Origin: Deltaproteobacteria bacterium | GTDB lineage: Bacteria > UBA10199 > JACPAL01 | Reading direction: 5' to 3' | Assembly (NCBI GenBank): GCA_016180845.1 | Contig: JACPAK010000001.1 | Span: 225,707 to 289,706 of the forward strand | Length of the DNA stretch: 64,000 bases | Shown: positions 1 through 64,000 of the stretch, in pieces | Layout of the letters: every line of letters begins with the position of its first letter | How positions within the stretch are numbered: position 1 is the stretch's first letter | Translations under genes and position numbers: made by a program | The notes under the pieces: generated by a model | The model's input: the letters and a program-made list of their open reading frames with translations, nothing else | The model's database searches: none | Told to the model about the DNA's origin: nothing

Positions 1-565
1 CATCCACTGGATCCGCGTCCTTCCAACCTTCGAGGGGACATTTCCCCATTTCCGGATGAGGCTCTTCCCGTTGCCCTGTCTTCACTGTGATAACCCCCCC
101 TGCACGAAGGTCTGTCCCGTGAGTGCAACGTATAAGAGTGAGGAGGGAATTGTCGGTCAGATTTTTGCCCGCTGTATCGGCTGTCGCTACTGCACGACCG
201 CCTGCCCCTATACCGTACGCGAGTTTAACTGGCGAAAACCGGTCTGGCCGGAGGAGATGAAACCAATCCGGAATCGGGATGTGTCGGTTCGTCCCAAGGG
301 GGTCGTCGAAAAGTGTACACTCTGCACCCACCGCCTCCAAAAGGGACGTGAAAAGGCCCGCGTGGAAAGGCGCGAAATGATCCCGGAGGACTACATACCT
401 GCTTGCGTGGAAATCTGTCCTTCACAGGCGATGATCTTCGGAGACCTCGACGATCCCGAGAGCGAGGTCTCAAAGCTGGTTCGAAGCCGTCGTGCCTTTC
501 GCCTGATGGAGGATCTCGGCACGGAACCCAAGGTGATCTATCTTTCGGAAGGAGGAGGCGACTAA
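1..565 (+). CDS. 4Fe-4S ferredoxin-type subunit of a molybdopterin-oxidoreductase-like complex (NrfC/PsrB/ActB family). C-terminal part only; the reading frame is open to the window edge.
   Basis: Several CxxCxxCxxxCP ferredoxin motifs (CLHCDNPPCTKVCP, CIGCRYCTTACP, CTLCTHR..., CVEICP). No stop codon upstream in frame back to position 2. An NrfD-like gene follows with a 1-nt gap. Confidence 0.7.
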   Translation, partial: IHWIRVLPTFEGTFPHFRMRLFPLPCLHCDNPPCTKVCPVSATYKSEEGIVGQIFARCIGCRYCTTACPYTVREFNWRKPVWPEEMKPIRNRDVSVRPKGVVEKCTLCTHRLQKGREKARVERREMIPEDYIPACVEICPSQAMIFGDLDDPESEVSKLVRSRRAFRLMEDLGTEPKVIYLSEGGGD

Positions 566-1894
566 ATGAAGGTCAGCGAACAGGATAGAATTCTTCTCAA
601 ACCTGTGGAACAGACCACAAAGCGATTTTGGATCACCGCCGGAATCCTCTTTTCCATCTGGTTTATCGGCTTCCTGGCCTATCTGAAACAATTCTACGGC
701 GGTCTTGGAGTCACCGGCCTTTCGCGACCAACCTATTGGGGGATCTATATTACCAATTTTGTTTTCTTCATCGGTATATCCCACGCAGGGACACTCATCT
801 CGGCAATCCTCCGAATTTCCCAAGCGGAGTGGAGACGGGCCATCACTCGATCGGCCGAGGTCATCACTGTCATGGTCCTCCTTTTTGGTGTGGGTAATAT
901 CCTAATCGATTTGGGTCGGCCGGATCGGATGCTGAACGTGCTCAAACATCCGCACTTCACCTCCCCCCTCCTGTGGGATGTCACAAGCATCACCTGCTAT
1001 CTGACCGCTTCGACGATCTATCTCTATCTCCCGCTGATCCCCGACATTGCACGACTCCGTGACCATGGAACCAAGTGGAAAGGATTTTATCGCCTGCTCG
1101 CCCTCGGCTGGCAAGAAACACCCCGGCAGAAGAAAATCCTTGAAAGATTGATTTCGATTATGGCGATTGTTGTCATCCCGATCGCGGTCTCCGTCCACAC
1201 TGTGGTGAGCTACGTCTTTTCCATGACGATTCAGCCGATGTGGCACTCTGCCATCTTTGGCCCCTACTTCGTCGTTGGGGCGATCTTCTCCGGAATCGCC
1301 GCCCTCATGATTGCGATGGCAATCATCCGCAAGGTCTACCATCTGGAGGAGTACTTGAAGGAGATCCATTTTAATTACCTCGGCATCCTCCTCCTTGTGA
1401 TGGCGCTCCTCTGGTTTTACTTCACCTTTTGCGAGTATCTGACCGTCTTCTACGGCAGTGAACCTCTGGAGATGCAGATCTTCATGTCCAAGATCACCGG
1501 CCCCTACGCCCTCTATTTCTGGACGATGGTCGCCTGCTGTTTCGTGATCCCGTTTGTGATCCTTGCCAACCGGAGGACGCGCACGGTCAAGGGGACGGTC
1601 ATTGCCTCCATTGCCGTAACGATCGGAATGTGGCTGGAGCGTTTCACGATCGTCGTCCCATCGCTCGTCAACCCACGTCTCCCTTATGCGAGGGGGACCT
1701 ATTATCCAACGCTCACTGAACTCGCAATCACCGCCGGATGTTTTGCCGCCTTTATCCTCCTGTATATGACCTTTACGAAGATCTTCCCGATCGTTTCTAT
1801 CTGGGAGATCGAGGAAGGGCGCGAGTCCTCTCTTCGAGAAGTTCATGAGAGGGTTAAGGGGTATCTTCCAGGAATGGGAGGGAAATCGGAATGA
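566..1894 (+). CDS. NrfD/PsrC/ActC-family polytopic membrane quinone-interacting subunit, about 10 TM helices
   Basis: 442-aa hydrophobic protein with an NrfD-like pattern, translationally coupled to the Fe-S subunit. Its length and roughly 10 helices resemble ACIII ActC/ActF. Confidence 0.7.
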   Translation: MKVSEQDRILLKPVEQTTKRFWITAGILFSIWFIGFLAYLKQFYGGLGVTGLSRPTYWGIYITNFVFFIGISHAGTLISAILRISQAEWRRAITRSAEVITVMVLLFGVGNILIDLGRPDRMLNVLKHPHFTSPLLWDVTSITCYLTASTIYLYLPLIPDIARLRDHGTKWKGFYRLLALGWQETPRQKKILERLISIMAIVVIPIAVSVHTVVSYVFSMTIQPMWHSAIFGPYFVVGAIFSGIAALMIAMAIIRKVYHLEEYLKEIHFNYLGILLLVMALLWFYFTFCEYLTVFYGSEPLEMQIFMSKITGPYALYFWTMVACCFVIPFVILANRRTRTVKGTVIASIAVTIGMWLERFTIVVPSLVNPRLPYARGTYYPTLTELAITAGCFAAFILLYMTFTKIFPIVSIWEIEEGRESSLREVHERVKGYLPGMGGKSE

Positions 1895-3024
1895 GGATTT
1901 TTCTCGTCAGCATGTTTTTTATTGTGGCATCTCACGGATTGGTGTCTGCACAACAAAATTTCCCGCAGTCTCCCGTGCAGGGAGACCGGCTCTTTTCTGA
2001 AAAAGGATGTTCGAAATGTCACTCAATCCTCGGTCAAGGAGGTCGTGTCGGTCATGACCTGGGGAAGATCAACTTGAAAGGCTCGCGTTTGGATGTTGCG
2101 AGCGCGATGTTAAACAACGCCCAAACGATGGGAAACAAGATGCGGGAGATGAAGATCATTCGACCCCATCTGACCGGCACCGAGATTGAGAGCCTGATCG
2201 CCTTTCTCTATTATGTAAACTATTTCGATGAACCGGGAAACTCGACAAGCGGAAAGAGTCTCTTCAAGGATCGCCAATGTATCCGTTGCCATACCGATCC
2301 CTCTTCATTCCCGCGAGGGATGACGCCGATTTATCTTGCCAAGACACTCTGGAATCACGGCCCCCGGATGTGGACGCAGATGTCACGGCAAGGAATCCCT
2401 TGGCCACGGTTTGAGGGAATGGAGATGATGGACCTCGTCGCCTTCCTGAGGGAAACGGCACGGACTGAGTCAGTGGCGATGTATGGATCCCCCGGAAACC
2501 CGAATGAGGGGAAAAAGGTCTTTCGGAGCAAGGGGTGCCCCCAGTGCCACGGCGGTCATGACGACAGAACCGTACCGAATTTGGCGGATCCAACCCTTGG
2601 ACTGCAGGTGAGCCTTACTCAAACAGTCTCCCGACTCTGGAACCATGCCCCGCAAATGTTCTCACGTTTCAGTGAAAAGGGTCTGGAGGCGCCTCACTTC
2701 ACCGAAAGGGAGATCGCCGACCTCGTCGCCTATATCTACTTTCTCAACTATTTTGATTCCCCGCCAGATTTAACAGCCGGGCGAAAGCTCTTTGCAGAAA
2801 AACAATGCAGTACCTGTCACTCGCTCGGTGGAGGAATCCAGGGGGCTGGTCCCGATCTTTCGGTCAGTCAAAAATCCTCCTCGTCAATCGATATGGTGGC
2901 AGCGATGTGGAATCACACCCCCTTCATGCATTCAGTCATGCAGGAAAAAGAGATCCCCTGGCCTCGATTTGACAGGGGGGAACTAAATAATCTTTTGGGC
3001 TATATTCAGTCCCTGAAAAAATAA
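1891..3024 (+). CDS. Tetraheme cytochrome c made of four tandem class-I mono-heme domains, with a signal peptide
   Basis: Four CxxCH motifs (CSKCH, CIRCH, CPQCH, CSTCH), each followed by a conserved WNH.P.M / EI..L.A(Y/F) repeat about 90 aa long. N-terminal signal peptide. ATGA start/stop overlap with the upstream gene. Confidence 0.75.
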   Translation: MRIFLVSMFFIVASHGLVSAQQNFPQSPVQGDRLFSEKGCSKCHSILGQGGRVGHDLGKINLKGSRLDVASAMLNNAQTMGNKMREMKIIRPHLTGTEIESLIAFLYYVNYFDEPGNSTSGKSLFKDRQCIRCHTDPSSFPRGMTPIYLAKTLWNHGPRMWTQMSRQGIPWPRFEGMEMMDLVAFLRETARTESVAMYGSPGNPNEGKKVFRSKGCPQCHGGHDDRTVPNLADPTLGLQVSLTQTVSRLWNHAPQMFSRFSEKGLEAPHFTEREIADLVAYIYFLNYFDSPPDLTAGRKLFAEKQCSTCHSLGGGIQGAGPDLSVSQKSSSSIDMVAAMWNHTPFMHSVMQEKEIPWPRFDRGELNNLLGYIQSLKK

Positions 3025-3032
3025 TGGCTGAA

Positions 3033-3329
3033 TTATTGTGCTGGCGTTCCTGGCTCCGCAGGAGCTTCAATCACCGGATGATGCCACCCCTTCATCTTAT
3101 CGCGATCGCAGCAACCTTTGATCCCCAGATAGGCGCTGCAGAGGATCGAAAGAATCGAGGCGATGGTCACAAGACCACCGATGATCTTTCCAGTTTTTTT
3201 ACAGAAAAACCCTTCGCCACAGGCCTTGTTCAGGAGCAGGACACCTGAGACCAAGGCGATGAACTGAAGGGCCAAAGCGGCATGCAGATGAAGATGCGAA
3301 CCGTGCATACAAGCCATATGTTCCATCAT
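3033..3329 (-). CDS. Small His/Cys-rich two-TM membrane protein; last gene of the cytochrome operon
   Basis: ATG at 3329 preceded by an AAAGGGGGA Shine-Dalgarno. Sequence MMEHMACMHGSHLHLH followed by two hydrophobic helices. The ORF-track start is an upstream GTG. Confidence 0.45.
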   Translation of the reverse strand: MMEHMACMHGSHLHLHAALALQFIALVSGVLLLNKACGEGFFCKKTGKIIGGLVTIASILSILCSAYLGIKGCCDRDKMKGWHHPVIEAPAEPGTPAQ

Positions 3330-3389
3330 AGATTGTCCCCCTTTTGGTTTGGATTCTATTATCACAAATATTAAAGGAGTCGACAGAAT

Positions 3390-3677
3390 TTATGGCGCCC
3401 CATTCGTTCCATGACAAGCGGCACAACCAGAAACCCCTTCTTGAAGGGCATGATCGTGTACCACCTCAATATCCACAAGCCCGCCGGTACGATCGATCAA
3501 GTGGATGTTATCCAGATTATGACAGGTGGTGCAGTCGCTCCGTCCCCAACCGATCTCATGCTCCGATTCTGTAAGAGCAAGCCCTTCCGGTGAATCCAAC
3601 AGGTTTCCGTAATTTTCCCCCTGATTGACGACACTCCCGCAGGAGATGAAGAACAACAAACCGAAGATTATTATCAT
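3390..3677 (-). CDS. Diheme cytochrome c lipoprotein
   Basis: Signal peptide with an LFFISC lipobox-like Cys, then CTTCH and CAACH heme motifs. ATGA overlap with the upstream heptaheme gene. Confidence 0.7.
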   Translation of the reverse strand: MIIIFGLLFFISCGSVVNQGENYGNLLDSPEGLALTESEHEIGWGRSDCTTCHNLDNIHLIDRTGGLVDIEVVHDHALQEGVSGCAACHGTNGAP

Positions 3678-4228
3678 CGTTTAGAACTCCCTCTTCCTGA
3701 ATGACACTCCTGACAGTAATTGATTGTATGACAGGCATCACACTTCCTCGGATTCGCGCGCGCCTCGACCGAATGAAAAAAACGGAAGTTTCGACGATGC
3801 ATCCGTTGCTGAACGGTATCCCGTCGGCTGTGACAGTCGACACAAAACCGTTTATTTGTGTGACAGGTTTCACACTCCTTCGGATTCTGTTTGGCAGAGA
3901 TCTGGTGTCTCGCCTTCCAATCGAGCCGATGACTCTTCGGCTTCGGTGGTCCCTCGAGATGACAGGTCACGCACGGCTTTTTGACATCGAGGATTGGCTT
4001 CGGGCTGTTGTGGCAAAGATGACATCCTTCCTTGTTGACCTTGTTCCGATCACCAAAGGACTCTGGATCGGCATGGCAGGTCTCGCAGGCAACCGACGCC
4101 GCCTCAAAAATCCCGGTATGCATCTCGTGATCGTAGAGATCAAAGGGGTGTTTTTTCTTCGCCTCAACCTTCATCGGAATCAAAAACAGGAGGCTTAGCG
4201 CAAAAATGATTTTATAGGATCGACCCAT
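3674..4228 (-). CDS. Periplasmic heptaheme cytochrome c
   Basis: Signal peptide followed by seven CxxCH motifs (CETCH, CHLCH, CVTCH, CETCH, CVDCH, CDACH, CQECH) in about 160 mature residues. Confidence 0.8.
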   Translation of the reverse strand: MGRSYKIIFALSLLFLIPMKVEAKKKHPFDLYDHEMHTGIFEAASVACETCHADPESFGDRNKVNKEGCHLCHNSPKPILDVKKPCVTCHLEGPPKPKSHRLDWKARHQISAKQNPKECETCHTNKRFCVDCHSRRDTVQQRMHRRNFRFFHSVEARANPRKCDACHTINYCQECHSGRGSSKR

Positions 4229-5489
4229 AGCGGTACTCCAATTTTAGTGATCCCCTCACATCCCGTTCCAAAAGATTGTTCCGATTGTACTCCCCACCGA
4301 TAGAAAGCCGGAGGTTGTGCGGAAACTCATAACCTGTCCAGACAATCGTCGAAAAGGCGCTGTCATTATCACTCGTAATCTTGTCGTACGTGGCATAATC
4401 AAACGACAATTCTCCGTATCCCTTTTTCAGGAGTGTCTTGTAGACAAAAAAACGGATCCCATGGACATCGCCACCGAAACTCTTTGCAAAAGAATATTGA
4501 GGGCCAAAATCGAGCTCAAGATTTTCAAGAGAAAAAGGGAAACCTATTTCGAGCAGATGGGCCCGCCGATGATCCGCCTCGCGAACCTCCATCCATTGGT
4601 AGGAATAACTTTGGGTAAGGTCGAGAAAATTTTTAATGAGTATCCAGTTCGAAGAAAACCGACCGGTGATTAGTTCCCCTTCGGAAAAAAGACTCAAGAT
4701 CGACCGCCGTGTCGACTCCCGATTCGCATTGAAATAATTCCCTTCGATCCCGATCGAAACAATAGAGAAAGGAGCCATATCAACGCCAAGGGTCCCCGTC
4801 TCTAGTGTCTTCGATCCGGTCTCATACTCAACAAGTCCTGAAATGAGCGGCCTCATCGATCCGGAAAAGAGGTAGGAGAGTGATGAACCGACCCGGATCT
4901 CGTCGTTTCTCCCCAGATCGGTCTCTCCCCAATCATTTTTCTGCCAGGCGGTTGATAATCGCGCCTGAAATCCTGATCCATTTTGCCAATCCAGAAAAAG
5001 CCCGGAGAGGAGTTGGTCATGATGGTGAAAATCCCCCTCTTCCACGCGTCTCGGAATTCCACCGTAGGTTCCGATACGAAAATTCTCTGTCGGATTGAGT
5101 GTTAACTGCAACCCATCGATAATCCCTGTCGAAAAACCGGGATTTAAAAATTGTCGACCAAAATCGATCTGAAACGATTCACGAGGCCTGACATGGAGAA
5201 CTGTTTGATAGAGATCATAATCATCCAAGGAACGATCGAGATCCCGGAAGAAGCGCATATCTGATTCGCCAGAAAATCTTCCGTCCGGCCTTCTCAGTCC
5301 CATACCCAGATAGCCATTGAGGGGGATCTCCGTCTCGTTTTTATCATTCTGACGAACTTGACTCAAAAGAGTTGTATTCAGATGGAACGGACTTCCCCAA
5401 ACAGGGGCTGAGAAGAGAAAAAGGGAGATGAATAATAAGGCACGCTCAACCACGTTATTCAAACCCCTCTGTCGTGAATGTCCATACAT
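4212..5489 (-). CDS. Outer-membrane beta-barrel protein, a candidate porin of a porin-cytochrome complex
   Basis: A signal peptide (RALLFISLFLFSAPVWG) follows an internal ATG (M53 of the ORF). About 420 residues of alternating amphipathic beta-strand pattern, and the protein ends in Y-R-Y-G-S-I-L. It sits between the giant and the heptaheme cytochromes. The start could instead be the M40 ATG at 5528. Confidence 0.6.
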   Translation of the reverse strand: MYGHSRQRGLNNVVERALLFISLFLFSAPVWGSPFHLNTTLLSQVRQNDKNETEIPLNGYLGMGLRRPDGRFSGESDMRFFRDLDRSLDDYDLYQTVLHVRPRESFQIDFGRQFLNPGFSTGIIDGLQLTLNPTENFRIGTYGGIPRRVEEGDFHHHDQLLSGLFLDWQNGSGFQARLSTAWQKNDWGETDLGRNDEIRVGSSLSYLFSGSMRPLISGLVEYETGSKTLETGTLGVDMAPFSIVSIGIEGNYFNANRESTRRSILSLFSEGELITGRFSSNWILIKNFLDLTQSYSYQWMEVREADHRRAHLLEIGFPFSLENLELDFGPQYSFAKSFGGDVHGIRFFVYKTLLKKGYGELSFDYATYDKITSDNDSAFSTIVWTGYEFPHNLRLSIGGEYNRNNLLERDVRGSLKLEYRYGSIL

Positions 5490-8400
5490 GATTTGTCGCC
5501 AATCGATTTCCGGCAAGATCTTGTGCATTCGTTGTGACTGTTGCCCGATAGACCGTCTCCTCACGAAGTGGCCGGGCATTGGTGGCAATCGTAAAATCAA
5601 CCGCCTGGCATGTCGCCGTCCGGCAATGGACGTTTCCACTGACACTTAACCACTCCCATCTCCGGGTTCTACTATTCCAATTCCTTCTTGAAAGGGTGAA
5701 GACGCCGGAAGACTCGACACTCGCCCGAATCATCGCCTCATTAAAATTAACTGTGATGATTGTGGTCGATGTCAAAACATCAGTCGCGCCGTTCGTGGGT
5801 ACCGTCGAATTCACAATCGGCCGAGTCGTGTCTGGGGTCAGGGTCGTAAAGGTCCAGCGATAATCTGTCGCTAGCGGCGTGCCGCCCCAGTCTGTCACCA
5901 CCGTGGTAATCCTTCCTCGATATTGGGTGTTCGGTTGCAGCGGGGTCTCCGGTGAAAAGGTCGCCGTCAGACACCAGTCGGCACTGCAAGCGACACGCCC
6001 TGCCACCCGACTTCCATCCGAAACCTTTTCCACAACAAAACTGTTTTCGACTGGAGGCGCTATTGTGCTGCGCAACATCGGCTCACTGAATGTAATTCTG
6101 ATGGTTGTCGGCGAGAAGGGTGTTCCCAACGCAACTCCCGTCGCCCCATTCGTCGGTATCGTTGAGGAAACGGCCGGTGGACCACTAGCAACCTGGTCAT
6201 TCCCAGGGGGATTGCAGTCAGGGAGTTCCGGTGGGAAGGGACGACTGCTGCTGTGACAGACACCGCCACATGTGCTCTCTGTTCGATAAGAGCGGTTCCC
6301 ATTGGTATGGCAGGAACCGTCGCTCCCACAGCCGCCTCTGGCAACGCTATCAATATTGTTATCGAGTAAGTAGAGCACGTGACCGAAGTTGGCAGCCGTT
6401 CGGGAACCACAGGTCGAACTGACGACCGGTTCCCAATTGTAAGAAGTGGTCCGTGCCGTTGGCGGATCTCCGCTTGTGACGATTTGCTCATAACCGACAT
6501 GGGGATAGTTCTGGTGACACATATAACAATAGGATCGGGAGACGAGTGTCGCACGTGTCTGTGTCTCATTGAAGGCAGTGGGAGAACCGTCATGACATCC
6601 GCCGCAATCCGCCTCACCCCAAGTGGCTGACGTGAAGCGACTTGAATAGGACACACCATGCCCCGATCCCCGCCACCACGTTGATGATGAATGGGGATAA
6701 CTCGGGTGACAGGTGTAACAGGAGATTGTCGAGATCCCCCCTCCGTAATCGTCCCCGTGACAACTTCGACACCCAACCCGGCTGGCATTGAACCTATCTC
6801 CGTGACGGGCGCTACTACTGCCCGTAACCCAATCCTGATCCTCAGAAACATCAGGCGACCGCAGATGCGGGTAGTTCGGATGGCAGGCAGCAGAACCGCA
6901 GGAGGTTGCGCGTCCATCGGGGCCTGCACCGAAATTCAAATGACACCGTGTGCAGCTACTCCTTAAACCCCGAACACCGTCCAAATAGGCGGTCGTATGC
7001 TCCCCTCCCTGATCGGTCTTCCAGTCCGTAACAAGTTGATGCGGATAGTTTTCGTGACACCCTGAACCGGAACAGGATCGGCCGGAATTACCACCGGCAT
7101 AGTTGGTTCCATGACAGAGCGAGCACCTGTTAAACGAATCGGGGAAATCATTATCCTGTTGTTCCAGATACTCCGCCGCATGGGGGCTTGGAAAATTTGC
7201 TGCCCGGCTCCGCTCAACATCCCAACAAGTCGGTTCATCAGCGCCGTCACACTCCTGCTCCGTCCAGGTCTCTGTCCCCACCTCATATTCCGTCCAGCCG
7301 GACCGATGCGGGAAATTGGTATGACAGGAATAGCAATTACGCCCATCAAATTCCCTCTGAAAATCGGTCCCATGACAGCCGGCACAACGCAACTGACGAT
7401 TCGCATCGCTGATCGCGAACGGCCCGTGCTCCGTCGTTTCCCAGTTCGGCAATAATTCATGCGGGTAGAGATGGCACTGCAGGCAGGGACGCGCCGCAGC
7501 GGTCCCCGCTATCTCCCGGTTATGACAGGTCATACAATTGTTAAACCCATCCCTCAAGACAACAGCACCATGTCCTGCGGCCCCACGCCAGTTGTCCTGA
7601 CTGTGGGTCTCCGGGAAGCCACTGTGGCATTCATTACAATTCGCCCCACGTGTCCGCTGAAGGTCCGGGATCAGATTCACCCCGTGACACCGCGCAGTCC
7701 CGCAGGTTGCACGTCCGTTTTCCTGGACAAAGTCGCCATGGAGTTGCGGCTGCCCTTGCTCACGACGCCATCCCTCAGGATGCGGAAAGGGGTTATGGCA
7801 CTCCCCGCAGCGTCGATTCCCTCGTGGAGACGAATCAGAGGTCAGGGAATGACAAGTCCTGCATTCGTTACGCATCAGGACAGGAAGCGCATAGGATCCA
7901 TGTCCTTCAAATTCACGCCATCCGGAGGGATGAGAACCGGCAAATGAGGGATGGCAGGAGAAACAGTTTTGTCCCTTGAGAACCTTTTTGAGATCGGCTC
8001 CATGACAGAGCTGGCATTTTTCTGTCTCCCCCTGATAGGTCACACGAACACGCTCTCCATGCCCTCCTGAAAAAGGGATCCAAGTAGCACTCGCCGGATG
8101 GGGATAATCGGCATGACAGGTGGTGCAATTTTTCCCGGCAACTAGTCTCTCTCCCCGCTCTCCATGACACCCCTGACAGGCGGTGCGACCAAGCTCCAAT
8201 GAGGTGGGACCATGCTGCGTCTGCCACCCTTCCCCATGCGGATAGAGGGTATGACAACGATTGCAGGCGATCTGCGAAAGTCCTCCATTCAGATCAGCTC
8301 CATGGCATTGTGTCGTACATCCTTCCCTCCCATTATCCAGAACATAAGGGGCATGCTTGGTCTTTTCTCCCCAACCGACTTCATGGGGATAGATCGCATG

Positions 8401-9009
8401 ACACTTGAAACAACTGGTCCCGCTCGACCCCCCTTTCAGATCCTCTCCATGACAAGACCGGCAGAGATCCTTCCCTTCCCCTTTCGCAAACTCTCCGTGA
8501 AAATTAGCCCCCTTCCATTCGGAAGAATGGGGATAGACTTCGTGACACTTTGTGCAGGAAACCTTGGTCAATCCGCCCGAGAGATCGGTCCCGTGACATT
8601 GAGTCGCACATGAAAGGCGGTCATTGGTTCTGACCCAAGTCCCGTGTCTCTCTTTCGATTTCCAGTCAGCCTCATGCGGGTAAAGGGGATGACAGCCCTG
8701 ACATGTCGGTGTTCTCTCGTTGGTCGTCGAACTGACCTTATGACACTTGAGACAGGCCGGAAGTCCGTACCGCTCCTTGCCACTCCCATGAGAGGCTGGT
8801 TCTTTCCACCCCTGCGGATGGGGAAAAAGGGGAAGAGGTTCTGCGATATTTCCGTCCGGAGAAATGCTGGGGGTAAGATCAGAAACATCACGGGAATGGG
8901 GCTTCTTTTTGGCACATCCAAAAAGAAGAAAAAGAAGAAAAAAAAAGACTAACCCTCTGAAAAAGACACCCTGACGCCAAGATCGTGGCAAGCGAAGACC
9001 CTCCATCAA
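5455..9009 (-). CDS. Giant multiheme cytochrome c lipoprotein, about 1184 aa and roughly 30 heme sites, with two C-terminal bacterial Ig-like domains
   Basis: Lipoprotein signal peptide (…FLLFLLFGC). About 23 canonical CxxCH motifs plus about 7 CX3-5CH variants. Recurring CxxCHxxYPHxxxW module. The C-terminal 230 aa contain two TxPTNGATxV…F(S/N)EPM Ig-like repeats. Confidence 0.85.
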   Translation of the reverse strand: MMEGLRLPRSWRQGVFFRGLVFFFLLFLLFGCAKKKPHSRDVSDLTPSISPDGNIAEPLPLFPHPQGWKEPASHGSGKERYGLPACLKCHKVSSTTNERTPTCQGCHPLYPHEADWKSKERHGTWVRTNDRLSCATQCHGTDLSGGLTKVSCTKCHEVYPHSSEWKGANFHGEFAKGEGKDLCRSCHGEDLKGGSSGTSCFKCHAIYPHEVGWGEKTKHAPYVLDNGREGCTTQCHGADLNGGLSQIACNRCHTLYPHGEGWQTQHGPTSLELGRTACQGCHGERGERLVAGKNCTTCHADYPHPASATWIPFSGGHGERVRVTYQGETEKCQLCHGADLKKVLKGQNCFSCHPSFAGSHPSGWREFEGHGSYALPVLMRNECRTCHSLTSDSSPRGNRRCGECHNPFPHPEGWRREQGQPQLHGDFVQENGRATCGTARCHGVNLIPDLQRTRGANCNECHSGFPETHSQDNWRGAAGHGAVVLRDGFNNCMTCHNREIAGTAAARPCLQCHLYPHELLPNWETTEHGPFAISDANRQLRCAGCHGTDFQREFDGRNCYSCHTNFPHRSGWTEYEVGTETWTEQECDGADEPTCWDVERSRAANFPSPHAAEYLEQQDNDFPDSFNRCSLCHGTNYAGGNSGRSCSGSGCHENYPHQLVTDWKTDQGGEHTTAYLDGVRGLRSSCTRCHLNFGAGPDGRATSCGSAACHPNYPHLRSPDVSEDQDWVTGSSSARHGDRFNASRVGCRSCHGDDYGGGISTISCYTCHPSYPHSSSTWWRGSGHGVSYSSRFTSATWGEADCGGCHDGSPTAFNETQTRATLVSRSYCYMCHQNYPHVGYEQIVTSGDPPTARTTSYNWEPVVSSTCGSRTAANFGHVLYLLDNNIDSVARGGCGSDGSCHTNGNRSYRTESTCGGVCHSSSRPFPPELPDCNPPGNDQVASGPPAVSSTIPTNGATGVALGTPFSPTTIRITFSEPMLRSTIAPPVENSFVVEKVSDGSRVAGRVACSADWCLTATFSPETPLQPNTQYRGRITTVVTDWGGTPLATDYRWTFTTLTPDTTRPIVNSTVPTNGATDVLTSTTIITVNFNEAMIRASVESSGVFTLSRRNWNSRTRRWEWLSVSGNVHCRTATCQAVDFTIATNARPLREETVYRATVTTNAQDLAGNRLATNHVWTFTTEGFE

Positions 9010-9099
9010 TATTATCGTCCAATAAGGCCTTAGGTAGATATGATACAGATCATCCCTTCGTAGGGCAAAAAGGTTTACTTATCAAAAGGGGGTGATTTT

Positions 9100-9351
9100 A
9101 TGCCGGGCCTCCACGTCAAATTCGAGATCTCGCCAGAGGAGTTTCTCTCACATCTGGCCGATGCCGCCTATCAGGTCGCCTTGAAACAAGGTTTTCGGGG
9201 TTCCTTCATCGATCTCCGATTGGGCCTTCAGAGGGCACTTCATGAAATGATCCGGAAAGATATGTTCGTCACCGATCTCTGCGGTCTCTACACCATCTGC
9301 CAGGAGGCAGAAAAAATCGAGCCCTGGTCGGAAAAGGCAGAGGAAGTGTGA
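9100..9351 (+). CDS. Hypothetical small protein (83 aa)
   Basis: ATG with a strong GGGGGTGA Shine-Dalgarno. No recognisable motif. Confidence 0.4.
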   Translation: MPGLHVKFEISPEEFLSHLADAAYQVALKQGFRGSFIDLRLGLQRALHEMIRKDMFVTDLCGLYTICQEAEKIEPWSEKAEEV

Positions 9352-9419
9352 CCTTGCGCAGTCCGAAACCTGATACCGATCATACCTCTTTTCCCTGAAT
9401 ACGCTGAGTATCCTCATTG

Positions 9420-10274
9420 ATGTATACAATATTGAAAAAAGAGGTCTTTTCCCCAACAACATTCCTTTGGGAGGTCTTGGCACCTGATATTGCTCATGCG
9501 GCAAGGGCAGGCCAGTTTGTCATGGTCCACCTCAACTCCTATGGGGAAAGGATCCCGCTCACCATCGCGGATTTTGATCGGGAAAAAGGAACGATCACGC
9601 TTGTCGTCAAGGTAGTCGGAAAAACGACCGAGGAGATGTCGACCTATGCTGAAGGAGCGACCTTTCTTGATCTGGTCGGACCGTTGGGGACACCAAGCCT
9701 GGTCGAGCCACTCAACCATGTCGTCCTCGTCGGGGGAGGGATCGGCATCGCCCCACTTTTGCCTATCCTGAGGGAATTCCGAGAGACCGGAAGTTATGTC
9801 ACCGTCATCGTCGGTTTCAGGACAATGGGAGAGATTTTCTGGAAAGCTCGATTTGAAAAACTCGCCCACCAACTCGTTTTGATGACCGAAGACGGTTCCT
9901 CAGGAGAAAAGGGGACGGTGATTGATGGTCTGAAAAAAATCCTTTCCGAGGAAACCCCGATTGAAGAGGTCCTCGCGATCGGCCCGATCGGAATGATGCA
10001 GGCGGTCGCCGAAACAACCCGCCCCTGGGAAATACCGACGTTCGTCTCGATGAATCCGATCATGGTGGATGGGATCGGAATGTGTGGTTCGTGTCGTGTG
10101 AAGGTTGGCGACAAAATTCTTTTTGCCTGTGTCGATGGACCGGACATGAATGGTCACCTGGTTGATTTCAAAGAACTGAAGACCCGGCAAATCCGATTCT
10201 TCAATGAAGAGCAAAGATGCCTGAAGGCCTATCATGAGAGGCAGCCTCCGCTCACCCAAGGAGGGTCGAGATGA
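9420..10274 (+). CDS. PyrK-like FAD/NAD(P)-binding 2Fe-2S oxidoreductase subunit (NfnA / sulfide dehydrogenase SudB family)
   Basis: Ferredoxin-NADP reductase fold with the C-terminal GMCGSCRV…FACVDGP 2Fe-2S motif. ATGA coupling to the downstream GltD-like gene. Confidence 0.75.
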   Translation: MYTILKKEVFSPTTFLWEVLAPDIAHAARAGQFVMVHLNSYGERIPLTIADFDREKGTITLVVKVVGKTTEEMSTYAEGATFLDLVGPLGTPSLVEPLNHVVLVGGGIGIAPLLPILREFRETGSYVTVIVGFRTMGEIFWKARFEKLAHQLVLMTEDGSSGEKGTVIDGLKKILSEETPIEEVLAIGPIGMMQAVAETTRPWEIPTFVSMNPIMVDGIGMCGSCRVKVGDKILFACVDGPDMNGHLVDFKELKTRQIRFFNEEQRCLKAYHERQPPLTQGGSR

Positions 10275-11845
10275 ATCGGGAAACAAAAAAATTAAACCCG
10301 AACCGGATCCCGATGCCGGAACTCCCGATCGATGCCCGACGTCTCCTCTTTGAAGAGGTCAACTGCGGTTATACGTTCGAAGAGGCCCAGGAAGAGGCGA
10401 CGCGGTGTCTCTTCTGCAAAAAACCGTTTTGTATCCAGGGCTGTCCCGTTGAGATTGATATCCCCGGCTTTATCAAAAAGATCGTCGAGGGGGATCTTCA
10501 TAGGGCCTATTCGATTCTCAGGGAATCCAACCCCCTGCCTGCCGTCTGCGGCCGTGTCTGTCCTCAAGAGACCCAATGCGAGGCACGATGTGTCGTTGGC
10601 AAGAAAGGAACTCCCGTAGCGATCGGGTGGCTCGAGCGATTTGTCGGAGATTGGGCGCTCCAGCAAGGCGAAGCACTCTCTGGTTTTTCTGCGTCGTCAG
10701 GTGCCTCCGCGGCGACCTTTAGGGCGCTAGCAGCCAATGAACCTTCTCGCACAAAACGCGAGTTTTCATTGTCTTCTAGCACTCCTAAAGGGCCCGCCGC
10801 TCCTGGCAATGCCGACTCGAAAATTCCAGAGAGTGCTTCGCCGCTGAAAATTGCCATCATCGGCTCCGGTCCCTCCGGTCTTGCCTGCGCCCAGGATCTG
10901 GCAACAGCCGGCATCGATGTCACTATTTTTGAGGCACTGCATGAAGCGGGTGGCGTCCTCTCCTATGGAATCCCCCCCTTTCGACTCCCGCGTTCGATCG
11001 TCGCGAAGGAGATCGATCAGCTCAAACATCTGGGAGTTCATTTTGAACTTAACAAGGTCATCGGAAAAATTTTCACGATTGAAGAACTTCTTCGGGAAAA
11101 AGATTTTCAGGCAGTCTTTATCGGCACCGGCGCCGGTCTCCCCAAATTTTTAGGGCTCCCGGGAGAACAACTGAATGGGGTGATGAGCGCTAATGAATTC
11201 CTGACGCGTCTTAACCTGATGGGGGGATATCGGAAGGCCGATACGCCGGTCGGGATGGGGAATCAGGTCACCGTCATCGGGGCCGGCAATACCGCCCTCG
11301 ACTCTGCGAGGATCGCCCTGAGACTCGGTGCTACAGTCACTGTCGTTTATCGCCGGACAGAGAGTGAGTCCCCTGCCCGTGCGGAGGAGCTCCGCCATGC
11401 GAAGGAGGAGGGGGTCCGGTTCGAATGGCTCACCAATCCTTTAGGATATCTCGGTGACGATCATCACTGTGTGCGAACGATGCGTTGCCTCCGAATGGCC
11501 TTGGGAGAACCGGATGAATCGGGCCGACGTTCCCCCCATCCTCTCCCCGGCACGGAATTTGAGATCCCCACAGATACCGTGATCTACGCCTTGGGAACCG
11601 TCGCCAATCCGATCATCGGCCGAAGCACCTTGGGCCTTAAAACAAACCGCTGGGGGTATATCGAAGTCGATCCGGAAACCGGCATGACCTCTCTTCCCGG
11701 TGTCTTTGCGGGTGGTGATATTGTGACCGGAGCGGCGACAGTCATCCAGGCGCTTGGAGCCGGAAGAAAGGCGGCGCGGGGAATTTTGCGTTACCTGAAT
11801 AAAGAGAATGTGAAGGAGGTGAGTTATGCCGTCGCAATGCCCTAA
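10271..11845 (+). CDS. Glutamate-synthase-small-subunit-like NAD(P)H oxidoreductase (NfnB/SudA/GltD family), carrying a roughly 60-aa low-complexity in-frame insertion
   Basis: N-terminal 2x[4Fe-4S] Cys motifs (CLFCKKPFCIQGCP, CGRVCPQETQCEARC). IAIIGSGPSGLACA dinucleotide-binding fold. C-terminal GGDIVTGAATVI. Confidence 0.8.
   Translation: MNRETKKLNPNRIPMPELPIDARRLLFEEVNCGYTFEEAQEEATRCLFCKKPFCIQGCPVEIDIPGFIKKIVEGDLHRAYSILRESNPLPAVCGRVCPQETQCEARCVVGKKGTPVAIGWLERFVGDWALQQGEALSGFSASSGASAATFRALAANEPSRTKREFSLSSSTPKGPAAPGNADSKIPESASPLKIAIIGSGPSGLACAQDLATAGIDVTIFEALHEAGGVLSYGIPPFRLPRSIVAKEIDQLKHLGVHFELNKVIGKIFTIEELLREKDFQAVFIGTGAGLPKFLGLPGEQLNGVMSANEFLTRLNLMGGYRKADTPVGMGNQVTVIGAGNTALDSARIALRLGATVTVVYRRTESESPARAEELRHAKEEGVRFEWLTNPLGYLGDDHHCVRTMRCLRMALGEPDESGRRSPHPLPGTEFEIPTDTVIYALGTVANPIIGRSTLGLKTNRWGYIEVDPETGMTSLPGVFAGGDIVTGAATVIQALGAGRKAARGILRYLNKENVKEVSYAVAMP
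10667..10842. repeat. A 176-bp imperfect palindrome inserted in frame into the NfnB-like gene
   Basis: Perfect 17-bp terminal inverted repeats: ggcgaagcactctctgg … ccagagagtgcttcgcc. Internal arms are also reverse-complementary (tttagggcgctagcagccaatgaa vs ttcattgtcttctagcactcctaaa). It encodes an S/A/P-rich linker absent from homologues. Confidence 0.7.
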
Positions 11846-12443
11846 ATGCCGGCAAGTCCTCGATGAAGATTATATCTGTTGCGCCGACATCCAGCTCCAG
11901 TGGAAATGTGTTGATTGTCATAAGCGTTCGATCGGCTTCGCCTTCCCCTTCGGTCGCTGTTCCCTCTGCGGCGGCAATCTGACACGCGTTGAACCTGTGA
12001 AAGAATTATCCAGAAATATCCAGCTCCTTCAGGAGGCGCTCCAGATTGAAATCACGAGCTCTCTTTTCTATCGTCGTCTCTCGGAAGCGGTCGACGATCC
12101 TGAAATCAGCGATTTTTTTGAGACCATGTCCGATTGGGAAAAGGAACATGCGCGTGAACTAAGTCAGAAATACCACCTGCATCTCGGCGAAGAGATGTTT
12201 CAGGACGACAACCTCCCACTGCCGTTTCCTTTTTTCGACGATCTTTCATTTTTCGCGGCAACAGGCAATCTCCGTCGTCTCTATGATTGTGGGATCTCTC
12301 TTGAGAAAAAAACGCTTCGTTTTTTTGAGGAAAAGGCACGCCAGATGCCAATGAGTCGTGAGAAAGAGCTGTATCAAGAACTCGCCGCTGAGGAGAGAGA
12401 CCATATCGCGCTTCTCGAATCAGAAAGGGACAAGAGGTGTTAA
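11826..12443 (+). CDS. Rubrerythrin/ferritin-like diiron protein with an N-terminal zinc-ribbon
   Basis: CPKC…C…CHK…CSLC zinc-ribbon, then ExxH motifs (EKEHAREL, ERDHIALL) typical of rubrerythrin-like four-helix-bundle diiron sites. Confidence 0.6.
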   Translation: MPSQCPKCRQVLDEDYICCADIQLQWKCVDCHKRSIGFAFPFGRCSLCGGNLTRVEPVKELSRNIQLLQEALQIEITSSLFYRRLSEAVDDPEISDFFETMSDWEKEHARELSQKYHLHLGEEMFQDDNLPLPFPFFDDLSFFAATGNLRRLYDCGISLEKKTLRFFEEKARQMPMSREKELYQELAAEERDHIALLESERDKRC

Positions 12444-13381
12444 TGTCAAAAGAACTCTTAAAAAAATTGGGAGCTGGGGAGACGATCGATGTTCGGGCTG
12501 ACGGGAAGGCAGGGAGTGGACTCGTGATGATCCTCCAGACCTTCGCCGAGGCGGTTTCCCTCAAGGGAGACTATCAGGTCCAGGAGTGGCCCTTTTTCAG
12601 TTCGGCCCGAAAAGGGGCGAATGTCCGCGGCTATCTCCGGATCGGGAAGGGACCAACATTTATCTCCTGCAAGGTGGATAAACCCCACCTCGCCCTGCTC
12701 GTTAGCGAAAAAACGGGGGAAGAACTCGACTTTGCGAGCGGCATGAATGAAGGAATCTATCTCATCAATAGTCCACGAAGCCCGGCAGAGACGGCAGACA
12801 GCTTCCACCTTCGAGGCCTCGTTTACACCATCCCGGGAGATCAGTTGGGGGAAAAATATCTCGGTCGCCCGCTCCCGAACATCCCGCTCTTAGCCGCCAT
12901 GCAGACGGCGCTCCCGCTCGTCTCCTCGACAGAGATACTCAAGGCCCTCGAAGATATCGGAAGGAAGAGGCGGCTCCCTGAGAAGATGATCGAGGCCAAC
13001 AAGACCTGTTTTCTCGAATCCCTTAAACTGATCCGGAGGGAGGAGATCCCGGGAGACCCTTCATGGAAACATCCACTCCCCCCGTTTGAGGGGTATCTCG
13101 ATTATCCGACAGGGGCCCAGAGCCGGCTTCGGACAAGTCTTTCAAACCAGACAGCGAACTACGCCCGGCCCGGGAGAAGGCTGGTCTTCCACGATCCGGA
13201 AAATCGCTGTAACGGCTGTAGTCTCTGCATCGTCAATTGTCCGGAGGGGATTATTCAATTTGAAAAGGATGAAAAGCAGGGTGTTCGCGTCACGGGAGCG
13301 AACATCGACCAATTCTGCAAACTTTGCCGTGAGTGTATTGAGGTCTGTCCCATCGATCTTTTTGAGGAGGTTGGATGCTGA
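12443..13381 (+). CDS. 2-oxoacid:ferredoxin oxidoreductase gamma-delta fusion subunit (POR/KOR/VOR family)
   Basis: N-terminal gamma-type domain, then C-terminal 2x[4Fe-4S] motifs (CNGCSLCIVNCP, CKLCRECIEVCP). Confidence 0.75.
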   Translation: MSKELLKKLGAGETIDVRADGKAGSGLVMILQTFAEAVSLKGDYQVQEWPFFSSARKGANVRGYLRIGKGPTFISCKVDKPHLALLVSEKTGEELDFASGMNEGIYLINSPRSPAETADSFHLRGLVYTIPGDQLGEKYLGRPLPNIPLLAAMQTALPLVSSTEILKALEDIGRKRRLPEKMIEANKTCFLESLKLIRREEIPGDPSWKHPLPPFEGYLDYPTGAQSRLRTSLSNQTANYARPGRRLVFHDPENRCNGCSLCIVNCPEGIIQFEKDEKQGVRVTGANIDQFCKLCRECIEVCPIDLFEEVGC

Positions 13382-13448
13382 TAAAGGCCCATCTGCTGCG
13401 TTACCTTGCATCTGGGACCTTTCTCAACATCCTTTTGGAGTGCCCAAG

Positions 13449-14759
13449 ATGACAAACCCAGCCGAAAAACTTTACGGTCGCTCCTTTCCAGGGATCATTG
13501 ATCTGGAAATGATTCGCAAATTACATCGACCTCTTTACCGGGAACGTCAAAGGGTCCAGAAGGATGGCAACGAGGCGGCAGCAATCGCGTCGCTCCAGTT
13601 CTGGAGGTCACCGATCTACGCTGGTTTTCCGATCACCCCCTCGACGAAATGGCTCGAGACGATCGCTGCCTCTGTAAACGGCGGTCGTTTTGTCATTGAA
13701 AGAAATGGCCAAAAGATCAGCACGAAACGGGTGAAACTCCTCGAGGCGGAGCATGCGGTTGCCGATTATCTCGCAGGGGCTGCTGCCGCCTGTCGCGAGC
13801 TGATCTTCATGACTGCCACTTCTTCTGTCGGTCTGGATCATATGACCGAGACGACACGTTCGCTTGGGGCCAGTGGGCTTGGAAATATCATGCTCATCAA
13901 TGTCTATCGAGCCACCGCCAATTATCCCCTCTGCATCGAAGGAGACCCTTCGGATACGCTGGCCCATCGGGATGACGGCTGGATCCAGGTGGTCTGCCGC
14001 GGGAAACAACAAATCTACGACACACTTCTCCAGCTTCCCTGCATCGGGATGCACCCTGATATCCTGATCCCGACAATGCCCGGCTTCTACGGAATCAAGG
14101 ACAGCCATCGCAGCGAACCGTTTTTTGTCGAACCGGATGAAAAGATCCATTCCTTTCAGGACAGTCTTTTGCCCGATCATTGCCATCTTCCCGGACTCAT
14201 CACAGGTGACACCTCCATGGGCAATTGTGTGACGAGCCCCTATTTTCAGGGATTCAAATGGGAACAGAGGCAGAGACTCGATCGTGTCTTTCACATCTTA
14301 AAAAGGACCTCAGCTGAATTTCAGCGGGAATTTGGTCGGCCGGGGATTGAACCGATCGAGACCTATTCCCTGGACGACTCCCCTCCGGTCATCCTCGTCG
14401 CCATGGGACCCGATACCACCACTGCATGGGAGGTACTTCGCCAGAAACGACAGGAGGGACAAAAAATCGGCCTCGTCGTGATCCGACTCCTCACTCCTTT
14501 TCCCCTCAATCTCGTCCGGCAGGCGCTTCGCTCCGCAGAAGCGGTGGGGGTTGTAAACAACGCCTTTCAATCAGAACGCGGGCATCTCACGGCGCTCGTG
14601 AGCGAGGCGGTCAACAATCTCCCGATAAAAACGGTCGGGTTCTTTACCGGCCTCGGCGCCGCCGACATCTCGACAGACTCATGGGAAAAGATGATCCGGC
14701 TGACGACGACCCTGAAAGAAGGGGGAAGCTGCTTCATCTATCGGGGGGAGGCGCTATGA
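13449..14759 (+). CDS. 2-oxoacid:ferredoxin oxidoreductase alpha subunit
   Basis: PorA/KorA-like sequence (YAGFPITPSTKWLE…). The ATG at 13449 follows the gamma-delta gene. The ORF-track N-terminal extension overlaps the upstream gene and is rejected. Confidence 0.75.
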   Translation: MTNPAEKLYGRSFPGIIDLEMIRKLHRPLYRERQRVQKDGNEAAAIASLQFWRSPIYAGFPITPSTKWLETIAASVNGGRFVIERNGQKISTKRVKLLEAEHAVADYLAGAAAACRELIFMTATSSVGLDHMTETTRSLGASGLGNIMLINVYRATANYPLCIEGDPSDTLAHRDDGWIQVVCRGKQQIYDTLLQLPCIGMHPDILIPTMPGFYGIKDSHRSEPFFVEPDEKIHSFQDSLLPDHCHLPGLITGDTSMGNCVTSPYFQGFKWEQRQRLDRVFHILKRTSAEFQREFGRPGIEPIETYSLDDSPPVILVAMGPDTTTAWEVLRQKRQEGQKIGLVVIRLLTPFPLNLVRQALRSAEAVGVVNNAFQSERGHLTALVSEAVNNLPIKTVGFFTGLGAADISTDSWEKMIRLTTTLKEGGSCFIYRGEAL

Positions 14760-15784
14760 CGATCCGACAACTTCCTCCGTATAAGGAAATGGCCAGAAAG
14801 GACTCCTGCTTCCGACCCGGCTCGACCTTGTGTGTCGGATGCATGGAATCGATCGCATTCCAGAATTTCGGGCGAGTGACGGACAACGGGACCAAAACCA
14901 TCTACACGATGGGGACCTTCTGCGGCGAGGTGTCGACACTCTTCTGGCCTGGGGTAATCTCCTGGGGGCGTGGAGAGACGGAACCAGCAGCTTTTGAAAA
15001 ATCATTTTCCATTATTCATAACGTTTTTGAATCCGCCCCGACAGTCGCCGAGGGGATCCGGGATACCGCCGATATCCTGACCGAACTGGGGGCGCTTCAG
15101 AAACCGATTCAGGTTGTTTCGAACTCCGGAGATGGGGGCGCGCTCGTCATCGGGCTTCGATCACTGCTGCATACGATTCAACGAAAGACACGCATCACGG
15201 TTGTCGTCATGATCAACGAATTTTTTGCGAACACCGGCTTTCAATTCGCCTCAACAACAACCCCCTATTCGGAAACCTCCACAACCCCCCCAGGGGAATT
15301 TATCCCCGGAAATCTCTCGGAACCGATGAATCATATCGGACTTGTCTTGATGGCAGGGGCCGGTTACGTCGCCCAAGTCTCACCGGCATTTCCGAAGGAG
15401 TTCACGGAGGCGTGTGAAAAGGCGCTTGCCTGTCCGGAAACATCGGTCCTCTTCGTCCCCTCCCCTTGCATCGCGGGGTGGAAGTATGAAGAGGGGAAGA
15501 CGATTGAGCTTGCCAAGCTCGCCTCCGAATCAGGTCTCTTCCCAACCTTCCTAAAGGAAAAAGGAAAGGAAGGAATCATGAAATATGTCGCGCCTGATTC
15601 GACCCGATCCCAAAAACTGCTAAACTTTCTCAGTGAGCAGAGGCGATTTAATCACCTCGTCCGAAAAAACAAAGAGGATCTCCCTTCCGTCGTGTCAGGA
15701 CGGGAAAAAGAATTGAAAACAATCGAGGAATGGATCGCTAAGAACCTGAAGAACTTGAACGCCCTCTCGAAATGGGATCAGTGA
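14756..15784 (+). CDS. 2-oxoacid:ferredoxin oxidoreductase beta subunit (TPP-binding)
   Basis: ATGA overlap with alpha. CVGCMES Cys motif and a TPP-binding GDGG region (SNSGDGGALVIG). Confidence 0.75.
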   Translation: MTIRQLPPYKEMARKDSCFRPGSTLCVGCMESIAFQNFGRVTDNGTKTIYTMGTFCGEVSTLFWPGVISWGRGETEPAAFEKSFSIIHNVFESAPTVAEGIRDTADILTELGALQKPIQVVSNSGDGGALVIGLRSLLHTIQRKTRITVVVMINEFFANTGFQFASTTTPYSETSTTPPGEFIPGNLSEPMNHIGLVLMAGAGYVAQVSPAFPKEFTEACEKALACPETSVLFVPSPCIAGWKYEEGKTIELAKLASESGLFPTFLKEKGKEGIMKYVAPDSTRSQKLLNFLSEQRRFNHLVRKNKEDLPSVVSGREKELKTIEEWIAKNLKNLNALSKWDQ

Positions 15785-15872
15785 CCTGATCCTCGTCATA
15801 CCCTCTTGTCCATGATTCACTCATAATGTTAAAGTTAAGTTTTGAAGAATACTGAAAAAAGGGAGGTGTCTT

Positions 15873-16475
15873 ATGGTGAAAGAAACCATTGTCGAACCGA
15901 CCGATGCCCTCATCCTAATCGACATCCAGAAAGACTTCTTTGAAGGGGGATTCTTCCCGGTCAAGGGGGCCGATGAGATCCTGAAGCCATTGCTCTCCGT
16001 CATGAGTCTCTTCCCTCTGATCGTCGCCACGCAGGACTGGCATTATATTGAACAGTTCACCCACCAGAAGGAGGGGGTTTACGAAACTGGACACTGCATT
16101 GAAAGGACCCCCGGGGCTGATCTCCATCCCCTCCTCGCCAATCAACATCTCGACCTCACGATTCGGAGGGGACCAAAAAAGGATGGGGAGTCATTCTCGG
16201 TCTTTGAACAAAGCGAGCTTGCAACCTGGCTGCTTCGAAAGAGGTGCCGCCGGATCTTCGTGATGGGATTCACGACCGAGTATGGTGTGAAAGAAACCGT
16301 TCTTGACGGTCTCAAACGGGGATTCAAGGTCTTCGTCATTGAGGAAGGGGTAAAATCCCGAGGCTCCGCTACAGAAGGAGCTAAGGCGCTGGACGAGATG
16401 AAACGGGCCGGGGCTCATCTGGTCTCCGAGGAAGAGCTTGTCCCGGAAAAGGGTCGCGTGACTGTCGGGGAATAG
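15873..16475 (+). CDS. Isochorismatase-family cysteine hydrolase (nicotinamidase PncA-like)
   Basis: ALILIDIQKDF motif and a catalytic Cys in the RIFVMGFTTEYGV region. Confidence 0.65.
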   Translation: MVKETIVEPTDALILIDIQKDFFEGGFFPVKGADEILKPLLSVMSLFPLIVATQDWHYIEQFTHQKEGVYETGHCIERTPGADLHPLLANQHLDLTIRRGPKKDGESFSVFEQSELATWLLRKRCRRIFVMGFTTEYGVKETVLDGLKRGFKVFVIEEGVKSRGSATEGAKALDEMKRAGAHLVSEEELVPEKGRVTVGE

Positions 16476-16477
16476 AT

Positions 16478-16870
16478 TCAGATCTGATCGATCGTCGTTC
16501 CTTCCGCCCACTTCCGGAAGGCTGACTTGACCTCTTTCCAGGAAGAATGGAGGGGACAGTGGTGGGCCCCTCCGCACCGCTTCCAGCCAAAAATGCAATG
16601 TCCGTCCCCTGATGGATAACCGATGGCCCTTAAAATATCATCGATCCGGATTGATTCCGGGGGAGAGGCGAGTCGGTATCCGCCATCAGGCCCCTTGCGG
16701 GAGAGAAGAAGTCTCTTGCGAACGAGCGATCTCAAGACTTTAAAGAGAAAAGGAAGGGGAACATGGGTTAATCGGGCGAGGTCGCTGGCGTTAATCCCTC
16801 GATCAACACCCTGTCTCATGATCTCAACCATCACTCGCAACGCATATTCTGCTGTCTTCGGAAGCTGCAT
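16478..16870 (-). CDS. Rrf2-family transcriptional regulator (IscR/NsrR-like) with three Fe-S ligand cysteines
   Basis: N-terminal MQLPKTAEYALRVM HTH. C-terminal C-x6-C-x5-C cluster (CIFGWKRCGGAHHC). Divergent from the nxr-like operon. Confidence 0.7.
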   Translation of the reverse strand: MQLPKTAEYALRVMVEIMRQGVDRGINASDLARLTHVPLPFLFKVLRSLVRKRLLLSRKGPDGGYRLASPPESIRIDDILRAIGYPSGDGHCIFGWKRCGGAHHCPLHSSWKEVKSAFRKWAEGTTIDQI

Positions 16871-16976
16871 AAAAAATATTCTAAGATGAACCATACCGAA
16901 ATCACCTGACCACAATCATGTGATCGGCTGATTCGAATCATTCTCTCGAGACACGACTTCTCGATAATGGACCTTG

Positions 16977-19900
16977 ATGTCCAAAATACATCCCCTTTCT
17001 CGGCGTGAGTTCTTAAAAAAGGCAGGGCTAGGTGCAGGGGCTTATGCACTTTTATCGTCCAGCACCTACGCCTATTTAAAACCGATTGTCGGGGTTGATA
17101 ACCCGCTCGAATTTTATCCTTCACGCGACTGGGAAAAGGTCTACCGGGATCAATATCGATACGATTCTTCCTTCACGTTTGTCTGTTCCCCGAATGACAC
17201 CCATGCCTGTCGCGTGCGGGCCTTTGTCCGCAATGGGATCCTGGTCCGGACAGAGCAGAACTATGATGTCCAGAGATATTCCGATCTTTACGGCAACAAG
17301 GCCTCCCCGAACTGGAATCCACGCATGTGTCCGAAGGGGTATACCCTGGCACAACGGATGTACGGTCCGAATCGGCTCAAGGATCCCGTGGTGCGCAAGG
17401 GATGGCGTGCGTGGGTCAAGGATGGCTGTCCCTATCTGACCCCGGAACTCAAAAAGAAATACAAGTTTGACAGTCGCGGAAGCGACGAACTCCAATTCAT
17501 CGCATGGGACGAGGCGTATGATCTGGCCGCTCGGGCGATGATTGCGATTGCCACTATGTACAATGGTGACGAGGGGGCCAAACGGCTTGCCGAAGAGGGA
17601 TACGTTCCCGAGATGATCCAGCGGATGGAGGGATCGGGGATGCGCACCCTGAAATACCGCGGTGGGATGGGACTCCTCGGGGTCATCGGAAAGTTCGGGA
17701 TGTATCGCTTCTCGAACATGATGGCGCTGGTCGACAGCCACCTCCGTGGCGTAGAAGAAAAAGAGGCGAAGGGGGGGCGGAGTTGGGACAACTACACCGA
17801 ACATGGGGACCAAGCCCCCGGCTATCCTTTTGTCCACGGACTCCAGACCTCCGATTGCGATTTTAATGACCTCCGCTTTACGAAGCTTCATATCCAATGC
17901 GGCAAGAACCTCGTCGAGAACAAGATGCCGGAGTCCCACTGGTTTATCGAATCAATTGAGCGAGGGGCGAAGGTCGTCACAATCACGCCGGAATACAGCC
18001 CACCCGCAACCAAATCGGATTACTGGATCCCGGTCCGACCCGCCTCCGATGCGGCAATTTTTCTTGGGATTGCGAAGATCCTGATCGACCGGAAGTGGTA
18101 CGATGCCGAGTTCGTCAAAAAATTTACCGATCTCCCGCTTCTGGTCCGGACGGACAACCTCAAACGCCTGCATGCCGCCGAGGTTTTCCCCGGATACCAG
18201 CCGGGGTTGAGTCCCGAGGGGGCAAGCCTCAAGGAGCAAGGTCTTACGAAGGAACAATACGGGCAGTTGGGAGATTTTGTCGTGCGAGACACCGTCTCCG
18301 GCGATTTCAAGGCGGTCACGCGTGACGACGTCGGAAACCATCTGAAGGAAAAAGGGATCGATCCGGTTCTCGAATGGAGAGGCATGGTCAAAATGGCCGA
18401 TGGAACCACTGTCGAGACAACGACACTATGGGAGGCGTACAAGATCCACCTCAAGGACTACGACCTCGACACCGTCGCCGAAGTCACTCAGGCACCGAAA
18501 GGGTTGATCGAACAGCTGGCGAAGGACCTTGCAACAATCAAACCGGCCGCGATCCATATGGGTGAGGGGATCAATCACTGGTTCCATGCGACCGAGGTGA
18601 ATCGAGCGACGCTGCTCCCGCTCATGCTGACCGGAAACATCGGGCAGCAGGGGGCTGGCTCATTCACCTGGGCGGGCAATTATAAATCGGCCAATTTTCA
18701 GGCGGCTCCGGGTGTCGGCGCTGGCTTGGGTGTCTGGGTCGCCGAGGACCCGTTTCATCCCACGCTTGATTCCAAAACTCCCGGCAAGGACGTGCAGGTT
18801 AAAAACTACGCCCTCGAGGAAGGGGCCTCTTATTGGGCGCACGGAGATCATCCGCTGATCGTTGAAACCCCAAAGTTTGGTCGGAAGATGTTTACCGGAA
18901 AGACCCACATGCCCTCTCCGACGAAGGGGATGTGGTTCACCAACGTGAATCACATTAATAATTCGAAGTGGGCCTACCAGGTGATCAAGAACGTCTTGCC
19001 GACCTGCAACATGATCGCCGTGACGGATGTCGAACTGAACGGAACGATCGAATATGCCGACATCGCCTTCCCGGCCAGTTGGTGGGCGGAAATCGAAAAC
19101 TACGAGGTCACCAGCTCCTGCTCCAATCCGTTCCTCCAGATCTGGAAGGGATCGCTCAAGCCTCCTCTCAATACAAAAGACGACGTCCAGATCCTCGCGG
19201 GAGTTGCGAAGCGGTTGGGGGAAATTTTGGGCGACCGGCGGTTTGAGGATTATTGGAAATTTGTCCACCAGAAAAAGACAGAGGTTTATATCCAGAGACT
19301 CCTCGATGCCTCGATGACACTCCACGGTTACCGTTTCGATGACATTATCACAGGGAAATATGGGGAACCGGGGGCTGCCCTGATGCTCTACAGGACCTAT
19401 CCCCGCATCCCCTTCTGGGAACAGGTCCACGAGGACAAGCCTTTCTTTACCGATACCGGCAGACTCAACAGTTATTGCGACATCCCGGAGGCGATCGAAT
19501 ACGGGGAAAATTTTATTGTCCACCGCGAGGGACCGGAGGCGACCCCTTACCTCCCCAACGCCATCCTTTCCACCAATCCCCTGGTTCGCCCGGAAGATTA
19601 TGGAATCCCACCGGACGATATGGAGGCGGAGGCGCGTCACGTCCGCAATATCAAGATGTCCTGGCAACAACTCAAGGGGACCGAAAATCCGCTCTGGAGG
19701 CAGGGGTTTCAGTTTTACTGTGTCACCCCGAAGACGCGGCACACCGTCCATTCGCAGTGGTCCAATGTCACCTGGAATCGTGTCTGGGCAAGCAACTTCG
19801 CCGACCAGTTGCGTGAGGACAAGCGGCAACCGGACGCTGCCGATCATCAAGTCCATATCAATCCGCAGGCGGCGAAGGACCTTGGGATCAACGACGGTGA

Positions 19901-20426
19901 TTATGTCTATGTCGACGCCAACCCTGCAGACCGACCCTACATTGGTTGGAAGCCGGACGACCCCTTTTATAAGGTGGCGCGTCTCATGCTCCGCGCGAAG
20001 TACAATCCGGCCTATCCCTATCACGTGATAATGATCAAACATGGGACATGGATCGCGACGGAAAAGACCGTCAAGGCCCACGAAACCCGTCCTGACGGCC
20101 GGGCGCTTTCGGAGACCGGCTACCAGGCAAATTTCCGGTACGGTTCCCAGCAAAGCATCACGCGCGAATGGGCGATGCCGATGCACCAAACCGACACCCT
20201 CTTTCACAAGGCAAGATTGGGGCAGAGGTTTCTCTTCGGCGGCGAGGCGGACAACCACATGATCAATACCGTCCCGAAGGAAACGCTGGTTCGCGTGGTC
20301 AAGGCGGAGGATGGCGGGCTCGGAGGCAAGGGAAAGTGGGAGGGTGCGACGACGGGCCACACGCCCGGAGATGAAAACAGAGAGATGCAGATCTATCTCG
20401 CAGGAAGGTTTATCAAAAATGGCTGA
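16977..20426 (+). CDS. nxrA: TAT-exported molybdopterin oxidoreductase alpha subunit, type II DMSO reductase family, nitrite oxidoreductase/nitrate reductase-like (NxrA/NarG family, periplasmic type)
   Basis: Twin-arginine signal (SRREFLKKAGLGAGA). FTFVCSPNDTHACRVRAF Fe-S/His motif of NarG-like enzymes. About 1150 aa, matching periplasmic NxrA. Confidence 0.75.
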   Translation: MSKIHPLSRREFLKKAGLGAGAYALLSSSTYAYLKPIVGVDNPLEFYPSRDWEKVYRDQYRYDSSFTFVCSPNDTHACRVRAFVRNGILVRTEQNYDVQRYSDLYGNKASPNWNPRMCPKGYTLAQRMYGPNRLKDPVVRKGWRAWVKDGCPYLTPELKKKYKFDSRGSDELQFIAWDEAYDLAARAMIAIATMYNGDEGAKRLAEEGYVPEMIQRMEGSGMRTLKYRGGMGLLGVIGKFGMYRFSNMMALVDSHLRGVEEKEAKGGRSWDNYTEHGDQAPGYPFVHGLQTSDCDFNDLRFTKLHIQCGKNLVENKMPESHWFIESIERGAKVVTITPEYSPPATKSDYWIPVRPASDAAIFLGIAKILIDRKWYDAEFVKKFTDLPLLVRTDNLKRLHAAEVFPGYQPGLSPEGASLKEQGLTKEQYGQLGDFVVRDTVSGDFKAVTRDDVGNHLKEKGIDPVLEWRGMVKMADGTTVETTTLWEAYKIHLKDYDLDTVAEVTQAPKGLIEQLAKDLATIKPAAIHMGEGINHWFHATEVNRATLLPLMLTGNIGQQGAGSFTWAGNYKSANFQAAPGVGAGLGVWVAEDPFHPTLDSKTPGKDVQVKNYALEEGASYWAHGDHPLIVETPKFGRKMFTGKTHMPSPTKGMWFTNVNHINNSKWAYQVIKNVLPTCNMIAVTDVELNGTIEYADIAFPASWWAEIENYEVTSSCSNPFLQIWKGSLKPPLNTKDDVQILAGVAKRLGEILGDRRFEDYWKFVHQKKTEVYIQRLLDASMTLHGYRFDDIITGKYGEPGAALMLYRTYPRIPFWEQVHEDKPFFTDTGRLNSYCDIPEAIEYGENFIVHREGPEATPYLPNAILSTNPLVRPEDYGIPPDDMEAEARHVRNIKMSWQQLKGTENPLWRQGFQFYCVTPKTRHTVHSQWSNVTWNRVWASNFADQLREDKRQPDAADHQVHINPQAAKDLGINDGDYVYVDANPADRPYIGWKPDDPFYKVARLMLRAKYNPAYPYHVIMIKHGTWIATEKTVKAHETRPDGRALSETGYQANFRYGSQQSITREWAMPMHQTDTLFHKARLGQRFLFGGEADNHMINTVPKETLVRVVKAEDGGLGGKGKWEGATTGHTPGDENREMQIYLAGRFIKNG

Positions 20427-20772
20427 AGAGGAAAACAAAGTGTCGGCGAGTGCAGGATCTGGCTTTGCCAGTCCGGAGCGAGAGGGGACCGGGGGGAAGG
20501 GGCCCTCTTCCGCTTGCGGAAGGGGCAGCGTTCCCCCCGATCCAGAAGACCCGTTTGAGATGGTCCAGCAGTTTATCGACGTGCCGGCGGATGACCGGTT
20601 CTACGATCAGATGGCCCGGACGTTCATCGAGGAATATTTAATGATGGGATGGAGTGACGAAGAAATCTTCAGTCTCTTTCAGGAACCTTTTTACAGAGGC
20701 ACGCATGATATTTTGCAAAAGAAGGGTGAGGCCTTCGTGAAGAGCCTGATCCATGAGGTGAGACATGGCTAA
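20419..20772 (+). CDS. Small hypothetical protein encoded between the alpha and beta subunits; low-complexity N-terminus
   Basis: The ATG overlaps the alpha stop codon. G/S/P-rich N-terminus, then a conserved-looking acidic helical segment. The ORF ends where the beta gene starts. Confidence 0.4.
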   Translation: MAEEENKVSASAGSGFASPEREGTGGKGPSSACGRGSVPPDPEDPFEMVQQFIDVPADDRFYDQMARTFIEEYLMMGWSDEEIFSLFQEPFYRGTHDILQKKGEAFVKSLIHEVRHG

Positions 20773-21964
20773 GGTGTACAACTGGCAGATCGGGCGCGAG
20801 ATGGATTATCCGTATGACGAGATCCATCCGAAACGGCAATTCGCCGCCGTTTTTAACACGAATCGTTGCATCGCCTGCCAGACCTGTTCGATGGCCTGCA
20901 AGTCGACCTGGACCTTCTCGAAGGGGCAGGAATATATGTGGTGGAATAACGTCGAGACAAAGCCTTACGGAGGGTATCCACGCAACTGGGATCTGAAAAT
21001 CCTCTCTCTCCTGGCCAAGGCGGATCCGACCGGAGAAAAAACGATCTTTGAGGCGGCTCCCAGCGGAGAGAGGGTCTTGGGTTATCTGCCGGACGATCAG
21101 GAATGGAAGGCACCGAATCTCTACGAAGATACCTCCACAAAATACGATTCCGGTTCTGCCTTGGGCCTTTCCGGAAAAGGGGTCAGTCTCCCCGAGCATA
21201 AGGCCTGGTTCTTCTACCTCCAGAGAATTTGTAACCACTGCACCTACCCTGCCTGCCTGGCCGCTTGTCCGCGCAAGGCGATCTATAAACGGCCGGAAGA
21301 TGGGATCGTCCTGATCGATCAAGAGCGTTGTCGAGGTTACCGAAAATGTATGGAGGCCTGCCCTTACAAGAAACCGATGTTCAATGCCGAGACGCGCGTC
21401 TCGGAAAAATGCATCGCCTGTTACCCAAGGATCGAGGGAAAAGACCCCCTCCTCAAGGGAAGGCGGATGGAGACCCGCTGCATGTCGGCCTGTGTCGGAC
21501 AGATTCGTTTGCAGGGACTGGTCGATATCAACAAGGACGGCAGCTGGACCGAAAACCAAAAAAGTCCGCTCTACTATCTCATCAAGAAAACGAAGATCGC
21601 CCTCCCGCTCTATCCGCAGTTCGGGACGGAACCGAATATTTACTACATCCCGCCACGTTGGGTTCCGAAATCCTACCTCCATCAGATGTTTGGACAGGGC
21701 GTCGATGAGGCGATCGACAGATACCTGGCACCCGATCGCGAATTGCTGGCGGTCCTTCAACTCTTCCGGCGGAGTCAGGAGATCATCTTCCGCTATGAGA
21801 TTGAAGAAGGGCCGAAGGTCTTTGAGACGACTGTTCATGGGAAGCCGTTTTCTCTCTACAACGACACGATCATCGCCTTCGCAGAGGATGGGAAAGAAAT
21901 CTTCCGAACGACGGTAGAGGAGCCGGTTCATATCCGACCCAAGGAGCGAACCAATGCTGTTTAA
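20765..21964 (+). CDS. nxrB: Fe-S beta subunit of the NXR/NAR-like enzyme (NxrB/NarH family, four Fe-S clusters)
   Basis: MAKVYNWQIGREMDYPYDE…CIACQTCSMACK…EYMWWNNVETKPYGGYP. Multiple ferredoxin-type Cys motifs. Confidence 0.8.
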   Translation: MAKVYNWQIGREMDYPYDEIHPKRQFAAVFNTNRCIACQTCSMACKSTWTFSKGQEYMWWNNVETKPYGGYPRNWDLKILSLLAKADPTGEKTIFEAAPSGERVLGYLPDDQEWKAPNLYEDTSTKYDSGSALGLSGKGVSLPEHKAWFFYLQRICNHCTYPACLAACPRKAIYKRPEDGIVLIDQERCRGYRKCMEACPYKKPMFNAETRVSEKCIACYPRIEGKDPLLKGRRMETRCMSACVGQIRLQGLVDINKDGSWTENQKSPLYYLIKKTKIALPLYPQFGTEPNIYYIPPRWVPKSYLHQMFGQGVDEAIDRYLAPDRELLAVLQLFRRSQEIIFRYEIEEGPKVFETTVHGKPFSLYNDTIIAFAEDGKEIFRTTVEEPVHIRPKERTNAV

Positions 21965-23135
21965 GTTGTTTCTCCCCCTTATTGCCTTCGTTTTTGGCTG
22001 TGCGGCTGGAGCCAAAACAGATCCGATGGCGGAGGAGCTTTTGTCCAAGCTCTCTCAAGAGGGGAACCTGATCACCGTCGCTCAAGCAAAAGGGGAAATC
22101 CCTACCGACCCCACAGATCCCGCATGGCAAACAACACCGGAATCAATAATTCCACTCGTCTCACAAACCTCTCTCTCCCCCAAAACCCCCGTCTTTCAAA
22201 GAACCGATATCTCCGTTCGTGTGCTTTATGCCGGCAAAGAGATCGGTTTCCTGATCTCCTGGAGTGACCCGACCCGGAGTGAGAGCGAGGCAGGTGTCAC
22301 AAAATTTCGCGATGCGGTCGCGATCGGGTTTGCGCCGAACCTCAAAAATGCCGATTCGCTTCCTTACATCGGAATGGGAAACAAGGGGCGTCCGATGGCT
22401 ATCTGGCACTGGAAGGCAAGCTGGCAAGAGGATGTCAACCACGGCTATCAAGGGGTCGGCGAAGCTCATGCAGGGATGGTACCGAATATTTCTCCTATCC
22501 CCCATCGAACCGCTGACGAGGCCGGCTCCCCGATGGCACAGATGAAACGAACAAGTCCCGTTGAAAACCTTCTCGCTGAGGGGTTCGGAACGCTCACGTC
22601 GATACCGGGCAAGAATTTAACCGGAAATGGGATCTGGAATCAGGGACGATGGCATGTCGTGGTCAAGGGGGTACGACGCGCCGGTGGGAAAGGGATAGAT
22701 CCGGTCACCTTCGCCATCTGGGATGGGGCGAAGGAGAATCGAAACGGAATGAAGGGTCTGACCCGGTGGCGATTTCTCCGTTTTGAAGGAGAACCGGTCC
22801 CGCCAGACCTGCTCAACTCATTGATCATCGGCCCCCTGCCAGGTGCCGATCCGAAGAGAGGCAAACAACTCGTCACAGAAATGGGCTGCGTCTCCTGCCA
22901 CAACTTTCCGAACAACCCGACAGCCAATGACGTCGGCCCGGATCTGGCACATGCCGGCTCGATCCATCGTCCGGAGTATCTCCTCGAGTCGATCAAAGAT
23001 CCGAACGCCGTTATTGTCCCGGCGCCCGGTTACTTCGACCCAGAGACCTGGACCTCGACGATGCCGTCCTTCGGCGATCAGATCCCAGAAAAGGATTACA
23101 ACGATGTCGTCGAATACTTGAGGAGTCTGCAATGA
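21954..23135 (+). CDS. Gamma subunit: EbdC/DMSO-reductase-type-II heme-b domain fused to a C-terminal class-I cytochrome c domain; lipoprotein
   Basis: Lipobox (LIAFVFGC). Ethylbenzene-dehydrogenase-gamma-like domain (IWHWKASWQED…). C-terminal CVSCHN with a downstream Met-containing segment. Confidence 0.65.
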   Translation: MLFKLFLPLIAFVFGCAAGAKTDPMAEELLSKLSQEGNLITVAQAKGEIPTDPTDPAWQTTPESIIPLVSQTSLSPKTPVFQRTDISVRVLYAGKEIGFLISWSDPTRSESEAGVTKFRDAVAIGFAPNLKNADSLPYIGMGNKGRPMAIWHWKASWQEDVNHGYQGVGEAHAGMVPNISPIPHRTADEAGSPMAQMKRTSPVENLLAEGFGTLTSIPGKNLTGNGIWNQGRWHVVVKGVRRAGGKGIDPVTFAIWDGAKENRNGMKGLTRWRFLRFEGEPVPPDLLNSLIIGPLPGADPKRGKQLVTEMGCVSCHNFPNNPTANDVGPDLAHAGSIHRPEYLLESIKDPNAVIVPAPGYFDPETWTSTMPSFGDQIPEKDYNDVVEYLRSLQ

Positions 23136-23782
23136 ACCATCCATCGGACCTCTATAAAATTCTTGCCATCTGCTTTCGTCGCCCGGATGAGCCTCTCTTC
23201 GAGATATTTCGAAAAACAGACTCCTTTCGGGACATCCTCAAGGGCACCTCATTAGAAGGACTGCTTTCGGAACATACGCGGCTTTTTTCCTTAAGCGTGG
23301 CGGGCGGGATTCCTCCCTATGAAACCGAATATGGGCATAAAGATATCTTCTTCAAGACACAGCGTATGGCAGACATCGCCGGCTTTTGTCATGCCTTTGG
23401 GGTTGAGACGACAGACACGCCCCCTGAACGAATAGACTTTATCGGGTCCGAGCTGGAATTGATGTATTGGATCACCCTTAAGGAACAAAGAGCCATGGAT
23501 GCGGGAAAGACCGAACAAGCCGAGATCTGCCGGGATGCCGCAGCCAAATTTCTTCAGGACCACCTGGGACGCTGGGGCTCTTATTTCGGAGATCAGATCG
23601 CAAAATCGGCACACCTTCCTTTTTACAAACAAGTTGGTCAATCGCTTTTTGAATTGATTGAATCCGAATGCGAGCGTCTGAACGTGCAACCGGAAAGGGT
23701 CACCGGATGGAATCCGGAGCCGCTTTCTGCCACGGAGTTTGAGTGTGGGAGTGAGACAGGGTGTAAAGGAGAACTTTCATGA
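23132..23782 (+). CDS. TorD/NarJ/DmsD-family cytoplasmic chaperone (delta subunit)
   Basis: ATGA coupling. E(Y)xxLF-type TorD signature (EHTRLFSL…). Redox-enzyme maturation protein context. Confidence 0.65.
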   Translation: MNHPSDLYKILAICFRRPDEPLFEIFRKTDSFRDILKGTSLEGLLSEHTRLFSLSVAGGIPPYETEYGHKDIFFKTQRMADIAGFCHAFGVETTDTPPERIDFIGSELELMYWITLKEQRAMDAGKTEQAEICRDAAAKFLQDHLGRWGSYFGDQIAKSAHLPFYKQVGQSLFELIESECERLNVQPERVTGWNPEPLSATEFECGSETGCKGELS

Positions 23783-24240
23783 CAAGTATCACCGACTATT
23801 ACGCAAAAGACCATGACCGACTGGACGGTCTCTTCAAGACCTTCCAGTCAACCAAGAGAACTGATTTCGGGAGGGCGAAGGTGGCATTCGTTGAATTTAA
23901 ATTTGGTCTCCAGAGACATATCATCTGGGAGGAGGATATCCTCTTCCCCTTCTTTGAACAAAAGACGGGGATGAGGGATGGTAGCCCGACCGCTGTCATG
24001 CGAATGGAGCATCGTGAGATCCGTGACGCGCTCGAAAGCATCCACGCGAAGGTCGCCAAAAAAGACCCGAACTCCGATGAGTCAGAGGAGAGACTCGTCA
24101 CCGTCCTGACACAACATAACGTGAAGGAGGAGGAGATCCTCTATCCGGCTATCGATCGCTTGCTAACAGATCAAGAGAAGGAAACTGTTTTCAAGAGGAT
24201 GGAAGACATACCCCCGGAACGCTATGAAACCTGTTGCTGA
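23779..24240 (+). CDS. Hemerythrin-like (HHE cation-binding) domain protein
   Basis: H…HxxxE spacing (HREIRDALE, HNVKEEEILYP, DHDRL). Confidence 0.6.
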   Translation: MTSITDYYAKDHDRLDGLFKTFQSTKRTDFGRAKVAFVEFKFGLQRHIIWEEDILFPFFEQKTGMRDGSPTAVMRMEHREIRDALESIHAKVAKKDPNSDESEERLVTVLTQHNVKEEEILYPAIDRLLTDQEKETVFKRMEDIPPERYETCC

Positions 24241-24324
24241 CGAAGATCATGTTGACAGCTGTCTGCAGTCATTTCTGTGGCTCCCCCTTCTTTGGATAAT
24301 CGTCATTAATTGGAGGAGGTTTTT

Positions 24325-24501
24325 ATGCGTCTTGGACCTTGGGAAATAGCAGCGATTGTTGTTGTGGCCCTCTTGATCTTCGGCCCCTCGAAACTCCCGA
24401 AGCTTGGTCAGAGTTTGGCGGAGTTTTTCAGGAATTTCAAAAAAGGGGTCAAGGAGGTCGAGAAGGAAGGAGAAGAGATCAAGAAGAGTCTGACGCCCTG
24501 A
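24325..24501 (+). CDS. tatA: Twin-arginine translocase subunit TatA/E
   Basis: MRLGPWEIAAIVVVALLIFGPSKLPKLGQSLAEFFRNFKK. GGAGGAGG Shine-Dalgarno at the correct spacing. The ORF-track TTG start lies upstream. Confidence 0.8.
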   Translation: MRLGPWEIAAIVVVALLIFGPSKLPKLGQSLAEFFRNFKKGVKEVEKEGEEIKKSLTP

Positions 24502-24628
24502 ACTCTAGAATCCGATCCCTCCGACCTAAACCCCTCGAAGGGCATGGTCGCAGGGACGGGGTAGCGCGGGAAACGGCGCTGCCTCCCGATTCCCGCTTGC
24601 TGCGGGATGAATTGGAAAGGAGCCCGGT

Positions 24629-25846
24629 GTGATTTCCGCTCATGAAGCGCAAAACATTATCCTCGAAAAAACAAGCCGGCTTGGAAACGAAGAGGTCCCC
24701 CTGTCCCTGTCGCTGCACCGATACCTCGCAGAGCCGATCACTGCCCCGATCGATCTTCCACCCTTTGACAACGCCGCTATGGATGGCTTTGCAATTCAAA
24801 GTGGCGATACGAAAACTGCCTCGGCCCAAAACCCGGTCACATTAAAAGTTGTTGGGACAATCGCTGCTGGAGATGCTCCCTCTCAAGCCGTTCTCAAATC
24901 AGGCGAATATTTCCGAATCATGACGGGGGCTCCCGTTCCGGATGGTGCCGATGCCGTCGTGCCCTTTGAAGAGGCTGTTCACACCCCCCTTGAGGTAAGA
25001 ATCATAAAACCAGTTCCCTCAGGTTCCAATATCCGCCTTGCCGGTGAGGATGTAAAAAAGGATCAAAGGATTCTCGATGTCGGAGAAAAGATCACCTCTC
25101 GTACGATTGCGCTCCTGGCGGCATTAGGTGTTTATCGAATCCCGGTTTTCAGGCATCCGAACATCAAGATCCTCGTAACCGGAAGCGAACTCACCGCCGT
25201 CGGACACCCTCTGCACGATGGAAAGATCTATAACAGCAATGGCCCTGCACTGACGGCCGCGTTACAAGAAATCGATATTATCCCTCAAATAGTCGTCTCC
25301 TCCGCGGATGTCGTCTCTGATCTCAAAACCTTCTTCACAGCCTCAGAAGAGGCGGATGCGCTGATAACAATCGGGGCGGTTTCCACCGGCGATTTTGATT
25401 TTATCCCTCAGGTCCTGAAGGGGATCGGTGCCGAAATAGCCTTTCACAAGGTCTCCATAAAACCAGGCAAGCCGCTCCTCTTCGCCACTTGGAAAGGGAA
25501 ACCGATCTTTGGGCTCCCAGGGAATCCGGTCTCCGCCCTAATGGTTTTTGAGCGCTTTGTCCGACCGGCACTCCTCAAGATGATGGGGGCAAATAATTTT
25601 TTACGAAGACGAGGGATCGCGGTCGCTACCGAAACTCTGTCTGGGAGCTTGGGCAAGGAAAACTATCTCCGAGGAATCGTTGAATCGTCTGGCAATGGAT
25701 CCCATGCCCGCTCCGCCGGGAAGCAAGGATCAGCCCATCTTCTTCCACTCGCTCGAGCTAATGCGATCTTGATCGTCCCTCCTGAAAAAGAGGAGATCCG
25801 CGCCGGAGAAACAGTCGAATTCGAAACATTTTTGGAGGAACTATGA
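24629..25846 (+). CDS. moeA: Molybdopterin molybdotransferase MoeA
   Basis: MoeA N-terminal domain (…PFDNAAMDGFA…) and MoCF-binding region (GGVSTGDFD-like). GTG start with a GGAAAGGAG Shine-Dalgarno. Confidence 0.8.
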   Translation: MISAHEAQNIILEKTSRLGNEEVPLSLSLHRYLAEPITAPIDLPPFDNAAMDGFAIQSGDTKTASAQNPVTLKVVGTIAAGDAPSQAVLKSGEYFRIMTGAPVPDGADAVVPFEEAVHTPLEVRIIKPVPSGSNIRLAGEDVKKDQRILDVGEKITSRTIALLAALGVYRIPVFRHPNIKILVTGSELTAVGHPLHDGKIYNSNGPALTAALQEIDIIPQIVVSSADVVSDLKTFFTASEEADALITIGAVSTGDFDFIPQVLKGIGAEIAFHKVSIKPGKPLLFATWKGKPIFGLPGNPVSALMVFERFVRPALLKMMGANNFLRRRGIAVATETLSGSLGKENYLRGIVESSGNGSHARSAGKQGSAHLLPLARANAILIVPPEKEEIRAGETVEFETFLEEL

Positions 25847-26088
25847 AGATAAAACTCCGTTTTTTCTCACTGCTTCATCATTACTTTGGCACCGGAGAAA
25901 TGGAAACCAATCTTGATTCTCCAAAAACCGTTCAAGAAGTTTTTTTTGATCTGTTTGAGGACAAGGAACTCGCGGAGAAACTAGCGCGATCGATCCGGTT
26001 TGCCGTGAACTGGGAATATGTCGAGCCGGAGATGGTCGTCCACGAAGGTGACGAAGTCGCATTTATACCACCTGTTAGCGGAGGATAG
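25843..26088 (+). CDS. moaD: Molybdopterin synthase sulfur-carrier subunit MoaD
   Basis: 81 aa ending in GG. ATGA overlap with moeA. Confidence 0.75.
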   Translation: MKIKLRFFSLLHHYFGTGEMETNLDSPKTVQEVFFDLFEDKELAEKLARSIRFAVNWEYVEPEMVVHEGDEVAFIPPVSGG

Positions 26089-26090
26089 AG

Positions 26091-26495
26091 ATGATTGAAA
26101 TAACCGAAAGGGCAATCAACGTTTCGAAAGTTCTTCAATCAATCCTTGCGAAAGAGGCAGGGGCCCTCGCTCATTTCATTGGAACGATTCGAAAAGAGGA
26201 AGAGATTTCTGGACTTTTCTACGAATGCTATCCGGGGATGGCCCAAAAGACCCTCGAAAAAATTTCGACAGAAGCAAAAAAGAAATGGCCTCTTTTCAAA
26301 ATCTCCATTGTCCATCGTTATGGCTGGGTCGGTCTCGGCGAGCCGTCTGTTGTGATTGCCGTCTCAAGCGCGCATCGAAAAGAGGCGTTCGAGGCCTGCC
26401 AGTTTATCATCGATCAGATCAAAGAGAGGGTGCCGATCTGGAAGCGTGGGTTGCCGGCCAGAGAAGAGAGGTTTGCCTATGCCGAAAATCAATGA
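26091..26495 (+). CDS. moaE: Molybdopterin synthase catalytic subunit MoaE
   Basis: 134-aa MoaE-like protein immediately after moaD. Confidence 0.75.
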   Translation: MIEITERAINVSKVLQSILAKEAGALAHFIGTIRKEEEISGLFYECYPGMAQKTLEKISTEAKKKWPLFKISIVHRYGWVGLGEPSVVIAVSSAHRKEAFEACQFIIDQIKERVPIWKRGLPAREERFAYAENQ

Positions 26496-27057
26496 TGTGA
26501 CCGGCGTTATTTTAGCGGGCGGGAGATCAAGCCGTTTCGGAACCAACAAGGCGCTCGCCCTTTTCCAGGGGATCCCCCTGATCGATCGGGTTCTGAATGT
26601 CATGAGTCCGCTCTTCCATGACCTGATGATCGTCACCAACACGCCGGAGATTTACGAACGCCTGCATCTCCCCCTTGTGAAAGATTTCGAACCCTACTTA
26701 GGACCGTTGGGAGGAATTTACACCGCCCTCCGAGAGACGAGAAACGATCGAATCTTTGTTGTCGGCTGCGACATGCCACTGCTGGATCCAAAAGTCATCT
26801 CGGGAATCATCCAGAAGTCAGAGGAAGCGGATGCGGTTGTACCGATTCACGACGGCATCCGTGAGTTCCTGATGGCAGTCTATTCCCGCAAACTCCTCCC
26901 GGAGATCTGCAAGAGCCTTGGCGAAGGAAGGCTTTCCGTAAAGGAGCTCTGTTTTCATATACCGTGTATCGAATGGATCCCGGTCAAGGGGGATTCCTGG
27001 ACCGCGATCAATACCGCTGAGGAACTCAAAAAATTGGAGGAGAGGTATGCTCGTTGA
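26478..27057 (+). CDS. mobA: Molybdenum cofactor guanylyltransferase MobA
   Basis: GVILAGGRSSRFG…NKAL motif. Internal ATG at 26478; the longer track ORF overlaps moaE out of frame. Confidence 0.75.
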
Positions 27058-28033
27058 TGGTTTTCAAAGACAGATCGACTACCTCCGCCTCTCTGTAACC
27101 GATCTATGTAATCTCCGCTGTCAGTACTGTATGCCGTTCGAGGGAGTTCCCAGGATGGGGAAGGAAAACATCCTGACCTTTGAAGAGATCACTCGGCTCG
27201 TTCAGATCCTCGTCCCTCTCGGGATCCGTCGTGTCCGGCTCACAGGGGGCGAACCCCTCGTTCGAAGGGACGTCCCAAGCCTGGTAAAAAGACTGAAGGA
27301 AATTCCAGGTCTTCAAGAGGTGCTGATGACCACAAACGCCATCCTTTTGAAACCGGTGGCGCAGGAACTGAAAAATGCCGGCCTCGAAAAGATCAACATC
27401 CACCTGGATACCCTCTCTCCGGAAAAATTCAGGAAGATTACACGTTGGGGAGAATTCCAGAATGTCCTCGATGGAATCGAAGAGGCCAAGAAGGCAGGCC
27501 TAAAACCGATCAAACTGAATGCCGTCATTCAAAAGGGGATCAATGACGATGAGGTTGAGGGACTCCTGCTCTTCGCTGCCGAGAAGGGACTGGTCCTTCG
27601 ATTGATTGAACTAATGCCGATCGGACCGGCACACGAGATGATGGGGAAGCGATTCATCCCGATAGAGAGCTTGAGATCCCGACTGGAAGAAAAATATTCG
27701 CTCCTGCCGGCCCGTCTGGAGATCGGGAGCGGACCGGCTGTCTATTATAAGGTCAGGGAGCTGGGAACCCTCATTGGATTTATCAGCCCGGTCTCTCAAC
27801 CGTTTTGCAAGAGCTGTAATCGAATTCGGATCGGAAGCGACGGGCGATTTCAGGATTGTCTGGCGTACGATGGAAGTTTTTCTCTGAGGGACCTTCTTCG
27901 GAATCCGAATTATTCCGATAAAATGGTCGCTGAAGAGATTGTTCATCTGCTGCAGGGGAAGCGAGAGAGTCACAAGAATTTCATACAGGATGAAACCATT
28001 CAAACCCCCTGTATGTATGGGATTGGAGGATAA
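27047..28033 (+). CDS. moaA: GTP 3-prime,8-cyclase MoaA (radical SAM)
   Basis: LRLSVTDLCNLRCQYC radical-SAM motif and the C-terminal MoaA CxxC…C region. Confidence 0.85.
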   Translation: MLVDGFQRQIDYLRLSVTDLCNLRCQYCMPFEGVPRMGKENILTFEEITRLVQILVPLGIRRVRLTGGEPLVRRDVPSLVKRLKEIPGLQEVLMTTNAILLKPVAQELKNAGLEKINIHLDTLSPEKFRKITRWGEFQNVLDGIEEAKKAGLKPIKLNAVIQKGINDDEVEGLLLFAAEKGLVLRLIELMPIGPAHEMMGKRFIPIESLRSRLEEKYSLLPARLEIGSGPAVYYKVRELGTLIGFISPVSQPFCKSCNRIRIGSDGRFQDCLAYDGSFSLRDLLRNPNYSDKMVAEEIVHLLQGKRESHKNFIQDETIQTPCMYGIGG

Positions 28034-28035
28034 AC

Positions 28036-28941
28036 ATGATCGACATCTCGGATAAAATCGAAACCCTTCGAACCGCTGTCGCCGAGTCAAAGGTGATTGC
28101 CAAAAAAGAGACAATCGACAGGGCAGTTCGTGGTGAGACTCCTAAAGGAGAGGTTCTTCCGATTGCTCGAGCCGCAGCGGTACTGGCGGCAAAAAAGACA
28201 TCGGAACTGATTCCCTATTGCCACCCACTTCCTCTGGATTCTGTCACTATTTCATTTGAACCTGAAAATTCGCGAATTCTCATCCGCTCTGAAGTGAAGA
28301 CAGTTGGAAGGACTGGTGTTGAGATGGAGGCGTTAACAGCAGCTTCTATTGCTGCCCTCACGATTTACGACATGGTCAAGGGAATCGATAAAGAAGTGGC
28401 CATCGGCGAAACGAGACTTGTCGAAAAACATGGAGGGAAGAGCGATTTTGAGGAAAAATTTCTCACCCCTCTTCGAACCGCTGTCCTCGTCACCTCGGAC
28501 TCTGTCTCAGAGGGAAAGAAGACGGACAAATCGGGCAAATTCATTGTGGACGAGATGAAGAAATTTCCCGTCGTAGTCCAGCATTATGAGATCGTCCCCG
28601 ATGAGAAGGAAAAAATTCGCCAAAAGATAGTGTCCTGGATCGAAGAGGGAATTCAACTCATCCTAACCACAGGGGGCACAGGGCTAGGGCCCAGAGATGT
28701 CACCGTAGAGACGGTCCGGGAGATAAGCGAGCGGGAGGTGCCAGGCATCGCCGAGGCAATGCGAGTCTTCGGCCAAAGACGAACACCGTACGCAATGCTC
28801 TCACGTGGAGTTGTGGGCGTCAGGAGAAACACACTCATCGTTACATTCCCCGGCTCTTCCAATGGTGTCAGAGAATCGATACGAGCAATCTTTCCGAATG
28901 TGCTGCATGCCTTCAATATGATGACGGGGGGAAGACATTAA
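28036..28941 (+). CDS. Bifunctional MoaC (cPMP synthase) / MogA-MoaB-like molybdopterin adenylyltransferase fusion
   Basis: N-terminal MoaC (…IPYCHPLPLDSV…). C-terminal MoCF-biosynthesis domain with TTGGTGLGPRD. Confidence 0.75.
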   Translation: MIDISDKIETLRTAVAESKVIAKKETIDRAVRGETPKGEVLPIARAAAVLAAKKTSELIPYCHPLPLDSVTISFEPENSRILIRSEVKTVGRTGVEMEALTAASIAALTIYDMVKGIDKEVAIGETRLVEKHGGKSDFEEKFLTPLRTAVLVTSDSVSEGKKTDKSGKFIVDEMKKFPVVVQHYEIVPDEKEKIRQKIVSWIEEGIQLILTTGGTGLGPRDVTVETVREISEREVPGIAEAMRVFGQRRTPYAMLSRGVVGVRRNTLIVTFPGSSNGVRESIRAIFPNVLHAFNMMTGGRH

Positions 28942-28944
28942 AAT

Positions 28945-29703
28945 ATGCCAGACCCGATTTTTTATTTGATGCCGCTATTTTTTTTAACGGCCCTCATCTA
29001 CTCAACAGTCGGACTTGGAGGCGGATCAACGTATCTCGCCCTGCTGGTTCTCTTTTCAATCCCCTACCAGGCGATCCCGAAGATCGGCCTCATCTGTAAC
29101 CTGATTGTCGTGACGGGGGGATGTTTCTTCTATATAAAGGAAGGGCACTTCTCCTTCAAAAAAACAGTTCCATTTGTCCTAACCTCGATCCCCTTCGCCT
29201 ACCTCGGAGGACGGATTCCGATTCAGAAGGAATTTTTTCAACTTCTCTTAGGTTTTTCCCTTCTCGCCGCCGCCGTCAGGATGCTCCTCGCAGAAAAGGC
29301 CTACTCCGCCTCAGGTTCCATCGGATGGAAGAAATCTCTTCTGATCGGGTTGCCCATCGGCGCCCTTCTTGGTCTTCTCTCGGGGCTTGTCGGGATCGGT
29401 GGAGGAATCTTTCTCTCTCCCCTCCTCTGTCTCCTTCACTGGACAGATGCGAAAGGGGCCGCTGCCTCAGCCAGTTTCTTCATCCTCGTAAATTCCCTGG
29501 CAGGGTTGTCAGGACAGATCATGAAAAGTGGCGTTCTTCCGGAGATGATCTTCATCATTCCTCTGGGTGTGGCAGCATTGTTAGGGGGTCAGATCGGAAG
29601 TCGGCTCGGATCCCGCGAGATCCCAAAACTTGCCGTTCAGAGGATCACATCAATTCTGATCTTTTTTGTGGCAGGCCGCCTTCTCTGGAACGGATTTTTA
29701 TGA
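28945..29703 (+). CDS. TSUP/TauE-SafE-family (DUF81) membrane exporter
   Basis: Two-repeat polytopic protein with GLGGG…G motifs. Confidence 0.6.
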   Translation: MPDPIFYLMPLFFLTALIYSTVGLGGGSTYLALLVLFSIPYQAIPKIGLICNLIVVTGGCFFYIKEGHFSFKKTVPFVLTSIPFAYLGGRIPIQKEFFQLLLGFSLLAAAVRMLLAEKAYSASGSIGWKKSLLIGLPIGALLGLLSGLVGIGGGIFLSPLLCLLHWTDAKGAAASASFFILVNSLAGLSGQIMKSGVLPEMIFIIPLGVAALLGGQIGSRLGSREIPKLAVQRITSILIFFVAGRLLWNGFL

Positions 29704-30773
29704 TCATCAAGCCCTCACTCAGACTCCTCTTCTGGGAAACAACGACGGGATGCAATCTCGCCTGTATCCACTGCCGCCGTTTGGATGTCGCCACGGAGAT
29801 GATGCGAGATGACTTAAGCCTCGCCGAATCCTTCACCTTTATTCAGCAATTAAGAGAAGTGGGTCATTGCATTCTCGTCCTCTCCGGCGGTGAACCTCTG
29901 ATTCGAAAAGATATCTTCGATATCGCGCAGTATGCCAACTGGCAGGGACTCACCGTTGCGCTCGCGACAAACGGGACCCTGATTGATCGCGATGTCGCTT
30001 CCAAAATCCGAAAATCGGGAATCCATCGTGTCGCAATCAGCATTGATGGAAGTGATCCAAGCACGCATGATGATTTTCGCAAACAACCTGGCTCTCTCGC
30101 CGGAGCCCTTCAGGGAATGACCTTCTGTCGGCAGGAAGGGATCAGTCTGCAGATCAACTGCACGATCACTCAGCATAACGTCCATCAACTGGATCCGCTT
30201 TATCAATTGGCCCTCGAGCACCAGGCGGATGCGTTTCACCTCTTCATGTTGGTCCCGGTCGGCTGCGGGATGTCAATCGCCGATAGCCACATGCTCTCAG
30301 CCGAGAAGTATGAGGAGGTTCTAAATTGGATCTATGATCGGGCTCAGGAAAAAAAGATGTTTGTAAAGGCGACCTGCGCGCCGCACTATTTTCGGGTAGT
30401 GAATCAACGAGCTAAAAAAGAGCACCGCCCAATCGGGGGGGAGAAACAGGGGATGCATGCCTTTACCCGTGGTTGTTTGGCCGGCACCGACATCTGTTTC
30501 GTCTCGCACAAGGGCGACGTCTTCCCGTGTGGCTACCTTCCAGTTCCAGCTGGGAATATCCGTCATCAATCGTTCCGTGAGATCTGGGAAAAATCACCCG
30601 TCTGGGAAGGCTTCCGAAACACCGATCTTCTCGAAGGAAAGTGTGGGCTCTGCGAGTTCAAGAATATCTGTCTAGGCTGCCGGGCCCGCGCCTATTACGC
30701 CACAGGAAATTTTCTCGCGGAGGAGCCGTACTGTGCCTATGAACCGGTTGCCATGAGAAGGAGGGCCCGATGA
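29700..30773 (+). CDS. Radical SAM/SPASM-domain protein, AhbD/NirJ-like (heme synthase family)
   Basis: CNLACIHC radical-SAM motif. C-terminal SPASM Cys cluster (CAPHYF…CLAGTDICFVSHKGDVFPCGYLP…CGLCEF…CLGCRARAY). Confidence 0.6.
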   Translation: MIIKPSLRLLFWETTTGCNLACIHCRRLDVATEMMRDDLSLAESFTFIQQLREVGHCILVLSGGEPLIRKDIFDIAQYANWQGLTVALATNGTLIDRDVASKIRKSGIHRVAISIDGSDPSTHDDFRKQPGSLAGALQGMTFCRQEGISLQINCTITQHNVHQLDPLYQLALEHQADAFHLFMLVPVGCGMSIADSHMLSAEKYEEVLNWIYDRAQEKKMFVKATCAPHYFRVVNQRAKKEHRPIGGEKQGMHAFTRGCLAGTDICFVSHKGDVFPCGYLPVPAGNIRHQSFREIWEKSPVWEGFRNTDLLEGKCGLCEFKNICLGCRARAYYATGNFLAEEPYCAYEPVAMRRRAR

Positions 30774-31948
30774 TCAACGTGTCCAAACTCTACTGCGGAC
30801 ATGAGACGGAAAGTGATCGACTTCGTTATGGGGCCCACAAACAAACGAAATTAAGCGAGATCCGGCCGGTCGTAGTCTGGAATACCACCCGAAGGTGCAA
30901 TCTCAATTGCCTGCATTGTTACAGCGATTCTGAAAATAAAAACTACACCGGTGAGCTCACGACGGAAGAGGGGAAAAGACTGCTAAATGATTTAGCCGGC
31001 TTCAAGGCCCCCGCTGTTTTGCTCTCCGGCGGAGAACCCTTGATGAGGGGCGATCTTTTTGAACTTGTCGCGCATGGTCGTTCCTTGGGTCTCCGATTTA
31101 CCCTTTCGACGAATGGGACACTGATCAATCATTCAATGGCAAAAAAGATCTATGACAGTGGATTCGCCTATGTCGGGATCAGTCTGGACGGAATCGGTCC
31201 TACCAATGACCTCTTTCGTGGGAAGCTCGGTGCCTTCGAGGGGGCGCTTCGGGCGTTCCGAAATCTGAAATCGATCGGTCAAAAGGTCGGCCTCAGGATG
31301 ACGCTGACACGACACAATATCTCCGAACTCTCACGGATCTTCGACTTGATCGAAGAGGAGAAGATCGACCGCGCCTGTTTTTACCACCTCGTTCCTTCCG
31401 GGCGAGGCCGAATGATGGCCGATGACCTCCCGACATCCGAGGAGATACGACAGGCGGTTGAATTGATCTGCGAGAAGACGAAGAAGTGGTTTCAACGAGG
31501 GACTCCAAAGGAGATCTTGACGGTCGACAATCATGTCGATGGGATCTTCGTCTACCTGAAACTCCTCCGGGAAGACCCTGCACGGGCGGCAAAGATTTAC
31601 GAACTCCTCAAGATCAATGGAGGGGCGCTCAAGAGTTCTGGCGTTGGAATTGGCTGTATCGATTTTCTTGGGCATGTCCACGCCGACCAGTTCTGGATGC
31701 ACTACTCCCTCGGCAATGTCCGCAAACGTCCCTTCTCTGAAATCTGGCGTGATGAGCGCGAACCGCTTCTCGCGGGTCTCAGGAATCGAAAATCATTTCT
31801 GACAGGACGTTGCGCGAGTTGTCCCTATCTTGACCTTTGTGGTGGATCCCTCCGCGTTCGGGCAGAGCTACTGACCGGCGACCGCTGGGCGACTGATCCA
31901 GCCTGTTACCTTACAGGTGAAGAATTTGGTCGGGGCGCAGGGATTTGA
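30770..31948 (+). CDS. Radical SAM/SPASM-domain protein, AhbC/NirJ-like
   Basis: LYCGHE…RLRYG N-terminus. CNLNCLHC motif. C-terminal CASCPYLDLCGG…CYLTGEE. The 3-prime end overlaps the tRNA-Pro on the opposite strand by about 22 nt. Confidence 0.55.
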   Translation: MINVSKLYCGHETESDRLRYGAHKQTKLSEIRPVVVWNTTRRCNLNCLHCYSDSENKNYTGELTTEEGKRLLNDLAGFKAPAVLLSGGEPLMRGDLFELVAHGRSLGLRFTLSTNGTLINHSMAKKIYDSGFAYVGISLDGIGPTNDLFRGKLGAFEGALRAFRNLKSIGQKVGLRMTLTRHNISELSRIFDLIEEEKIDRACFYHLVPSGRGRMMADDLPTSEEIRQAVELICEKTKKWFQRGTPKEILTVDNHVDGIFVYLKLLREDPARAAKIYELLKINGGALKSSGVGIGCIDFLGHVHADQFWMHYSLGNVRKRPFSEIWRDEREPLLAGLRNRKSFLTGRCASCPYLDLCGGSLRVRAELLTGDRWATDPACYLTGEEFGRGAGI

Positions 31949-32003
31949 ACCCTGGACCTCTTGGTCCCGAACCAAGCGCTCTACCAGGCTGAGCTACGCC
32001 CCG
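31927..32003 (-). tRNA. tRNA-Pro (anticodon CGG), CCA encoded
   Basis: Cloverleaf reconstructed by hand. 7-bp acceptor stem CGGGGCG/CGCCCCG, anticodon loop UUCGGGA, T-loop UUCAAAU, 3-prime ACCA. Confidence 0.85.
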
Positions 32004-32047
32004 ATTTGCTGAGGTTATCATCTGAACTCCGAGGAGCAAGTCAAAAT

Positions 32048-34855
32048 TTAGAAAAGAGACCCCCAAATAAGTTCCTCAATCTGGGCAATCGGAAAGGCAC
32101 CGGAGAATGGACCCAAATTGGGTAATTTTTCCGGAAGGGCTTTAGGTTCATAATAGCCGATCTCTGGATCATAATAACTCTGAGGGTAGTGCCCAAATCG
32201 ATTCCCGTCTTCTGTAACAATCTCTGTCCGCTCATGAAAGATCCCATGAGGAAAATGATGTGGGCTTGCATCAGGGTGGACAAAAGGGACGTAGGCAGGT
32301 GACATCCAGAAGGCAAGATTGCGGGCAAGTCGCTGCCAATCCCCGCGCTGCTGAAGGACGCTTCTTGCCTTCTCCGAAGAAATTCCCATGAGCGTCGAAT
32401 ACCCCTCGGCATGAAGTTCAAGGAGCCGATCGGCATAGAGGGCAAGCCGGCGATCCTCTTTCCAGAGCTCGCGTCCGTCGTGTTGGGTCACCATCCGCTG
32501 TCCAACAAGGAGATGGAGGGCAAAATAACTCTCAAAGAGGAGAAGAGCCCGAGCCATCGGGGAACTGTTCGCCCTTTCTACAAAATCGGCATGGCTCAAG
32601 TGAGGTCTCTCCCAGGCATGTTCGCTGACCGAGACATAATGATCTTTTGTCATCTTGCCTGGGATTTGAATCTCAGAGAGATTAGCCAACTCTTCAAAAT
32701 CCCTTAAGCCAGTGACCCCGAGATTGGCATATTTCAGGACGCCACGCCAATCCGAGAGCTTCCCCATCCCAAAGGCCATCGTCGGGAAAACAATATCGGG
32801 CGAAGGGATATAACGCCCATCATCCCTGGCCCTTTGGTAAGTGCCACCGTAGTGTATTGTCTGGGCATGAAACGCAACGAGAGGCGCTGTATGAAAAACA
32901 CCGTGACGCGCCAAGAGAGCAGCATCGTGGATCGCCATCCTAAGCCCTTTGAAAAAATCCTCATCCGAAGTGGAAGGATCGGCAAGCTGACGATAGTAGT
33001 CCCTCTCTGTTCGAAAGGCGATCGCCTCCCGACCATTGATTGTCAGAAGAAGAGGTCGACCCGCCTCGTCTCTGATAGGCTCCGGTAAATGGCTCTGTAA
33101 TCCCAAATTCTTCGTCACCTCTAACCATTGAAGCTCACGAACGAGATCTTCTCCCGACTGAGGCTTTCCACCCAAATGGACGGTGTGTGCATACTTAATC
33201 GCAAGAAACCCTCCCGTGCGGGGATCGGCATAGAGATCTGTCCGACCACTCTTCTGGGGTGTTTTCTCCCGAATCCCCTCTCGAGCCAAAAAGTCATCCA
33301 AAGTCATCACCTCCCTTGAGAAAGAGAGATCCCGTATCGTCACGGTCTGCGGCTCTTGAGGGAAGTGATGCAGAAAAGTCTTCATGAACCGTGGGACAGT
33401 GGAGGTCCGATGGCCCTGCATTGGGCCGAATCCAATCCGTCGAATTCTCAAGTCTCTCCAAATCGAATCGGCCAGATGTCGGAATCTTTTTTCTTTCAAG
33501 GCACACCCCAACCCCTCCGCGGCCAGGAGCGCAATGGAGTGATCGGGATGCCGAACCCCTGCCATCAGCAGATCAACAGCGACAGGGTTCAGCTGCTCCG
33601 GAACCACCTGACTTATATAGGCAAGCGCGCGGTAGGCATTGCGGAGCGAACTCACCTCAACTGAACCGTTCGTCCCATGGGCATTCAGATAGACAACCCA
33701 CTCATGCCACTTCCTTGACACCGCAAAGCCACACCGATGAGTATAGTCACCTTCATTCCCAAAGAGCATCGCACGACCTTCAGAATCTTTTATGATTTCT
33801 GGCGAATCAATTGGGAACGGCAGTCCTTTCAATCTCTCCATCCATTCAATCTCGGCGAAAAGGTTAACAATCCTCGTGTCCATCGCTCCCCGTGGATTTC
33901 TGAGAACAACGCACCGGTCGGGATTTGAAGGATCCTCGAAGAACTTGGAATAATGAATGCCCCCAAGCTCCTTACCCGAACTCAAGGGAACCCCTCGTGC
34001 TGCTAAAAATGCCTCCCCCACTTGCCCCGTTTCCACAAAAGAAGCTTTGATATCTTCAAAGAGGCGGAGCGGCCAAAAATCCGCCTGATCCCCAAACTCC
34101 GAGACAGCAGCCTGAATCTTCGTTAAATCAGGATCCCTCGTAAGGAACTGGGTTAAGCGAGATCGATTAACAATACTGTTGCCAACCTGATCTGGATCAA
34201 AACCGAGACGTCGTTCGAGAGATCTTGAACCTCGGCCAAAGAGCATTGTCACCTGCGAGTCAACACAACGAAAATAGAAACTCTCAAGGGTCCATGGGGT
34301 CGCCTGAATCTGGGAACCAAGTATCGATGTCGTAAGTCCCTCTCCCAGTATCCCTCCTCCCGTCATGACAACGCCCTGAGATATCGAACCGATCAAGTAA
34401 CCCAGCGGACCCATCAATTTCTCAAACATTTTTCCAACACCCATTAAGAGGAACCGGGCGGGGAGCCCTTCCGTCAGCTCGCAAACGACACGTTCTCCAT
34501 AATTACCATCTTTTTCAATTTGCCCTGTTTCCGAATCACGATATTCGCGGAAATTTGCCGACACAAGGCTCGTACCGATCTCATCCGCAAATATGGCTGG
34601 GAGCAAAAGAGACTTTTTTGATCGAAAACGAACGGAACGGGTGAGAAGATATTGTGTCCCATAAAAGAGGAATTCTCCCCAATGGGAAATCACGAATTGA
34701 TAGGCAAGGCTGAAAGGGTCTTTGAAATGATCTGCAATTCTTGAAAAAGTCCTTTCAGCGTCAACCCCGGACTGAGGATGCCTTTCATGATACAATCTCT
34801 CAGCGGCTGCGTAACCGGAATCGGCCTTAGGTATGCTTCTCAGTGCCTCTGACAT
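32048..34855 (-). CDS. Large hypothetical cytoplasmic protein (935 aa) with no recognisable motifs
   Basis: Long uninterrupted ORF next to the tRNA-Pro. No signal peptide. Lower GC than the surrounding genes. Confidence 0.5.
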   Translation of the reverse strand: MSEALRSIPKADSGYAAAERLYHERHPQSGVDAERTFSRIADHFKDPFSLAYQFVISHWGEFLFYGTQYLLTRSVRFRSKKSLLLPAIFADEIGTSLVSANFREYRDSETGQIEKDGNYGERVVCELTEGLPARFLLMGVGKMFEKLMGPLGYLIGSISQGVVMTGGGILGEGLTTSILGSQIQATPWTLESFYFRCVDSQVTMLFGRGSRSLERRLGFDPDQVGNSIVNRSRLTQFLTRDPDLTKIQAAVSEFGDQADFWPLRLFEDIKASFVETGQVGEAFLAARGVPLSSGKELGGIHYSKFFEDPSNPDRCVVLRNPRGAMDTRIVNLFAEIEWMERLKGLPFPIDSPEIIKDSEGRAMLFGNEGDYTHRCGFAVSRKWHEWVVYLNAHGTNGSVEVSSLRNAYRALAYISQVVPEQLNPVAVDLLMAGVRHPDHSIALLAAEGLGCALKEKRFRHLADSIWRDLRIRRIGFGPMQGHRTSTVPRFMKTFLHHFPQEPQTVTIRDLSFSREVMTLDDFLAREGIREKTPQKSGRTDLYADPRTGGFLAIKYAHTVHLGGKPQSGEDLVRELQWLEVTKNLGLQSHLPEPIRDEAGRPLLLTINGREAIAFRTERDYYRQLADPSTSDEDFFKGLRMAIHDAALLARHGVFHTAPLVAFHAQTIHYGGTYQRARDDGRYIPSPDIVFPTMAFGMGKLSDWRGVLKYANLGVTGLRDFEELANLSEIQIPGKMTKDHYVSVSEHAWERPHLSHADFVERANSSPMARALLLFESYFALHLLVGQRMVTQHDGRELWKEDRRLALYADRLLELHAEGYSTLMGISSEKARSVLQQRGDWQRLARNLAFWMSPAYVPFVHPDASPHHFPHGIFHERTEIVTEDGNRFGHYPQSYYDPEIGYYEPKALPEKLPNLGPFSGAFPIAQIEELIWGSLF

Positions 34856-35004
34856 TTATCTCTGTGTCGTCTGACTTCGATGTTTGTTTCGGCTAAATCG
34901 GCTGCTTTTCCAATCGATTCAGATTTTTTGTACCCCCTAAAAGTACGAGACCCAAAAAAACCCACAATTGATTTCCCTCTATCATTAATATAGCGTCTCT
35001 CCCC

Positions 35005-35141
35005 ATGACCAAGTCCGGGTACCCGCCTGCGGCGGGTGGATTGCGGCGACCGAACCGGGGCGCCCGCTAAGGTGGGCCGGTGAGGAAGTACCCGAAGGCA
35101 AGAGCCGGAGGGTAAAATGGTTGGAAACGGAGTCGGAAACC
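35005..35141 (+). promoter_or_regulatory. GC-rich structured 5-prime leader upstream of the M20/AstA cluster; candidate riboswitch-like element
   Basis: Perfect hairpin ACCCGCC-UGC-GGCGGGU. Repeated ACCGAA/CCCGAAGG and GGAAAC motifs. GGAGGGUAAAAUGG resembles the guanidine-I (ykkC) conserved region. The class is not assignable without a covariance model. Confidence 0.3.
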
Positions 35142-36530
35142 ATGTCATGGAACCTCATCGAAGAAGCCAAAAAAATCATCGGGATCCGATCCTTGACCAA
35201 TGAGGGAACTCGAGCATTGGCCGAGCACCTTGTCCCCCTTTGCCGACAGGCAGGCCTCCAGATAACCCTTCGGCCCCCTTCCAAACCAACCGGTTTTGAT
35301 GAGCTGAATCTGATCGCACATACAGTACCGGACGGATCGGAAGATCTCTGTCCAAATGGGCTCTTGATGGTCACCCACCTCGATACCGTCCCGGCCGGAG
35401 ACCCTGCCTTATGGACAGAGACGTCAGGGAAACCTTTTCAGGCAACAATCAAAGGGGATAAAATCTATGGCCTCGGAAGTGCCGATACGAAGCTTGATTT
35501 TCTCTGCAAGCTAAAGGCGATCGAAGAGGTCGGCGTCAAAAACATCAAGATCCCCCTCTGCCTCGTCGGTTCCTACGGGGAAGAACGGGCGCTCGCCGGG
35601 ATTAAAGAACTGCGTCTTTCGGGGAGGGTCAAACCCCGTTTTGCATTAATCGGGGAGCCATCTGAATTAAAGCCGGTGCTGAAGCATAAGGGGATTTTGT
35701 ATATGCAAGCTTGTTTTGATTTGAAGGGCGGGTGGCTCGGGTCGGGCGCCCGCCCGCGCGCAACGGGTGAGCACGGGTGGGCGGAACCCGAGACAGGACC
35801 CGCCCTTGTGAAAACCAACATTTTTCATGGCCGCGCTGCGCATGGCTCGACCCCCCACCTCGGTGAAAACGCGATCTTTAAGGCGTTCGAGTGGCTCTTC
35901 GAGGAACAGAAAAAAAATCCGCTCATTCAATTGGCCGAAATCAACGGCGGGACGGTACATAATATTGTCCCTGAAACCTGTATGCTGAAAACTACTAGCG
36001 GAGAAAAACCATGCCCACGGATCGAATTCCTGAAGACCTTTTGGGGCCTTTATCAGACAGCGCAGGAAAGATTAGGAGAAAACACCGACTCGCTTTTTGA
36101 TCCACCAATCACCACGGGCAACGTCGGCGTCTTAAAGACAAAAGAAGATCGGATAGAGATGGAATTTGATTTTCGGTTAATCCCCGCCACGAATGGGAAT
36201 GAACTGTTCGAGATCTTTCAAAAAATTTCCCATCTTTCGGGTGCCTCACTTGAGGTAATCTCCTCAAATCCGCCGATGGATACTTCGGAGAGGTCGGAAA
36301 TTGTCCGGCATGTCTCTTCTTCATTAAAAGAGATCGGTCTTCCCGTGGAGTTTCATGCGAAGGCGGGGAATACAGAAGGGGCGATCGTGAGTCAGATGGG
36401 GGCTGAGGCGATCGTGATTGGCCCGGGACGTTCTACGGGAAACATCCATAAGCCGAATGAGTCGAATGAAATCTCGCAATTGAAAAAGGCGGTTGAGTTC
36501 TATGGGGTCCTTTTGAGGAGGTTTTGCTAA
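35142..36530 (+). CDS. M20-family metallopeptidase/deacylase (ArgE/DapE/ACY1-like desuccinylase or deacetylase)
   Basis: Metal-binding motifs HLDTVPAGD and GSADTK. Contains an 84-bp in-frame palindromic insertion. Confidence 0.7.
   Translation: MSWNLIEEAKKIIGIRSLTNEGTRALAEHLVPLCRQAGLQITLRPPSKPTGFDELNLIAHTVPDGSEDLCPNGLLMVTHLDTVPAGDPALWTETSGKPFQATIKGDKIYGLGSADTKLDFLCKLKAIEEVGVKNIKIPLCLVGSYGEERALAGIKELRLSGRVKPRFALIGEPSELKPVLKHKGILYMQACFDLKGGWLGSGARPRATGEHGWAEPETGPALVKTNIFHGRAAHGSTPHLGENAIFKAFEWLFEEQKKNPLIQLAEINGGTVHNIVPETCMLKTTSGEKPCPRIEFLKTFWGLYQTAQERLGENTDSLFDPPITTGNVGVLKTKEDRIEMEFDFRLIPATNGNELFEIFQKISHLSGASLEVISSNPPMDTSERSEIVRHVSSSLKEIGLPVEFHAKAGNTEGAIVSQMGAEAIVIGPGRSTGNIHKPNESNEISQLKKAVEFYGVLLRRFC
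35724..35807. repeat. An 84-bp GC-rich imperfect palindrome inserted in frame into the M20 peptidase gene
   Basis: Terminal inverted repeats aagggcgggt … acccgccctt, with inner arms sharing ctcgggt and ccgccc. It encodes GGWLGSGARPRATGEHGWAEPETGPAL, a sequence not seen in M20 enzymes. Confidence 0.6.
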
Positions 36531-36531
36531 T

Positions 36532-37404
36532 ATGAGCTTTCTCATCCGACCTGCCAGCTTGCCAGATACCGGGGATCTTCTCCGTCTCTCGTCATCCCTC
36601 TCAGCCAGAGGTTTCCTGACCCTCCCTGCGGATACGAAGGGGATTGAACATCTGATCAAGCTTTCCAGCCGATCCTTTTCCAACCAGTTGGATGACAGAG
36701 ATGAAGGGGAATACCTTTTTGTTTTGCGAGATAAAGATCAGGAAAAGATTATCGGATGCTCACTGATCATTGCCCGTCATGGAACTCCGGAGTCACCCCA
36801 CAACTATTTTGAGGTGCTCAAGGTTCAGAAGGCATATCGACGTCTGAACAAGGTCTTCAAGCACCAAATCTTGCGACTCCGCCTCGATGCGGAGGGGAGT
36901 ACCGAGCTGGGTGGCTTGATCCTCGATCCCGCCTATCGGGGCCACCCCGAAAAATTGGGGAAACAGATCTCTTTCGTAAGATTTCTGTACATTCATCGTC
37001 ACCCCGAAAAATTTATGGATCGTCTGCTCGTCGAACTCCTCCCTCCACTCACGCCGGATGGGAAGTCACTTTTTTGGGAATCACTTGGCAGGAAGTTTAC
37101 GGAAGTCGATTATCATGAAGCGGACCGTATTTCTCGAGAGGACAAAAGCTTCATCACCTCTCTCTTTCCTGAAGGAGATCTCTACGCTAACTTTTTGCCG
37201 GATGAGGCTCGTGCACTGATCGGTGAAGTCGGCCCAGAAACAAAACCGGTAGCCAAGATGTTAGAGGAGATCGGATTCACCTATCTTAGTCAGATCGATC
37301 CGTTTGATGGAGGTCCACATTACGGCGCGATGAAACAGTCGATCAAGATCGACAAGGTTGAATCCCTTTTTAACAAAAGTTCACTGAAGATAGAAATCGA
37401 TTAA
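36532..37404 (+). CDS. astA: Arginine N-succinyltransferase (AstA) family acyltransferase
   Basis: Block-wise match to E. coli AstA: IRP…, VLRDKDQEKIIGCSLII, LILDPAYRGHPEKLGKQISFVRFLYI, LFWESLGRKF, IDPFDGGPH. Confidence 0.7.
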   Translation: MSFLIRPASLPDTGDLLRLSSSLSARGFLTLPADTKGIEHLIKLSSRSFSNQLDDRDEGEYLFVLRDKDQEKIIGCSLIIARHGTPESPHNYFEVLKVQKAYRRLNKVFKHQILRLRLDAEGSTELGGLILDPAYRGHPEKLGKQISFVRFLYIHRHPEKFMDRLLVELLPPLTPDGKSLFWESLGRKFTEVDYHEADRISREDKSFITSLFPEGDLYANFLPDEARALIGEVGPETKPVAKMLEEIGFTYLSQIDPFDGGPHYGAMKQSIKIDKVESLFNKSSLKIEID

Positions 37405-37412
37405 GGAAACCT

Positions 37413-38399
37413 ATGTCACACGCGATCCTGATGGGCGACCCAACACATTTTCATATCTCAGGAGGGGCGAATCCTTTCACGAGAGACTGGTGGGGCCGCA
37501 GAAAGTTTGTTGATCAGACGAAGGCAGCCGAGCAGTGGAGACAACTCGCTCGAGTTTTGACCGACTTCGGCATCCAGGTCTTTGTCATCCCCTCTTCTCC
37601 GAATAATCCTGGCCTCGTCTACCCTGCCAATGCCGGTTTTTTGAGTCAGCTTGAGGAAAAAATTCCGATCCAAAAAAAGAAATTCATCCTCTCCAATCTC
37701 CTCCCCTCCAGGGCGGGGGAATGCCCGATCTATCGCGACTTTTTAAGAGGGCTCGGCTTCGCCGTCGTCACGATTAAACACCGCTTCGAAGGAGAGGCGG
37801 AACTTTTCCCCGTCGGTTCGGAACATATTTTTACCTACGGAGGGGTTGTGAAACAACGTTTCACCCCAAAACTTGGACTCCCCCCCTGGAAACGGGTCTA
37901 TGGCTTTCGCACGGAACGGGACGCCCTTCAGGAGCTCCGTCCCTATCTCGGTGTTTCCGCAGTCCATGATTTTGAATTGCTGCAGGAGTCCCACTATCAC
38001 GGCGACACTATCTTTTGTTCTTTTGGTGAAAAACGGGAATTCTTGCTCGTCTATCTGGAAGGACTCGCCCCCGAATCCCGCGAGAGGTGCGTCAAGATCT
38101 TCGGGGATCGACTAATCCCTCTCTCCACACGAGATGCCTTTTTCTATGCGACAAACTCCTTTCAGGTTCGAACCAAGGAAGGTTTGAAACTGATTGTCCC
38201 TGAAGGAGCCAGTCATATTCTTTTGAAAGAAATTGAAACGCGTGGTGTTCAACCTTTCCCGATCAATGTCTCCGAATTTTTAAAAAAGGGGGGCGGTGCA
38301 GTGAAATGTATGATCGGAGATTTGGGGGAGTTGATCGATGAGACGAGTCAAGTGACTCCATCGATACAAAAATTTCGAGAAGAACACCTATTTCGTTGA
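37413..38399 (+). CDS. Amidinotransferase-superfamily hydrolase (AstB/arginine-deiminase/DDAH-like) with a C-terminal catalytic Cys
   Basis: C-terminal GGGAVKCM catalytic-Cys motif characteristic of guanidino-group-modifying enzymes. 328 aa. Confidence 0.55.
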   Translation: MSHAILMGDPTHFHISGGANPFTRDWWGRRKFVDQTKAAEQWRQLARVLTDFGIQVFVIPSSPNNPGLVYPANAGFLSQLEEKIPIQKKKFILSNLLPSRAGECPIYRDFLRGLGFAVVTIKHRFEGEAELFPVGSEHIFTYGGVVKQRFTPKLGLPPWKRVYGFRTERDALQELRPYLGVSAVHDFELLQESHYHGDTIFCSFGEKREFLLVYLEGLAPESRERCVKIFGDRLIPLSTRDAFFYATNSFQVRTKEGLKLIVPEGASHILLKEIETRGVQPFPINVSEFLKKGGGAVKCMIGDLGELIDETSQVTPSIQKFREEHLFR

Positions 38400-38430
38400 C
38401 AATAGCTCACCAGAAAATCAATAATAAATC

Positions 38431-39549
38431 ATGTCGCGAAACGGCACAGCACCTGAGATAGAAAGTTTACCGCTGATTCATCTCAAAGATCCCATCAAGA
38501 AGAAGGAAAAGAAAAATATCCTCTCGGAAGAGATTCGACCGATCGATCTTGAAAAAACAAAAACGATCGCCGATCTGATCGAGGCGTTCGGAGGGATGTC
38601 GATCCAGGCGAGGCGGATCGGTCAGTGTGCGGAGGTGCTGCGGAATCTCTATGCCGACAAGGATCGGCCCACTGTCTTTCTGGGACTTGCGGGTCCCTTG
38701 ATCGCTGCCGGTTTAAGAAAAGTGATCCGTGACATGATTGCGTATGGTCTCGTCGATGTCGTCGTCTCTACAGGGGCGATCATCTATCAGGATGTTTATC
38801 AGGCGCGTGGTTACCGTCATTATAAAGGATCCCCAAACGCTGACGACGCCAAGCTGCGGGATCATTATATTGACCGCATTTACGACACCTACGTCGATGA
38901 GGAAAAATTTTGGGAGACCGATTGTTGGGTCGGGAAATTTGCCGACACACTTCCTCCGGGCAATTACTCCTCACGAGCCTTCCTGGAAAAGCTTGGTTCC
39001 GTCTTGAAAGACGAGGACTCTTTCTTGGCAACCGCTGTCAAAAAAGGAGTTCCCGTTTTTGCGCCGGCCATCAATGATTCCTCGATCGGGATCGGACTGA
39101 CCGAACATTACCATCGTTGTTCTCAAGAGGGGCGCAAGGGACTTTCGATTGATTCGATTCGTGATAACTACGAACTCACCCAGATTGTTGAGAAATCCAA
39201 AAAGACCGCCGCCTTTTATGTCGCCGGGGGGGTCCCGAAGAACTATATTAATGATAGCGTCGTCATGTGCTACATCTTTGGCCGTGAGACTGGAGGTCAT
39301 ACCTATGCCCTCCAAATCACGACCGATGTCCCACATTGGGGTGGGCTCTCTGGAAGCACACTCGAAGAGGCGACCTCGTGGGGAAAGATCAATGCGAAAT
39401 CAACCCGCGCGATGGCGTTTGTGGAACCGTCCGTCGCCCTCCCCCTGCTGGTCGGATATTGCCTCCAAAAAGAGCTGACCAAAAATCGAAAATCGCTCCT
39501 GCTGCAGTGGGAAAAAGACAGGCTAAATACCTTGAAAGTTTCTCCTTAA
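38431..39549 (+). CDS. Deoxyhypusine synthase-like protein (DHS/homospermidine synthase family)
   Basis: DHS-family blocks STGAIIYQDV, VFAPAINDSSIG and AGGVPKNYI (NAD-binding). Confidence 0.7.
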   Translation: MSRNGTAPEIESLPLIHLKDPIKKKEKKNILSEEIRPIDLEKTKTIADLIEAFGGMSIQARRIGQCAEVLRNLYADKDRPTVFLGLAGPLIAAGLRKVIRDMIAYGLVDVVVSTGAIIYQDVYQARGYRHYKGSPNADDAKLRDHYIDRIYDTYVDEEKFWETDCWVGKFADTLPPGNYSSRAFLEKLGSVLKDEDSFLATAVKKGVPVFAPAINDSSIGIGLTEHYHRCSQEGRKGLSIDSIRDNYELTQIVEKSKKTAAFYVAGGVPKNYINDSVVMCYIFGRETGGHTYALQITTDVPHWGGLSGSTLEEATSWGKINAKSTRAMAFVEPSVALPLLVGYCLQKELTKNRKSLLLQWEKDRLNTLKVSP

Positions 39550-39971
39550 TGCATTGGAAGTTTCGTCCGTGCCCATTGATAAAACGAATGAAATTTTTTT
39601 GAGGAGAGCATCGCTTCGTTTTCTGCGAGTTTTCGTCCCTCCCAGCCGGCAAGAATTTTCAAGTCAAAAAGCTCTGCGAGCCAGCGGATCGCTTGCCCAT
39701 CCTCTGAGAGTGAATAGAGCCGAAGAAGAAGATAGCATAGCTCTCCATGTCTTTCGCTCGCCGTCCGAATCCCGCTGACATGGGCCAGGACCGCTTCTCC
39801 CAGCAAATAACCGGCCTGTATCCATGAAAGGGTTGCCTGATGAAAATCTCCTCGCCTGAGATAATGTTCTGCCATCCTGGAATGATCGATAGCGGTCTTG
39901 ATGAGGGTTTTCCATTCTTCAGGCGAAACAGGTCTCTGGTGTGATTTTCTTCTAAGAACGGGCCGTATCAT
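39546..39971 (-). CDS. HEPN-domain protein (toxin component of a HEPN/MNT pair)
   Basis: HEPN helical N-terminus and an Rx4-6H motif (RTASERH). Overlaps the upstream MNT gene. Confidence 0.65.
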   Translation of the reverse strand: MIRPVLRRKSHQRPVSPEEWKTLIKTAIDHSRMAEHYLRRGDFHQATLSWIQAGYLLGEAVLAHVSGIRTASERHGELCYLLLRLYSLSEDGQAIRWLAELFDLKILAGWEGRKLAENEAMLSSKKFHSFYQWARTKLPMH

Positions 39972-40581
39972 TTCTGTATTCCTCTATTCCCCTCCCAAAA
40001 AGGAGTTTCCCTTCACTATATATTTTGCCCATAAGGGGGTGATTTTGGGAGATCTTGTTTCTTAATTCAGAAACGCTCAGAACATAAGGGACAAGGAGAT
40101 TCCCTCCAAATTCCGTCAGGAGGGGAAGCCTTTTTTGGGCCAGGATCCGCTGAACATCGCTCTTCCCCTCTTCGTCTGAGACAACCACCAAAATATCGAT
40201 GCCGGAAAAAGTGGTCTCGTTACCCCTGGCGACACTCCCAAAGAGGATCACCGATTCGGCAAGAGGTTTGAGCGGATGAAGAATCTTCTCCATGAAGTGA
40301 TGAAAGGCATCTTTCTCTTTTTGAAAAAGTGGGACCAGGATCTCTCGAACAAGGTAGGAACCCTTATTCATTTTATAGAGAAAACTCTTGCCAGCATGCG
40401 TGAGTTCAAGAACCCCTGTGTTCAGGAGTTCTTTCAGAGCCTGATGACAGGACCACACCCCCATCCCTATCTGGATCGCAATCTGACGCCCCGAGAGGGG
40501 GTTGCCAGCAGCAAGCTTCCTCAAGATATTGACCTTCATCTTTGTTCCCAAAATCTCATCGAGGAAATTCGAGAAGATCAT
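39952..40581 (-). CDS. Minimal nucleotidyltransferase (MNT) with an N-terminal winged HTH (antitoxin component)
   Basis: LFGSVARG…GIDILVV nucleotidyltransferase motif. N-terminal wHTH. Confidence 0.7.
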   Translation of the reverse strand: MIFSNFLDEILGTKMKVNILRKLAAGNPLSGRQIAIQIGMGVWSCHQALKELLNTGVLELTHAGKSFLYKMNKGSYLVREILVPLFQKEKDAFHHFMEKILHPLKPLAESVILFGSVARGNETTFSGIDILVVVSDEEGKSDVQRILAQKRLPLLTEFGGNLLVPYVLSVSELRNKISQNHPLMGKIYSEGKLLFGRGIEEYRNDTARS

Positions 40582-40589
40582 ACTTTTAT

Positions 40590-40605
40590 TAGTATATATA
40601 TACTA
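40590..40605. promoter_or_regulatory. A 16-bp perfect palindrome, TAGTATATATATACTA, in the MNT-HEPN promoter region (candidate operator)
   Basis: Perfect dyad located 9 bp upstream of the MNT start codon, within an AT-rich divergent intergenic region. Confidence 0.4.
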
Positions 40606-40714
40606 AATTAATTATACAATGAGATTTTATTTGACCTATAAACAAATTGTGCTACCTGTATCTTAAATAGAATCTTTAATTTCATAAACCAAACTTAAAC
40701 AGGAGGAGACGACT

Positions 40715-41860
40715 ATGGGGAGATCTATAAAAACAATGGGATGGGGATTCATGCTCTTGGTAAGCGTGGTCCTTCTAACACCGGCTTTCGCTGCTGATGA
40801 AGGCTCGACCTCATTCTGGGAAAAGACGAAGGTGATGGGGTCGGTTGATGTGAATTATAACTACAATTTTAACCGTCCAACCACCACGGCGGCCGCTGCC
40901 GCAGCCAACGGATATCGCGTCTTTGATGTAAATCCCAATACCTTTAATATAGGTCTCGTTGACATCGCGTTGGAAAATTCCCCGGCCGATTGGGTCACCT
41001 TCCGAACCGATCTCGATTTTGGGCGTAATGCCACCTTCTTCCATGCTGCCGGCTTTGGGGCAGCGACCGATGTCTTTGATCTCCAACAGGCTTATGTAGC
41101 GCTCAAGGCTAACCAGGTCGGAAATGGACTTGGGTTTAAGATCGGGAAGTTTGTGACCCTGCATGGGATGGAGGTGATCGAGGCCGCTTCAAATTACAAT
41201 ATTTCACGAGGCCTGCTCTTTAATTACGCGATCCCATTTACACACACAGGGGTCGTCGCGACTTATCCTTTCTCCGATATGGTCTCCCTCGATCTCGGTA
41301 TTGTTAATGGGTGGAACAATGTCCTCGATAACAACAACGGAAAGACCGCCCACGGGATGCTGACCGTAAAACCAAATGATGAGTGGACATTTCTCTTGGG
41401 TGGAACGTTTGGGCCAGAGACTGCCGGAAATGACAGGACGATTAGATCTCTTCTGGATACCTCGCTGATCTACAAACCGATGGAGGATTGGACACTGGCC
41501 TTAAATTACAACTGGGCCCGTGACGGTGGCTTCGCGGCAGGGGGTAGTAATGGAGCTGCCGATTGGCAGGGTCTCGCTGCCTACGCCGACTGGAAGGCGA
41601 CTGATATGTTCGGCTTAACACTACGCACAGAATACTTTGATGACGACGTCGGTGCCCTTGGAGCTGTCGGTGCCGGCGCAACCGCCTCGGGAAAACTTTT
41701 TGAGGGGACCCTTACCTCTCATACTTATCTGATGGAAGGACTCGATCTCCGGTTTGAGTTCCGCCATGATCAGGGGAACAACAATTCCTTCCTGAGAGGA
41801 ACAGGGGCGGTCCGAAAATTCCAGGATACGATCGCAAGTCAATTGGTCTACTCATTTTAG
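40715..41860 (+). CDS. Outer-membrane porin (beta-barrel, C-terminal Phe)
   Basis: Signal peptide, alternating amphipathic strands and a terminal …LVYSF. Located upstream of amtB. Confidence 0.65.
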   Translation: MGRSIKTMGWGFMLLVSVVLLTPAFAADEGSTSFWEKTKVMGSVDVNYNYNFNRPTTTAAAAAANGYRVFDVNPNTFNIGLVDIALENSPADWVTFRTDLDFGRNATFFHAAGFGAATDVFDLQQAYVALKANQVGNGLGFKIGKFVTLHGMEVIEAASNYNISRGLLFNYAIPFTHTGVVATYPFSDMVSLDLGIVNGWNNVLDNNNGKTAHGMLTVKPNDEWTFLLGGTFGPETAGNDRTIRSLLDTSLIYKPMEDWTLALNYNWARDGGFAAGGSNGAADWQGLAAYADWKATDMFGLTLRTEYFDDDVGALGAVGAGATASGKLFEGTLTSHTYLMEGLDLRFEFRHDQGNNNSFLRGTGAVRKFQDTIASQLVYSF

Positions 41861-41905
41861 GTGTAACCCCCACCTTAGGGAGGGGGTTATTCAAAGGGAG
41901 GAGAT

Positions 41906-43668
<1,763 letters not shown>

Positions 43669-43750
43669 TCCCCTCATTGACAACCTTGAAAACGGCGTGT
43701 TACGAGGCCAACTTTAAAATTTAAAAAAGATAACGAAAGGAGTAGTTTCT

Positions 43751-45172
43751 ATGACACCGAAAGAGGTTCTGGCTTTTGCCAAGGAAAACAAGGCACGAAT
43801 CGTCGATTTCAAGTTTATCGACCTTCCTGGAGTTTGGCAGCATTTTTCAGTTCCGATCAGTGAATTATCCGAATCCAGTTTTGAAAATGGATTTGGTTTT
43901 GACGGATCCTCCATTCGAGGTTGGCAACCGATTGACGCCTCGGATATGTTAATTATTCCAGATCCAAGCACTGCCGTTATTGATCCTTTCTGTCAGGTCC
44001 CAACCCTCACGATGATCGTTGATGTCGTCGATCCGATCACGAAAGAACCTTATAGTCGTGATCCGCGTTATGTCGCCCGCAAGGCAGAGGCCTACGTAAA
44101 ATCAACCGGAATTGGAGATCGAATATTTTTTGGTCCTGAGGCTGAGTTTTTTGTCTTTGATTCGGTTCGGTTTGATCAGAACTCCCAGAGCGGCTTCTAT
44201 TTCATCGATTCGGTAGAGGGTAAGTGGAATTCCGGTCAGGAAAAGCTTACAAATGGGCAGACCAATCTCGGTTATCAACCCCGCTTCAAGGAAGGCTATT
44301 TCCCGGTTCCCCCGACCGACACCCTTCAAGATATCCGCTCAGAAATGGTCCTGGAGCTGGAGAAGCTGGGAATCGTCGTTGAATGCCAGCACCATGAGGT
44401 CGCTACTGCGGGTCAGTGTGAAATTGACATGCGGTTTGATGCCTTGACCCCCATGGCGGACAAGCTGATGTGGTTCAAGTATGTCCTCAAAAATGTCGCA
44501 CGCCGGCATGGCAAGACAGTCACCTTCATGCCGAAGCCGATTTTCGGCGACAATGGATCCGGAATGCACTGCCATCAATCGATCTGGAAAGGGGATAAAC
44601 CACTGTTTGCCGGTGACAAATACGGTGGTCTCTCAGAGATGGGACTTCATTATCTGGGCGGTATCCTGAAACATGCCAAGGCGTTGGCTGGCTTTACGAA
44701 TCCAACCACAAACTCCTACCGTCGGCTCGTCCCTGGTTTTGAGGCGCCCGTCAATCTGGCCTACTCAGCCCGGAACCGTTCTGCAGCGATTCGTATCCCG
44801 ATCGTCAACTCGCCCAAGGCAAAGCGAATCGAGGTTCGTTTCCCAGATCCATCCTGCAATGGTTATTTGGCCTTTGCCGCACTTTGCATGGCTGGCATCG
44901 ACGGGATCCAGAACCGGATCGACCCCGGAAAGCCACTTGATAAGGACCTTTTTAGCCTCTCTCCTGAAGAGCTCGCTACGGTCCCTCATATGCCGGGTGG
45001 GCTTGAGGAGTCGCTCAAGGCGCTCGAGGAAGATCAATCCTTCCTGCTCAAGGGAGATGTCTTCACGAAGGATCTCATCGAGAAGTGGATCGAGTATAAA
45101 GTAGAGAATGAATTGAATCCTGTAAGACTTCGTCCGGTTCCGTACGAGTTTGCGTTGTACTTCGACATATAG
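43751..45172 (+). CDS. glnA: Glutamine synthetase type I (GlnA)
   Basis: GS-I N-terminal beta-grasp and catalytic domain motifs. 473 aa. Confidence 0.9.
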
Positions 45173-45184
45173 ATTCCCTGTCGT

Positions 45185-45215
45185 AGGGGCATCCCGCGTC
45201 GCGGGATGCCCCAAT
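45185..45215 (+). terminator. Rho-independent terminator after glnA
   Basis: Perfect hairpin GGGGCATCCCGCG/CGCGGGATGCCCC followed by a U-rich stretch. Confidence 0.6.
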
Positions 45216-45297
45216 CTCTCTTCTGATATCTTTATTTACTTTTATTCGTAATTCTCTTACACTTACGTCTCATTTATTTTAAAAAGGAGATTCCGTC

Positions 45298-46329
45298 ATG
45301 AAAACAATCGTTCTTGGCATTCTATGCGCCCTTCTCGTTTCATGCAATCAGATGAAGAAAGAACCATCGGCGGACGCCTCATCCAACGCAGTCGTTCCGG
45401 GGACAGGCGCACCGCTTGCCAAACTCAACAACGAAGTCATTACAGAGGATCAGATCCGAAAGATTGCCGGAACGAGACTCGTGATGGCGGAGATTGATCT
45501 CTACGACGCACGCAAAGAAGCGATCGATCAACTCGTTCAGGAAAAACTTCTCGAAGAGGAATCAAAAAAGCAGGGGGTCCCTGCACCCGAACTGATCAAG
45601 AAGAATGTAACGGACAAGACAAATGTGACCGATAAAGAGGTCGAGAAATTTTATAACGACAACAAGGATCGATTTGGCGGGAAGGGAATTGATGAAATGA
45701 AGCCCCGGATCAAGGCGATGCTGATGGGCCAGAAAAATCAGGAAAAGATGCAGGCCTATGTCGAGCAACTCAAGAAAAAGGCGAAGGTGGAGTACCTTAT
45801 TGCAGCTCCGAAGCTTGAAATCCCGGAGGGGGATGCCCCGGCCCTTGGACCAAAAGACGCCCCAATTCGTCTCGTGGAATATACCGACTATGAGTGTCCC
45901 TTTTGCGGTCGAGCGCGCGACGCCGTCAACCAGGTCTTAAAGGAATATAAGGGGAAGGTTCGCTACGTCATTAAGGACTTCCCCCTCTCCTTCCACAAAA
46001 ACGCCTTCAAGGCGCATGAAGCGGCTCACTGCGCGGGGGATCAGGGGAAGTATTGGGAGATGAATAAAAAGATCTGGGGAAATCAAAGGGCGATCACCGA
46101 AGAGGATCTCAAAAAATATGCCTCTGAGATTCAGTTAAAAACAAATAATTTTGAGGAATGTATGAGCTCAGGCAAATTTGCCTCCCTTATTCGACAGAAT
46201 GTTCAAGAGGGGCAGGATGTCGGTGTCTCAGGGACGCCAGCCTTTTTTATTAACGGCCGGCCACTGTCCGGGGCACGGCCGTTCGAGGCGTTTAAGGAAA
46301 TTATTGACGGGCAGCTCTCGCAGCAATAA
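45298..46329 (+). CDS. Lipoprotein with a SurA-like N-terminal chaperone domain and a DsbA-like thioredoxin domain (CPFC)
   Basis: Lipobox LLVSC. CPFC active site in a DsbA-fold C-terminal half. Confidence 0.65.
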   Translation: MKTIVLGILCALLVSCNQMKKEPSADASSNAVVPGTGAPLAKLNNEVITEDQIRKIAGTRLVMAEIDLYDARKEAIDQLVQEKLLEEESKKQGVPAPELIKKNVTDKTNVTDKEVEKFYNDNKDRFGGKGIDEMKPRIKAMLMGQKNQEKMQAYVEQLKKKAKVEYLIAAPKLEIPEGDAPALGPKDAPIRLVEYTDYECPFCGRARDAVNQVLKEYKGKVRYVIKDFPLSFHKNAFKAHEAAHCAGDQGKYWEMNKKIWGNQRAITEEDLKKYASEIQLKTNNFEECMSSGKFASLIRQNVQEGQDVGVSGTPAFFINGRPLSGARPFEAFKEIIDGQLSQQ

Positions 46330-46338
46330 CTGTTTCTT

Positions 46339-47613
46339 GTGCTCGATATTCGATTCGTCCTCGAAAACATCCCGAAGGTTCGTGAGTCTTTGGCCAAGAA
46401 GGGGTTCCGGTTTGACCCCTCTGATCTTGAGCACCTAAACGATCAAAGGAAAAAACTCCAAAAAGAATTCGACGACCTTCGATTTGAGCAGAATCAGGTT
46501 TCGAAGGAGGTCCCCCTTCGTAAAAAAGAGAAAAAACCGGTCGATGACCTGATGGAAAAGATGAAGGTCGTTGCCGACCGCGTGAAAAAGATCGGAGAAG
46601 AGTCGTCCCGGATCGAGGGGAAAATTAATGAAATTCTTCTGACCCTCCCCAATCTTCCCCATCCTTCCGTTCCGGTTGGAACGGATGCCTCGTTCAACAA
46701 AGAAGTCCGAAAGTGGGGGGAGATCCGAAAGTTTTCCTTTAAACCTCGTGAGCATTGGGAGATCGGTGAGACCCTCAAAATTCTAGATTTTAACGCGGCG
46801 TCGAAGATAGCGGGGAGTCGGTTTGTTGTTTATCGAGGTCTTGGGGCACGGCTCGAGCGGGCCTTGATTAATTTCATGCTCGACCTCCACACCCAGAAGC
46901 ATGGCTACGAAGAGATCTGGCCTCCCTCCATGGCAAATACCCGCTCCCTGACCGGCACTGCCAACCTCCCAAAATTCGAGGCGGATCTCTACAAGACGAC
47001 CGAAGGGCTCTATCTGATCCCGACGGCAGAGGTTCCCCTCACGAATCTCTATCAGGATGAAGTTTTGAAGGAAGAAGGGCTTCCGATCTCTGTCACCGCC
47101 TTTACCCCCTGTTTTCGGAGTGAGGCAGGGGCCGCCGGCAAGGACACGCAGGGGTTGATTCGCCAGCATCAGTTTAACAAGGTAGAGCTCATGAAGTTTG
47201 CCACCCCGGAGACCTCTTATGAGGAGCTTGAGAAATTACTGTCCCACGCCGAAAAGGTTTTGCAACTTCTGGAGATCCCGTACCGTGTTGTGACCCTTTG
47301 CTCCGGTGATATGAGTTTCGCCTCGGCGAAGACCTATGACATCGAGGTCTGGCTCCCGGGGCAAAATGAAGGGAAGGGGGCGTATCGGGAAATCTCCTCC
47401 TGTTCCAATTTCGAAGACTTTCAGGCACGACGCGTGAATACGCGCTACAAACCAAAGGATGGCGGCAAACCGCGTCTCGTTCATACGTTAAATGGCTCCG
47501 GCCTCGCAATCGGCCGGACCGTCGCCGCAATCCTGGAAAATTTTCAGGATGAAAAAGGATTCAAAATTCCTAAGACACTTCAGCCGTACCTCGGCGTTGA
47601 GAGAATTGGTTAA
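46339..47613 (+). CDS. serS: Seryl-tRNA synthetase
   Basis: N-terminal coiled-coil arm and class II motifs. 424 aa. Confidence 0.9.
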
Positions 47614-47886
47614 CTTCAAGGCGTTCGGTGTTTTTGGGATGGTTTGTTTGGAATAAGCCAGACAATGAGGAGAGAGAGAGCGCCCAAGATAGCTAAACCA
47701 AGGAAAAGAATGTCAATGTCAGTCATTTCTGTCTCCCTTCTCGTCTGCTACGAAACCAGCTCCCAGAAAGAATAACCCGGAAATAGCTCCCAAAGCAACT
47801 GGATACCATTTAATAGAGGACTCAGCATCCCAGAATTTGGGGGCAACTCCCATTGAGGACCAGTCGAGCTATACAGCGTCGACACT

Positions 47887-49374
47887 ATGGGGGTCTCATC
47901 AATCATTCGACCATCTTTCGGAGTTCCCTTTTCATTGAGGGATTTTTCTCTCTTGGGCCCATCGACTTCTCTCCCAGCCTCTCAATTCTCAATTATTTCT
48001 GGAATTAAGAAGATCTGGAAAGTTTATACAACCCAAAGAATCCCGATCTCTCGTTCTCACCCTTCACTGACAGTACCGGTTCACATTTTAATCCGTCTCT
48101 TGGGAGGGATTGCCTTTCTTCGGGACCTGACTCTGACCGAATCCTCTCGATCCTCACTGGTTGAGTTAAACCACGAAAAACAGGAATCACTGCAAAAAGG
48201 ATCACTCGACCACTGGTGGGGTTTCTATGGTGGACTGATTGCGACGAACCTTCTCTTTACCCGGTTCTTCGGTCTCAGCACCTTTGGCCGAGATCTTGCG
48301 ATCCCGTTTAGTATCGGGACCTATCATCTCTTCCGGCTCCTTGCCGGTTCTCGGTGGGGGGACAAGGTCGAGATGGATTACAATGAGGCGTTTCGGTATC
48401 ACTTCGTGACCTCCTTTGGAGACTGGATCTCGCACTCTGTAATCCACGGCCGGAGATTCTGGAGACCTGACCTTGGAACCAAAATCGCCGGATCGCTTGG
48501 ATTGAATTACAAGGCGCAATTTTCCCCAAGCCCATTCGGCTACTTCATTGACAAGACAATCGGCGCTGGTTACAGACGCTTCATCCCCGGTTGGCTGAAG
48601 ACCGTCATTCGCCCCCTCGCCTGCTTTCAGAATCCGACGATCGTGAAAGGGTTTAGCGAGGGGAATCTCATAAAACCGATTTTTGGCATTGGAGGGTCAG
48701 CGCTGAGACTGATCTGGCTCACCCCTTATTATCTCTACCAGATCGGAATCGCCCACTTTATCGGAATGGATCGAGGAAACTGGGGGCCCCATCGTCTCTG
48801 GAAGGTAGGGGCGTATAACTTTGTTGGGTGGCCCATCCGGATGATGAAGGGGGGAGAGGGGCCTGCAGCCGAATTCTACGCCTGGATCATCGGAATGGCA
48901 GTTGACGCTGCCGGAACACTCTTCTGGAATCCGCGTTACAAACAGAAACATTGGGAGGAAGATTTGTTCGATTCATTAGATCAGTTCCAGGGGACATGTG
49001 GCTCTCCTCAGGATCAAAAAATCGCGCATCATATCTTCCGCGAAATCTTTGTCCGACAGATGACCGACTGGTGGAACCCGTGGCAGATGGATCGCGGGAA
49101 TCAGTTTTATCTCTACAACGAAAAATATCTGAGGACGTTTGAAGAAACCGTCAGAAATTTGAGTGAAGAACGTCTCGCAGCACTTCAATTTGTCATACAG
49201 ATTCAAGAGGAACAGGAAAGACTTGGGAATCTCTCTGACTATCAGAAGAGGGGGCTTATTTTATTCAAGGCGATTGTTGAAAAGAAGGAATGGGAGAGGA
49301 GTTTAAAATGGTTAAATTATGGATTCACACAGTCCGTTCATGGTTTGAACGTAAAAGTGAGCGCCCCTTCATAA
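47887..49374 (+). CDS. Hypothetical protein (495 aa), membrane-associated, unknown family
   Basis: Long ORF with W/Y-rich hydrophobic segments. No known motif. The start is uncertain. Confidence 0.4.
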   Translation: MGVSSIIRPSFGVPFSLRDFSLLGPSTSLPASQFSIISGIKKIWKVYTTQRIPISRSHPSLTVPVHILIRLLGGIAFLRDLTLTESSRSSLVELNHEKQESLQKGSLDHWWGFYGGLIATNLLFTRFFGLSTFGRDLAIPFSIGTYHLFRLLAGSRWGDKVEMDYNEAFRYHFVTSFGDWISHSVIHGRRFWRPDLGTKIAGSLGLNYKAQFSPSPFGYFIDKTIGAGYRRFIPGWLKTVIRPLACFQNPTIVKGFSEGNLIKPIFGIGGSALRLIWLTPYYLYQIGIAHFIGMDRGNWGPHRLWKVGAYNFVGWPIRMMKGGEGPAAEFYAWIIGMAVDAAGTLFWNPRYKQKHWEEDLFDSLDQFQGTCGSPQDQKIAHHIFREIFVRQMTDWWNPWQMDRGNQFYLYNEKYLRTFEETVRNLSEERLAALQFVIQIQEEQERLGNLSDYQKRGLILFKAIVEKKEWERSLKWLNYGFTQSVHGLNVKVSAPS

Positions 49375-49443
49375 AAAGGTTGTCAGGGTTATCCACACCA
49401 ACTAAGAAGGCGGCTGGGGAAAAAACTACGGGGAGTATCGTAA

Positions 49444-51972
49444 GTGACTGTTAGAACTCCTTTAGATTCGCATTTTAAGGAGCGATTCCCCGGAGATGAC
49501 TATACATTTCACACCGCTGGTTTAGAACCAAGACTTGATGTCCTACACAGGCAGGATCCTGAATCCTCAACCTTTTTATATCTCTCAACTGCAGCCACAG
49601 TCACCGCATTAACGTACCTCCTCCTCAGAAGAAAAGGGGCAGGCTCGGTCCTGGAAGGTACACGCTATTTTGCGAAGGCGTTTCGACAGGAATGTGGCCT
49701 CAGTCCCTCAATCACAAAAAGTATAGTGCCTGGAACAGAATCGGCCCGCATCGATAAGCTTCTTGATACCCTCCTCGATGAATCACCCAGCTACGATTCG
49801 CTACTTGAGGCAATCAGGGGGGGTTCGACGAGGGAAGAGATTGCAAGCGCTATTCGAAAAAGTGGTGGTGTTCCAGACGAAAAATTCCTTGGGGGCCTCC
49901 TGACAAACTCCGCCAAGCGAAGGGTTATTGAAGAAGCTTCAGGGCGCGAGACGGTTAAAGAGGCTCTAAGACCAATCCTGCTGGAATGGCACAGAACCGC
50001 CTTTTCTGAAATCGCTGACGTCGCGGCCCGGGCTGATCGGCGTGTTGCGAGGCAAGTTTTAAATAGGGCAATGACCTTGGTCGATGGTGAAGGAGATGAA
50101 TTCTGTGACGAGCTTTTAGGACTCCTTTCACCGGGTGAACGAGCAGCCCTCGATGGAGCACAGATCGGACGGGCGATTGAGATGTGGAAGCGAGAAAGCC
50201 GGAGAGAGCTTGTTGGCCAACTGAAACAGGCGCTCCATTACAAGCCGGAAAAAGGGGTGCTCGATGCCCTCTGCCGTCCCCTCAACGCCGCCTACGATTT
50301 TACGGCCCGTCCGATCGATCGAGGGATCGCACGAGGTCTTGAATCGATCGGGCAAGATTTTGCTGATTTGGGCGCGGTCTCCCTCGATCAGCACCCACTC
50401 CTCTGGTTAAAGCGCTTTCGAAGACATCTCTATCTCGCCTCACAGTCGGAGTCAGTTCGCAAGAGGGCCGACAAGCCTTTGGGGCCTTTCTTAAGGAAAA
50501 TCCTCCAGGCTACCGAATTCTTGAGCCAGCGATTTGGTACCGAGGAGTTTCGTCTCGCCCATCGCCCATTCTTCTGGATCGGTCTCGGCCTCTTTAAGTT
50601 GAGTGATGAGGATTCGACCACCCATGAGGTGGGGATGGTCTCAATGATCATCGGCACTAACTACTACGTCCAAAAGCTCGGTATCGGTCAGACCTATGCG
50701 ATGGATATCATCATGATCCAGAAACTGATCCAGACAGGGATCAGCAAGTGGGATGCCGACTCCGATGATCTCCTTGATATCCAGAGGACGGTGGGGGCAT
50801 ATGAAGATGTTGTCTTAAGTCTCTTCATCCAGTCTTACTGGACCTATGGTCTCAATTACGCCGAGCGTTCCCCACTGGGACAGATTATTGGTCATATTCC
50901 ATTTCTTCGTCGCCTTCCCTTCTCCATGAATGGCCAACCGTTCTTTGGTTTCTATCGCGGCGGTCTCGCAAAACCGGATTTTCTGCGAGGGGCCGGAGTT
51001 TGGGGAGGGATCAAGGGGCTTGGTTTTGCCACCTGTATCTCTGCCGTGATGAGTTACGGGATCGGGCTCCTGTTCAAGGACGAGCGACTCTTCAATGCGA
51101 GTGAGGACTACGCCCTCCAGAAGGCGGTCTATTATGGACTCAATGGGGCGTTCACGAATGTCCCCGGTTTCCTGATCAGTGCCTATCTCGAACCACGAAG
51201 CGCCGGCGGGGCGCTTGGGACGACATTTCGCCAGTTTGTTGAAAGGGTATTGGGTATTGGCACAAATTATCTGAGTCTTCAGGTGACGGACATCTTCGCT
51301 GGCAAGGGAGATTACAAGGGGAAAGAAAACCGGCTGCTTGCCGAGGCGGCTCGTGGAAGTCGTGAATCCGCCCGAGAGGCGTGGGATGTTTTTGTTGATC
51401 GCTGCTCTTATGACTTTGGTGGTTTGTGGTATCGATACAATTTCTTCTGGCCTCCTGCACCGGAACCGGGACGAACCCCCGGATTCCATCTCGGCCCGAC
51501 GTATCATACCCTCCAAAGAAAGAGCTGGTACTCGGAAAGTCCCATGGAGTTCTCTGACGAAAAAGAGCACCAAGGCTACTTTGTTGAACTTGCCAAAAAT
51601 CACCCGAAGCGCCTCGCCGCCTTTTTAGCAGAATTTGAACGGCAACTCGGAGCGGAGGATGCCGAATGGAGGACCAGTCGTTGGACCTGGGACCGAGAGA
51701 AGCAACAAAAGTCGATTTACCACTTTTCGCTGATGGTGAAATCGTTTGCCTACCGATCAAAGGACCATGCCGAATACAAACCCTTTGCCGATTTTCTCGC
51801 CAGATCCTCTTTCAAGGATTACTGGGATCAGATCGAACTCTGTGAAACCGATACGAAGCTTGAGAAGGCAATCATCCGGCTCGAAGACCTCAAGAAAATC
51901 CGAACTCCTGCTGATAAAAACCTTGGATTAGTTGAATTGTTCAGTAAACTTGAGCATCCGGAAGCAACCTAG
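49444..51972 (+). CDS. Hypothetical protein (842 aa), unknown family
   Basis: Long ORF with no identifiable domain. A few hydrophobic segments. Confidence 0.45.
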   Translation: MTVRTPLDSHFKERFPGDDYTFHTAGLEPRLDVLHRQDPESSTFLYLSTAATVTALTYLLLRRKGAGSVLEGTRYFAKAFRQECGLSPSITKSIVPGTESARIDKLLDTLLDESPSYDSLLEAIRGGSTREEIASAIRKSGGVPDEKFLGGLLTNSAKRRVIEEASGRETVKEALRPILLEWHRTAFSEIADVAARADRRVARQVLNRAMTLVDGEGDEFCDELLGLLSPGERAALDGAQIGRAIEMWKRESRRELVGQLKQALHYKPEKGVLDALCRPLNAAYDFTARPIDRGIARGLESIGQDFADLGAVSLDQHPLLWLKRFRRHLYLASQSESVRKRADKPLGPFLRKILQATEFLSQRFGTEEFRLAHRPFFWIGLGLFKLSDEDSTTHEVGMVSMIIGTNYYVQKLGIGQTYAMDIIMIQKLIQTGISKWDADSDDLLDIQRTVGAYEDVVLSLFIQSYWTYGLNYAERSPLGQIIGHIPFLRRLPFSMNGQPFFGFYRGGLAKPDFLRGAGVWGGIKGLGFATCISAVMSYGIGLLFKDERLFNASEDYALQKAVYYGLNGAFTNVPGFLISAYLEPRSAGGALGTTFRQFVERVLGIGTNYLSLQVTDIFAGKGDYKGKENRLLAEAARGSRESAREAWDVFVDRCSYDFGGLWYRYNFFWPPAPEPGRTPGFHLGPTYHTLQRKSWYSESPMEFSDEKEHQGYFVELAKNHPKRLAAFLAEFERQLGAEDAEWRTSRWTWDREKQQKSIYHFSLMVKSFAYRSKDHAEYKPFADFLARSSFKDYWDQIELCETDTKLEKAIIRLEDLKKIRTPADKNLGLVELFSKLEHPEAT

Positions 51973-53318
51973 GCCGGTTTTCGATTATTTTTCATCTGTG
52001 GCTTCGAATTCCAGAGAAAGGCCATCAAAACAGCAGCGATCAGGGCTGAGGAGACCCAGAAGATAAATCCACCTTTCCACCCGTAATTGTCTGCAAGCCA
52101 TCCACTCAAGTAACCTGTCATCGTCGCCCCAAGGTAACTCATAAAGCCAGTCAACCCGACTGCAGTTGCCGCCGCCTTTCGGGAGGCGTAATCAATCGCA
52201 GCTAATCCAGGGACAAGCATCTGAGGTCCATAGGTAAAAAACCCAGCCAGCCCGAGTGTCAAGGCATGGAGAACACCGTGCCCCGGCGGGATAAAATAAA
52301 GTGCCGTCGCTGAGGCCGCAACACCGATCAGAAAGATCACTGCCACCGGTGCCCGACGGGCACCAAACAACTTATCTGACATAAATCCGGCGGCGATTCC
52401 GCCCGGTATCCCAAAGAGCTCGAGTGCACTCGCTTTGAGCCCCGCAAATCCGACACTCGATCCTTTTGCCTCAACAAGATACAGAGGGGACCAATCGAGA
52501 AGTCCATAACGAATAATATAGACAAAGAGGCTTGCAAAAGAGAGGAGCCAGATCCTCGGATTTTTTAAAACATAATGCCATGCGGTATGCCAGATCGTCT
52601 CTCCTTCCGCGTAGTCCTTTTCTCCGGGGGAACGTTCTCCATGGTATTCCTCAATTGGGGGGAGTCCGACCGACTCCGGACGGTCGGGAAGACGCTTCAT
52701 GATAAAAAAGGCACCAAGTACGCAGAAAAGGCCCGGCACAACAAATCCATACCGCCAACCCCAATGTTCCACCATAAATCCCCCGGCAAAGAGGATCGCA
52801 AAGGCCCCGACGGAATGACAAGTATTGTAGACACCGTAGTAGGACCCTCGTTCTGAAATGGAATACCAGTTTGACATTGTTTTCGGACCACTCGGAGACC
52901 CCATCGTCTGGACCCACCCATTGAGCGCCCAGAAAAGGGTAAAGAAAAAGACGGTGCTGGAAAAACCGAAGAAGATATTTGCGATCGCCCCGAGGAGGAG
53001 ACCGATTCCCATGAAGTAGCGTGGATTGGAGCGGTCGCAGAGGGGACCGTTAATCAATTTGGAGAAGGCATAGATGATATAGAAGGTCGATGTGATCGCC
53101 CCAAGCTGTGTCTTAGTGTAACCAAGATCCTGTCTCAAGATCGGCATCGCGACCGAGAGATTGCTTCGACAGACGTAGTAGAAGGCATAACCAAAAAAAA
53201 CGGCGTAGAAGGCTCGAATCCGCCAATAACGATAGATTTTTGCGATTTGTTCTGATGTGCCGGAGAGACGCGGAATAGCCGGCGCCAGCTTCATGAAGGA
53301 GAAGGCCTTACGGAGCAT
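51969..53318 (-). CDS. MFS transporter, organophosphate:Pi antiporter family (GlpT/UhpT-like)
   Basis: YRYWRIRAF…GYAFYYVCRSN N-terminal motif like GlpT. 12 TM helices. Start assigned to an internal ATG. Confidence 0.65.
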   Translation of the reverse strand: MLRKAFSFMKLAPAIPRLSGTSEQIAKIYRYWRIRAFYAVFFGYAFYYVCRSNLSVAMPILRQDLGYTKTQLGAITSTFYIIYAFSKLINGPLCDRSNPRYFMGIGLLLGAIANIFFGFSSTVFFFTLFWALNGWVQTMGSPSGPKTMSNWYSISERGSYYGVYNTCHSVGAFAILFAGGFMVEHWGWRYGFVVPGLFCVLGAFFIMKRLPDRPESVGLPPIEEYHGERSPGEKDYAEGETIWHTAWHYVLKNPRIWLLSFASLFVYIIRYGLLDWSPLYLVEAKGSSVGFAGLKASALELFGIPGGIAAGFMSDKLFGARRAPVAVIFLIGVAASATALYFIPPGHGVLHALTLGLAGFFTYGPQMLVPGLAAIDYASRKAAATAVGLTGFMSYLGATMTGYLSGWLADNYGWKGGFIFWVSSALIAAVLMAFLWNSKPQMKNNRKPA

Positions 53319-53411
53319 AGAGCCTTGTACTTTATGGAGTTTTGAGAAGCAACTTTTTTTGTTGGCACACGAATGATGCGGTGTTAGGGGACCCTCAGCT
53401 TTTTTGTCAAC

Positions 53412-55835
53412 TTGGGAGGTGGAGTGGCTGTCAGAGGCCCAGGAGAGACCTATTATCAAACCCCTACCCTTGCTCGGCCTGAATATTTTGGGACCCCTTT
53501 CACAACCGGCGAACTGCTTCGTTGGCCTCCCTCACAGCTCCTCGACGTACCATTAAGTACGCCTGCGTCGCGTTCGGTCGGCCTGCCTCGCATTTCATCC
53601 GGTTTTGAAAGTTATCCTTTTACGCATCCTCAAGAGACTCCACCAGCATTACCAGTAAAAACCCTCTCCGCAGGAGAAACCCTCGGCATCGCCCTCTCAG
53701 TGGGGGCCCTCGCCACGACATTTGTTGCCCCTCGCTACGGAACCCCACTCATGATCGGGGCGATGGTTTTTCAATTCTTCTGGCCGGCGCAGGCGGAGGC
53801 GCAAGAAAGAGAGAAACAGTGGCGACCTGCCTCCTGTGAAAAAGAGAAAACGATCAAGGAAGAACCTTATTGGGTTCATATTGCGATCGGTTCCGTGGTC
53901 GGAGGGATTGCGATCCGCTTTGGGCTTGTCCCACACACAAAGTTTTTCCAGGGACTTTTCAAGGACCGCCAGAGAGTTAAGACGCTTCTTTTTGGAAAGG
54001 AATGGGAAGTCAAGCCGTATCATAACGGTTTTTGGAATAAAAATCCGGCGATGAGGTTTTTGAACTGGCTGGCCCACCACTGGGGCGCTATTGCCCTCCC
54101 GACTGTTGCGATCGAGATCGCCGCCCGAAAGGCGGTTGGGTATGAACATGAACTCTCACCTCTCGGAGGACTCACGCTGATGCTCTTTTGGAATCGGATC
54201 GGGACACAGCACCTCGGTGCCGATAAGTCAGGAAGCCACATGCTTCTGATTATTGATCGTCTCTACGACGTGATGATCCAGCACCAGTCGAGCCAGCCAT
54301 TGAACGATACAAACTGGTGGTATGTGGCGAATCGTTACGGGGCGATCAGTCTCGTCTGTGGCAGTTACCGTGCCCGCCACCTTCGTGACTGGCTCTCGAA
54401 GAGACGGAGTCAAAAATTCCTCAGGTCGGTCTGGGTTGAATCAGGCGAGGGGCGGTCCCCCACACTCGTTTATGAAGGAGGTCTTCACAAGGTCTCTCTC
54501 TGGGGCCACCAAAGACGGGCCAAGGATTATCAGTGGTGGATGAAGACACTCGATTGGGTATCAGAAACTCGGGTTGGAAAGTTCCTCAGAATCAAAGGAG
54601 CCCCCCATCCAAATCTGGAGCGACGGCTCCGGGACAACCAGGCCCGTCTGATTTCTGAAGATGAGAGTCAGCTTGTCAAAAAACTTCTGGCTTCGAGCAA
54701 CCAGAACAACACCGTTTGGGTCGATGAAATGGGTCGTCTTTGTGAGAGAGATACTGGAAGAGTTCTTGGGGATCTCCTTCTCTCGGAACGAAGGGCAAGG
54801 CTCACGAAGCTCATGGGTGGACCCGATTTCGCCTCTCTAAAAGCCTTAGGAAGTGATCTTTCCCCCAAACAGAGGGACATGCTCACAACAATGATGGGCG
54901 GGACTGAATTCTCATCATTATTTACAGAAGGGGTCGGGACAGGGGTTGTCAGGCTTGGTGCGCAAAGATTCCGTCAAGTGAAGATTGGCAGTCAATTCGG
55001 CGGAGGGGGATTCATGCTCTACTGGTTCTTGCAGGAGGTGGCGACAGCACCGGTCGTCATCGGTGCCGCCTGGCTGCTCTGCGGAGAGGATTTGTGGCAG
55101 AATGCGCAATTTTCAATCATCAGGGCCCCTCTGACGATTCCCAGACTCTTCCTCCGTTACCGGTTGGGAGTTGACACCGCACCCGCGATGATTTTTGACC
55201 GTGTCTGGAAATATGCGACAGAACCGTACATCTCGAAGATGTTTCCACTCCTCGCGAGTCAGGGACTTTTCCGAAAGAAATATCACGCTGAGGCGATCTG
55301 TGCCGATTCGCTTGATCAGTTTGCCAATTACCATATCGGCCCCCATGTCGTACATGGCGGTCTTGGGAGTTACAACCGTCATGTCGCTAATCTCGACCAT
55401 CTGGCGGAGACGGTCGCCCCTCTCTTGAAACGGGTCGATTTCTCCGGTCCTTCCCCCTACTCGCCTGTTGGCATCTCGTATCAATTGCTCGCAAAATATT
55501 ATGTGGGCGAACAGGACGGCGATTACACAGGATTAAGCCTGGAGGAGGTGGGCGGGGTCGAACATCATTTGGGAGAACTCATTGAAGAGGCGAAACGACG
55601 ACTTCGAGGTGAGGTGCGCAGGGAGTTATTGACGTACCAAGATAGCACCGTCATCGAGCTCGCGATGGCCTTGTCTGTCGCCGCCTATTATGCCAATTAC
55701 CAGGACCACAAGAGGTTTGAGAGGCTCGTACAGGAACATCAGGACTGGTTCCGGCAGTTTGAGTCGGTTGGAAAGGATCTGGACACGCTTGAAGACTATG
55801 TCGATTCTATCTCTTCCACTCAAGCTTCGCTTTAA
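53412..55835 (+). CDS. Hypothetical protein (about 700-800 aa), unknown family; start uncertain
   Basis: Long ORF with no identifiable domain. Possible true start at the ATG near 53751. Confidence 0.4.
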   Translation: MGGGVAVRGPGETYYQTPTLARPEYFGTPFTTGELLRWPPSQLLDVPLSTPASRSVGLPRISSGFESYPFTHPQETPPALPVKTLSAGETLGIALSVGALATTFVAPRYGTPLMIGAMVFQFFWPAQAEAQEREKQWRPASCEKEKTIKEEPYWVHIAIGSVVGGIAIRFGLVPHTKFFQGLFKDRQRVKTLLFGKEWEVKPYHNGFWNKNPAMRFLNWLAHHWGAIALPTVAIEIAARKAVGYEHELSPLGGLTLMLFWNRIGTQHLGADKSGSHMLLIIDRLYDVMIQHQSSQPLNDTNWWYVANRYGAISLVCGSYRARHLRDWLSKRRSQKFLRSVWVESGEGRSPTLVYEGGLHKVSLWGHQRRAKDYQWWMKTLDWVSETRVGKFLRIKGAPHPNLERRLRDNQARLISEDESQLVKKLLASSNQNNTVWVDEMGRLCERDTGRVLGDLLLSERRARLTKLMGGPDFASLKALGSDLSPKQRDMLTTMMGGTEFSSLFTEGVGTGVVRLGAQRFRQVKIGSQFGGGGFMLYWFLQEVATAPVVIGAAWLLCGEDLWQNAQFSIIRAPLTIPRLFLRYRLGVDTAPAMIFDRVWKYATEPYISKMFPLLASQGLFRKKYHAEAICADSLDQFANYHIGPHVVHGGLGSYNRHVANLDHLAETVAPLLKRVDFSGPSPYSPVGISYQLLAKYYVGEQDGDYTGLSLEEVGGVEHHLGELIEEAKRRLRGEVRRELLTYQDSTVIELAMALSVAAYYANYQDHKRFERLVQEHQDWFRQFESVGKDLDTLEDYVDSISSTQASL

Positions 55836-56838
55836 CAATTTCACCTCCCCACAAAGAACCCCTTGGGGAGGGACCCGAATCGCCGATCTCAAAAATCATC
55901 TAGGAGTCGCCGAGGGAACCATCATCGGCGAGTCGTGGGAGATCTCTGGACACCCAGAACTTCCAAGCCATGTTGGCATGACTTCATTGAACGAGCTGAT
56001 ACGACAAGATCCGATCTCCTTATTAGGGCAAAGGATTGTTGATCGCTTCGGCCCCGAACTTCCGTTTTTGGTCAAACTGCTGGACACCCGAGATTGGCTC
56101 TCGGTCCAGGTCCACCCAAAGGCCGATTATCCCGGTCTGAAACCTGGCGAGCATTCCAAAAATGAGGCGTGGGTTATTCTCGAAACTTCACAAAATCCCC
56201 CCAATCCCCCTTTGTCAAAGGGGGGCAAAGGGGGATTTTCCCCATCGGGTATCTATTTTGGCTTTAAAGAAGGCGTTACTCGAAAAGATGCCCAATCGGC
56301 ATTAGAGGATGGGAGCGACCTGACCCGATTTTTGAATTTTGTTCCCGTTCAGCCAGGCGATGTCTACTTCGTCCAGGCCGGTGTCCCGCATGCGATCGGA
56401 CCTGGACTTTTTCTCTACGAAATTCAAGAGACCTCTTCAACGACCTACCGCTATTTTGATTTCAATCGGAGAGATAAAAATGGGAACCCGCGTCAGCTCC
56501 ACAAAGAAGACGCCGTCGCCGCAACCGACTGGAATCTTCCTTGGGGAGGGAAACTCCTCTCGCAGTTAAAAATTGAGCCTTATGGAAATCGCCTCTTATC
56601 GACCCCGTATTTTGAGGTCTCAAAGATCGAATTGAAAAGGGGGGCGACTGCCACAGGGGATTCTTCGGGAGGATTTCATGGAATCACCGTTCTCAAGGGT
56701 GAGCTGAGAATTAAAACTACCTCTTCCCAAATCCAGATGAACCAGGGGGAATCAGCGATCATCCCAGCCGCTGTGGGGCGCTACAGCATCATTTCGTCAA
56801 CTCCAGAGTCATTTACCCTCCTGGCCAAGATTCCTTAA
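55798..56838 (+). CDS. manA: Mannose-6-phosphate isomerase, class I (cupin), carrying a 51-bp in-frame palindromic insertion
   Basis: Aligns block-wise with B. subtilis ManA: WGG, ESWEISGHP, LSVQVHP, NEAWVILE, PGDVYFVQAGVPHAIG, YRYFDFNRRDKNGNPRQLH. Confidence 0.8.
   Translation: MSILSLPLKLRFNNFTSPQRTPWGGTRIADLKNHLGVAEGTIIGESWEISGHPELPSHVGMTSLNELIRQDPISLLGQRIVDRFGPELPFLVKLLDTRDWLSVQVHPKADYPGLKPGEHSKNEAWVILETSQNPPNPPLSKGGKGGFSPSGIYFGFKEGVTRKDAQSALEDGSDLTRFLNFVPVQPGDVYFVQAGVPHAIGPGLFLYEIQETSSTTYRYFDFNRRDKNGNPRQLHKEDAVAATDWNLPWGGKLLSQLKIEPYGNRLLSTPYFEVSKIELKRGATATGDSSGGFHGITVLKGELRIKTTSSQIQMNQGESAIIPAAVGRYSIISSTPESFTLLAKIP
56191..56240. repeat. A 50-bp nested hairpin (palindrome) inserted in frame into manA
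   Basis: aaaatccccc…ccccctttg-t-caaaggggg…gggggatttt. It encodes NPPNPPLSKGGKGGFSP, which is absent from homologues. Confidence 0.6.
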
Positions 56839-56898
56839 TTTATCTTTGTCTTTTCCCCTATCTGGAGTAAACTACAGCCTTAGTTAGGAGCTTCTTTA

Positions 56899-57954
56899 AT
56901 GAAGATTTTGCGCCACGACGACAAGCTCCCCGAGACCCCCCTAAAAGAGTTTAACGACGCTTATCATTTCCAACTCACCCGAAAGATCGCCGAAGGGGGG
57001 ATGGGAATCGTCTACGAAGCGCGACTCTTCGGCGCGGAGGGGTTCGAGAAACAGGTCGCGATCAAGACAATCCGGGAAGATATCTCCGACTCAAAAAACT
57101 TTGTTGAGCTTTTTATCGGCGAGGCGAAACTCGCGGCACGTCTGGTTCATCAAAACATTGTCCAAATATACCGGCTCGGAAAGATTGAAAACACCTACTA
57201 CGTCGCGATGGAGTACGTGCGGGGAATCGACCTCAGGGACTTCATTATCAAACACTATGAAAAAGGAAAAAAGATCCCGATAGAGGTAGCGACCTTCATC
57301 GCAAGCCGTGTCTGCCGTGGACTTGAATATGCGCATTCCAGAACCGATGATAAGGGGCGTCCTCTGCAGGTCGTTCACTGCGATATCAGTCCAAAAAATC
57401 TGATGATCTCGACAGAGGGAGAGGTCAAGATTACCGACTTTGGAATTTCGAAGGCGAAGGGTCTGATCCGCGGGGATCTCGTCGAAGGGCTGGGGAAGGC
57501 AGCTTACGTCTCCCCGGAACAGATCAAGGGGGATGCGATCGATTGCCGGTCGGATCTTTTTTCATTGGGAACCGTCCTCTTCGAGCTCCTCTCGGGAGAG
57601 CGGGCCTTCCAGGGACGGAATCGCGAAGCGATTCTGGACAAGGTCGTCAATCAACCGATTTTATCGGTCAGGACATTGAATGAAGAGGTCCCCAAAGAGC
57701 TCGAGGCGATCGTCCTCAAGGCACTGAAGATCGATCGAAACCAGCGTTATCAGGAAGCAGCCGACATGGGGTATGATCTGGAATATCACCTATACCACAA
57801 GGGGTATGGACCAACGAACCAAACCTTGAGGAATTACCTCCAGCAGCTCTCTCCGGAACTCTACGCCTCAGACTTCAAGCCCAAGCAGGCGGAGAAACCG
57901 CTCCCTGGAGATCTTTCAATATCGCTCCACTCTCCTGCGTCGCGTTATTCTTAA
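56899..57954 (+). CDS. Hanks-type Ser/Thr protein kinase
   Basis: GxGxxG-like EGGMGIVYEA. VAIK. Divergent catalytic loop HCDISPKN. DFG. Confidence 0.7.
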   Translation: MKILRHDDKLPETPLKEFNDAYHFQLTRKIAEGGMGIVYEARLFGAEGFEKQVAIKTIREDISDSKNFVELFIGEAKLAARLVHQNIVQIYRLGKIENTYYVAMEYVRGIDLRDFIIKHYEKGKKIPIEVATFIASRVCRGLEYAHSRTDDKGRPLQVVHCDISPKNLMISTEGEVKITDFGISKAKGLIRGDLVEGLGKAAYVSPEQIKGDAIDCRSDLFSLGTVLFELLSGERAFQGRNREAILDKVVNQPILSVRTLNEEVPKELEAIVLKALKIDRNQRYQEAADMGYDLEYHLYHKGYGPTNQTLRNYLQQLSPELYASDFKPKQAEKPLPGDLSISLHSPASRYS

Positions 57955-58169
57955 CCCGCTTGGCACTTCGGGCAGACTTTGAAAAAGCTAACCAGCAACA
58001 TCACCCCTGAGAGTCCCACAATTCCATAGACAACCCGAGAGACGGTTGACATCTCGCCGAAGATCATGGCGATCAAGTCAACATCGAAGAGTCCGACCAA
58101 GCCCCAATTTAAGGCCCCGATGGCAGCGATCGCCCCGACGATTTTACAGACCTTGCAGAGTTTTTTCAT
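57951..58169 (-). CDS. DUF378-family small membrane protein
   Basis: IGALNWGLVGLF…VYGIVGLSGV pattern. Confidence 0.55.
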   Translation of the reverse strand: MKKLCKVCKIVGAIAAIGALNWGLVGLFDVDLIAMIFGEMSTVSRVVYGIVGLSGVMLLVSFFKVCPKCQAG

Positions 58170-58269
58170 ACGATGCCCCCCTTTGGATTGAATTTATAGC
58201 GCTATTAAGCCCAAAAGAGAATAAGAATTTTGTCCCTTCCTCTCGAAAAAGTGTTAAAATTCCACTCCT

Positions 58270-59250
58270 ATGTTGACCCCTGTTCATATTCTGATGGTCG
58301 AGGATAACAATGACTTCGTCTATCTCGTAAGAGAGTCTTTTGAAGGAGACAAAGATCAATGGCAGATCGAGGTCGCTCAGAGCCTCTCAGAGGCAACCCA
58401 AAAACTCGAGAAAGAGATGTATGACCTGATTCTCCTCGACCTCTCCCTCCCAGACAGCAAGGGGTTTGATACCTTTTCAGGCATCAAAAAAACGGCACCG
58501 AAAACAGCGATTGTTGTCTTGACCGGTCTTAATGACGAAAACATCGCGCTTCAGACATTGAAAGAAGGGGCACAAGACTACATTATCAAGGGGAACCTCA
58601 ATAACCAGGCCCTGAAAAGGACAGCCCTATTCGCCATTGAACGTCAAAGCATCGTGGAGAAATGGGAAAAGGCATGGGAGGAAAAAAAGACCCTCGCCAT
58701 GCATGACCCCCTGACAGGCCTTCCGAATCGGCTTCTCCTGAAGGATCGACTCCATCAGTCCCTCTCCCTTGCGAAGCGGCAAGGCCAGATTGTTGCCGCC
58801 CTTTTCATCGATCTGGATCGCTTCAAAGAGATCAATGATACGATGGGCCATGAGGTGGGTGATCAGTTTCTGAAAGAAGTTGCCCAAAGGCTTCAAACCT
58901 CGGTCCGACAGGAAGACACGATTGCACGCCTCGGTGGCGACGAGTTTATCGTCCTCCTCTACGGGCCGAAGACACAAACCGATATACAGCATGTGGCAAC
59001 ACGTATTCTTGGTAAAATTGAAGAGCCTTACCGCCTCTATGACAGGAGATACCGACTCACCGCAAGTATCGGTATCGCCTTGTTCCCTGATTCGGCCCAG
59101 GATTCCAAAGAGCTTTTAAGAAATGCCGATTTTGCAATGTATCTGGCCAAAAACGAGGGGGGTAATCGCTACACCTTCTTCTCCGAGTCAGAGACTGATT
59201 TTTCTTTGAGCCACCCTCATCTAAAACTCCTGCAAAAAACACACGTCTAG
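58270..59250 (+). CDS. Response regulator receiver fused to a GGDEF diguanylate cyclase
   Basis: REC domain (DLILLDLSLPD phospho-acceptor region) and a GGDEF motif (RLGGDEFIVLL). Confidence 0.8.
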   Translation: MLTPVHILMVEDNNDFVYLVRESFEGDKDQWQIEVAQSLSEATQKLEKEMYDLILLDLSLPDSKGFDTFSGIKKTAPKTAIVVLTGLNDENIALQTLKEGAQDYIIKGNLNNQALKRTALFAIERQSIVEKWEKAWEEKKTLAMHDPLTGLPNRLLLKDRLHQSLSLAKRQGQIVAALFIDLDRFKEINDTMGHEVGDQFLKEVAQRLQTSVRQEDTIARLGGDEFIVLLYGPKTQTDIQHVATRILGKIEEPYRLYDRRYRLTASIGIALFPDSAQDSKELLRNADFAMYLAKNEGGNRYTFFSESETDFSLSHPHLKLLQKTHV

Positions 59251-59288
59251 CGACCTCTTCTGCACCTTATCTTGCATAGGGGGTTCGT

Positions 59289-60713
59289 ATGTCTTTTTTA
59301 TCGAATTGGAGGCGGTTTTTTGTCATTCTTTTAGTCATCAGTGCCTTGCCTGTTAACTATCTTTACAGCCAAGAGACCCTCCCCTTTATCTTCCACTACG
59401 CCTCTGAAATTTCTACGATCGGCGAGCCTCCTCCCTATGAAGGGGCTGCGCCGATCAGAAGCAGCTCGGAATCGCTTCAAAATTATTTTACGCTCGAGAT
59501 CGATTCCCAACAGGTCGAGGCGATGCTTCAAAGGTTTCAGGGAGATCCTTCCATCCTCCAGTTCGAACCCAATTATCCGATTGAAAGTTCCTCGCTTCCT
59601 GCTGATCCCTTATTCCTGCGGTGGGAAAGCTTCTACAACTATGACCTCATGGAGATGGATCAGGCGTGGGAACTCTCAAACAGTTGCGAAGAGGTTCTTG
59701 TTGCTGTTTTGGATTCAGGAATCGAGCAAGATCATCCGGATCTCATAGAAACGATCTGGCACAATCCGAACGAGATCGCCGATAACGGACGTGATGACGA
59801 TGACAACGGATACATCGATGACGTCCAAGGGTATGACTTTTACAGCGATGACGCTGATCCAAACGATCTCACAGGACATGGGACAGAGGTCTCCGGAATC
59901 ATCGGTGCTGTTGCGGGCAATGACACCGGCCTCTCCGGAATTTGCTGGAAGGCGCAGATCCTCCCTCTGAAGATCTTTGGGAAAAATGGTGAAGGCCCCC
60001 TCTCAGCGGCGCTCGAGGCGATCGACTATGCAATCGCACGCAAGGTTCGGATCATTAATATGAGCTGGGCCCTCAAGTCAGGGGGACGAAGCGAAATCCT
60101 CGAGAAGGTAATCAAAAAAGGAAAAGAGAAGGGGATTTTTTTTGTCACCGCCGCCGGCAATGACGGTAAAAATCTGGATCAGGATCCTGTCTATCCGGCC
60201 AGCTATGACCTGCCGAATCTGATTGCTGTCGCCGCCCATGATGAGGAGGGTCGACTTGCCGATTTTTCAAATTATGGAAACTCCTCCGTCCTGATCGCTG
60301 CCCCTGGTGTGGATGTCCTCACGACAGGTCTTGGGAATCGTTATGTCAAATTCAGTGGGACAAGCGCCGCCACACCGCATGCGAGTGGTGTTGCCGCGTT
60401 ACTACTGGCCCTCAACCCGAACCTCTCTCCCTCAAGATTGAAAACCCTTTTTCTCGATCAGGCACTGCCAGAGGAAAACCTCTCCGGACAGATCCACTCC
60501 GGTGGCCGATTGAGTGCCTTGAAGCTTCTTCAGGCCTTGAACGTCGATTCCGATTCTCAAGAGGAAGGATTGCTTTCTGCCGATCCTGCCAATGAAGAGG
60601 ATGATGATAATAACCCCCCGGACACCCTTGCTGCCGGGGGTGGGGGAGGGTGCTCGCTGGTTCATGCGAAAACAAGAAATGTTTCAGCCCCCTCTCCCCA
60701 ACTTGATGTTTGA
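59289..60713 (+). CDS. Secreted subtilisin-like serine protease (peptidase S8)
   Basis: Signal peptide and a D/H/S triad in VAVLDSG, HGTEVSG and GTSAATPHASG. Pro-domain-like N-terminus. Confidence 0.8.
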   Translation: MSFLSNWRRFFVILLVISALPVNYLYSQETLPFIFHYASEISTIGEPPPYEGAAPIRSSSESLQNYFTLEIDSQQVEAMLQRFQGDPSILQFEPNYPIESSSLPADPLFLRWESFYNYDLMEMDQAWELSNSCEEVLVAVLDSGIEQDHPDLIETIWHNPNEIADNGRDDDDNGYIDDVQGYDFYSDDADPNDLTGHGTEVSGIIGAVAGNDTGLSGICWKAQILPLKIFGKNGEGPLSAALEAIDYAIARKVRIINMSWALKSGGRSEILEKVIKKGKEKGIFFVTAAGNDGKNLDQDPVYPASYDLPNLIAVAAHDEEGRLADFSNYGNSSVLIAAPGVDVLTTGLGNRYVKFSGTSAATPHASGVAALLLALNPNLSPSRLKTLFLDQALPEENLSGQIHSGGRLSALKLLQALNVDSDSQEEGLLSADPANEEDDDNNPPDTLAAGGGGGCSLVHAKTRNVSAPSPQLDV

Positions 60714-60864
60714 TATCCCCAGTTTTGAGGGCGGAGAGATTGCCTCATTCCGATGAATCATGAATAAAACCATATGGAATTCAGTAACTTGCTGGAAATG
60801 CCTCGTCTTGTTTTTGGTCTGGTCACGATCTTGCAGAATCTCTAGCCAACCGTAAGGAGGCGCC

Positions 60865-61446
60865 ATGAAAATATTGATTGGGATATTATCGATTCTATTA
60901 GTAACCACCTCTATCCAGATCGCCTATGGTGATCATGGTGGTGGCATAGAGCTAGAGAGTGATCGATTCGACTCGGATACCGATACGGATGGTCTCGTGG
61001 ATGATGCCGATCGATCTTCGCCCCTCGATTCAATCGATGAAAGATCATTAATGGAATATATAACGAGTTGTGAGTATCGTGCCTGGATCACGAGGCAGTT
61101 TTGTGAGGCGAATCATGCCATCTTGTTAGCCAAGGATCCTAATTACTGCAACCGAAGGGCAGAAAGAGTTTTGGATCGATGCCAAGGGAATCGTGACGCG
61201 CCATATGACTCTGATTTTGATGAGGATCGTTATTCAGAGGGTGACACCGATCATGATGGACTGGTGGATGGATCGAATGGGCTCAATGGTGAAGGGATTG
61301 CTGTTGGACTCTACCATTGCGAGCAGGATGCACATCGCCGACACAAACTTTGTCTGTTGCGAAGTGGTGATCGGGGGAGTTGCAACCGACGTCTTGCCTT
61401 GCAGTTAGATGGCTGCCGGGCTCGTCGAGCCGGACGATTCGATTAA
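60865..61446 (+). CDS. Secreted Cys-rich protein with two thrombospondin-type-3-like Ca-binding motifs
   Basis: Signal peptide. DTDTDGLVDD and DTDHDGLVDG motifs. 8 Cys. Confidence 0.45.
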   Translation: MKILIGILSILLVTTSIQIAYGDHGGGIELESDRFDSDTDTDGLVDDADRSSPLDSIDERSLMEYITSCEYRAWITRQFCEANHAILLAKDPNYCNRRAERVLDRCQGNRDAPYDSDFDEDRYSEGDTDHDGLVDGSNGLNGEGIAVGLYHCEQDAHRRHKLCLLRSGDRGSCNRRLALQLDGCRARRAGRFD

Positions 61447-61538
61447 TTTTAGCTGCGAAGGGGGAAGAGGGTGTTAGCTAGTTCCTGCGAAGTCGTAGAC
61501 AATCCTATCTCAACAGGTTAATAAAAAACCACGTTTTC

Positions 61539-61629
61539 GGAAGGGTGGCCGAGTGGTTGAAGGCGGCGGTTTGCTAAACCGTTATACGGGTGAAAACCTG
61601 TATCGAGGGTTCGAATCCCTCCCCTTCCG
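61539..61629 (+). tRNA. tRNA-Ser (anticodon GCT)
   Basis: 91-nt cloverleaf with a long variable arm. Anticodon loop UUGCUAA. T-loop UUCGAAU. Acceptor GGAAGGG/CCCUUCC. Confidence 0.85.
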
Positions 61630-61637
61630 CAATCTTT

Positions 61638-62306
61638 TTATTTCACATCAAATCTCAAAACTGGCCACCCACGCTCCTTTGCGATTTTTTCCAGATCCTT
61701 GTGGGGATTGACAGCACAAGGGTACTTCACCTTTTCGAGAAGCTTCAAATCAGTTATATCGTTAGAATAAAAAGTGCATGCCGAGAGAGGAATATTGTAC
61801 TTGCGGCAGCTCTCCTCGGCATAGTGAAGCTTGTCCTCTCCGTAACAAAGTGGTAGCTGAAGTTCATTGATCAAGATTCCATTTTCAATCTTCGGTCCTG
61901 AGGCATGAAAACCATCGACGCCTAAATATTCGGAAAGCGGTTGGATCGTCATATAGGGGCCAGAGGTCAAGAGAATAACGACATCACCCGCTTCTTTATG
62001 CTGTCGAATCTGTTCGATCCCTTTTGAATAGAGCCGCGGTTTAATATCCTTCTCTAAACATTCACGCCCGATCTCAAAGGCATGTTCGAGCGTCATCCCG
62101 GCCATGTCAGCGATGGCGATCCGATAGATCTTATGGACATCCTGATGTGAAAAAAGATTGGCCAGAGAATAATAGATCGCTTGAAAAAGACGCCGTTTCT
62201 TCAAGATCCCGTGCCGGACCAGTCGAAGGGTCGTGTAATAACCCGAATTCCCATCGACCAATGTTTCATCGACATCAAAAAAGGCGATGGACTTCTTTGC
62301 CACCAT
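61638..62306 (-). CDS. HAD-superfamily hydrolase (subfamily IB, phosphoserine-phosphatase-like)
   Basis: FFDVDETL motif I. 222 aa. Confidence 0.65.
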   Translation of the reverse strand: MVAKKSIAFFDVDETLVDGNSGYYTTLRLVRHGILKKRRLFQAIYYSLANLFSHQDVHKIYRIAIADMAGMTLEHAFEIGRECLEKDIKPRLYSKGIEQIRQHKEAGDVVILLTSGPYMTIQPLSEYLGVDGFHASGPKIENGILINELQLPLCYGEDKLHYAEESCRKYNIPLSACTFYSNDITDLKLLEKVKYPCAVNPHKDLEKIAKERGWPVLRFDVK

Positions 62307-62504
62307 AGTTTCATTTATCAGGCCGGTCTCTCCATACTGCCTTCCTCGACACGCGTCGTTCGCCCTCTTTGGCCGGGCTCACGCGCTCCCTCTCGGCCAT
62401 CGCAGAATCATAGGCCATTGAGACGATGGCCTCCGAGAGGTCTCGTCGGTCAGCAGAAGAGACCGCCCTGTATAGAAAATCTATCAAGCCCCACCTGTCA
62501 ATAT

Positions 62505-63059
62505 TTAAGATGCTTTAGAATACTTTGAAAAAAGGAACCAACAGAAGAATGCCGCTGCCGACTTCAGAAGGTCACCGAAGAGGAAGGGATAAAGTCCCTT
62601 CGCCAAAGTCTCTTGCCAGGCACCCCCCAGAAACTGGTGGAGCCAAAAAATACCCGGGACAAAGAGAATCGTATGCGCGAGGAGAAAGAGAAAGAACTGG
62701 CCTATAGGATTCCGAAAGGAAAAAAATCCCAAGAGCGAGGCGGCGAGGACAAATCCCAGAAGATAACCACCCGTCGGTCCCAAGAGATAGGCAAATCCGG
62801 CCGACTGATTCGCAAAGAGTGGAAAACCGACAAATCCCAACAAGAGATACCACGCGATCATCTGCAACGAATAGTATCTCCGAAGATACGCGGCACCGAC
62901 TAACAGAAAAAAGGTCTGAAAGGTCATCGGAACCGGGGTGAAGGGGAGATAAATTTTAATATGGGCGCCGAGGCCGATCAGGAGGGCGAAGCCGAGGGCA
63001 AGGAGTGAGCGGGTCAGTGTGACTGAGCACGTGGAGTGAGAAATAGAAGAAACCTGCAT
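62505..63059 (-). CDS. bioY: Biotin transporter BioY (ECF S-component)
   Basis: LPFTPVPMTFQTFFLLVGAAYL… typical BioY sequence. 5-6 TM helices. Confidence 0.75.
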   Translation of the reverse strand: MQVSSISHSTCSVTLTRSLLALGFALLIGLGAHIKIYLPFTPVPMTFQTFFLLVGAAYLRRYYSLQMIAWYLLLGFVGFPLFANQSAGFAYLLGPTGGYLLGFVLAASLLGFFSFRNPIGQFFLFLLAHTILFVPGIFWLHQFLGGAWQETLAKGLYPFLFGDLLKSAAAFFCWFLFSKYSKAS

Positions 63060-63115
63060 GAGCCCTCTCTTATCTTTCTTGCTACAAATGTGTCAATTCC
63101 CTATAACTTCCCTCG

Positions 63116-64000
63116 ATGGCAAAGGAAGAAGCCCCGAAAAGAAAACCTCTCTGGCAAAACCGTTGGTTTTGGGTGATCACCCTTATTTTCTCGATGGGGC
63201 TTTATCTTTTCTATCTCGACCTCACGATCCGTGGAAAATTTGAGGCGCGGCGATGGAATCTCCCCTCTCGAGTCTATTCCGATGCCACGTATCTCTTCCC
63301 CGGACAGCGGATCTCTCCTGTTCGCGTCGAGGAAAAACTGAAACGGCTTGCCTACAAAAGGGTGAATCGGATGATCATGGATGTCGGCGAGTTTTATCGC
63401 CAGGGACGCGAACTTTTTGTTTTTTTGCATAATTTTTCGTACCCCTCCGAGGAGTTTACAGGATTCCCGGTGAGACTCGAGTTTGATTCAGATTCCCTGA
63501 GTGAAATTGTGAATCTCCAATCCAGCAAAGAACTGAAAACCCTGAAACTGGAACCAGAGCTGATCGCCTCGATCTTCGATGAAAAAATGGAGGATCGTAC
63601 CGTTATCACACTTTCAGAAATCCCTGAGGAATTGATCGCAGCGGTTATCGCGATCGAGGATGAGCGATTTTACTCCCATCATGGAGTCGACCCGCTCGCG
63701 ATCCTGCGCGCCCTTCTGACCGATATCCTGCATCTGAAACTGGTCCAGGGGGGGAGCACGCTAACCCAGCAACTGGTCAAAAATTATTTCCTCACCTCCA
63801 AAAAAAGCTTCGTTCGAAAATTCAATGAGATGTTGATGGCTGTTATTCTCGAGCAGCGATATTCCAAGGAGGAAATCATAGAGGCCTACCTCAATGAAAT
63901 CTATCTGGGGCAGAGAGGACCTGTCTCCGTCGCCGGTGTGGAGGAGGCCTCACGCCTCTATTTTTCAAAAAGGGTGAGTCAACTGACCCTCGGTGAGTCA
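63116..64000 (+). CDS. Class A penicillin-binding protein / peptidoglycan glycosyltransferase (GT51); N-terminal part, runs off the window
   Basis: Signal anchor, then transglycosylase motifs EDERFYSHHGVD and GGSTLTQQLVKN. No stop before the window end. Confidence 0.75.
   Translation, partial: MAKEEAPKRKPLWQNRWFWVITLIFSMGLYLFYLDLTIRGKFEARRWNLPSRVYSDATYLFPGQRISPVRVEEKLKRLAYKRVNRMIMDVGEFYRQGRELFVFLHNFSYPSEEFTGFPVRLEFDSDSLSEIVNLQSSKELKTLKLEPELIASIFDEKMEDRTVITLSEIPEELIAAVIAIEDERFYSHHGVDPLAILRALLTDILHLKLVQGGSTLTQQLVKNYFLTSKKSFVRKFNEMLMAVILEQRYSKEEIIEAYLNEIYLGQRGPVSVAGVEEASRLYFSKRVSQLTLGES

Follow-up and report, generated by a model that had tools for sequence, protein, structure and literature searches.

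The closest described systems are nitrite oxidoreductases (NXR), among which NXR-ABC of Kuenenia stuttgartiensis (KsNXR; PDB 7B04; Chicano et al. 2021, PMC8387239) is the best solved relative of all three subunits encoded by the locus analyzed here. KsNXR catalyzes both reaction directions in vitro (PMC8387239). The enzymes of Nitrospina gracilis and Nitrospira (Lücker et al. 2010, 2013; PMC3578206) combine a Tat-signal NxrA with a hitchhiking NxrB, the gene order nxrABC and a TorD-like chaperone, and the present locus shares these traits. Nitrospina has additional gamma-like proteins with a haem b domain and one to three haem c sites (PMC3578206). Also similar are the orphan nxr clusters of Planctomycetota and other MAGs (Suarez et al. 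2023, PMC10732223), which encode a poorly annotated 'molybdopterin oxidoreductase' scoring above 1000 bits against KsNxrA and belong to lineages not known for nitrite oxidation; some have an 'iron-dependent transcriptional regulator' (Rrf2) nearby. Organisms with enzymes of the NXR clade include nitrite oxidisers and nitrate reducers alike (PMC10732223). More distant are the soluble periplasmic type II DMSO-reductases PcrAB, EbdABC, SerABC and ClrABC, which resemble the locus in Tat-exported alpha and beta subunits, an EB_dh haem b gamma subunit, a TorD/NarJ-like chaperone and exchange with c-type cytochromes, but differ in substrate and in alpha similarity (156–176 bits). E. coli NarGHJI is of the same superfamily, also binds Mo through an Asp and likewise has a NarH-like Fe-S subunit and a chaperone of the NarJ family; unlike the enzyme described here, it is cytoplasmic, lacks functional Tat export, has a His-ligated FS0 cluster and uses the dihaem membrane subunit NarI, which is missing from this locus.

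Organization and conservation of the locus

The locus belongs to an uncultured groundwater "Deltaproteobacteria" MAG and was analyzed within a stretch of 64,000 nucleotides, referred to as the window. The nxr module occupies positions 16478–24501 and continues into molybdenum cofactor (Moco) genes (Table 1). Its product is very probably an NXR-type nitrite:nitrate oxidoreductase that the Tat system exports to the periplasm, and nearly all the genes for building this enzyme lie alongside. The enzyme family is already known, and the locus adds another member. All genes named in a first-pass annotation of this DNA were found in this interval with the motifs described there; its operon description had overlooked a 117-aa gene, the lipoprotein and cytochrome c nature of the gamma subunit, a riboswitch and the absence of moeB, and it did not mention the AhbD/AhbC-like haem-synthesis genes further downstream.

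Table 1. Features of the nxr module and adjoining genes (positions in the window)
Feature	Position	Strand	Evidence
Rrf2-family Fe-S regulator, divergent from nxrA	16478..16870	-	PF02082 E=6.9e-26
Divergent intergenic promoter/operator region, 106 nt	16871..16976	.	direct reading
nxrA, Mo-bisMGD catalytic subunit with Tat signal, 1149 aa	16977..20426	+	7B04_B match
Conserved small gene, 117 aa	20419..20772	+	start overlaps nxrA stop; stop overlaps nxrB start
nxrB, Fe-S electron-transfer subunit, 399 aa	20765..21964	+	7B04_A 615 bits; PF13247 E=1e-24
nxrC, gamma subunit: EB_dh haem b and C-terminal class I cytochrome c domains	21954..23135	+	PF09459 E=7.9e-19; PF00034 E=2.3e-9
NarJ/TorD-family maturation chaperone	23132..23782	+	PF02613 E=1.3e-14
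Cytoplasmic hemerythrin-like (HHE) di-iron protein	23779..24240	+	PF01814 E=6.9e-19
tatA, 58 aa	24325..24501	+	PF02416 E=7.7e-16; TIGR01411 58.4 bits, cutoff 53.9
Moco/Tuco riboswitch aptamer RF01055, P3-less	24500..24636	+	51.8 bits, gathering score 36
moeA, molybdopterin molybdenumtransferase	24629..25846	+	PF03453, PF00994, PF03454
moaD	25843..26088	+	PF02597 E=1.9e-13
moaE	26091..26495	+	PF02391 E=1.2e-37
mobA, MGD synthesis	26479..27057	+	PF12804 E=1.8e-38
moaA	27047..28033	+	PF04055, PF06463
moaC fused to mog/moaB-type MoCF domain	28036..28941	+	PF01967 E=2.3e-50; PF00994 E=3e-31
TauE/SafE-family membrane protein, last conserved gene of the module	28945..29703	+	PF01925 E=2.9e-32
AhbD-like radical SAM/SPASM protein (haem b synthase-like)	29700..30773	+	TIGR04545 453 bits, cutoff 500
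AhbC/NirJ1-like radical SAM/SPASM protein	30770..31948	+	TIGR04054 514 bits, TIGR04546 511 bits, cutoffs 650

The Pfam and NCBIfam matches of the operon genes have E-values far below chance, and from nxrA through the hemerythrin gene successive stop and start codons overlap, as in an operon. The gene order was found again in two related "Deltaproteobacteria" groundwater MAGs, L081 and L085, where a 15-gene module is collinear with the window. Identity to the window is 87–88% for NxrA, 87–90% for NxrA/B, 43–74% for the accessory proteins and 63% for seryl-tRNA synthetase. NxrA falls in a well-supported clade that excludes the anammox and Nitrospinota sequences. It shares only 63% identity with the protein of Kuenenia hertensis, the Kuenenia sequence compared, and about 64% with a Nitrospinota sequence that comes from a MAG rather than from cultured Nitrospira or Nitrospina.

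Several features set the locus apart from the described systems. In contrast to Nitrospina and Nitrospira, the host is an unclassified groundwater MAG that is not a known nitrite oxidiser, and the Moco genes, tatA, hemerythrin and Rrf2 genes are all linked to the enzyme genes. Unlike in Kuenenia, no anammoxosome or tubule context is seen for this locus. The orphan clusters of Suarez et al. belong to another lineage and another NxrA subclade. The gene order here is nxrA-small gene-nxrB-nxrC-narJ, whereas most Planctomycetota and Omnitrophota loci have nxrC upstream of nxrA.

Catalytic and electron-transfer subunits

NxrA starts with MSKIHPLSRREFLKK, in which the Tat motif SRREFLK occupies residues 8–14, and contains the motif region FTFVCSPNDTHACRVRA; the twin-arginine signal and the FxFVCSPNDTHxCRxRA-type motif ascribed to it earlier can thus both be read directly. 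Against KsNXR-A (7B04_B) it scores 1729 bits over its full length (residues 7–1147), compared with 176 bits for PcrA, 156 bits for EbdA and about 101–106 bits for NarG structures. NxrB behaves similarly, with 615 bits against NXR-B and 184–214 bits against PcrB, EbdB and NarH. These scores bear out the proposed resemblance of both subunits to periplasmic NXR rather than to cytoplasmic NarGH, and NxrA clusters with neither NarG nor the chlorate, selenate or ethylbenzene enzymes. A cytoplasmic Nar identity was rejected on the NarG scores and the presence of the Tat motif, and a chlorate- or selenate-enzyme identity on the PcrA and EbdA scores. The matches to the NCBIfam type II DMSO-reductase alpha, beta and gamma models and to narG all fall below cutoff (for NxrA, TIGR03479 336 versus 985, ebdA 170 versus 2000, and TIGR01580 narG 131.6 versus 1084), so the family assignment rests on similarity to 7B04 and not on a curated model.

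NxrA keeps the 3Cys/1Asp ligand set of FS0 known from KsNXR, along with the substrate Asn and the Asp that binds Mo. C70, N73, D74, C78, C118 and D278 of NxrA correspond to C67, N70, D71, C75, C115 and D275 of the Kuenenia enzyme (residues named in PMC8387239) and are nearly invariant in 81 homologues; D278 is the Mo ligand that the first-pass annotation had proposed to inspect. The FS0 ligands of EBDH, by comparison, are 3Cys/1His (PMC8387239). Given this conserved active site and the approximately 62–64% identity to the anammox and Nitrospinota-MAG NxrA compared, nitrite and nitrate are by far the best-supported substrate pair, and the earlier statement that the substrate cannot be read from the sequence was too cautious.

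NxrB begins with MAKVYNWQIGREMDYPYDE and contains CIACQTCSMAC, which agrees with the start and the QTCSMAC motif reported before. Its sequence has no signal peptide. Its 15 cysteines form four groups (4+4+3+4), a pattern consistent with three [4Fe-4S] clusters and one [3Fe-4S] cluster. The best PDB match of NxrC is KsNXR-C (7B04_C; E=7e-16, 61 bits), and Met141 and Lys267 align with the Met155/Lys305 haem b ligands of this EB_dh-type gamma subunit. Unlike the Kuenenia protein, NxrC has an additional cytochrome c domain, with its haem c site at CVSCH (residues 312–316), and a lipobox-type Cys at the end of the signal peptide (...FVFGC16). This Cys is found at the same place in both relatives, and NxrC is probably a lipoprotein. 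The fused cytochrome c domain occurs only among loci of the clade whose NxrA is 76% or more identical to that of the window; in contrast to Nitrospina, the haem b/haem c protein is here the operon-encoded gamma subunit. The lipoprotein and cytochrome c character of NxrC is an addition to the first-pass annotation.

Regulatory and accessory genes

The Rrf2 gene lies on the minus strand, facing away from nxrA, and its product has the three cysteines expected from the first reading (Cys92, Cys99, Cys105), which are followed by His108. It exceeds the cutoff of TIGR00738 (98 versus 73.3 bits) and falls below those of IscR (52 versus 207) and NsrR (27.6 versus 182). An Rrf2 gene is also found upstream of nxrA in L081, L085, L031 and L002. 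The Rrf2-nxrA intergenic region holds a short perfect palindrome, TGATTCGAATCA; comparison with L081 revealed no shared operator, and a promoter scan of the spacer remained at chance level.

The TorD-type chaperone and the hemerythrin-like protein named previously were both recovered by their Pfam matches. The best NCBIfam match of the chaperone, whose gene is joined to nxrC by a 4-nt ATGA overlap, is TIGR03482 (type II DMSO-reductase chaperone; 51 bits, below cutoff). The hemerythrin-like protein carries H12, H47xxxE51, H78 and H113xxxE117 and shows only partial, sub-cutoff similarity to YtfE/RIC. Its gene has an equivalent position in L081 and L085 and lies close to nxr in nine fetched loci. 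The tatA gene, whose ATG is preceded by GGAGGAGG, stands as described; its designation as dedicated extrapolates from the 64-kb window.

Cofactor genes and the riboswitch

Between tatA and moeA there is a riboswitch, and L081 and L085 have it in the same place. The match spans the full RF01055 model (1–135) with the P3 hairpin deleted, as in both relatives. It overlaps the ribosome-binding site and start codon of moeA, whose AAGGAG and GTG fall in its 3' part. The succession moeA-moaD-moaE-mobA-moaA-moaC/mog, which had been described as a full Moco set directly after the operon, follows with the riboswitch in between, and it is nearly complete rather than full because the cluster (24629–28941) lacks both a moeB-type activating enzyme and a molybdate transporter. 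The start of mobA was set at ATG 26479, so that it overlaps moaE by 17 nt; L085 shows the same arrangement. The TauE/SafE gene has an equivalent position in both relatives, while the adjacency of the AhbD-like gene to the module is not kept in them.

Proposed maturation and catalysis

In the cytoplasm, the products of the moeA-to-moaC/mog genes would synthesize Mo-bisMGD, with the Moco-class riboswitch gating translation. The NarJ/TorD-like chaperone may grip the twin-arginine signal of apo-NxrA and let go once cofactor and FS0 cluster have been inserted. The Tat system, to which the cluster supplies an extra TatA copy, would then export folded NxrA with NxrB carried along. NxrC would be exported separately and probably lipid-anchored at Cys16, tethering the complex at the membrane surface. 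The reaction NO2- + H2O <-> NO3- + 2H+ + 2e- is expected to take place at Mo, with Asp278 holding the metal and Asn73 positioning the substrate. Electrons would pass from FS0 (3Cys/Asp74) through the four NxrB clusters to the Met/Lys haem b of NxrC and its fused haem c, which could exchange them with periplasmic cytochromes in either direction. The divergent Fe-S Rrf2 regulator probably ties expression to NO, redox or Fe-S status.

Reaction direction and alternative interpretations

Two physiological directions have to be weighed. Nitrate respiration by a facultative anaerobe is given an even chance; the cell would then use the enzyme as a respiratory nitrate reductase in the periplasm, with an ACIII/bc-type complex taking electrons from the quinol pool and c-type cytochromes delivering them to the NxrC haem c. 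Nitrite oxidation yielding energy or electrons is a less probable, though serious, proposal, in which the host would represent a lineage of nitrite oxidisers, obligate or facultative, that has so far escaped notice and passes NXR electrons via haem b and haem c to cytochrome c oxidase. The small remainder falls to other roles. Respiration is in line with the presence of Ca. Methanoperedens and Thermogutta terrifontis, both nitrate reducers, in the enzyme clade (PMC10732223) and with the in vitro nitrate reduction by KsNXR (PMC8387239). However, the operon has no quinol-oxidising subunit, and the cultured organisms studied physiologically with enzymes this near KsNXR and Nitrospina NXR all oxidise nitrite. 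The identity of NxrA to its anammox and Nitrospinota-MAG counterparts, the periplasmic orientation, the high-potential Met/Lys pair of haem b (PMC8387239) and the haem b/haem c gamma-like proteins of Nitrospina gracilis ('alt_NxrC'; PMC3578206) argue for oxidation, as proposed by Suarez et al. for similar orphan clusters (PMC10732223). Nearby genes give mixed signals. An anaerobic way of life is suggested by several genes of the window, namely those for 2-oxoacid:ferredoxin oxidoreductase, Nfn/GltD-like and rubrerythrin-like proteins, AhbC/D radical-SAM haem synthesis, an NrfD/Fe-S/cytochrome c module and multihaem cytochromes, one of them with 23 haems, and a conditional Fe-S regulator with a hemerythrin would suit an accessory respiratory module under nitrite or NO stress. 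In L085, by contrast, COX1/COX3/COX4 of a haem-copper, aa3-type oxidase lie 4.5 kb upstream of the module, an adjacency not conserved in the window or L081. The window also contains arginine-catabolism and other heterotroph-like genes, and no oxidase, reverse-electron-transport genes or CO2-fixation marker (e.g., ATP-citrate lyase) were found within it, which speaks against oxidation. Moreover, the 277 confirmed GTDB-species stretches with the enzyme cover many bacterial lineages not known as nitrite oxidisers, so possession of the enzyme is a weak predictor of that lifestyle.

It is very improbable that the real substrate is chlorate, perchlorate, selenate, ethylbenzene or DMS. An EB_dh-type gamma subunit is common to those soluble periplasmic enzymes, and the best NCBIfam names are generic type II DMSO-reductase alpha, beta, gamma and chaperone models; yet the PcrA and EbdA scores are about ten times below that of NXR-A, and the TIGR03479 and ebdA matches stay far under their cutoffs. 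Chlorate reduction occurs as a side activity in NXR and Nar enzymes and would be only that here. The substrate-positioning Asn is kept, whereas EbdA has Ile (PMC8387239). Use of tungsten instead of molybdenum, hinted at by the 'Tuco-type' riboswitch of the window and both relatives, is rated marginally lower still. In 17 of 19 organisms, P3-less RNAs went along with tungsten-cofactor metabolism, but they often lie upstream of general molybdopterin-synthesis genes, as here, and the Tuco assignment was made without biochemical demonstration (Regulski et al., PMC2408646). Within the window there is no tungstate transporter. The high-potential nitrite/nitrate couple is typical of Mo chemistry. Given the riboswitch type, Mo rather than W as the cofactor metal is an assumption.

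The small gene between nxrA and nxrB

The 117-aa gene is absent from the gene list of the first-pass annotation, and its product matches the annotated hypothetical protein HYT76_01270 at 100% identity. A Pfam search with the protein gave no match. Its AF2 model is a five-helix domain (block-mean pLDDT 84–93 for residues 61–117) that matched no fold in the PDB. Together with the co-translated hemerythrin-like protein, it may be regarded as a putative accessory factor. The gene was not detected beside the fetched nxrA copies of Kuenenia hertensis or Anammoxibacter. With a profile HMM, a family member was found after nxrA in 72 fetched loci, and the family comprises 425 representatives of 53–195 aa.

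Organization of the nxr module

The gene layout proposed in the first-pass annotation for this enzyme of the nitrite oxidoreductase (NXR) type was reproduced by an ORF map and translations. An Rrf2 regulator gene, described there as divergent and bearing three cysteines, does face a set of tightly packed plus-strand genes across a 106-nt spacer, and the predicted alpha and beta subunits, chaperone, hemerythrin and TatA were all recognized by Pfam and NCBIfam. The same databases identify the nxrA product as a molybdopterin oxidoreductase and the nxrB product as a four-cluster ferredoxin-type subunit. From nxrA through the hemerythrin gene, adjacent genes overlap by 4-11 nt, which indicates one translationally coupled unit. 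Downstream of tatA follow moeA, moaD, moaE, mobA, moaA and a moaC-mog/moaB fusion. Calling this cofactor (Moco) set "full" was a slight overstatement, since it contains neither a moeB-type activating enzyme nor a molybdate transporter.

Positions of the module components and of other mapped features in the window
Feature	Position	Strand	Remarks
Rrf2 regulator gene	16478-16870	-	ATG start giving MQLPKTAEYALR
nxrA	16977-20426	+	Starts MSKIHPLSRREFLKK; contains FTFVCSPNDTHACRVRA
Small post-nxrA gene, 117 aa	20419-20772	+	ORF filling the apparent 338-nt nxrA-nxrB gap; absent from the first-pass annotation
nxrB	20765-21964	+	Starts MAKVYNWQIGREMDYPYDE; contains CIACQTCSMAC
EB_dh + cytochrome c protein (gamma, NxrC)	21954-23135	+	Pfam/NCBIfam
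NarJ/TorD-family chaperone	23132-23782	+	Pfam/NCBIfam
HHE hemerythrin-domain protein	23779-24240	+	Pfam/NCBIfam
TatA	24325-24501	+	Pfam/NCBIfam
Predicted Moco riboswitch, RF01055	24500-24636	+	51.8 bits vs gathering 36; full model matched
AhbD-like and AhbC/NirJ1-like radical-SAM/SPASM genes	29700-31948	+	Directly after the Moco/TauE genes; both just below cutoff
Long ORF, 935 aa	32048-34855	-	
Long ORF, 495 aa	47887-49374	+	
Long ORF, 842 aa	49444-51972	+	
Long ORF, 807 aa	53412-55835	+	

Family assignment of the enzyme

The subunits were compared with all PDB chains. The best match of the alpha subunit was NXR-A of Kuenenia stuttgartiensis (KsNXR; 7B04_B), with 1729 bits over residues 7-1147, followed at much lower scores by perchlorate reductase PcrA (176 bits), ethylbenzene dehydrogenase EbdA (156 bits) and E. 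coli NarG (~101-106 bits). The beta subunit likewise matched NXR-B (7B04_A, 615 bits) ahead of PcrB (214), EbdB (212) and NarH (184-187), and the best PDB match of the gamma subunit was NXR-C (E=7e-16). The narG and narH models (TIGR01580, 131.6 vs cutoff 1084; TIGR01660, 195.7 vs 524) and the curated type II DMSO-reductase models TIGR03479/03478/03477 (alpha 336 vs 985, beta 270 vs 481, gamma 107 vs 170) all remained below cutoff; consequently, the enzyme belongs neither to canonical Nar nor to the chlorate/selenate/ethylbenzene subfamily. The ebdA model gave 170 for alpha against a cutoff of 2000, and the operon holds no NarI-family gene, its gamma subunit being of the EB_dh type. The first-pass annotation had named two outcomes that would overturn its reading, namely a cytoplasmic NarG, in which case the Tat signal would have been a mis-call, and a chlorate, selenate or ethylbenzene enzyme. 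Both are ruled out by these scores. The locus is related to the chlorate, perchlorate, selenate, ethylbenzene and DMS enzymes, yet is placed by its model scores outside the curated type II DMSO-reductase subfamily.

Residue-level comparison leads to the same family. In KsNXR-A, the FS0 cluster is bound by C67, D71, C75 and C115, an unusual 3Cys/1Asp set, while N70 positions the substrate and D275 is a Mo ligand (PMC8387239); the numbering of the 7B04 chain was confirmed to be the same as in that paper. The corresponding residues of the window NxrA are C70, D74, C78 and C118 for FS0, together with N73 and D278, so that the Mo-ligand Asp that the first-pass annotation had singled out for inspection is present. 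These columns are kept in 74-81 of the 81 homologues. NxrA begins with a twin-arginine signal (SRREFLKK, residues 8-15) followed by a hydrophobic stretch, whereas NxrB has no signal peptide and starts MAKVYNWQIG. The 15 Cys of NxrB form four groups (4+4+3+4), which matches the expectation of three [4Fe-4S] clusters plus one [3Fe-4S] cluster (FS1-FS4). In the gamma subunit, an EB_dh domain was detected (PF09459, E=7.9e-19), and the Ks haem b axial ligands Met155 and Lys305 are matched in the alignment by Met141 and Lys267. At the sequence level, all three subunits carry the features predicted for a periplasmic NXR of the Nitrospira/Nitrospina/anammox type.

The gamma subunit shows two further features. 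The last residues of its signal peptide, FVFGC16, resemble a lipobox, with the Cys at the same place in two related "Deltaproteobacteria" groundwater MAGs, L081 (GCA_016180855.1) and L085 (GCA_016177765.1), and its C-terminus is a class I cytochrome c domain with CVSCH at 312-316 and the motif TMPSF. Fusion to cytochrome c is confined to the clade whose identity to the window NxrA is 76% or more. It recalls the "alt_NxrC" proteins of Nitrospina gracilis, which combine haem b and haem c (PMC3578206). The combination of lipobox and cytochrome c in a gamma subunit is a point of real interest.

A small gene between nxrA and nxrB

The 117-aa gene is joined to both neighbors, sharing nucleotides of its ATG with the stop of nxrA (ATGGCTGA) and those of its own stop with the start of nxrB. 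It is 100% identical to the annotated HYT76_01270 of the host contig. The C-terminal ~75 residues of its product are conserved directly 3' of nxrA in 57 of the 81 fetched loci by tblastn, and a profile HMM found the gene in 72 fetched loci. Of the loci in which tblastn and profile HMM did not find it, roughly half are contigs ending at or inside nxrA; the others include the archaeal locus, one Dehalococcoidia locus and the nxrA copies fetched from Kuenenia hertensis and Anammoxibacter. When 1.84 billion representatives were searched with a profile, a family of 425 members was obtained, and among the matches listed (150 of 425) all are stand-alone proteins of 53-195 aa. Pfam holds no family for the protein, even at E <= 1, and the protein has neither a signal peptide nor a universally conserved Cys or His.

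The AlphaFold model describes a compact five-helix domain (block-mean pLDDT 84-93 for residues 61-117), for which Foldseek gave no PDB match at E <= 0.001. The window copy carries a 32-residue low-complexity Gly/Ser/Pro-rich insertion near its N-terminus (20419-20550), which is missing from all 16 close homologues (70-87 aa). Our interpretation is that the protein may assist assembly of periplasmic NXR or be an additional, so far uncharacterised subunit of it, and a gene that is near-universal and yet unannotated is of real interest in itself.

Conservation, relatives and host

The entire module, from the divergent Rrf2 gene through tauE, is found with the same genes in the same order in L081 and in L085, where it lies on a 1.36-Mb contig. 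Between the window and L085, identity reaches 88% for NxrA and 90% for NxrB, with 43-74% for the other module proteins and 63% for seryl-tRNA synthetase. Such values are in line with vertical inheritance in this lineage and a tighter constraint on the catalytic subunits. In L081, MoaE and MobA are fused into one protein of 314 aa (13159-14103), whereas the window and L085 have separate genes overlapping by 17 nt. Parts of this linkage recur in other phyla: Omnitrophota and Elusimicrobia loci have nxr beside tatA and Moco genes, and in some loci of Planctomycetota and Omnitrophota the gene after narJ encodes a hemerythrin.

A protein search with NxrA yielded 2136 homologues at E <= 1e-50 among the candidates scored, and a scan of GTDB species gave 277 confirmed stretches from many phyla, of which 80 loci were kept. 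The records cover a wide range of bacterial lineages and one archaeon (Hydrothermarchaeaceae). An unrooted neighbor-joining tree was built from 82 NxrA sequences, including Kuenenia, Anammoxibacter and a Nitrospinota MAG, without outgroups and without cultured Nitrospira or Nitrospina sequences; it shows an NxrA subclade and not a rooted placement. The window groups with L081, L085 and the fetched loci L001 and L005 (85-88% identity), then with L002, L003 and L031 (~76%), and then with one Elusimicrobia and one Coatesbacteria sequence, each step with a bootstrap of 100/100. The window NxrA is 62-64% identical to Kuenenia hertensis, Ca. Anammoxibacter and a Nitrospinota MAG. For comparison, KsNXR-A shares ~60% identity with Nitrospira and Nitrospina, ~40% with Nitrotoga and ~20% with Nitrobacter-type NXR and NarG (PMC8387239).

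The host is a nearly closed MAG labeled "Deltaproteobacteria bacterium" by NCBI, with a contig of 804,652 bp. Other "Deltaproteobacteria" MAGs without finer classification supply most of its closest seryl-tRNA synthetases (60-77% identity). In the protein collection, the window seryl-tRNA synthetase and small ORF have 100% matches, both on this contig, while the best match of NxrA reaches only 87%, the host's own NxrA not being among the matches. A search by assembly accession found no literature on the related assemblies, and PMC10732223 contains no discussion of OFTM47.

Regulation and cofactor supply

The regulator passed the Rrf2 superfamily model (98 vs 73.3). Its identity as a true IscR or NsrR is ruled out by the equivalog scores (52 vs 207 and 27.6 vs 182, respectively), and its best sub-cutoff matches are of the SUF/IscR type and not of the NsrR type. 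It carries the pattern Cys92/99/105-His108, whose spacing we take to resemble that of IscR. Regarding a possible Rrf2 operator, the window spacer holds only a short palindrome, and a 12-nt inverted repeat in L081 is not common to the window. Promoter and terminator scans over 16300-32100 gave counts at shuffled expectation. The hemerythrin has a full di-iron ligand set in a single HHE domain; its matches to the RIC/YtfE models reach 42-44 bits against cutoffs of 205-254 and cover ~50 residues. These scores, together with the lack of the two-domain architecture, rule out a true YtfE/RIC protein.

The predicted Moco riboswitch is placed between tatA and moeA and overlaps the AAGGAG and GTG start of moeA. 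It occurs at the same position in L081 (11550-11715) and L085 (14022-14147), and the P3 hairpin is missing from all three copies. Regulski et al. (2008, PMC2408646) found RNAs of the P3-less class ahead of genes for molybdopterin synthesis and linked the class to organisms that metabolize a tungsten cofactor. No tungstate transporter is present in the window. A gene for a TauE-family membrane protein, conserved in both relatives, follows the Moco genes.

AhbD/AhbC-type proteins belong to the siroheme-dependent, O2-independent haem pathway. The genes for such proteins are joined to the module in the window only, and not in L081 or L085. An oppositely oriented tRNA-Pro gene reaches into the end of the AhbC/NirJ1-like gene.

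The enzyme family, Tat export, EB_dh gamma subunit, chaperone and orphan nxr clusters in unexpected phyla have already been described. The self-contained packaging with tatA, a cofactor pathway and a P3-less riboswitch is, in turn, of real interest.

Proposed mechanism and direction of the reaction

The sequence shows a Mo-bisMGD subunit that has a Tat signal and ligands of the NXR type, a beta subunit with four clusters and a haem b/haem c gamma subunit, accompanied by a family chaperone, tatA, a cofactor pathway with its riboswitch and an Fe-S Rrf2 regulator. The steps linking them are inferred from what is established about NarJ/TorD chaperones, Tat hitchhiking and KsNXR. Cofactor insertion would take place in the cytoplasm under control of the chaperone, after which NxrAB would be exported via Tat, while NxrC would be exported separately and lipid-anchored. 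Electrons would then pass between Mo, FS0, FS1-4, haem b, haem c and periplasmic cytochromes.

The evidence on the direction of the reaction is mixed. KsNXR works in both directions in vitro (PMC8387239), and the same clade contains both nitrite oxidisers and nitrate reducers (PMC10732223). Nitrate respiration is given about an even chance of being the in vivo direction. The neighboring genes in the window suggest a facultative anaerobe, given the 2-oxoacid:ferredoxin oxidoreductase, Nfn/GltD-like and rubrerythrin-like genes and the NrfD/Fe-S/tetrahaem module, as well as the 23-haem lipoprotein cytochrome, radical-SAM haem synthesis and arginine-catabolism genes. Nitrite oxidation is the less likely but still serious candidate: with cofactors of high potential throughout, the chain is suited to passing electrons to an oxidase, and L085 has haem-copper oxidase genes (COX1, COX3, COX4_pro and COX3, at 1-3408) 4.5 kb upstream of its Rrf2 gene. 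In the window and L081, no such genes are adjacent to the module. Other roles take up the small remaining probability. Among the genes between the COX genes and the Rrf2 gene of L085 is one for an IS200-type Y1 transposase.

If nitrite oxidation were the direction in vivo, these groundwater "Deltaproteobacteria" could represent an unrecognised lineage that gains energy or electrons from it. A lipid-anchored NXR would have its gamma subunit wire haem b directly to the fused cytochrome c, and assembly would depend on the small protein family that is near-universal in periplasmic NXR operons and yet has escaped notice. As a whole, this picture is rather unlikely, and the possibility of such a lineage is of real interest. 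The nitrogen-cycle potential deduced from metagenomes depends on whether such close NXR homologues make or consume nitrate. As a clean, complete and conserved example, the locus makes it possible to test the direction of the enzyme in non-canonical hosts, the role of the small nxrA-nxrB protein, and why tatA, a cofactor pathway and a P3-less riboswitch accompany the enzyme.

Other genes in the window

No Pfam match at E <= 0.001 was obtained for the four long ORFs in the table. Upstream of the module, a minus-strand gene (5455-9009) encodes an 1184-aa protein with 23 CxxCH motifs, Big_5 Ig-like domains and a lipobox-type LLFGC N-terminus. NCBIfam gave no match for this very large multihaem cytochrome, whose kind is associated with electron transfer over long range or to the cell exterior. 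In the region 56-4228, the plus strand encodes an NrfD-type membrane subunit, a 4-haem cytochrome c and an Fe-S protein truncated at the window edge, and the minus strand small 2-haem and 7-haem cytochromes; together they are an ACIII/Qrc/DsrP-like quinone-interacting module that could connect the quinone pool with periplasmic cytochromes.

At 9417-12443 (+), three adjoining genes cover successive parts of the "trifunctional" NCBIfam model PRK12775, with FAD/NAD-binding sulfide/DHOD-like, GltD/NADPH-glutamate-synthase-like and rubrerythrin/ferritin-like subunits, and form an Nfn-like module split over three ORFs. The alpha and beta genes of a 2-oxoacid:ferredoxin oxidoreductase (13086-15784, +; every equivalog score below cutoff) lie directly upstream of the isochorismatase and Rrf2 genes, and L081 also has a POR-type gene after the module. 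A nitrogen-assimilation cluster at 40715-45172 (+) comprises genes for an OmpL-like porin, an AmtB ammonium transporter, a P-II protein and glutamine synthetase.

Follow-up and report, generated by a model that had tools for sequence, protein, structure and literature searches.

Nitrite oxidoreductase (NXR) makes nearly all nitrate on Earth, and NXR and NAR are reversible relatives. Among solved gamma subunits, the closest to the one described here is NXR-C (Kustd1704; PDB 7B04 chain C) of Kuenenia stuttgartiensis, a soluble protein of 322 aa that binds one heme b and lacks both a lipobox and a CxxCH motif (PMC8387239). EbdC (PDB 2IVF chain C) and the Ser, Clr and Ddh gammas share its type of domain and a Met108/Lys201-type ligation, and a Met/Lys pair has been identified crystallographically as the heme-b ligands in both EbdC and Kuenenia NXR-C (PMC8387239). 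EbdC-type gammas form the periplasmic electron exit of their type II DMSO reductase family enzyme and hand electrons to c-type cytochromes; they measure 214 aa, hold heme b only, and have a separate protein as their partner cytochrome (PMC3578206). The premise of an earlier note on this DNA, that characterised type II gamma subunits such as EbdC and Kuenenia NXR-C carry a single heme b, thus agrees with the literature (PMC8387239). For NXR, the electrons leaving the NxrC heme b have been assigned to 'another binding partner' and nothing more specific (PMC8387239), and the mechanism by which NXR is attached to the membrane is unsettled in the literature (PMC3578206, PMC6606698).

Three kinds of cytochrome-containing proteins have been described in this context. 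Kustd1711, from the anammox nxr cluster, is an acidic diheme cytochrome whose hemes lie at about +350 mV (PMC11791136). NXR-T of Kuenenia is a cluster-encoded monoheme cytochrome with a structural role and no function as an electron carrier (PMC8387239). Finally, alt_NxrC, PcrO and NirB, found in N-oxyanion or chlorate respiration, combine EB_dh and class I heme-c domains in one polypeptide of 500-570 aa; in these proteins an N-terminal diheme module precedes EB_dh, some end in a C-terminal transmembrane helix, and they are usually encoded besides a canonical gamma (PMC3578206, PMC6606698, PMC3884062).

The locus analysed here lies in a stretch of 64 kb, referred to as the window, and encodes a gamma subunit of different layout. 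We consider it probable (roughly 70%) that this ORF represents the two-heme fused gamma of a periplasmic, Tat-exported molybdoenzyme of the Nitrospira/Nitrospina/anammox NXR lineage, with a putative lipid anchor at Cys16 and a relay from heme b to heme c, as judged from sequence and structure modelling. The features on which this reading is based are the following:

16478..16915, minus strand: divergent Rrf2-family regulator (PF02082, E 1e-25); an Rrf2 gene is also found upstream of alpha in loci L001 and L003
16974..20426, plus strand: alpha (molybdopterin) subunit, NxrA-type, 1150 aa; probable start ATG 16977; PF00384; Tat signal SRREFLKK
20311..20772, plus strand: small conserved ORF between alpha and beta; conserved core 20545..20772, start uncertain
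20765..21964, plus strand: beta (4-cluster Fe-S) subunit, 399 aa (PF13247, E 1e-24; TIGR03478, E 2e-80)
21941..21946, plus strand: perfect Shine-Dalgarno sequence AAGGAG, 7 nt before the gamma ATG, read directly
21954..23135, plus strand: gamma subunit, 393 aa (about 41 kDa when mature), built from a lipobox-bearing signal peptide, the EB_dh heme-b domain and a cytochrome c domain of class I
21954..22001, plus strand: predicted signal peptide ending in the lipobox V-F-G-C (Cys16 codon 21999..22001), by two lipobox patterns
22116..22751, plus strand: EB_dh (EbdC/NxrC-type) heme-b domain, residues 55-266 (Pfam)
22374..22376, plus strand: predicted axial ligand Met141, aligned with EbdC Met108 and KsNXR-C Met155 (PMC8387239)
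22752..22754, plus strand: predicted axial ligand Lys267, the codon right after the domain match, aligned with EbdC Lys201 and KsNXR-C Lys305 (PMC8387239)
22848..23129, plus strand: class I cytochrome c domain, residues 299-392 (PF00034 and PF13442)
22887..22901, plus strand: CVSCH, residues 312-316, read in the sequence
23061..23063, plus strand: distal Met370, aligned with the Kustd1711 distal Met292 (PMC11791136)
23132..23782, plus strand: delta, TorD/NarJ-type assembly chaperone (PF02613, E 1e-14; TIGR03482)
23779..24240, plus strand: hemerythrin-domain protein (PF01814, E 7e-19), kept after delta in L001, L003 and L088
24325..24501, plus strand: TatA/E-family protein, 58 aa (PF02416 on the gene call in L088 and L001)
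24629..28941, plus strand: molybdenum cofactor genes MoeA, MoaD, MoaE, MobA, MoaA and a MoaC-MoaB/MogA-type fusion (Pfam), in the same order in L001

The assignment to the NXR lineage rests on alpha, a putatively Tat-exported homologue of Kuenenia NxrA, which carries the Tat motif and matched Kuenenia NXR-A (7b04_B) with 1729 bits over residues 8-1148, that is, over its full length. The gene order of the operon is conserved across independent MAGs, and the place assigned to gamma within it holds: alpha, small ORF, beta, gamma and a TorD-like delta. The small ORF had no match in Pfam; a gene for 83-85 aa occupies its position in L001 and L003, and tblastn detected it at 30-54% identity in most loci of the NXR lineage.

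The gamma ORF encodes 393 aa with no internal stop in the translation. Its ATG overlaps the stop codon of beta by 11 nt, and its own stop overlaps the start of delta (ATGA). According to Pfam, residues 55-266 match the EB_dh family (PF09459), scoring 69.1 bits (cut-off 33.3; E 8e-19), residues 301-392 match Cytochrom_C (PF00034) with 38.9 bits against 21.3, and PF13442 is also above its cut-off (30.6 against 27). TIGR03477 of NCBIfam, a model built on short EbdC-like forms, matched gamma in two stretches with 106.8 bits, which is under its curated cut-off of 169.85. The domain models proposed as a check by the earlier note therefore both scored above their cut-offs, and its claim that a single ORF runs on from the heme-b domain into a mono-heme cytochrome c domain with CVSCH at residues 312-316 was borne out, as was its reading of a lipobox at the N-terminus. 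At the level of predicted domains, it was thus confirmed that a single protein unites the signal for a lipid anchor with a heme-b domain and a c-type cytochrome domain.

The N-terminus of gamma, MLFKLFLPLIAFVFGC, fits two lipobox patterns at Cys16, the PROSITE-style one and G+LPPv2, with a lysine at position 4 and an 11-residue hydrophobic region preceding V-F-G-C16. If Cys16 is lipidated, the whole alpha-beta-gamma complex would be tethered to a membrane surface on the periplasmic side. Position +2 after Cys16 is Ala and not Asp, and sorting in the host may follow another rule than in E. coli. However, the fused two-heme gamma might not be a lipoprotein at all, if signal peptidase I cut after A18-G19-A20 and left a soluble periplasmic complex, as with Ebd, Ser, Clr, Ddh and KsNXR-ABC. 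Such an A-G-A|K site does follow four residues after Cys16, Phe at lipobox position -2 lies outside the strict [ASTVI] consensus, and the characterised relatives are soluble (PMC8387239, PMC3578206). In addition, fused relatives at 47% identity or less (P0023-P0044) lack the lipobox Cys and have ordinary signal peptides, indicating that a fused gamma can function without the anchor. Nevertheless, we consider a soluble gamma rather unlikely for this clade: among close orthologues with intact N-termini (at least 48% identity), the equivalent Cys is kept in 17 of 18 and ends the hydrophobic region there although the adjacent residues vary, the short hydrophobic region is typical of signal peptidase II substrates, and, besides the match to two lipobox patterns, Cys16 is the only one of the three cysteines of gamma (C16, C312, C315) that lies outside the CxxCH motif.

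In the heme-b domain, Met141 and Lys267 align with the solved ligands and, together with C312, C315, H316 and M370, were invariant in an alignment of 43 fused sequences down to 27% identity, so that the heme ligands of gamma hold. An AF2 model of gamma reached a pLDDT of 84.6 and a pTM of 0.85, with about 95 for the linker, and its top Foldseek matches were 7b04_C (Kuenenia NXR-C) and 2ivf_C (EbdC). The window gamma shares with NXR-C, but not with EbdC, an insertion of about 60 residues (residues 160-200, partly of low confidence). NXR-C shares with the window gamma the EB_dh fold, the Met/Lys ligands, Sec export and a related NxrA/NxrB pair, at about 23% identity in the structural alignment. 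[quoted passage not shown]

Another possibility is that gamma is no stoichiometric subunit but an independent periplasmic electron carrier with hemes b and c, of the same kind as alt_NxrC, PcrO (Dsui_0143) or NirB, its placement in the operon being incidental. EB_dh plus heme-c proteins of this kind are indeed known, frequently with genes adjacent to those of NXR type (PMC3578206, PMC3884062, PMC6606698). We regard this as improbable, since their domain order is opposite: the window gamma does not have the N-terminal diheme followed by EB_dh, but instead a lipobox and one heme c, with its sole CxxCH C-terminal to EB_dh. Furthermore, genes for both types stand next to each other at the Omnitrophota locus L018, which means that the two are not interchangeable. 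The gene occupies the canonical gamma slot and overlaps with both beta and delta, gamma is the sole EB_dh gene within the window, and its best solved match is the in-complex NXR-C. Likewise, in a neighbour-joining tree of EB_dh domains, a method too coarse to tell one origin of the C-terminal fusion from two, the window clade was separate from the N-terminal-diheme (type C) proteins; its sister group comprised the unfused forms and those with an N-terminal diheme, while the fused gammas of Campylobacterota branched outside.

When searched alone against the PDB, the cytochrome domain had Kustd1711 as its best match (E 1.2e-9), followed by the next match at 7e-5. Kustd1711 (PDB 7ZS0) and the fused domain have in common the GPDL...YL.ESI..P.AVIV motif, the distal Met, an acidic surface and the association with nxr genes; Kustd1711 differs in being free-standing, in having two heme domains and in a 'nose' insertion which the fused domain lacks. 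C312, C315, H316, M370 and P371 of the cytochrome domain were invariant in the 43 fused sequences. Free-standing relatives were identified by the PDB searches and by an HMM scan of fetched loci; a word-based search for homologues that used just the 108-aa cytochrome domain returned only two fragments and no free-standing relatives. One such relative, a free-standing Kustd1711 orthologue (E 2e-44), is encoded 7 kb downstream of the NXR genes at the Nitrospinota locus L042 and also matches the HMM of the fused domain (E 5e-33). On these alignments, the fused cytochrome domain is to be placed in the same subfamily as the high-potential cytochrome Kustd1711, and this closest solved relative suggests that the fusion may attach the enzyme's normal redox partner. 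The net charges of gamma, with an acidic cytochrome c domain (-7) and a basic EB_dh domain (+4), find a parallel in the acidity of Kustd1711 (PMC11791136) and in the positive groove before the KsNXR-C heme (PMC8387239). The many multiheme genes in the window imply that a c-heme maturation system is present in the genome.

As NXR-T is structural, a relay role of the fused cytochrome cannot simply be assumed, and the domain could lie off the electron path and serve in structure, assembly or sensing, like the low-potential NXR-T heme in the Kuenenia tubules, where heme c is more than 40 Å from heme b and at +120 mV (PMC8387239). This appears very improbable for the window gamma, as its cytochrome domain is unrelated to the four-helix-bundle NXR-T and related to Kustd1711 with its hemes at about +350 mV (PMC11791136), the His/Met ligation is fully conserved, and the same fusion is kept with two catalytic lineages, which would fit a generic electron-transfer module. 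It is practically inconceivable that faulty sequencing or assembly merged two separate genes here. The 393-aa ORF is identical in the NCBI MAG (804,652-bp contig) and in two Logan assemblies made independently from groundwater runs (SRR12113431 and SRR12113433), which excludes a frameshift or a misassembly; over 40 homologues of diverse samples and phyla share the continuous architecture, and the linker is conserved and confidently modelled.

The frameshift or stop between the two domains that the earlier note had named as a possible refutation was accordingly found in none of the three assemblies, and none of more than 40 homologues above 37% identity was split into two genes. Its view of the architecture as unusual stood only in part. 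The fusion is real, and literature searches found no description of a C-terminal monoheme gamma or of a lipoprotein NxrC. However, it is less unusual than had been implied: the fusion is common in environmental bacteria and frequent in metagenomes, and EbdC-like proteins with heme b and c in other order have been published (PMC3578206, PMC3884062). The two-heme fused gamma is therefore a new layout of an already published kind of heme b/c EbdC-like protein. A C-terminal heme c occurred in 44 of the 150 nearest cluster representatives, and more than 40 homologues had the domain order of gamma. A further candidate for the same fusion is NxrC of Nitrotoga, 369-372 aa in length, with a reported 'predicted heme-binding site' for which the published papers and supplement give no motif; none of the similar-sized cluster matches checked for Nitrotoga names carried one.

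The C-terminal fusion accompanies two molybdoenzyme lineages. Apart from the NXR lineage, fused gammas belong to canonical type II DMSO reductase operons of Campylobacterota, including the cultured Sulfurospirillum arcachonense DSM 9755 with its genes at 3972..9242 of locus L038, as well as Aquificota, Rhodocyclales, Sulfuricellaceae and Nitrospinota, and these proteins are unstudied. The fused gammas of these operons have the domain order and the invariant ligands of the window gamma, whereas their alpha subunits (920-956 aa) are only 22-25% identical to the window alpha and closest to PcrA/EbdA, and no lipobox was noted in their N-termini. Their genes often adjoin rhodanese and sulfur-transport genes. 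The 'monoheme cytochrome' in the perchlorate island of Arcobacter sp. CAB (PMC3656443) could also be related to the fused gamma. The annotation 'c-type cytochrome' in the databases thus hides a large family of two-heme gammas which serve at least two molybdoenzyme lineages, and the occurrence of one of them in a cultivable bacterium makes experiments possible.

In the preferred reading of a membrane-anchored two-heme gamma, the sequence shows a Sec-exported subunit with the Met/Lys pair known to ligate heme b in both solved homologues, followed by the linker and the class I c-type domain with its CxxCH and distal Met. Electrons leaving the Mo centre would travel along FS0-FS4, reach heme b and then heme c, and go on to a soluble or membrane-bound c-type acceptor, e.g., a terminal oxidase; in nitrate reduction they would take the reverse path, coming from a quinol-oxidising complex. 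The fusion would hard-wire a partner that anammox bacteria and Nitrospinota encode separately. By joining the heme-b domain with a homologue of Kustd1711, the fused subunit offers a testable answer on the electron exit of NXR, and the putative lipid anchor of the window clade is a candidate means of holding NXR at the membrane. Extended to periplasmic NXRs in general (anammox, Nitrospina, possibly Nitrospira), Kustd1711-type cytochromes would be the physiological partner docking on the heme-b face of NxrC, covalently attached in this clade as a 'Rosetta stone' and with the lipid anchor on the same subunit supplying the membrane association of NXR; we put this forward tentatively, as an idea that may well turn out not to apply so widely.

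The suggestion that gamma hands over electrons to the nearby multiheme conduit found no support. The multiheme cluster (1858-9078) is located about 8 kb from alpha and 13 kb from gamma, lies partly on the opposite strand and is separated from the NXR operon by unrelated genes; a link between gamma and this cluster was rejected, with no evidence tying the two. The name 'nxrC' presumes nitrite oxidation, whereas the sequence would fit nitrite oxidation or nitrate reduction and the neighbours look anaerobic: the adjoining genes encode a rubrerythrin, a 2-oxoacid:ferredoxin oxidoreductase, an Nfn-like protein and the Rrf2 regulator, which suggests an anaerobic lifestyle.

The gamma gene (21954..23135, +) is one uninterrupted frame of 393 codons, with a Shine-Dalgarno sequence (AAGGAG) 7 nt 5' of its ATG, an 11-nt overlap between this ATG and the stop of the upstream gene for the Fe-S subunit (beta), and a stop codon that forms an ATGA overlap with the start of the chaperone (delta) gene that follows. 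Pfam analysis identified an EB_dh domain (PF09459, residues 55-266, 69.1 bits against a cut-off of 33.3) and a Cytochrom_C domain (PF00034, residues 301-392, 38.9 bits against 21.3), and PF13442 was also matched. The only cysteines of the protein are C16, C312 and C315. As both domains scored above their cut-offs within one continuous ORF and the N-terminus matched lipobox patterns, the fusion of lipobox, heme-b domain and cytochrome c proposed in the earlier note was borne out. No frameshift or stop codon separates the domains, and the same protein is present at NCBI ('MAG: c-type cytochrome [Deltaproteobacteria bacterium]', on an 804,652-bp contig) and in independent assemblies of two further sequencing runs, which excludes an assembly artefact. 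Gamma is a real and well-supported subunit of a nitrite oxidoreductase (NXR)-type enzyme, predicted to carry two hemes.

The operon comprises, in this order, alpha, a small conserved ORF, beta, gamma, a TorD-like delta, a hemerythrin, TatA and a complete molybdenum cofactor gene set. Features referred to in the following are:

16478..16915, Rrf2 regulator, divergent from the operon
20311..20772, +, small ORF between alpha and beta, conserved core 20545..20772
23779..24240, hemerythrin-domain protein

Alpha (1150 aa) matched Kuenenia NXR-A over its full length (1729 bits), matches to PcrA, EbdA and NarG being far weaker, and starts with a twin-arginine signal, so that the enzyme is an NXR-type molybdoenzyme of the periplasm. 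Other MAGs (loci L001, L003/L006 and L005) have this operon too, fused gamma included, with alphas 75-88% identical, and no second EB_dh gene was found in the window. Neighboring genes for a rubrerythrin, an Nfn-like pair and subunits of a 2-oxoacid:ferredoxin oxidoreductase suggest that the organism is anaerobic or microaerobic, and the enzyme may therefore run in either direction, as nitrite oxidation or nitrate reduction.

The small ORF (core EDPFEMVQQF...FYRGTHD...HEVRHG) matched no Pfam family. It is kept in the same slot of NXR-lineage operons in many phyla (30-54% identity by tblastn), is a called gene of 83-85 aa in L001 and L003 and is apparently absent from the solved KsNXR-ABC complex. 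The hemerythrin-domain protein is weakly similar to Fe-S repair proteins of the RIC/YtfE type; together with the Rrf2 regulator it is a conserved operon companion in orthologous MAGs, a hint that control or repair may respond to NO or O2.

M141 and K267 of gamma aligned by phmmer with Met108/Lys201 of EbdC, the ethylbenzene dehydrogenase gamma subunit, and with Met155/Lys305 of KsNXR-C from Kuenenia, which ligate heme b in the crystal structures (PMC8387239). Across 43 aligned fused homologues, with identities down to 27%, M141, K267, C312, C315, H316 and M370-P371 are among the columns that never vary; M370 aligned with Met292 of Kustd1711, the distal Met of that cytochrome (PMC11791136). An AlphaFold2 model built on this alignment reached a mean pLDDT of 84.6 and a pTM of 0.85, with the inter-domain linker at a pLDDT of about 95 and residues 175-195 as the only poor region, and its best solved matches were KsNXR-C and EbdC. 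The subunit belongs with the known gamma subunits of the EbdC/NxrC kind and with the EbdC-like proteins that carry heme b and c, and is no new category.

When the cytochrome domain was searched alone, Kustd1711 was matched at E 1.2e-9, ahead of any other solved cytochrome by 4-5 orders of magnitude. This diheme cytochrome, which belongs to the nxr cluster of Kuenenia, has a strongly acidic surface and potentials of around +350 mV (PMC11791136). A free-standing orthologue (E 2e-44 to 7ZS0; E 5e-33 against the fused-domain HMM) is encoded some 7 kb downstream of NXR-type genes in the Nitrospinota MAG ETNP2_MAG_82 (L042 15950..16825, gene cut off by the locus end). For KsNXR it was concluded that electrons leave heme b, which sits behind a positively charged groove, for 'another binding partner' (PMC8387239). 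The two domains of the window gamma differ in charge: cytochrome c is acidic, at net -7 and pI 4.6, as in 94% of the clade, and EB_dh is basic, at net +4 and pI 9.4. In unfused gammas EB_dh is itself strongly acidic, at a mean net charge of -10.7 (n=71); in C-terminally fused gammas it is near neutral (mean +1.6), the negative charge lying on the fused cytochrome domain. Net charge being a crude measure, this pattern is no more than suggestive. The most economical reading is that the fusion represents covalent capture of the enzyme's normal partner: within the complex, electrons would pass from Mo through FS0-FS4 and heme b to the fused heme c, which would reduce an external acceptor or take electrons from a donor. 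The sequence establishes which domains are present, that their ligands are conserved, where the gene lies in the operon and that the cytochrome is homologous to Kustd1711; heme occupancy, lipidation, assembly into a complex, the relay and its direction are inferred.

Gamma is probably also lipid-anchored. Its N-terminus, MLFKLFLPLIAFVFGC, matched two published lipobox patterns, and 17 of 18 orthologues (at least 48% identity, N-terminus kept) have a Cys ending the hydrophobic stretch just ahead of the mature domain, with varying flanking residues. Fused relatives at 47% identity or below have ordinary signal peptides, and the anchor is thus a conserved trait of the sub-clade and not of the fusion itself. 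Lipobox position -2 is Phe, residue +2 is Ala and an AGA|K site follows; given the Phe and the AGA|K site, processing by signal peptidase I is conceivable, and a soluble gamma is a possible but distinctly less probable outcome.

An N-terminal diheme type adjoins alpha in other NXR-lineage relatives (Verrucomicrobiota, Brocadiia, Methylomirabilales, Nitrospinota L042) and corresponds to the published alt_NxrC (PMC3578206, PMC6606698). There the diheme module precedes EB_dh, whereas in the window gamma a single heme c follows it. An Omnitrophota MAG (L018 7513..10222) encodes a 429-aa C-terminal monoheme gamma directly followed by a 467-aa N-terminal diheme EB_dh protein, both downstream of an NXR-type alpha 70% identical to that of the window. 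As both forms occur side by side in one operon, they are distinct proteins; this co-occurrence, the domain order and the gene position make it unlikely that gamma is a free carrier like alt_NxrC. No description of the C-terminal monoheme form or of a lipoprotein NxrC was found in the part of the literature covered, and one may exist.

Searched exhaustively with HMMER, 1.84 billion cluster representatives yielded 2128 matches at E <= 1e-3. Among the best 150 of these, 44 carried CxxCH C-terminal to EB_dh (type A), 82 had no heme c (type B) and 24 an N-terminal diheme module (type C). The two-heme gamma fusion is widespread among uncultured bacteria; in the species-representative genomes scanned, it is paired with two enzyme lineages, NXR-type alphas (window clade, Omnitrophota L018, and the clade of homologue P0037 with the order alpha-beta-delta-gamma) and canonical type II alphas of 920-956 aa closest to PcrA/EbdA. 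The latter occur in Campylobacterota (among them Sulfurospirillum arcachonense DSM 9755, a cultured strain), Aquificota, Rhodocyclales, Sulfuricellaceae and Nitrospinota, often adjoining rhodanese and sulfur-transport genes. Conservation across both lineages, and the fact that the domain is unrelated to NXR-T, render a structural, non-relay role like that of NXR-T improbable. The main value of this gamma is that it yields a testable hypothesis for how electrons exit periplasmic NXR and how the enzyme attaches to the membrane; the same fusion is also present in a cultivable organism, S. arcachonense.

The operons in S. arcachonense (L038 2935..10199) and a Nitrospinota MAG (L090 2169..10044) encode uncharacterised canonical type II DMSO reductases with alphas closest to PcrA/EbdA and, in gamma, the same C-terminal cytochrome c fusion; the flanking rhodanese, Sulf_transp and thioredoxin-like genes suggest a sulfur compound as substrate.

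Electron transfer to the nearby multiheme conduit, also raised in the earlier note, found no support: unrelated metabolic genes lie between the operon and the cluster in question (1858-9078), parts of which are on the other strand. This cytochrome-rich cluster (56..9078) looks like an extracellular or periplasmic electron conduit:

566..1894, NrfD-family membrane protein
1891..3024, tetraheme class I cytochrome, directly after the NrfD-family gene
3393..3680, -, diheme ORF
3677..4243, -, 7-heme MtrC-like ORF
4212..5645, -, 477-aa ORF, no Pfam match
5455..9009, -, protein with 23 CxxCH motifs and Big_5 domains

On the other side of the operon, a 935-aa ORF without Pfam match is located at 32048..34855 (-), and two tandem radical SAM/SPASM genes (29700..31948, +) follow the TauE-family gene that closes the molybdenum cofactor block. 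In L001, an MFS transporter takes the place of these tandem genes.

Follow-up and report, generated by a model that had tools for sequence, protein, structure and literature searches.

The window, by which we mean the whole 64-kb stretch of DNA analysed, contains on its plus strand an open reading frame (35121/35142-36530) for an M20-family deacylase that is interrupted, in frame, by an 84-nt imperfect palindrome at 35724-35807. The gene is the first of a conserved cluster, M20 - AstA - DDAH-like (- deoxyhypusine synthase), whose synteny is seen in related loci. The features of the locus are as follows, where L082 denotes a relative of the element in an MMPL transporter gene.

35031..35107, plus strand: weak candidate for a decayed relative of the element, within the intergenic leader that immediately precedes the M20 start (the blocks GGCGGGTGG and GGGCGCCCGC are identical and collinear)
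35142..36530, plus strand: host gene, M20 ArgE/DapE-like deacylase (Pfam Peptidase_M20 and M20_dimer; protein P0001 100% identical, 462 aa)
35724..35807, plus strand: GC-rich foldback element, 84 nt, translated as KGGWLGSGARPRATGEHGWAEPETGPAL (residues 195-222 of the 462-aa M20 protein), supported by sequence, fold, covariance model R1 and peptide copies
35726..35742, plus strand: left basal arm GGGCGGGTGGCTCGGGT, composed of an outer stem, a GG bulge and a second stem; conserved, with no difference from the left arm of L082
35743..35785, plus strand: variable apical module with its own imperfect hairpin CGCCCGCCCG / CGGGTGGGCG and one G-T pair, unlike the interior of L082
35786..35805, plus strand: right basal arm ACCCGAGACAGGACCCGCCC, composed of the second stem, an ACAGG bulge and the outer stem; conserved, with no difference from the right arm of L082

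The first-pass annotation had described an 84-bp GC-rich palindrome with complementary termini and partly complementary arms, and this observation is confirmed. The terminal inverted repeats AAGGGCGGGT / ACCCGCCCTT are complementary at 10/10 positions, and the nested arms at 90% and 82%. Folded as DNA, the element reaches -35.2 kcal/mol (z = -5.3) and none of 200 shuffles is as stable, so the proposed palindromy survives the folding check. With RNA parameters no other 100-nt window of the 64 kb folds as stably: its -60.8 kcal/mol compares with a mean of -24.6 and a standard deviation of 6.1. Its GC content is 0.77, with up to 0.83 in 60-nt windows, while that of the whole window is 0.5175. The 84 nt amount to exactly 28 codons, free of stops in the frame used. 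Both strands fold with equal stability. Under covariance model R1 the plus strand scores 97.7 bits and the minus strand 33.6 bits, and the element therefore has a defined orientation. TGAA occurs near either end of it, at 35722-35725 and 35809-35812, the right copy being offset by 3 nt.

Several familiar identities for such a structure were considered and rejected. As an intrinsic terminator it has no terminator-like site on either strand, the flanks being CTTGTGAAAACC and GCTTGTTTTGATTTG. An integron attC site is an imperfect palindrome bounded by conserved R''/R' cores (RYYYAAC ... GTTRRRY), and the element ends in GGGCGGGT / ACCCGCCC, which lack such cores. Readings as an intein or intron were likewise discarded, as was translational bypass, which is not needed because the insert is in frame and stop-free. 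Rfam 15, searched in both gathering and E-value modes, returned no family, only generic miRNA-hairpin noise far below threshold.

The insert had been thought to interrupt an otherwise well-conserved M20 sequence. Homologue alignment upholds this for the flanks, which are well conserved, but not for the site itself, which is a loop variable in length and sequence and holds other palindromes in orthologues. None of 35 aligned M20 homologues has the peptide KGGWLGSGARPRATGEHGWAEPETGPAL, and the proposal of an insertion thus stands on this count. Net of the different, shorter palindrome that the closest homologue (76% identity) holds at the site, the M20 protein is longer by 15 residues rather than 28. 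The AlphaFold model of the protein has a mean pLDDT of 90.4, and its sole stretch below 50, residues 197-219, lies between strands 184-193 and 224-229, at the tip of a beta-hairpin. The insert is accordingly modelled as a disordered 28-residue loop at a beta-hairpin tip at the start of the dimerisation domain, and its placement is predicted to be one where the fold tolerates extra residues, on a surface or in a loop.

Two further genes carry the same peptide. A six-frame peptide query recovered it, in frame +0, in a YggS-family protein (MBI2083089.1; 27/28 residues identical) and in a GcvT/YgfZ-like protein (MBI2082998.1; 25/28 identical). The first-pass annotation had wavered between a small foldback element of wider occurrence and a tolerated mechanism without a repeat family; these copies bear out the former and disfavour the latter for the M20 element. 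The two accessions lie within about 900 of that of the M20 protein (MBI2082192.1), on contigs of 275 kb and 322 kb, and the accession numbers indicate that all three copies belong to one metagenome-assembled genome (MAG). The number of copies in this MAG is given as at least three (M20, YggS and GcvT-like), since the peptide search missed the window's own protein. The YggS copy is an insertion, with 34 residues where solved YggS proteins (7YGF) have 11. Judged from the peptides, the apical module is the same in the YggS and GcvT-like copies. Every copy located is intragenic (4/4, three in the MAG and one in L082), and scans with R1 over the 64-kb window and 82 kb of related loci brought up no further copy.

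These copies bear on two other explanations. The source is a MAG and the element is far more GC-rich than its surroundings, which might point to a chimeric or foldback sequence arising from assembly or amplification. We regard such an artefact as extremely improbable: the reading frame is continuous through the insert and both flanks align to homologues, two more genes, on separate long contigs, contain the same insert in frame, and an MMPL-type relative recurs in dozens of orthologues from another lineage, assembled independently by JGI and in NCBI records. The second explanation is that the 28-residue peptide is useful to the protein, as an interaction or regulatory loop, with the palindromy of the DNA being incidental. 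This would fit the fact that the three copies in the MAG are all read in the same one of five open frames, and that the frame used gives a hydrophilic peptide rich in Gly, Ser, Glu and Pro. It is nonetheless highly improbable, as the model predicts disorder for the insert, with pLDDT below 50, one peptide recurs in three unrelated enzymes, the related cassette in MMPL genes is read in several frames and both orientations, and orthologous M20 loops keep DNA stems and not peptides.

A metagenome search for the arms, using an exact-match pattern with 30 specified bases, gave a sole match, L082, inside an MMPL transporter gene on a 68% GC contig of Solirubrobacterales. The arms of L082 are identical to those of the window element over 17 + 20 nt, including two asymmetric bulges, and agree also at all 7 bases that the pattern left free (two in the left arm and the 5-nt right bulge). 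Its interior is wholly different, yet it too forms a hairpin (GGGAGGTGCC / GGCGCCTCCC), and L082 has C/G where the window element has its AA/TT ends. No target-site duplication is obvious at L082. The surrounding MMPL segment is hypervariable among 120 orthologues, some of which carry a reverse-complement translation of the element (GRVARVGGAEHPAQAPPTRDRTRP) and others frame-shifted or truncated versions, so that the cassette occurs at this one site in both orientations and in several frames.

The same loop of the M20 protein is occupied by palindromes in most orthologues for which DNA was available: 10/11 carry one at the same codon position, and these palindromes fall into at least three sequence types unrelated to one another. 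One orthologue, L090, lacks the hairpin. Perfect stems of at least 8 bp number 8 in 1,014 nt of loop versus 8 in 13,872 nt elsewhere in the same genes. The palindromes range from 23 nt (L001 and L002) through about 60 nt (L003) and about 90 nt (L005) to about 100 nt (L004). One type, type A, has stems (CCCTCTCCC/GGGAGAGGG) that are 100% identical in four orthologues with about 60% nucleotide identity overall, whose third-position identity of 0.36-0.57 places synonymous sites near saturation. These stems are found nowhere else in the 69 kb of those loci. In L005 they are read in a different frame (PSPASGRG vs PLPQGER), and their identity despite this frame change and saturation means that it is the nucleic acid that is conserved, not the peptide. 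In all three palindrome types the basal stems are conserved, and the apical stems differ and still pair. A Gemmatimonas MAG likewise contains the type-A palindrome as a repeated element. In two orthologues, L006 and L089, the palindromes have a 5' GTAG head, a feature typical of REPs. A Y1 transposase beside the M20 gene of L001 is not linked to the loop palindrome, since the 33-nt repeats on either side of it are its own and differ from that palindrome.

The nesting of palindromes that differ in size between orthologues, from 23 nt to about 100 nt, could suggest in-place growth of a short quasi-palindrome through template switching or hairpin-templated repair, with no mobile family involved; template switching could also produce the inversions and frame-shifted mixtures of the MMPL genes. 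Such growth can explain neither the near-identical copies in two other genes of the genome nor the identical 17 + 20-nt arms in another phylum, and no type-A remnant is present in the sequence flanking the 84-nt element. This explanation is already largely refuted by the copies and the cross-phylum arms, and we consider it very unlikely.

Conservation of the stems raises another possibility, namely that the hairpin itself is selected at the M20 position as an mRNA or single-stranded DNA structure, for example for ribosome pausing at a domain boundary or for processing or stability of the operon transcript. If any stable hairpin served, its sequence would be free to turn over, and this would accommodate the recurrence of unrelated palindromes at one codon position, the differing apical stems that pair in all three types, and the type-A stems, identical across a frame change in diverged genes, with their 9-mers absent from the rest of the 69 kb of loci. 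That these stems are 100% identical near saturation and absent elsewhere in the 69 kb is not what a purely selfish, decaying insertion predicts. Against selection on the hairpin stand the presence of the same element in unrelated YggS, GcvT-like and MMPL genes at positions without common logic, the dispersal of the type-A palindrome as a repeat in the Gemmatimonas MAG, and the L090 orthologue, which does without a hairpin. The lack of an Rfam family and of a terminator-like tail, and a fold equally stable on both strands, also speak against it, and we know of no mechanism for a selected hairpin site in M20 genes. On balance we think it unlikely.

Among known systems, the GC-rich palindromic clusters and the 'byp' elements of yeast mitochondria are mobile and invade the protein genes of a more AT-rich genome, and they share with the element the character of GC-rich palindromes inside protein-coding genes. 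Those systems are organellar, and ribosomes skip the byp elements, for which an in-frame position is not required. The M20 element, by contrast, keeps the frame, lacks stop codons and gives no hint of bypass signals. The element is also comparable to MITEs, which are small, lack a transposase, have terminal inverted repeats and a long stem-loop, and are occasionally fused in frame to open reading frames. The element, with its perfect 10-bp terminal repeats, its length of 84 nt and no transposase gene within it, agrees with that description. Intragenic bacterial MITEs include ERIC and BOX elements and the MITEs of Anabaena (PMC10969869, PMC3184786); the exclusively intragenic, same-frame location of its copies sets the element apart from typical MITEs, and no parent insertion sequence was identified for it.

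In its internal layout the element resembles REPs and REPINs (PMC3337134, PMC3116915), in that it has inverted conserved arms, a variable hairpin spacer, a length of about 70-90 nt and a bulged, imperfect hairpin. REPINs, about 89 bp long overall, consist of inverted conserved REP arms around a spacer whose sequence varies between copies while its ability to pair as a hairpin is kept (PMC3337134). The same arrangement is seen between the window element and L082, which share 17 + 20 nt without a difference and have unrelated interiors that both pair. However, REPs and REPINs are by definition overwhelmingly extragenic and usually number in the hundreds, while the copies of the element that were found all lie in coding sequence, at odds with the predominantly extragenic location of REPs and REPINs. 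Moreover, there is no RAYT in the 64-kb window, the window element has no GTAG head, and REPIN-RAYT systems are described as vertically inherited (PMC3337134, PMC3116915), in contrast to identical arms that span two phyla. REPs are also known targets for other insertions (PMC3184786).

A further comparison is with the palindromic elements of Rickettsia (RPEs), small palindromic repeats for which in-frame gene insertions are documented (Ogata et al. 2000, 2002, as relayed in PMC10969869 and PMC3184786). Like RPEs, the element is small, palindromic and multi-copy, and it lies in frame in unrelated housekeeping genes, where its translation, always in one frame, adds a peptide at positions that the protein fold can accommodate. 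It forms a long stem-loop, has at least three copies in what we infer to be one genome, is in frame and absent from homologues in M20 and YggS, and occupies a loop predicted to be tolerant. The differences are that it is 84 nt long, as against about 105-150, and strongly GC-rich, that its host is a free-living, uncultured 'Deltaproteobacteria' MAG with a relative in Actinomycetota, not Rickettsia, and that its relatives differ by an exchanged interior, with one MMPL site showing the cassette in either orientation. The element is therefore RPE-like in kind, and we do not claim membership in the Rickettsia families RPE-1 to RPE-10.

Taken together, these observations lead us to consider it probable that the element is a dispersed, non-autonomous foldback repeat with a REPIN/MITE-like layout, which survives in coding genes in the manner of RPEs and, in the M20 gene, lies in a loop that has been colonised recurrently. 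In such a repeat a variable apical hairpin would sit on inverted basal arms, two in number and conserved, and a length that is a multiple of three, a stop-free frame and a permissive surface loop would allow it to survive within genes. It may spread by transposition or by copying as a single-stranded hairpin, with a candidate Y1/RAYT-like or other enzyme possibly acting in trans. The M20 loop may have been hit repeatedly either as a resident palindrome attracts new ones or as the sole tolerated place in the protein.

Searches for mobilising partners and further relatives covered several collections. A tblastn search found no Y1 transposase homologue in the 64-kb window, and the lack of any transposase linked to the element is counted against the dispersed-repeat explanation. 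Also counted against it are that the exact-match pattern gave a single relative outside the genome and that the window has no extra copies but the weak upstream candidate. In GTDB genome contigs, a collection that does not include the source MAG, the pattern AAGGGCGGGT N44-74 ACCCGCCCTT matched 75 loci, none related beyond the 10-mers; it demanded the AA/TT ends, which L082-like relatives with C/G would fail. The loci it matched represent other palindrome families, for example GGGCGGGTTTGAAACCCGCCC. In viral contigs the left arm had 4 chance 17-mer matches, all without the right arm, which itself had 0, and blastn against plasmids and phages gave only insignificant GC-rich matches.

In-frame protein-coding palindromes have so far been treated as a peculiarity of Rickettsia; here they occur in a free-living, uncultured bacterium, and the element family has a relative in an actinobacterial lineage. 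Three aspects go beyond the textbook picture: a single protein loop is occupied by at least three unrelated palindrome families across orthologues, the basal arms are conserved with the apical module swapped, and the same cassette is found in both orientations at one site in close orthologues. This makes the locus a tractable system for asking how hairpin elements choose their sites or survive at them, with a bearing on how enzymes gain surface loops through them and on whether a function maintains some intragenic hairpins. In annotation, such inserts distort homology searches, and HMM alignments of M20, NfnB and YggS proteins break at them. A more far-reaching scenario, which is speculative and which we would not expect to hold, is that the M20 hairpin is a long-kept functional nucleic-acid element at a domain boundary, its sequence replaced by whichever palindrome families are active in a lineage, and that the element family moves between phyla and flips in place. 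If this were true, proteins would carry 'landing pads' where selfish foldback elements become domesticated for a structural RNA or DNA role, and the phyla linked would be those of a 52% GC 'Deltaproteobacteria' MAG and of 68% GC Solirubrobacterales.

The M20 insert has company in the window. The same phenomenon, with different sequences, had been noticed in an nfnB-like gene and in manA, and rightly so: both palindromes are real insertions when compared with solved homologues, and their sequences are unrelated. M20, nfnB-like and manA thus make three in-frame palindromic inserts in the window, unrelated to one another in sequence, together with a fourth candidate in a small open reading frame, and with YggS and the GcvT-like gene the host genes of in-frame palindromes number five. 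The nfnB insert peptide gave two weak, low-complexity matches in a library of 50%-identity representative proteins, which is poorly suited to the question, and these are therefore no evidence of a repeated nfnB foldback. The possible degenerate relative at 35031-35107, in the leader of the M20 gene, escapes detection by R1. Its local alignment with the element scores 22, the best of all GC-rich windows, and dinucleotide shuffles score 12.1 +/- 2.3, with 6/2000 reaching 22.

The 84-bp palindrome at 35724-35807 (AAGGGCGGGTGGCTCGGGTCGGGCGCCCGCCCGCGCGCAACGGGTGAGCACGGGTGGGCGGAACCCGAGACAGGACCCGCCCTT) has a GC content of 77%, peaking at 83% in 60-nt windows, within a window of 51.8% GC. Its outer arms are complementary at 10 of 10 positions, and two inner, nested arm pairs at 90% and 82%. 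As single-stranded DNA it folds with -35.2 kcal/mol, compared with -22.1 +/- 2.5 in dinucleotide shuffles (z = -5.3; 0/200 as stable), and in a sliding scan it is the stability maximum among 100-nt segments of the whole window (-60.8 versus a mean of -24.6 kcal/mol, sd 6.1). It supplies 28 codons of a plus-strand ORF (35121/35142-36530) that matches Pfam Peptidase_M20 and M20_dimer, the ArgE/DapE NCBIfam matches being below cut-offs. The arms, the fold and the reading frame bear out the first-pass annotation, which had described a GC-rich palindrome lying in frame in an M20 gene. The leader immediately 5' of the M20 start (35031-35107) is also structured, with a GC content of ~70%, and has collinear 9- and 10-mers in common with the element (alignment score 22 versus 12.1 +/- 2.3 in shuffles). 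It has no Rfam match and is not recognized by R1, a covariance model of the element and its Solirubrobacterales relative (see below); either a decayed copy or an unrelated structure of the leader could account for it.

Six-frame translations of the element were concatenated and queried against a collection of 5.8 billion proteins. The matches were two proteins, each hit in frame +0: a YggS-family PLP enzyme (P0241, MBI2083089.1), reading ...AIGK-SGWLGSGARPRATGEHGWAEPETGPAL-IHWHFIGHLQ..., and a GcvT/YgfZ-like protein (P0242, MBI2082998.1, locus tag HYT76_05460), reading ...GLS-SGGWLGSGARPRATGEHGWAESETGPA-AKCY.... These and the M20 protein (MBI2082192.1) are all labelled Deltaproteobacteria MAG, on contigs of 275, 322 and 805 kb, and we infer a common source assembly. 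The YggS-family protein has 34 residues against 11 in the solved YggS 7YGF, and the alignment picks up directly after the element. At least three near-identical copies thus break up three unrelated housekeeping genes, all read in the same frame, one of five that are open; three is a lower bound, since the query did not return the window's own M20 protein. The suggestion that the element belongs to a family, rather than being a single repeat, is upheld by these same-frame copies.

Two other genes of the window had been said to show the same phenomenon with different sequences, and comparison with homologues agrees. The palindromes, together with one further candidate, are:

10271-11845, plus strand: nfnB-like gene, with a foldback of ~176-186 nt at 10661-10846
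20490-20539, in a plus-strand ORF: candidate palindrome CGGGGGGAAGGGGCCC...GGGGCAGCGTTCCCCCCG, 50 nt, 76% GC
55690-56838, plus strand: manA, with a 48-nt palindrome at 56192-56239, AAAATCCCCCCAATCCCCCTTTGTCAAAGGGGGGCAAAGGGGGATTTT

The core palindrome first seen (10716-10791, 76 nt) is far shorter than the nfnB-like foldback, which has 17-bp perfect outer arms (GGCGAAGCACTCTCTGG / CCAGAGAGTGCTTCGCC) and a DNA fold of -58.9 kcal/mol (z = -9.0). This foldback accounts for ~46 residues that Thermotoga NfnB (4YLF_B) lacks between its Fer4_20 and FAD domains. ManA has exactly 16 more residues than B. subtilis ManA (1QWR), coinciding with its palindrome. The palindrome at 20490-20539, a candidate fourth intragenic case, lies in the N-terminal part of a small ORF (20419-20772, plus strand, 117 aa) without a Pfam match, directly after the gene of a 1150-aa molybdopterin oxidoreductase. 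The M20, nfnB-like, manA and 20490-20539 palindromes are mutually unrelated in sequence, so the genome holds several intragenic palindrome families, as had been suspected; with the candidate counted they amount to about one per 16 kb of window. Two further hairpins were noted. A stable one at 60611-60710 is located at the 3' end of a subtilase (Peptidase_S8) gene (59289-60713), with arms (GGGGGAGGG ... CCCCCTCTCCCC) similar to the type-A palindrome of M20 orthologues (see below). A perfect 13-bp GC-rich hairpin at 45186-45212 (GGGGCATCCCGCG-T-CGCGGGATGCCCC), shortly after an ORF ending at 45172, probably represents a terminator, or else a further palindromic repeat.

The M20 protein is identical to its NCBI entry ('MAG: Deltaproteobacteria bacterium'), and it shares 73-76% identity with the next closest protein. 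Two conserved blocks, HKGILYMRAV.. and F.GRAAHGSTPHLGENAI, flank the insert in a 36-sequence alignment, and its peptide is found in no homologue. The flanks are conserved, as had been claimed, but the interrupted site is a loop whose length and sequence vary in almost every aligned sequence (14 residues in the nearest homologue versus 28 in the window protein, a net difference of 15). The AlphaFold model from this alignment has a mean pLDDT of 90.4. Because the sole stretch with pLDDT <50 (residues 197-219) lies inside the insert (195-222) and joins strands 184-193 and 224-229, the model predicts the insert as a disordered tip of a beta-hairpin where the dimerization domain begins. Around the gene, the order M20 deacylase, AstA-like arginine N-succinyltransferase, DDAH/amidinotransferase-like is kept in the window (35142-39549) and at orthologue loci L001-L005 and L087-L089, and a deoxyhypusine synthase-like gene comes next in the window and in L001; this arrangement suggests an arginine- or polyamine-related pathway.

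When the DNA of ten M20 orthologues was compared with the window, a palindrome was found in 10 of the 11 genes, beginning at a shared codon position that follows x-[FWY]-[DEN]; the loop of L090 contains none. Perfect stems of >=8 bp number 8 in 1,014 nt of loops versus 8 in 13,872 nt of remaining gene sequence. Type A is nested (CCCCTCACCC ... CCCTCTCCCC - loop - GGGGAGAGGG ... GGGTGAGGGG): L003 and L005 carry the complete form, L001 and L002 are missing its 3' outer arm and L087 its 5' outer arm, L088 has a variant, and in L004 it is expanded to ~100 nt with the same CCCTCTCCC/GGGAGAGGG arms. Type C is marked by a GTAG head and occurs in L006 (GTAGGGGTTCAATATATTGAACCCCTAC) and L089 (GTAGGGGCGTATTGCAATACGCCCCCAC), and type D is the window element. 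In the loop of L006 (3580-3630), which has 35% GC in a gene of 60%, the perfect 28-nt type-C palindrome is followed by a partial tandem duplication, EPLQNIEPLQ at the peptide level.

L001, L002, L003 and L005 have identical type-A stems, although these genes show only ~60% nucleotide identity and third-position identity at identical codons of 0.36-0.57, and L005 reads the stem in a different frame; what is conserved is therefore the DNA and not the peptide. Such perfect conservation across diverged orthologues, with no other occurrence of the stem 9-mers in 69 kb of orthologue loci, fits a decaying selfish insert poorly, and it keeps alive the alternative that selection acts on the hairpin itself at the M20 site. 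We regard this as improbable: the window element also lies inside unrelated genes, one orthologue has no hairpin, Rfam match and terminator signature are absent at the element, and it folds equally well on both strands. Type A also belongs to a dispersed family, since a Gemmatimonas MAG (L048) carries the composite palindrome (CCCTCACCCC ... CCCCTCTCCCG-loop-CGGGAGAGGGG ... GGGGTGAGG) twice within 8 kb, at 1228-1290 and 2091-2160. With copies there and in the M20 loops of several orthologues, the family spans distant phyla. In L001 an IS200-like Y1_Tnp gene (292 aa) adjoins the M20 orthologue directly upstream, bracketed by three ~33-nt palindromic repeats (ACCAGAAAGTAACCGGTACCTTTTGGTC-like; 4593-4626, 5067-5102, 5868-5900). 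It looks like a RAYT with its REPs, and these repeats are unrelated to the M20-loop palindrome, so the gene was rejected as a link to it; the 64-kb window holds no Y1 transposase homologue.

A scan of metagenomes with the pattern GGGCGGGTNNCTCGGGT N30-60 ACCCGAG N2-10 ACCCGCCC gave a single match, at 8785-8855 on the minus strand of L082 (cassette 8783-8857), a 144-kb contig of 67.6% GC whose proteins carry Solirubrobacterales names. The arms share with those of the window element 30/30 specified bases, the 7 left unspecified (GG, ACAGG) and the bulge length, an agreement that palindromy alone would not yield. The interior is unrelated, yet it pairs (GGGAGGTGCC / GGCGCCTCCC). Model R1 separates the orientations of both sequences (97.7 versus 33.6 bits for the window, 86.1 versus 30.7 for L082). 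The L082 copy lies in frame in the gene of an 816-aa MMPL transporter, antisense to the window's coding orientation, and encodes RAGPVSGGRRLRWMLGTSHPSHPP. Among 120 MMPL orthologues (P0121-P0240; 81-100% identity) the cassette segment is hypervariable and the flanks are conserved.

Variants of the MMPL cassette, identified by comparing orthologue proteins with the six-frame translation of the element
Element reverse-complemented, GRVARVGGAEHPAQAPPTRDRTRP: P0177 24/24, P0173 23/24
Same arms, third frame: GRVLSR...ATRP
Frame-shifted mixtures: GRVARVRGMPSIQRRRPP...
Same arms, different interior: RAGPV-AAGDPPSLPVAKASSGRGTLR-RHPP
Truncated forms: proteins of 800-807 aa

Across these proteins the cassette is read in either orientation and in three or more frames. 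Because variants match the element's other-frame and reverse-complement translations, the cassette would appear, as read from proteins only, to flip, shift frame and swap its apical part at one site. The element's 77% GC against 52% for its genome, and the identical arms in an actinobacterial lineage of 68% GC, hint at inter-phylum transfer on the strength of this single relative.

Most simply, the element is explained as a small foldback repeat whose inverted arms are conserved and whose apical hairpin can be exchanged, and the interpretation first given to it is supported. REP/BIME sites are common to E. coli and Salmonella, with species-specific sequences. In its architecture, inverted arms around a variable hairpin-forming spacer, the element resembles REPINs, which are ~89 bp long with a spacer never identical between copies and always hairpin-forming (PMC3337134). 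In lifestyle it resembles the palindromic elements of Rickettsia, which enter unrelated metabolic genes in frame and code for a conserved peptide (PMC10969869; PMC3184786). GC richness leaves most reading frames without stop codons, and selection would leave as survivors only copies with a length that is a multiple of three, in permissive loops. That unrelated families have repeatedly used a single M20 loop could reflect targeting of a resident hairpin, REPs being known to attract other insertions (PMC3184786), or the loop could be the protein's only tolerant site. Protein-coding palindromic repeats are already known; the host range is new here, and the element has three unusual properties open to testing: one loop occupied recurrently, a modular build of arms and apex, and putative flip-flop at one site.

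A terminal-repeat scan also revealed multi-copy foldback families of ~84-94 nt in two unrelated MAGs, Anaerolineales UBA4823 (~91 nt; L016, L025, L026, L034, L056, L064, L070) and Oscillospiraceae Hs463_bin108 (L017, L022, L032, L036, L069, L080), which have only the 10-nt termini AAGGGCGGGT / ACCCGCCCTT in common with the window element, and a short palindrome, GGGCGGGTTTGAAACCCGCCC(CTAC), recurrent in many phyla. Elsewhere in the window, a Moco/tungsten-cofactor riboswitch (RF01055; 24500-24636, plus strand; 51.8 bits versus a gathering score of 36) lies immediately upstream of ORF 24629-25846.
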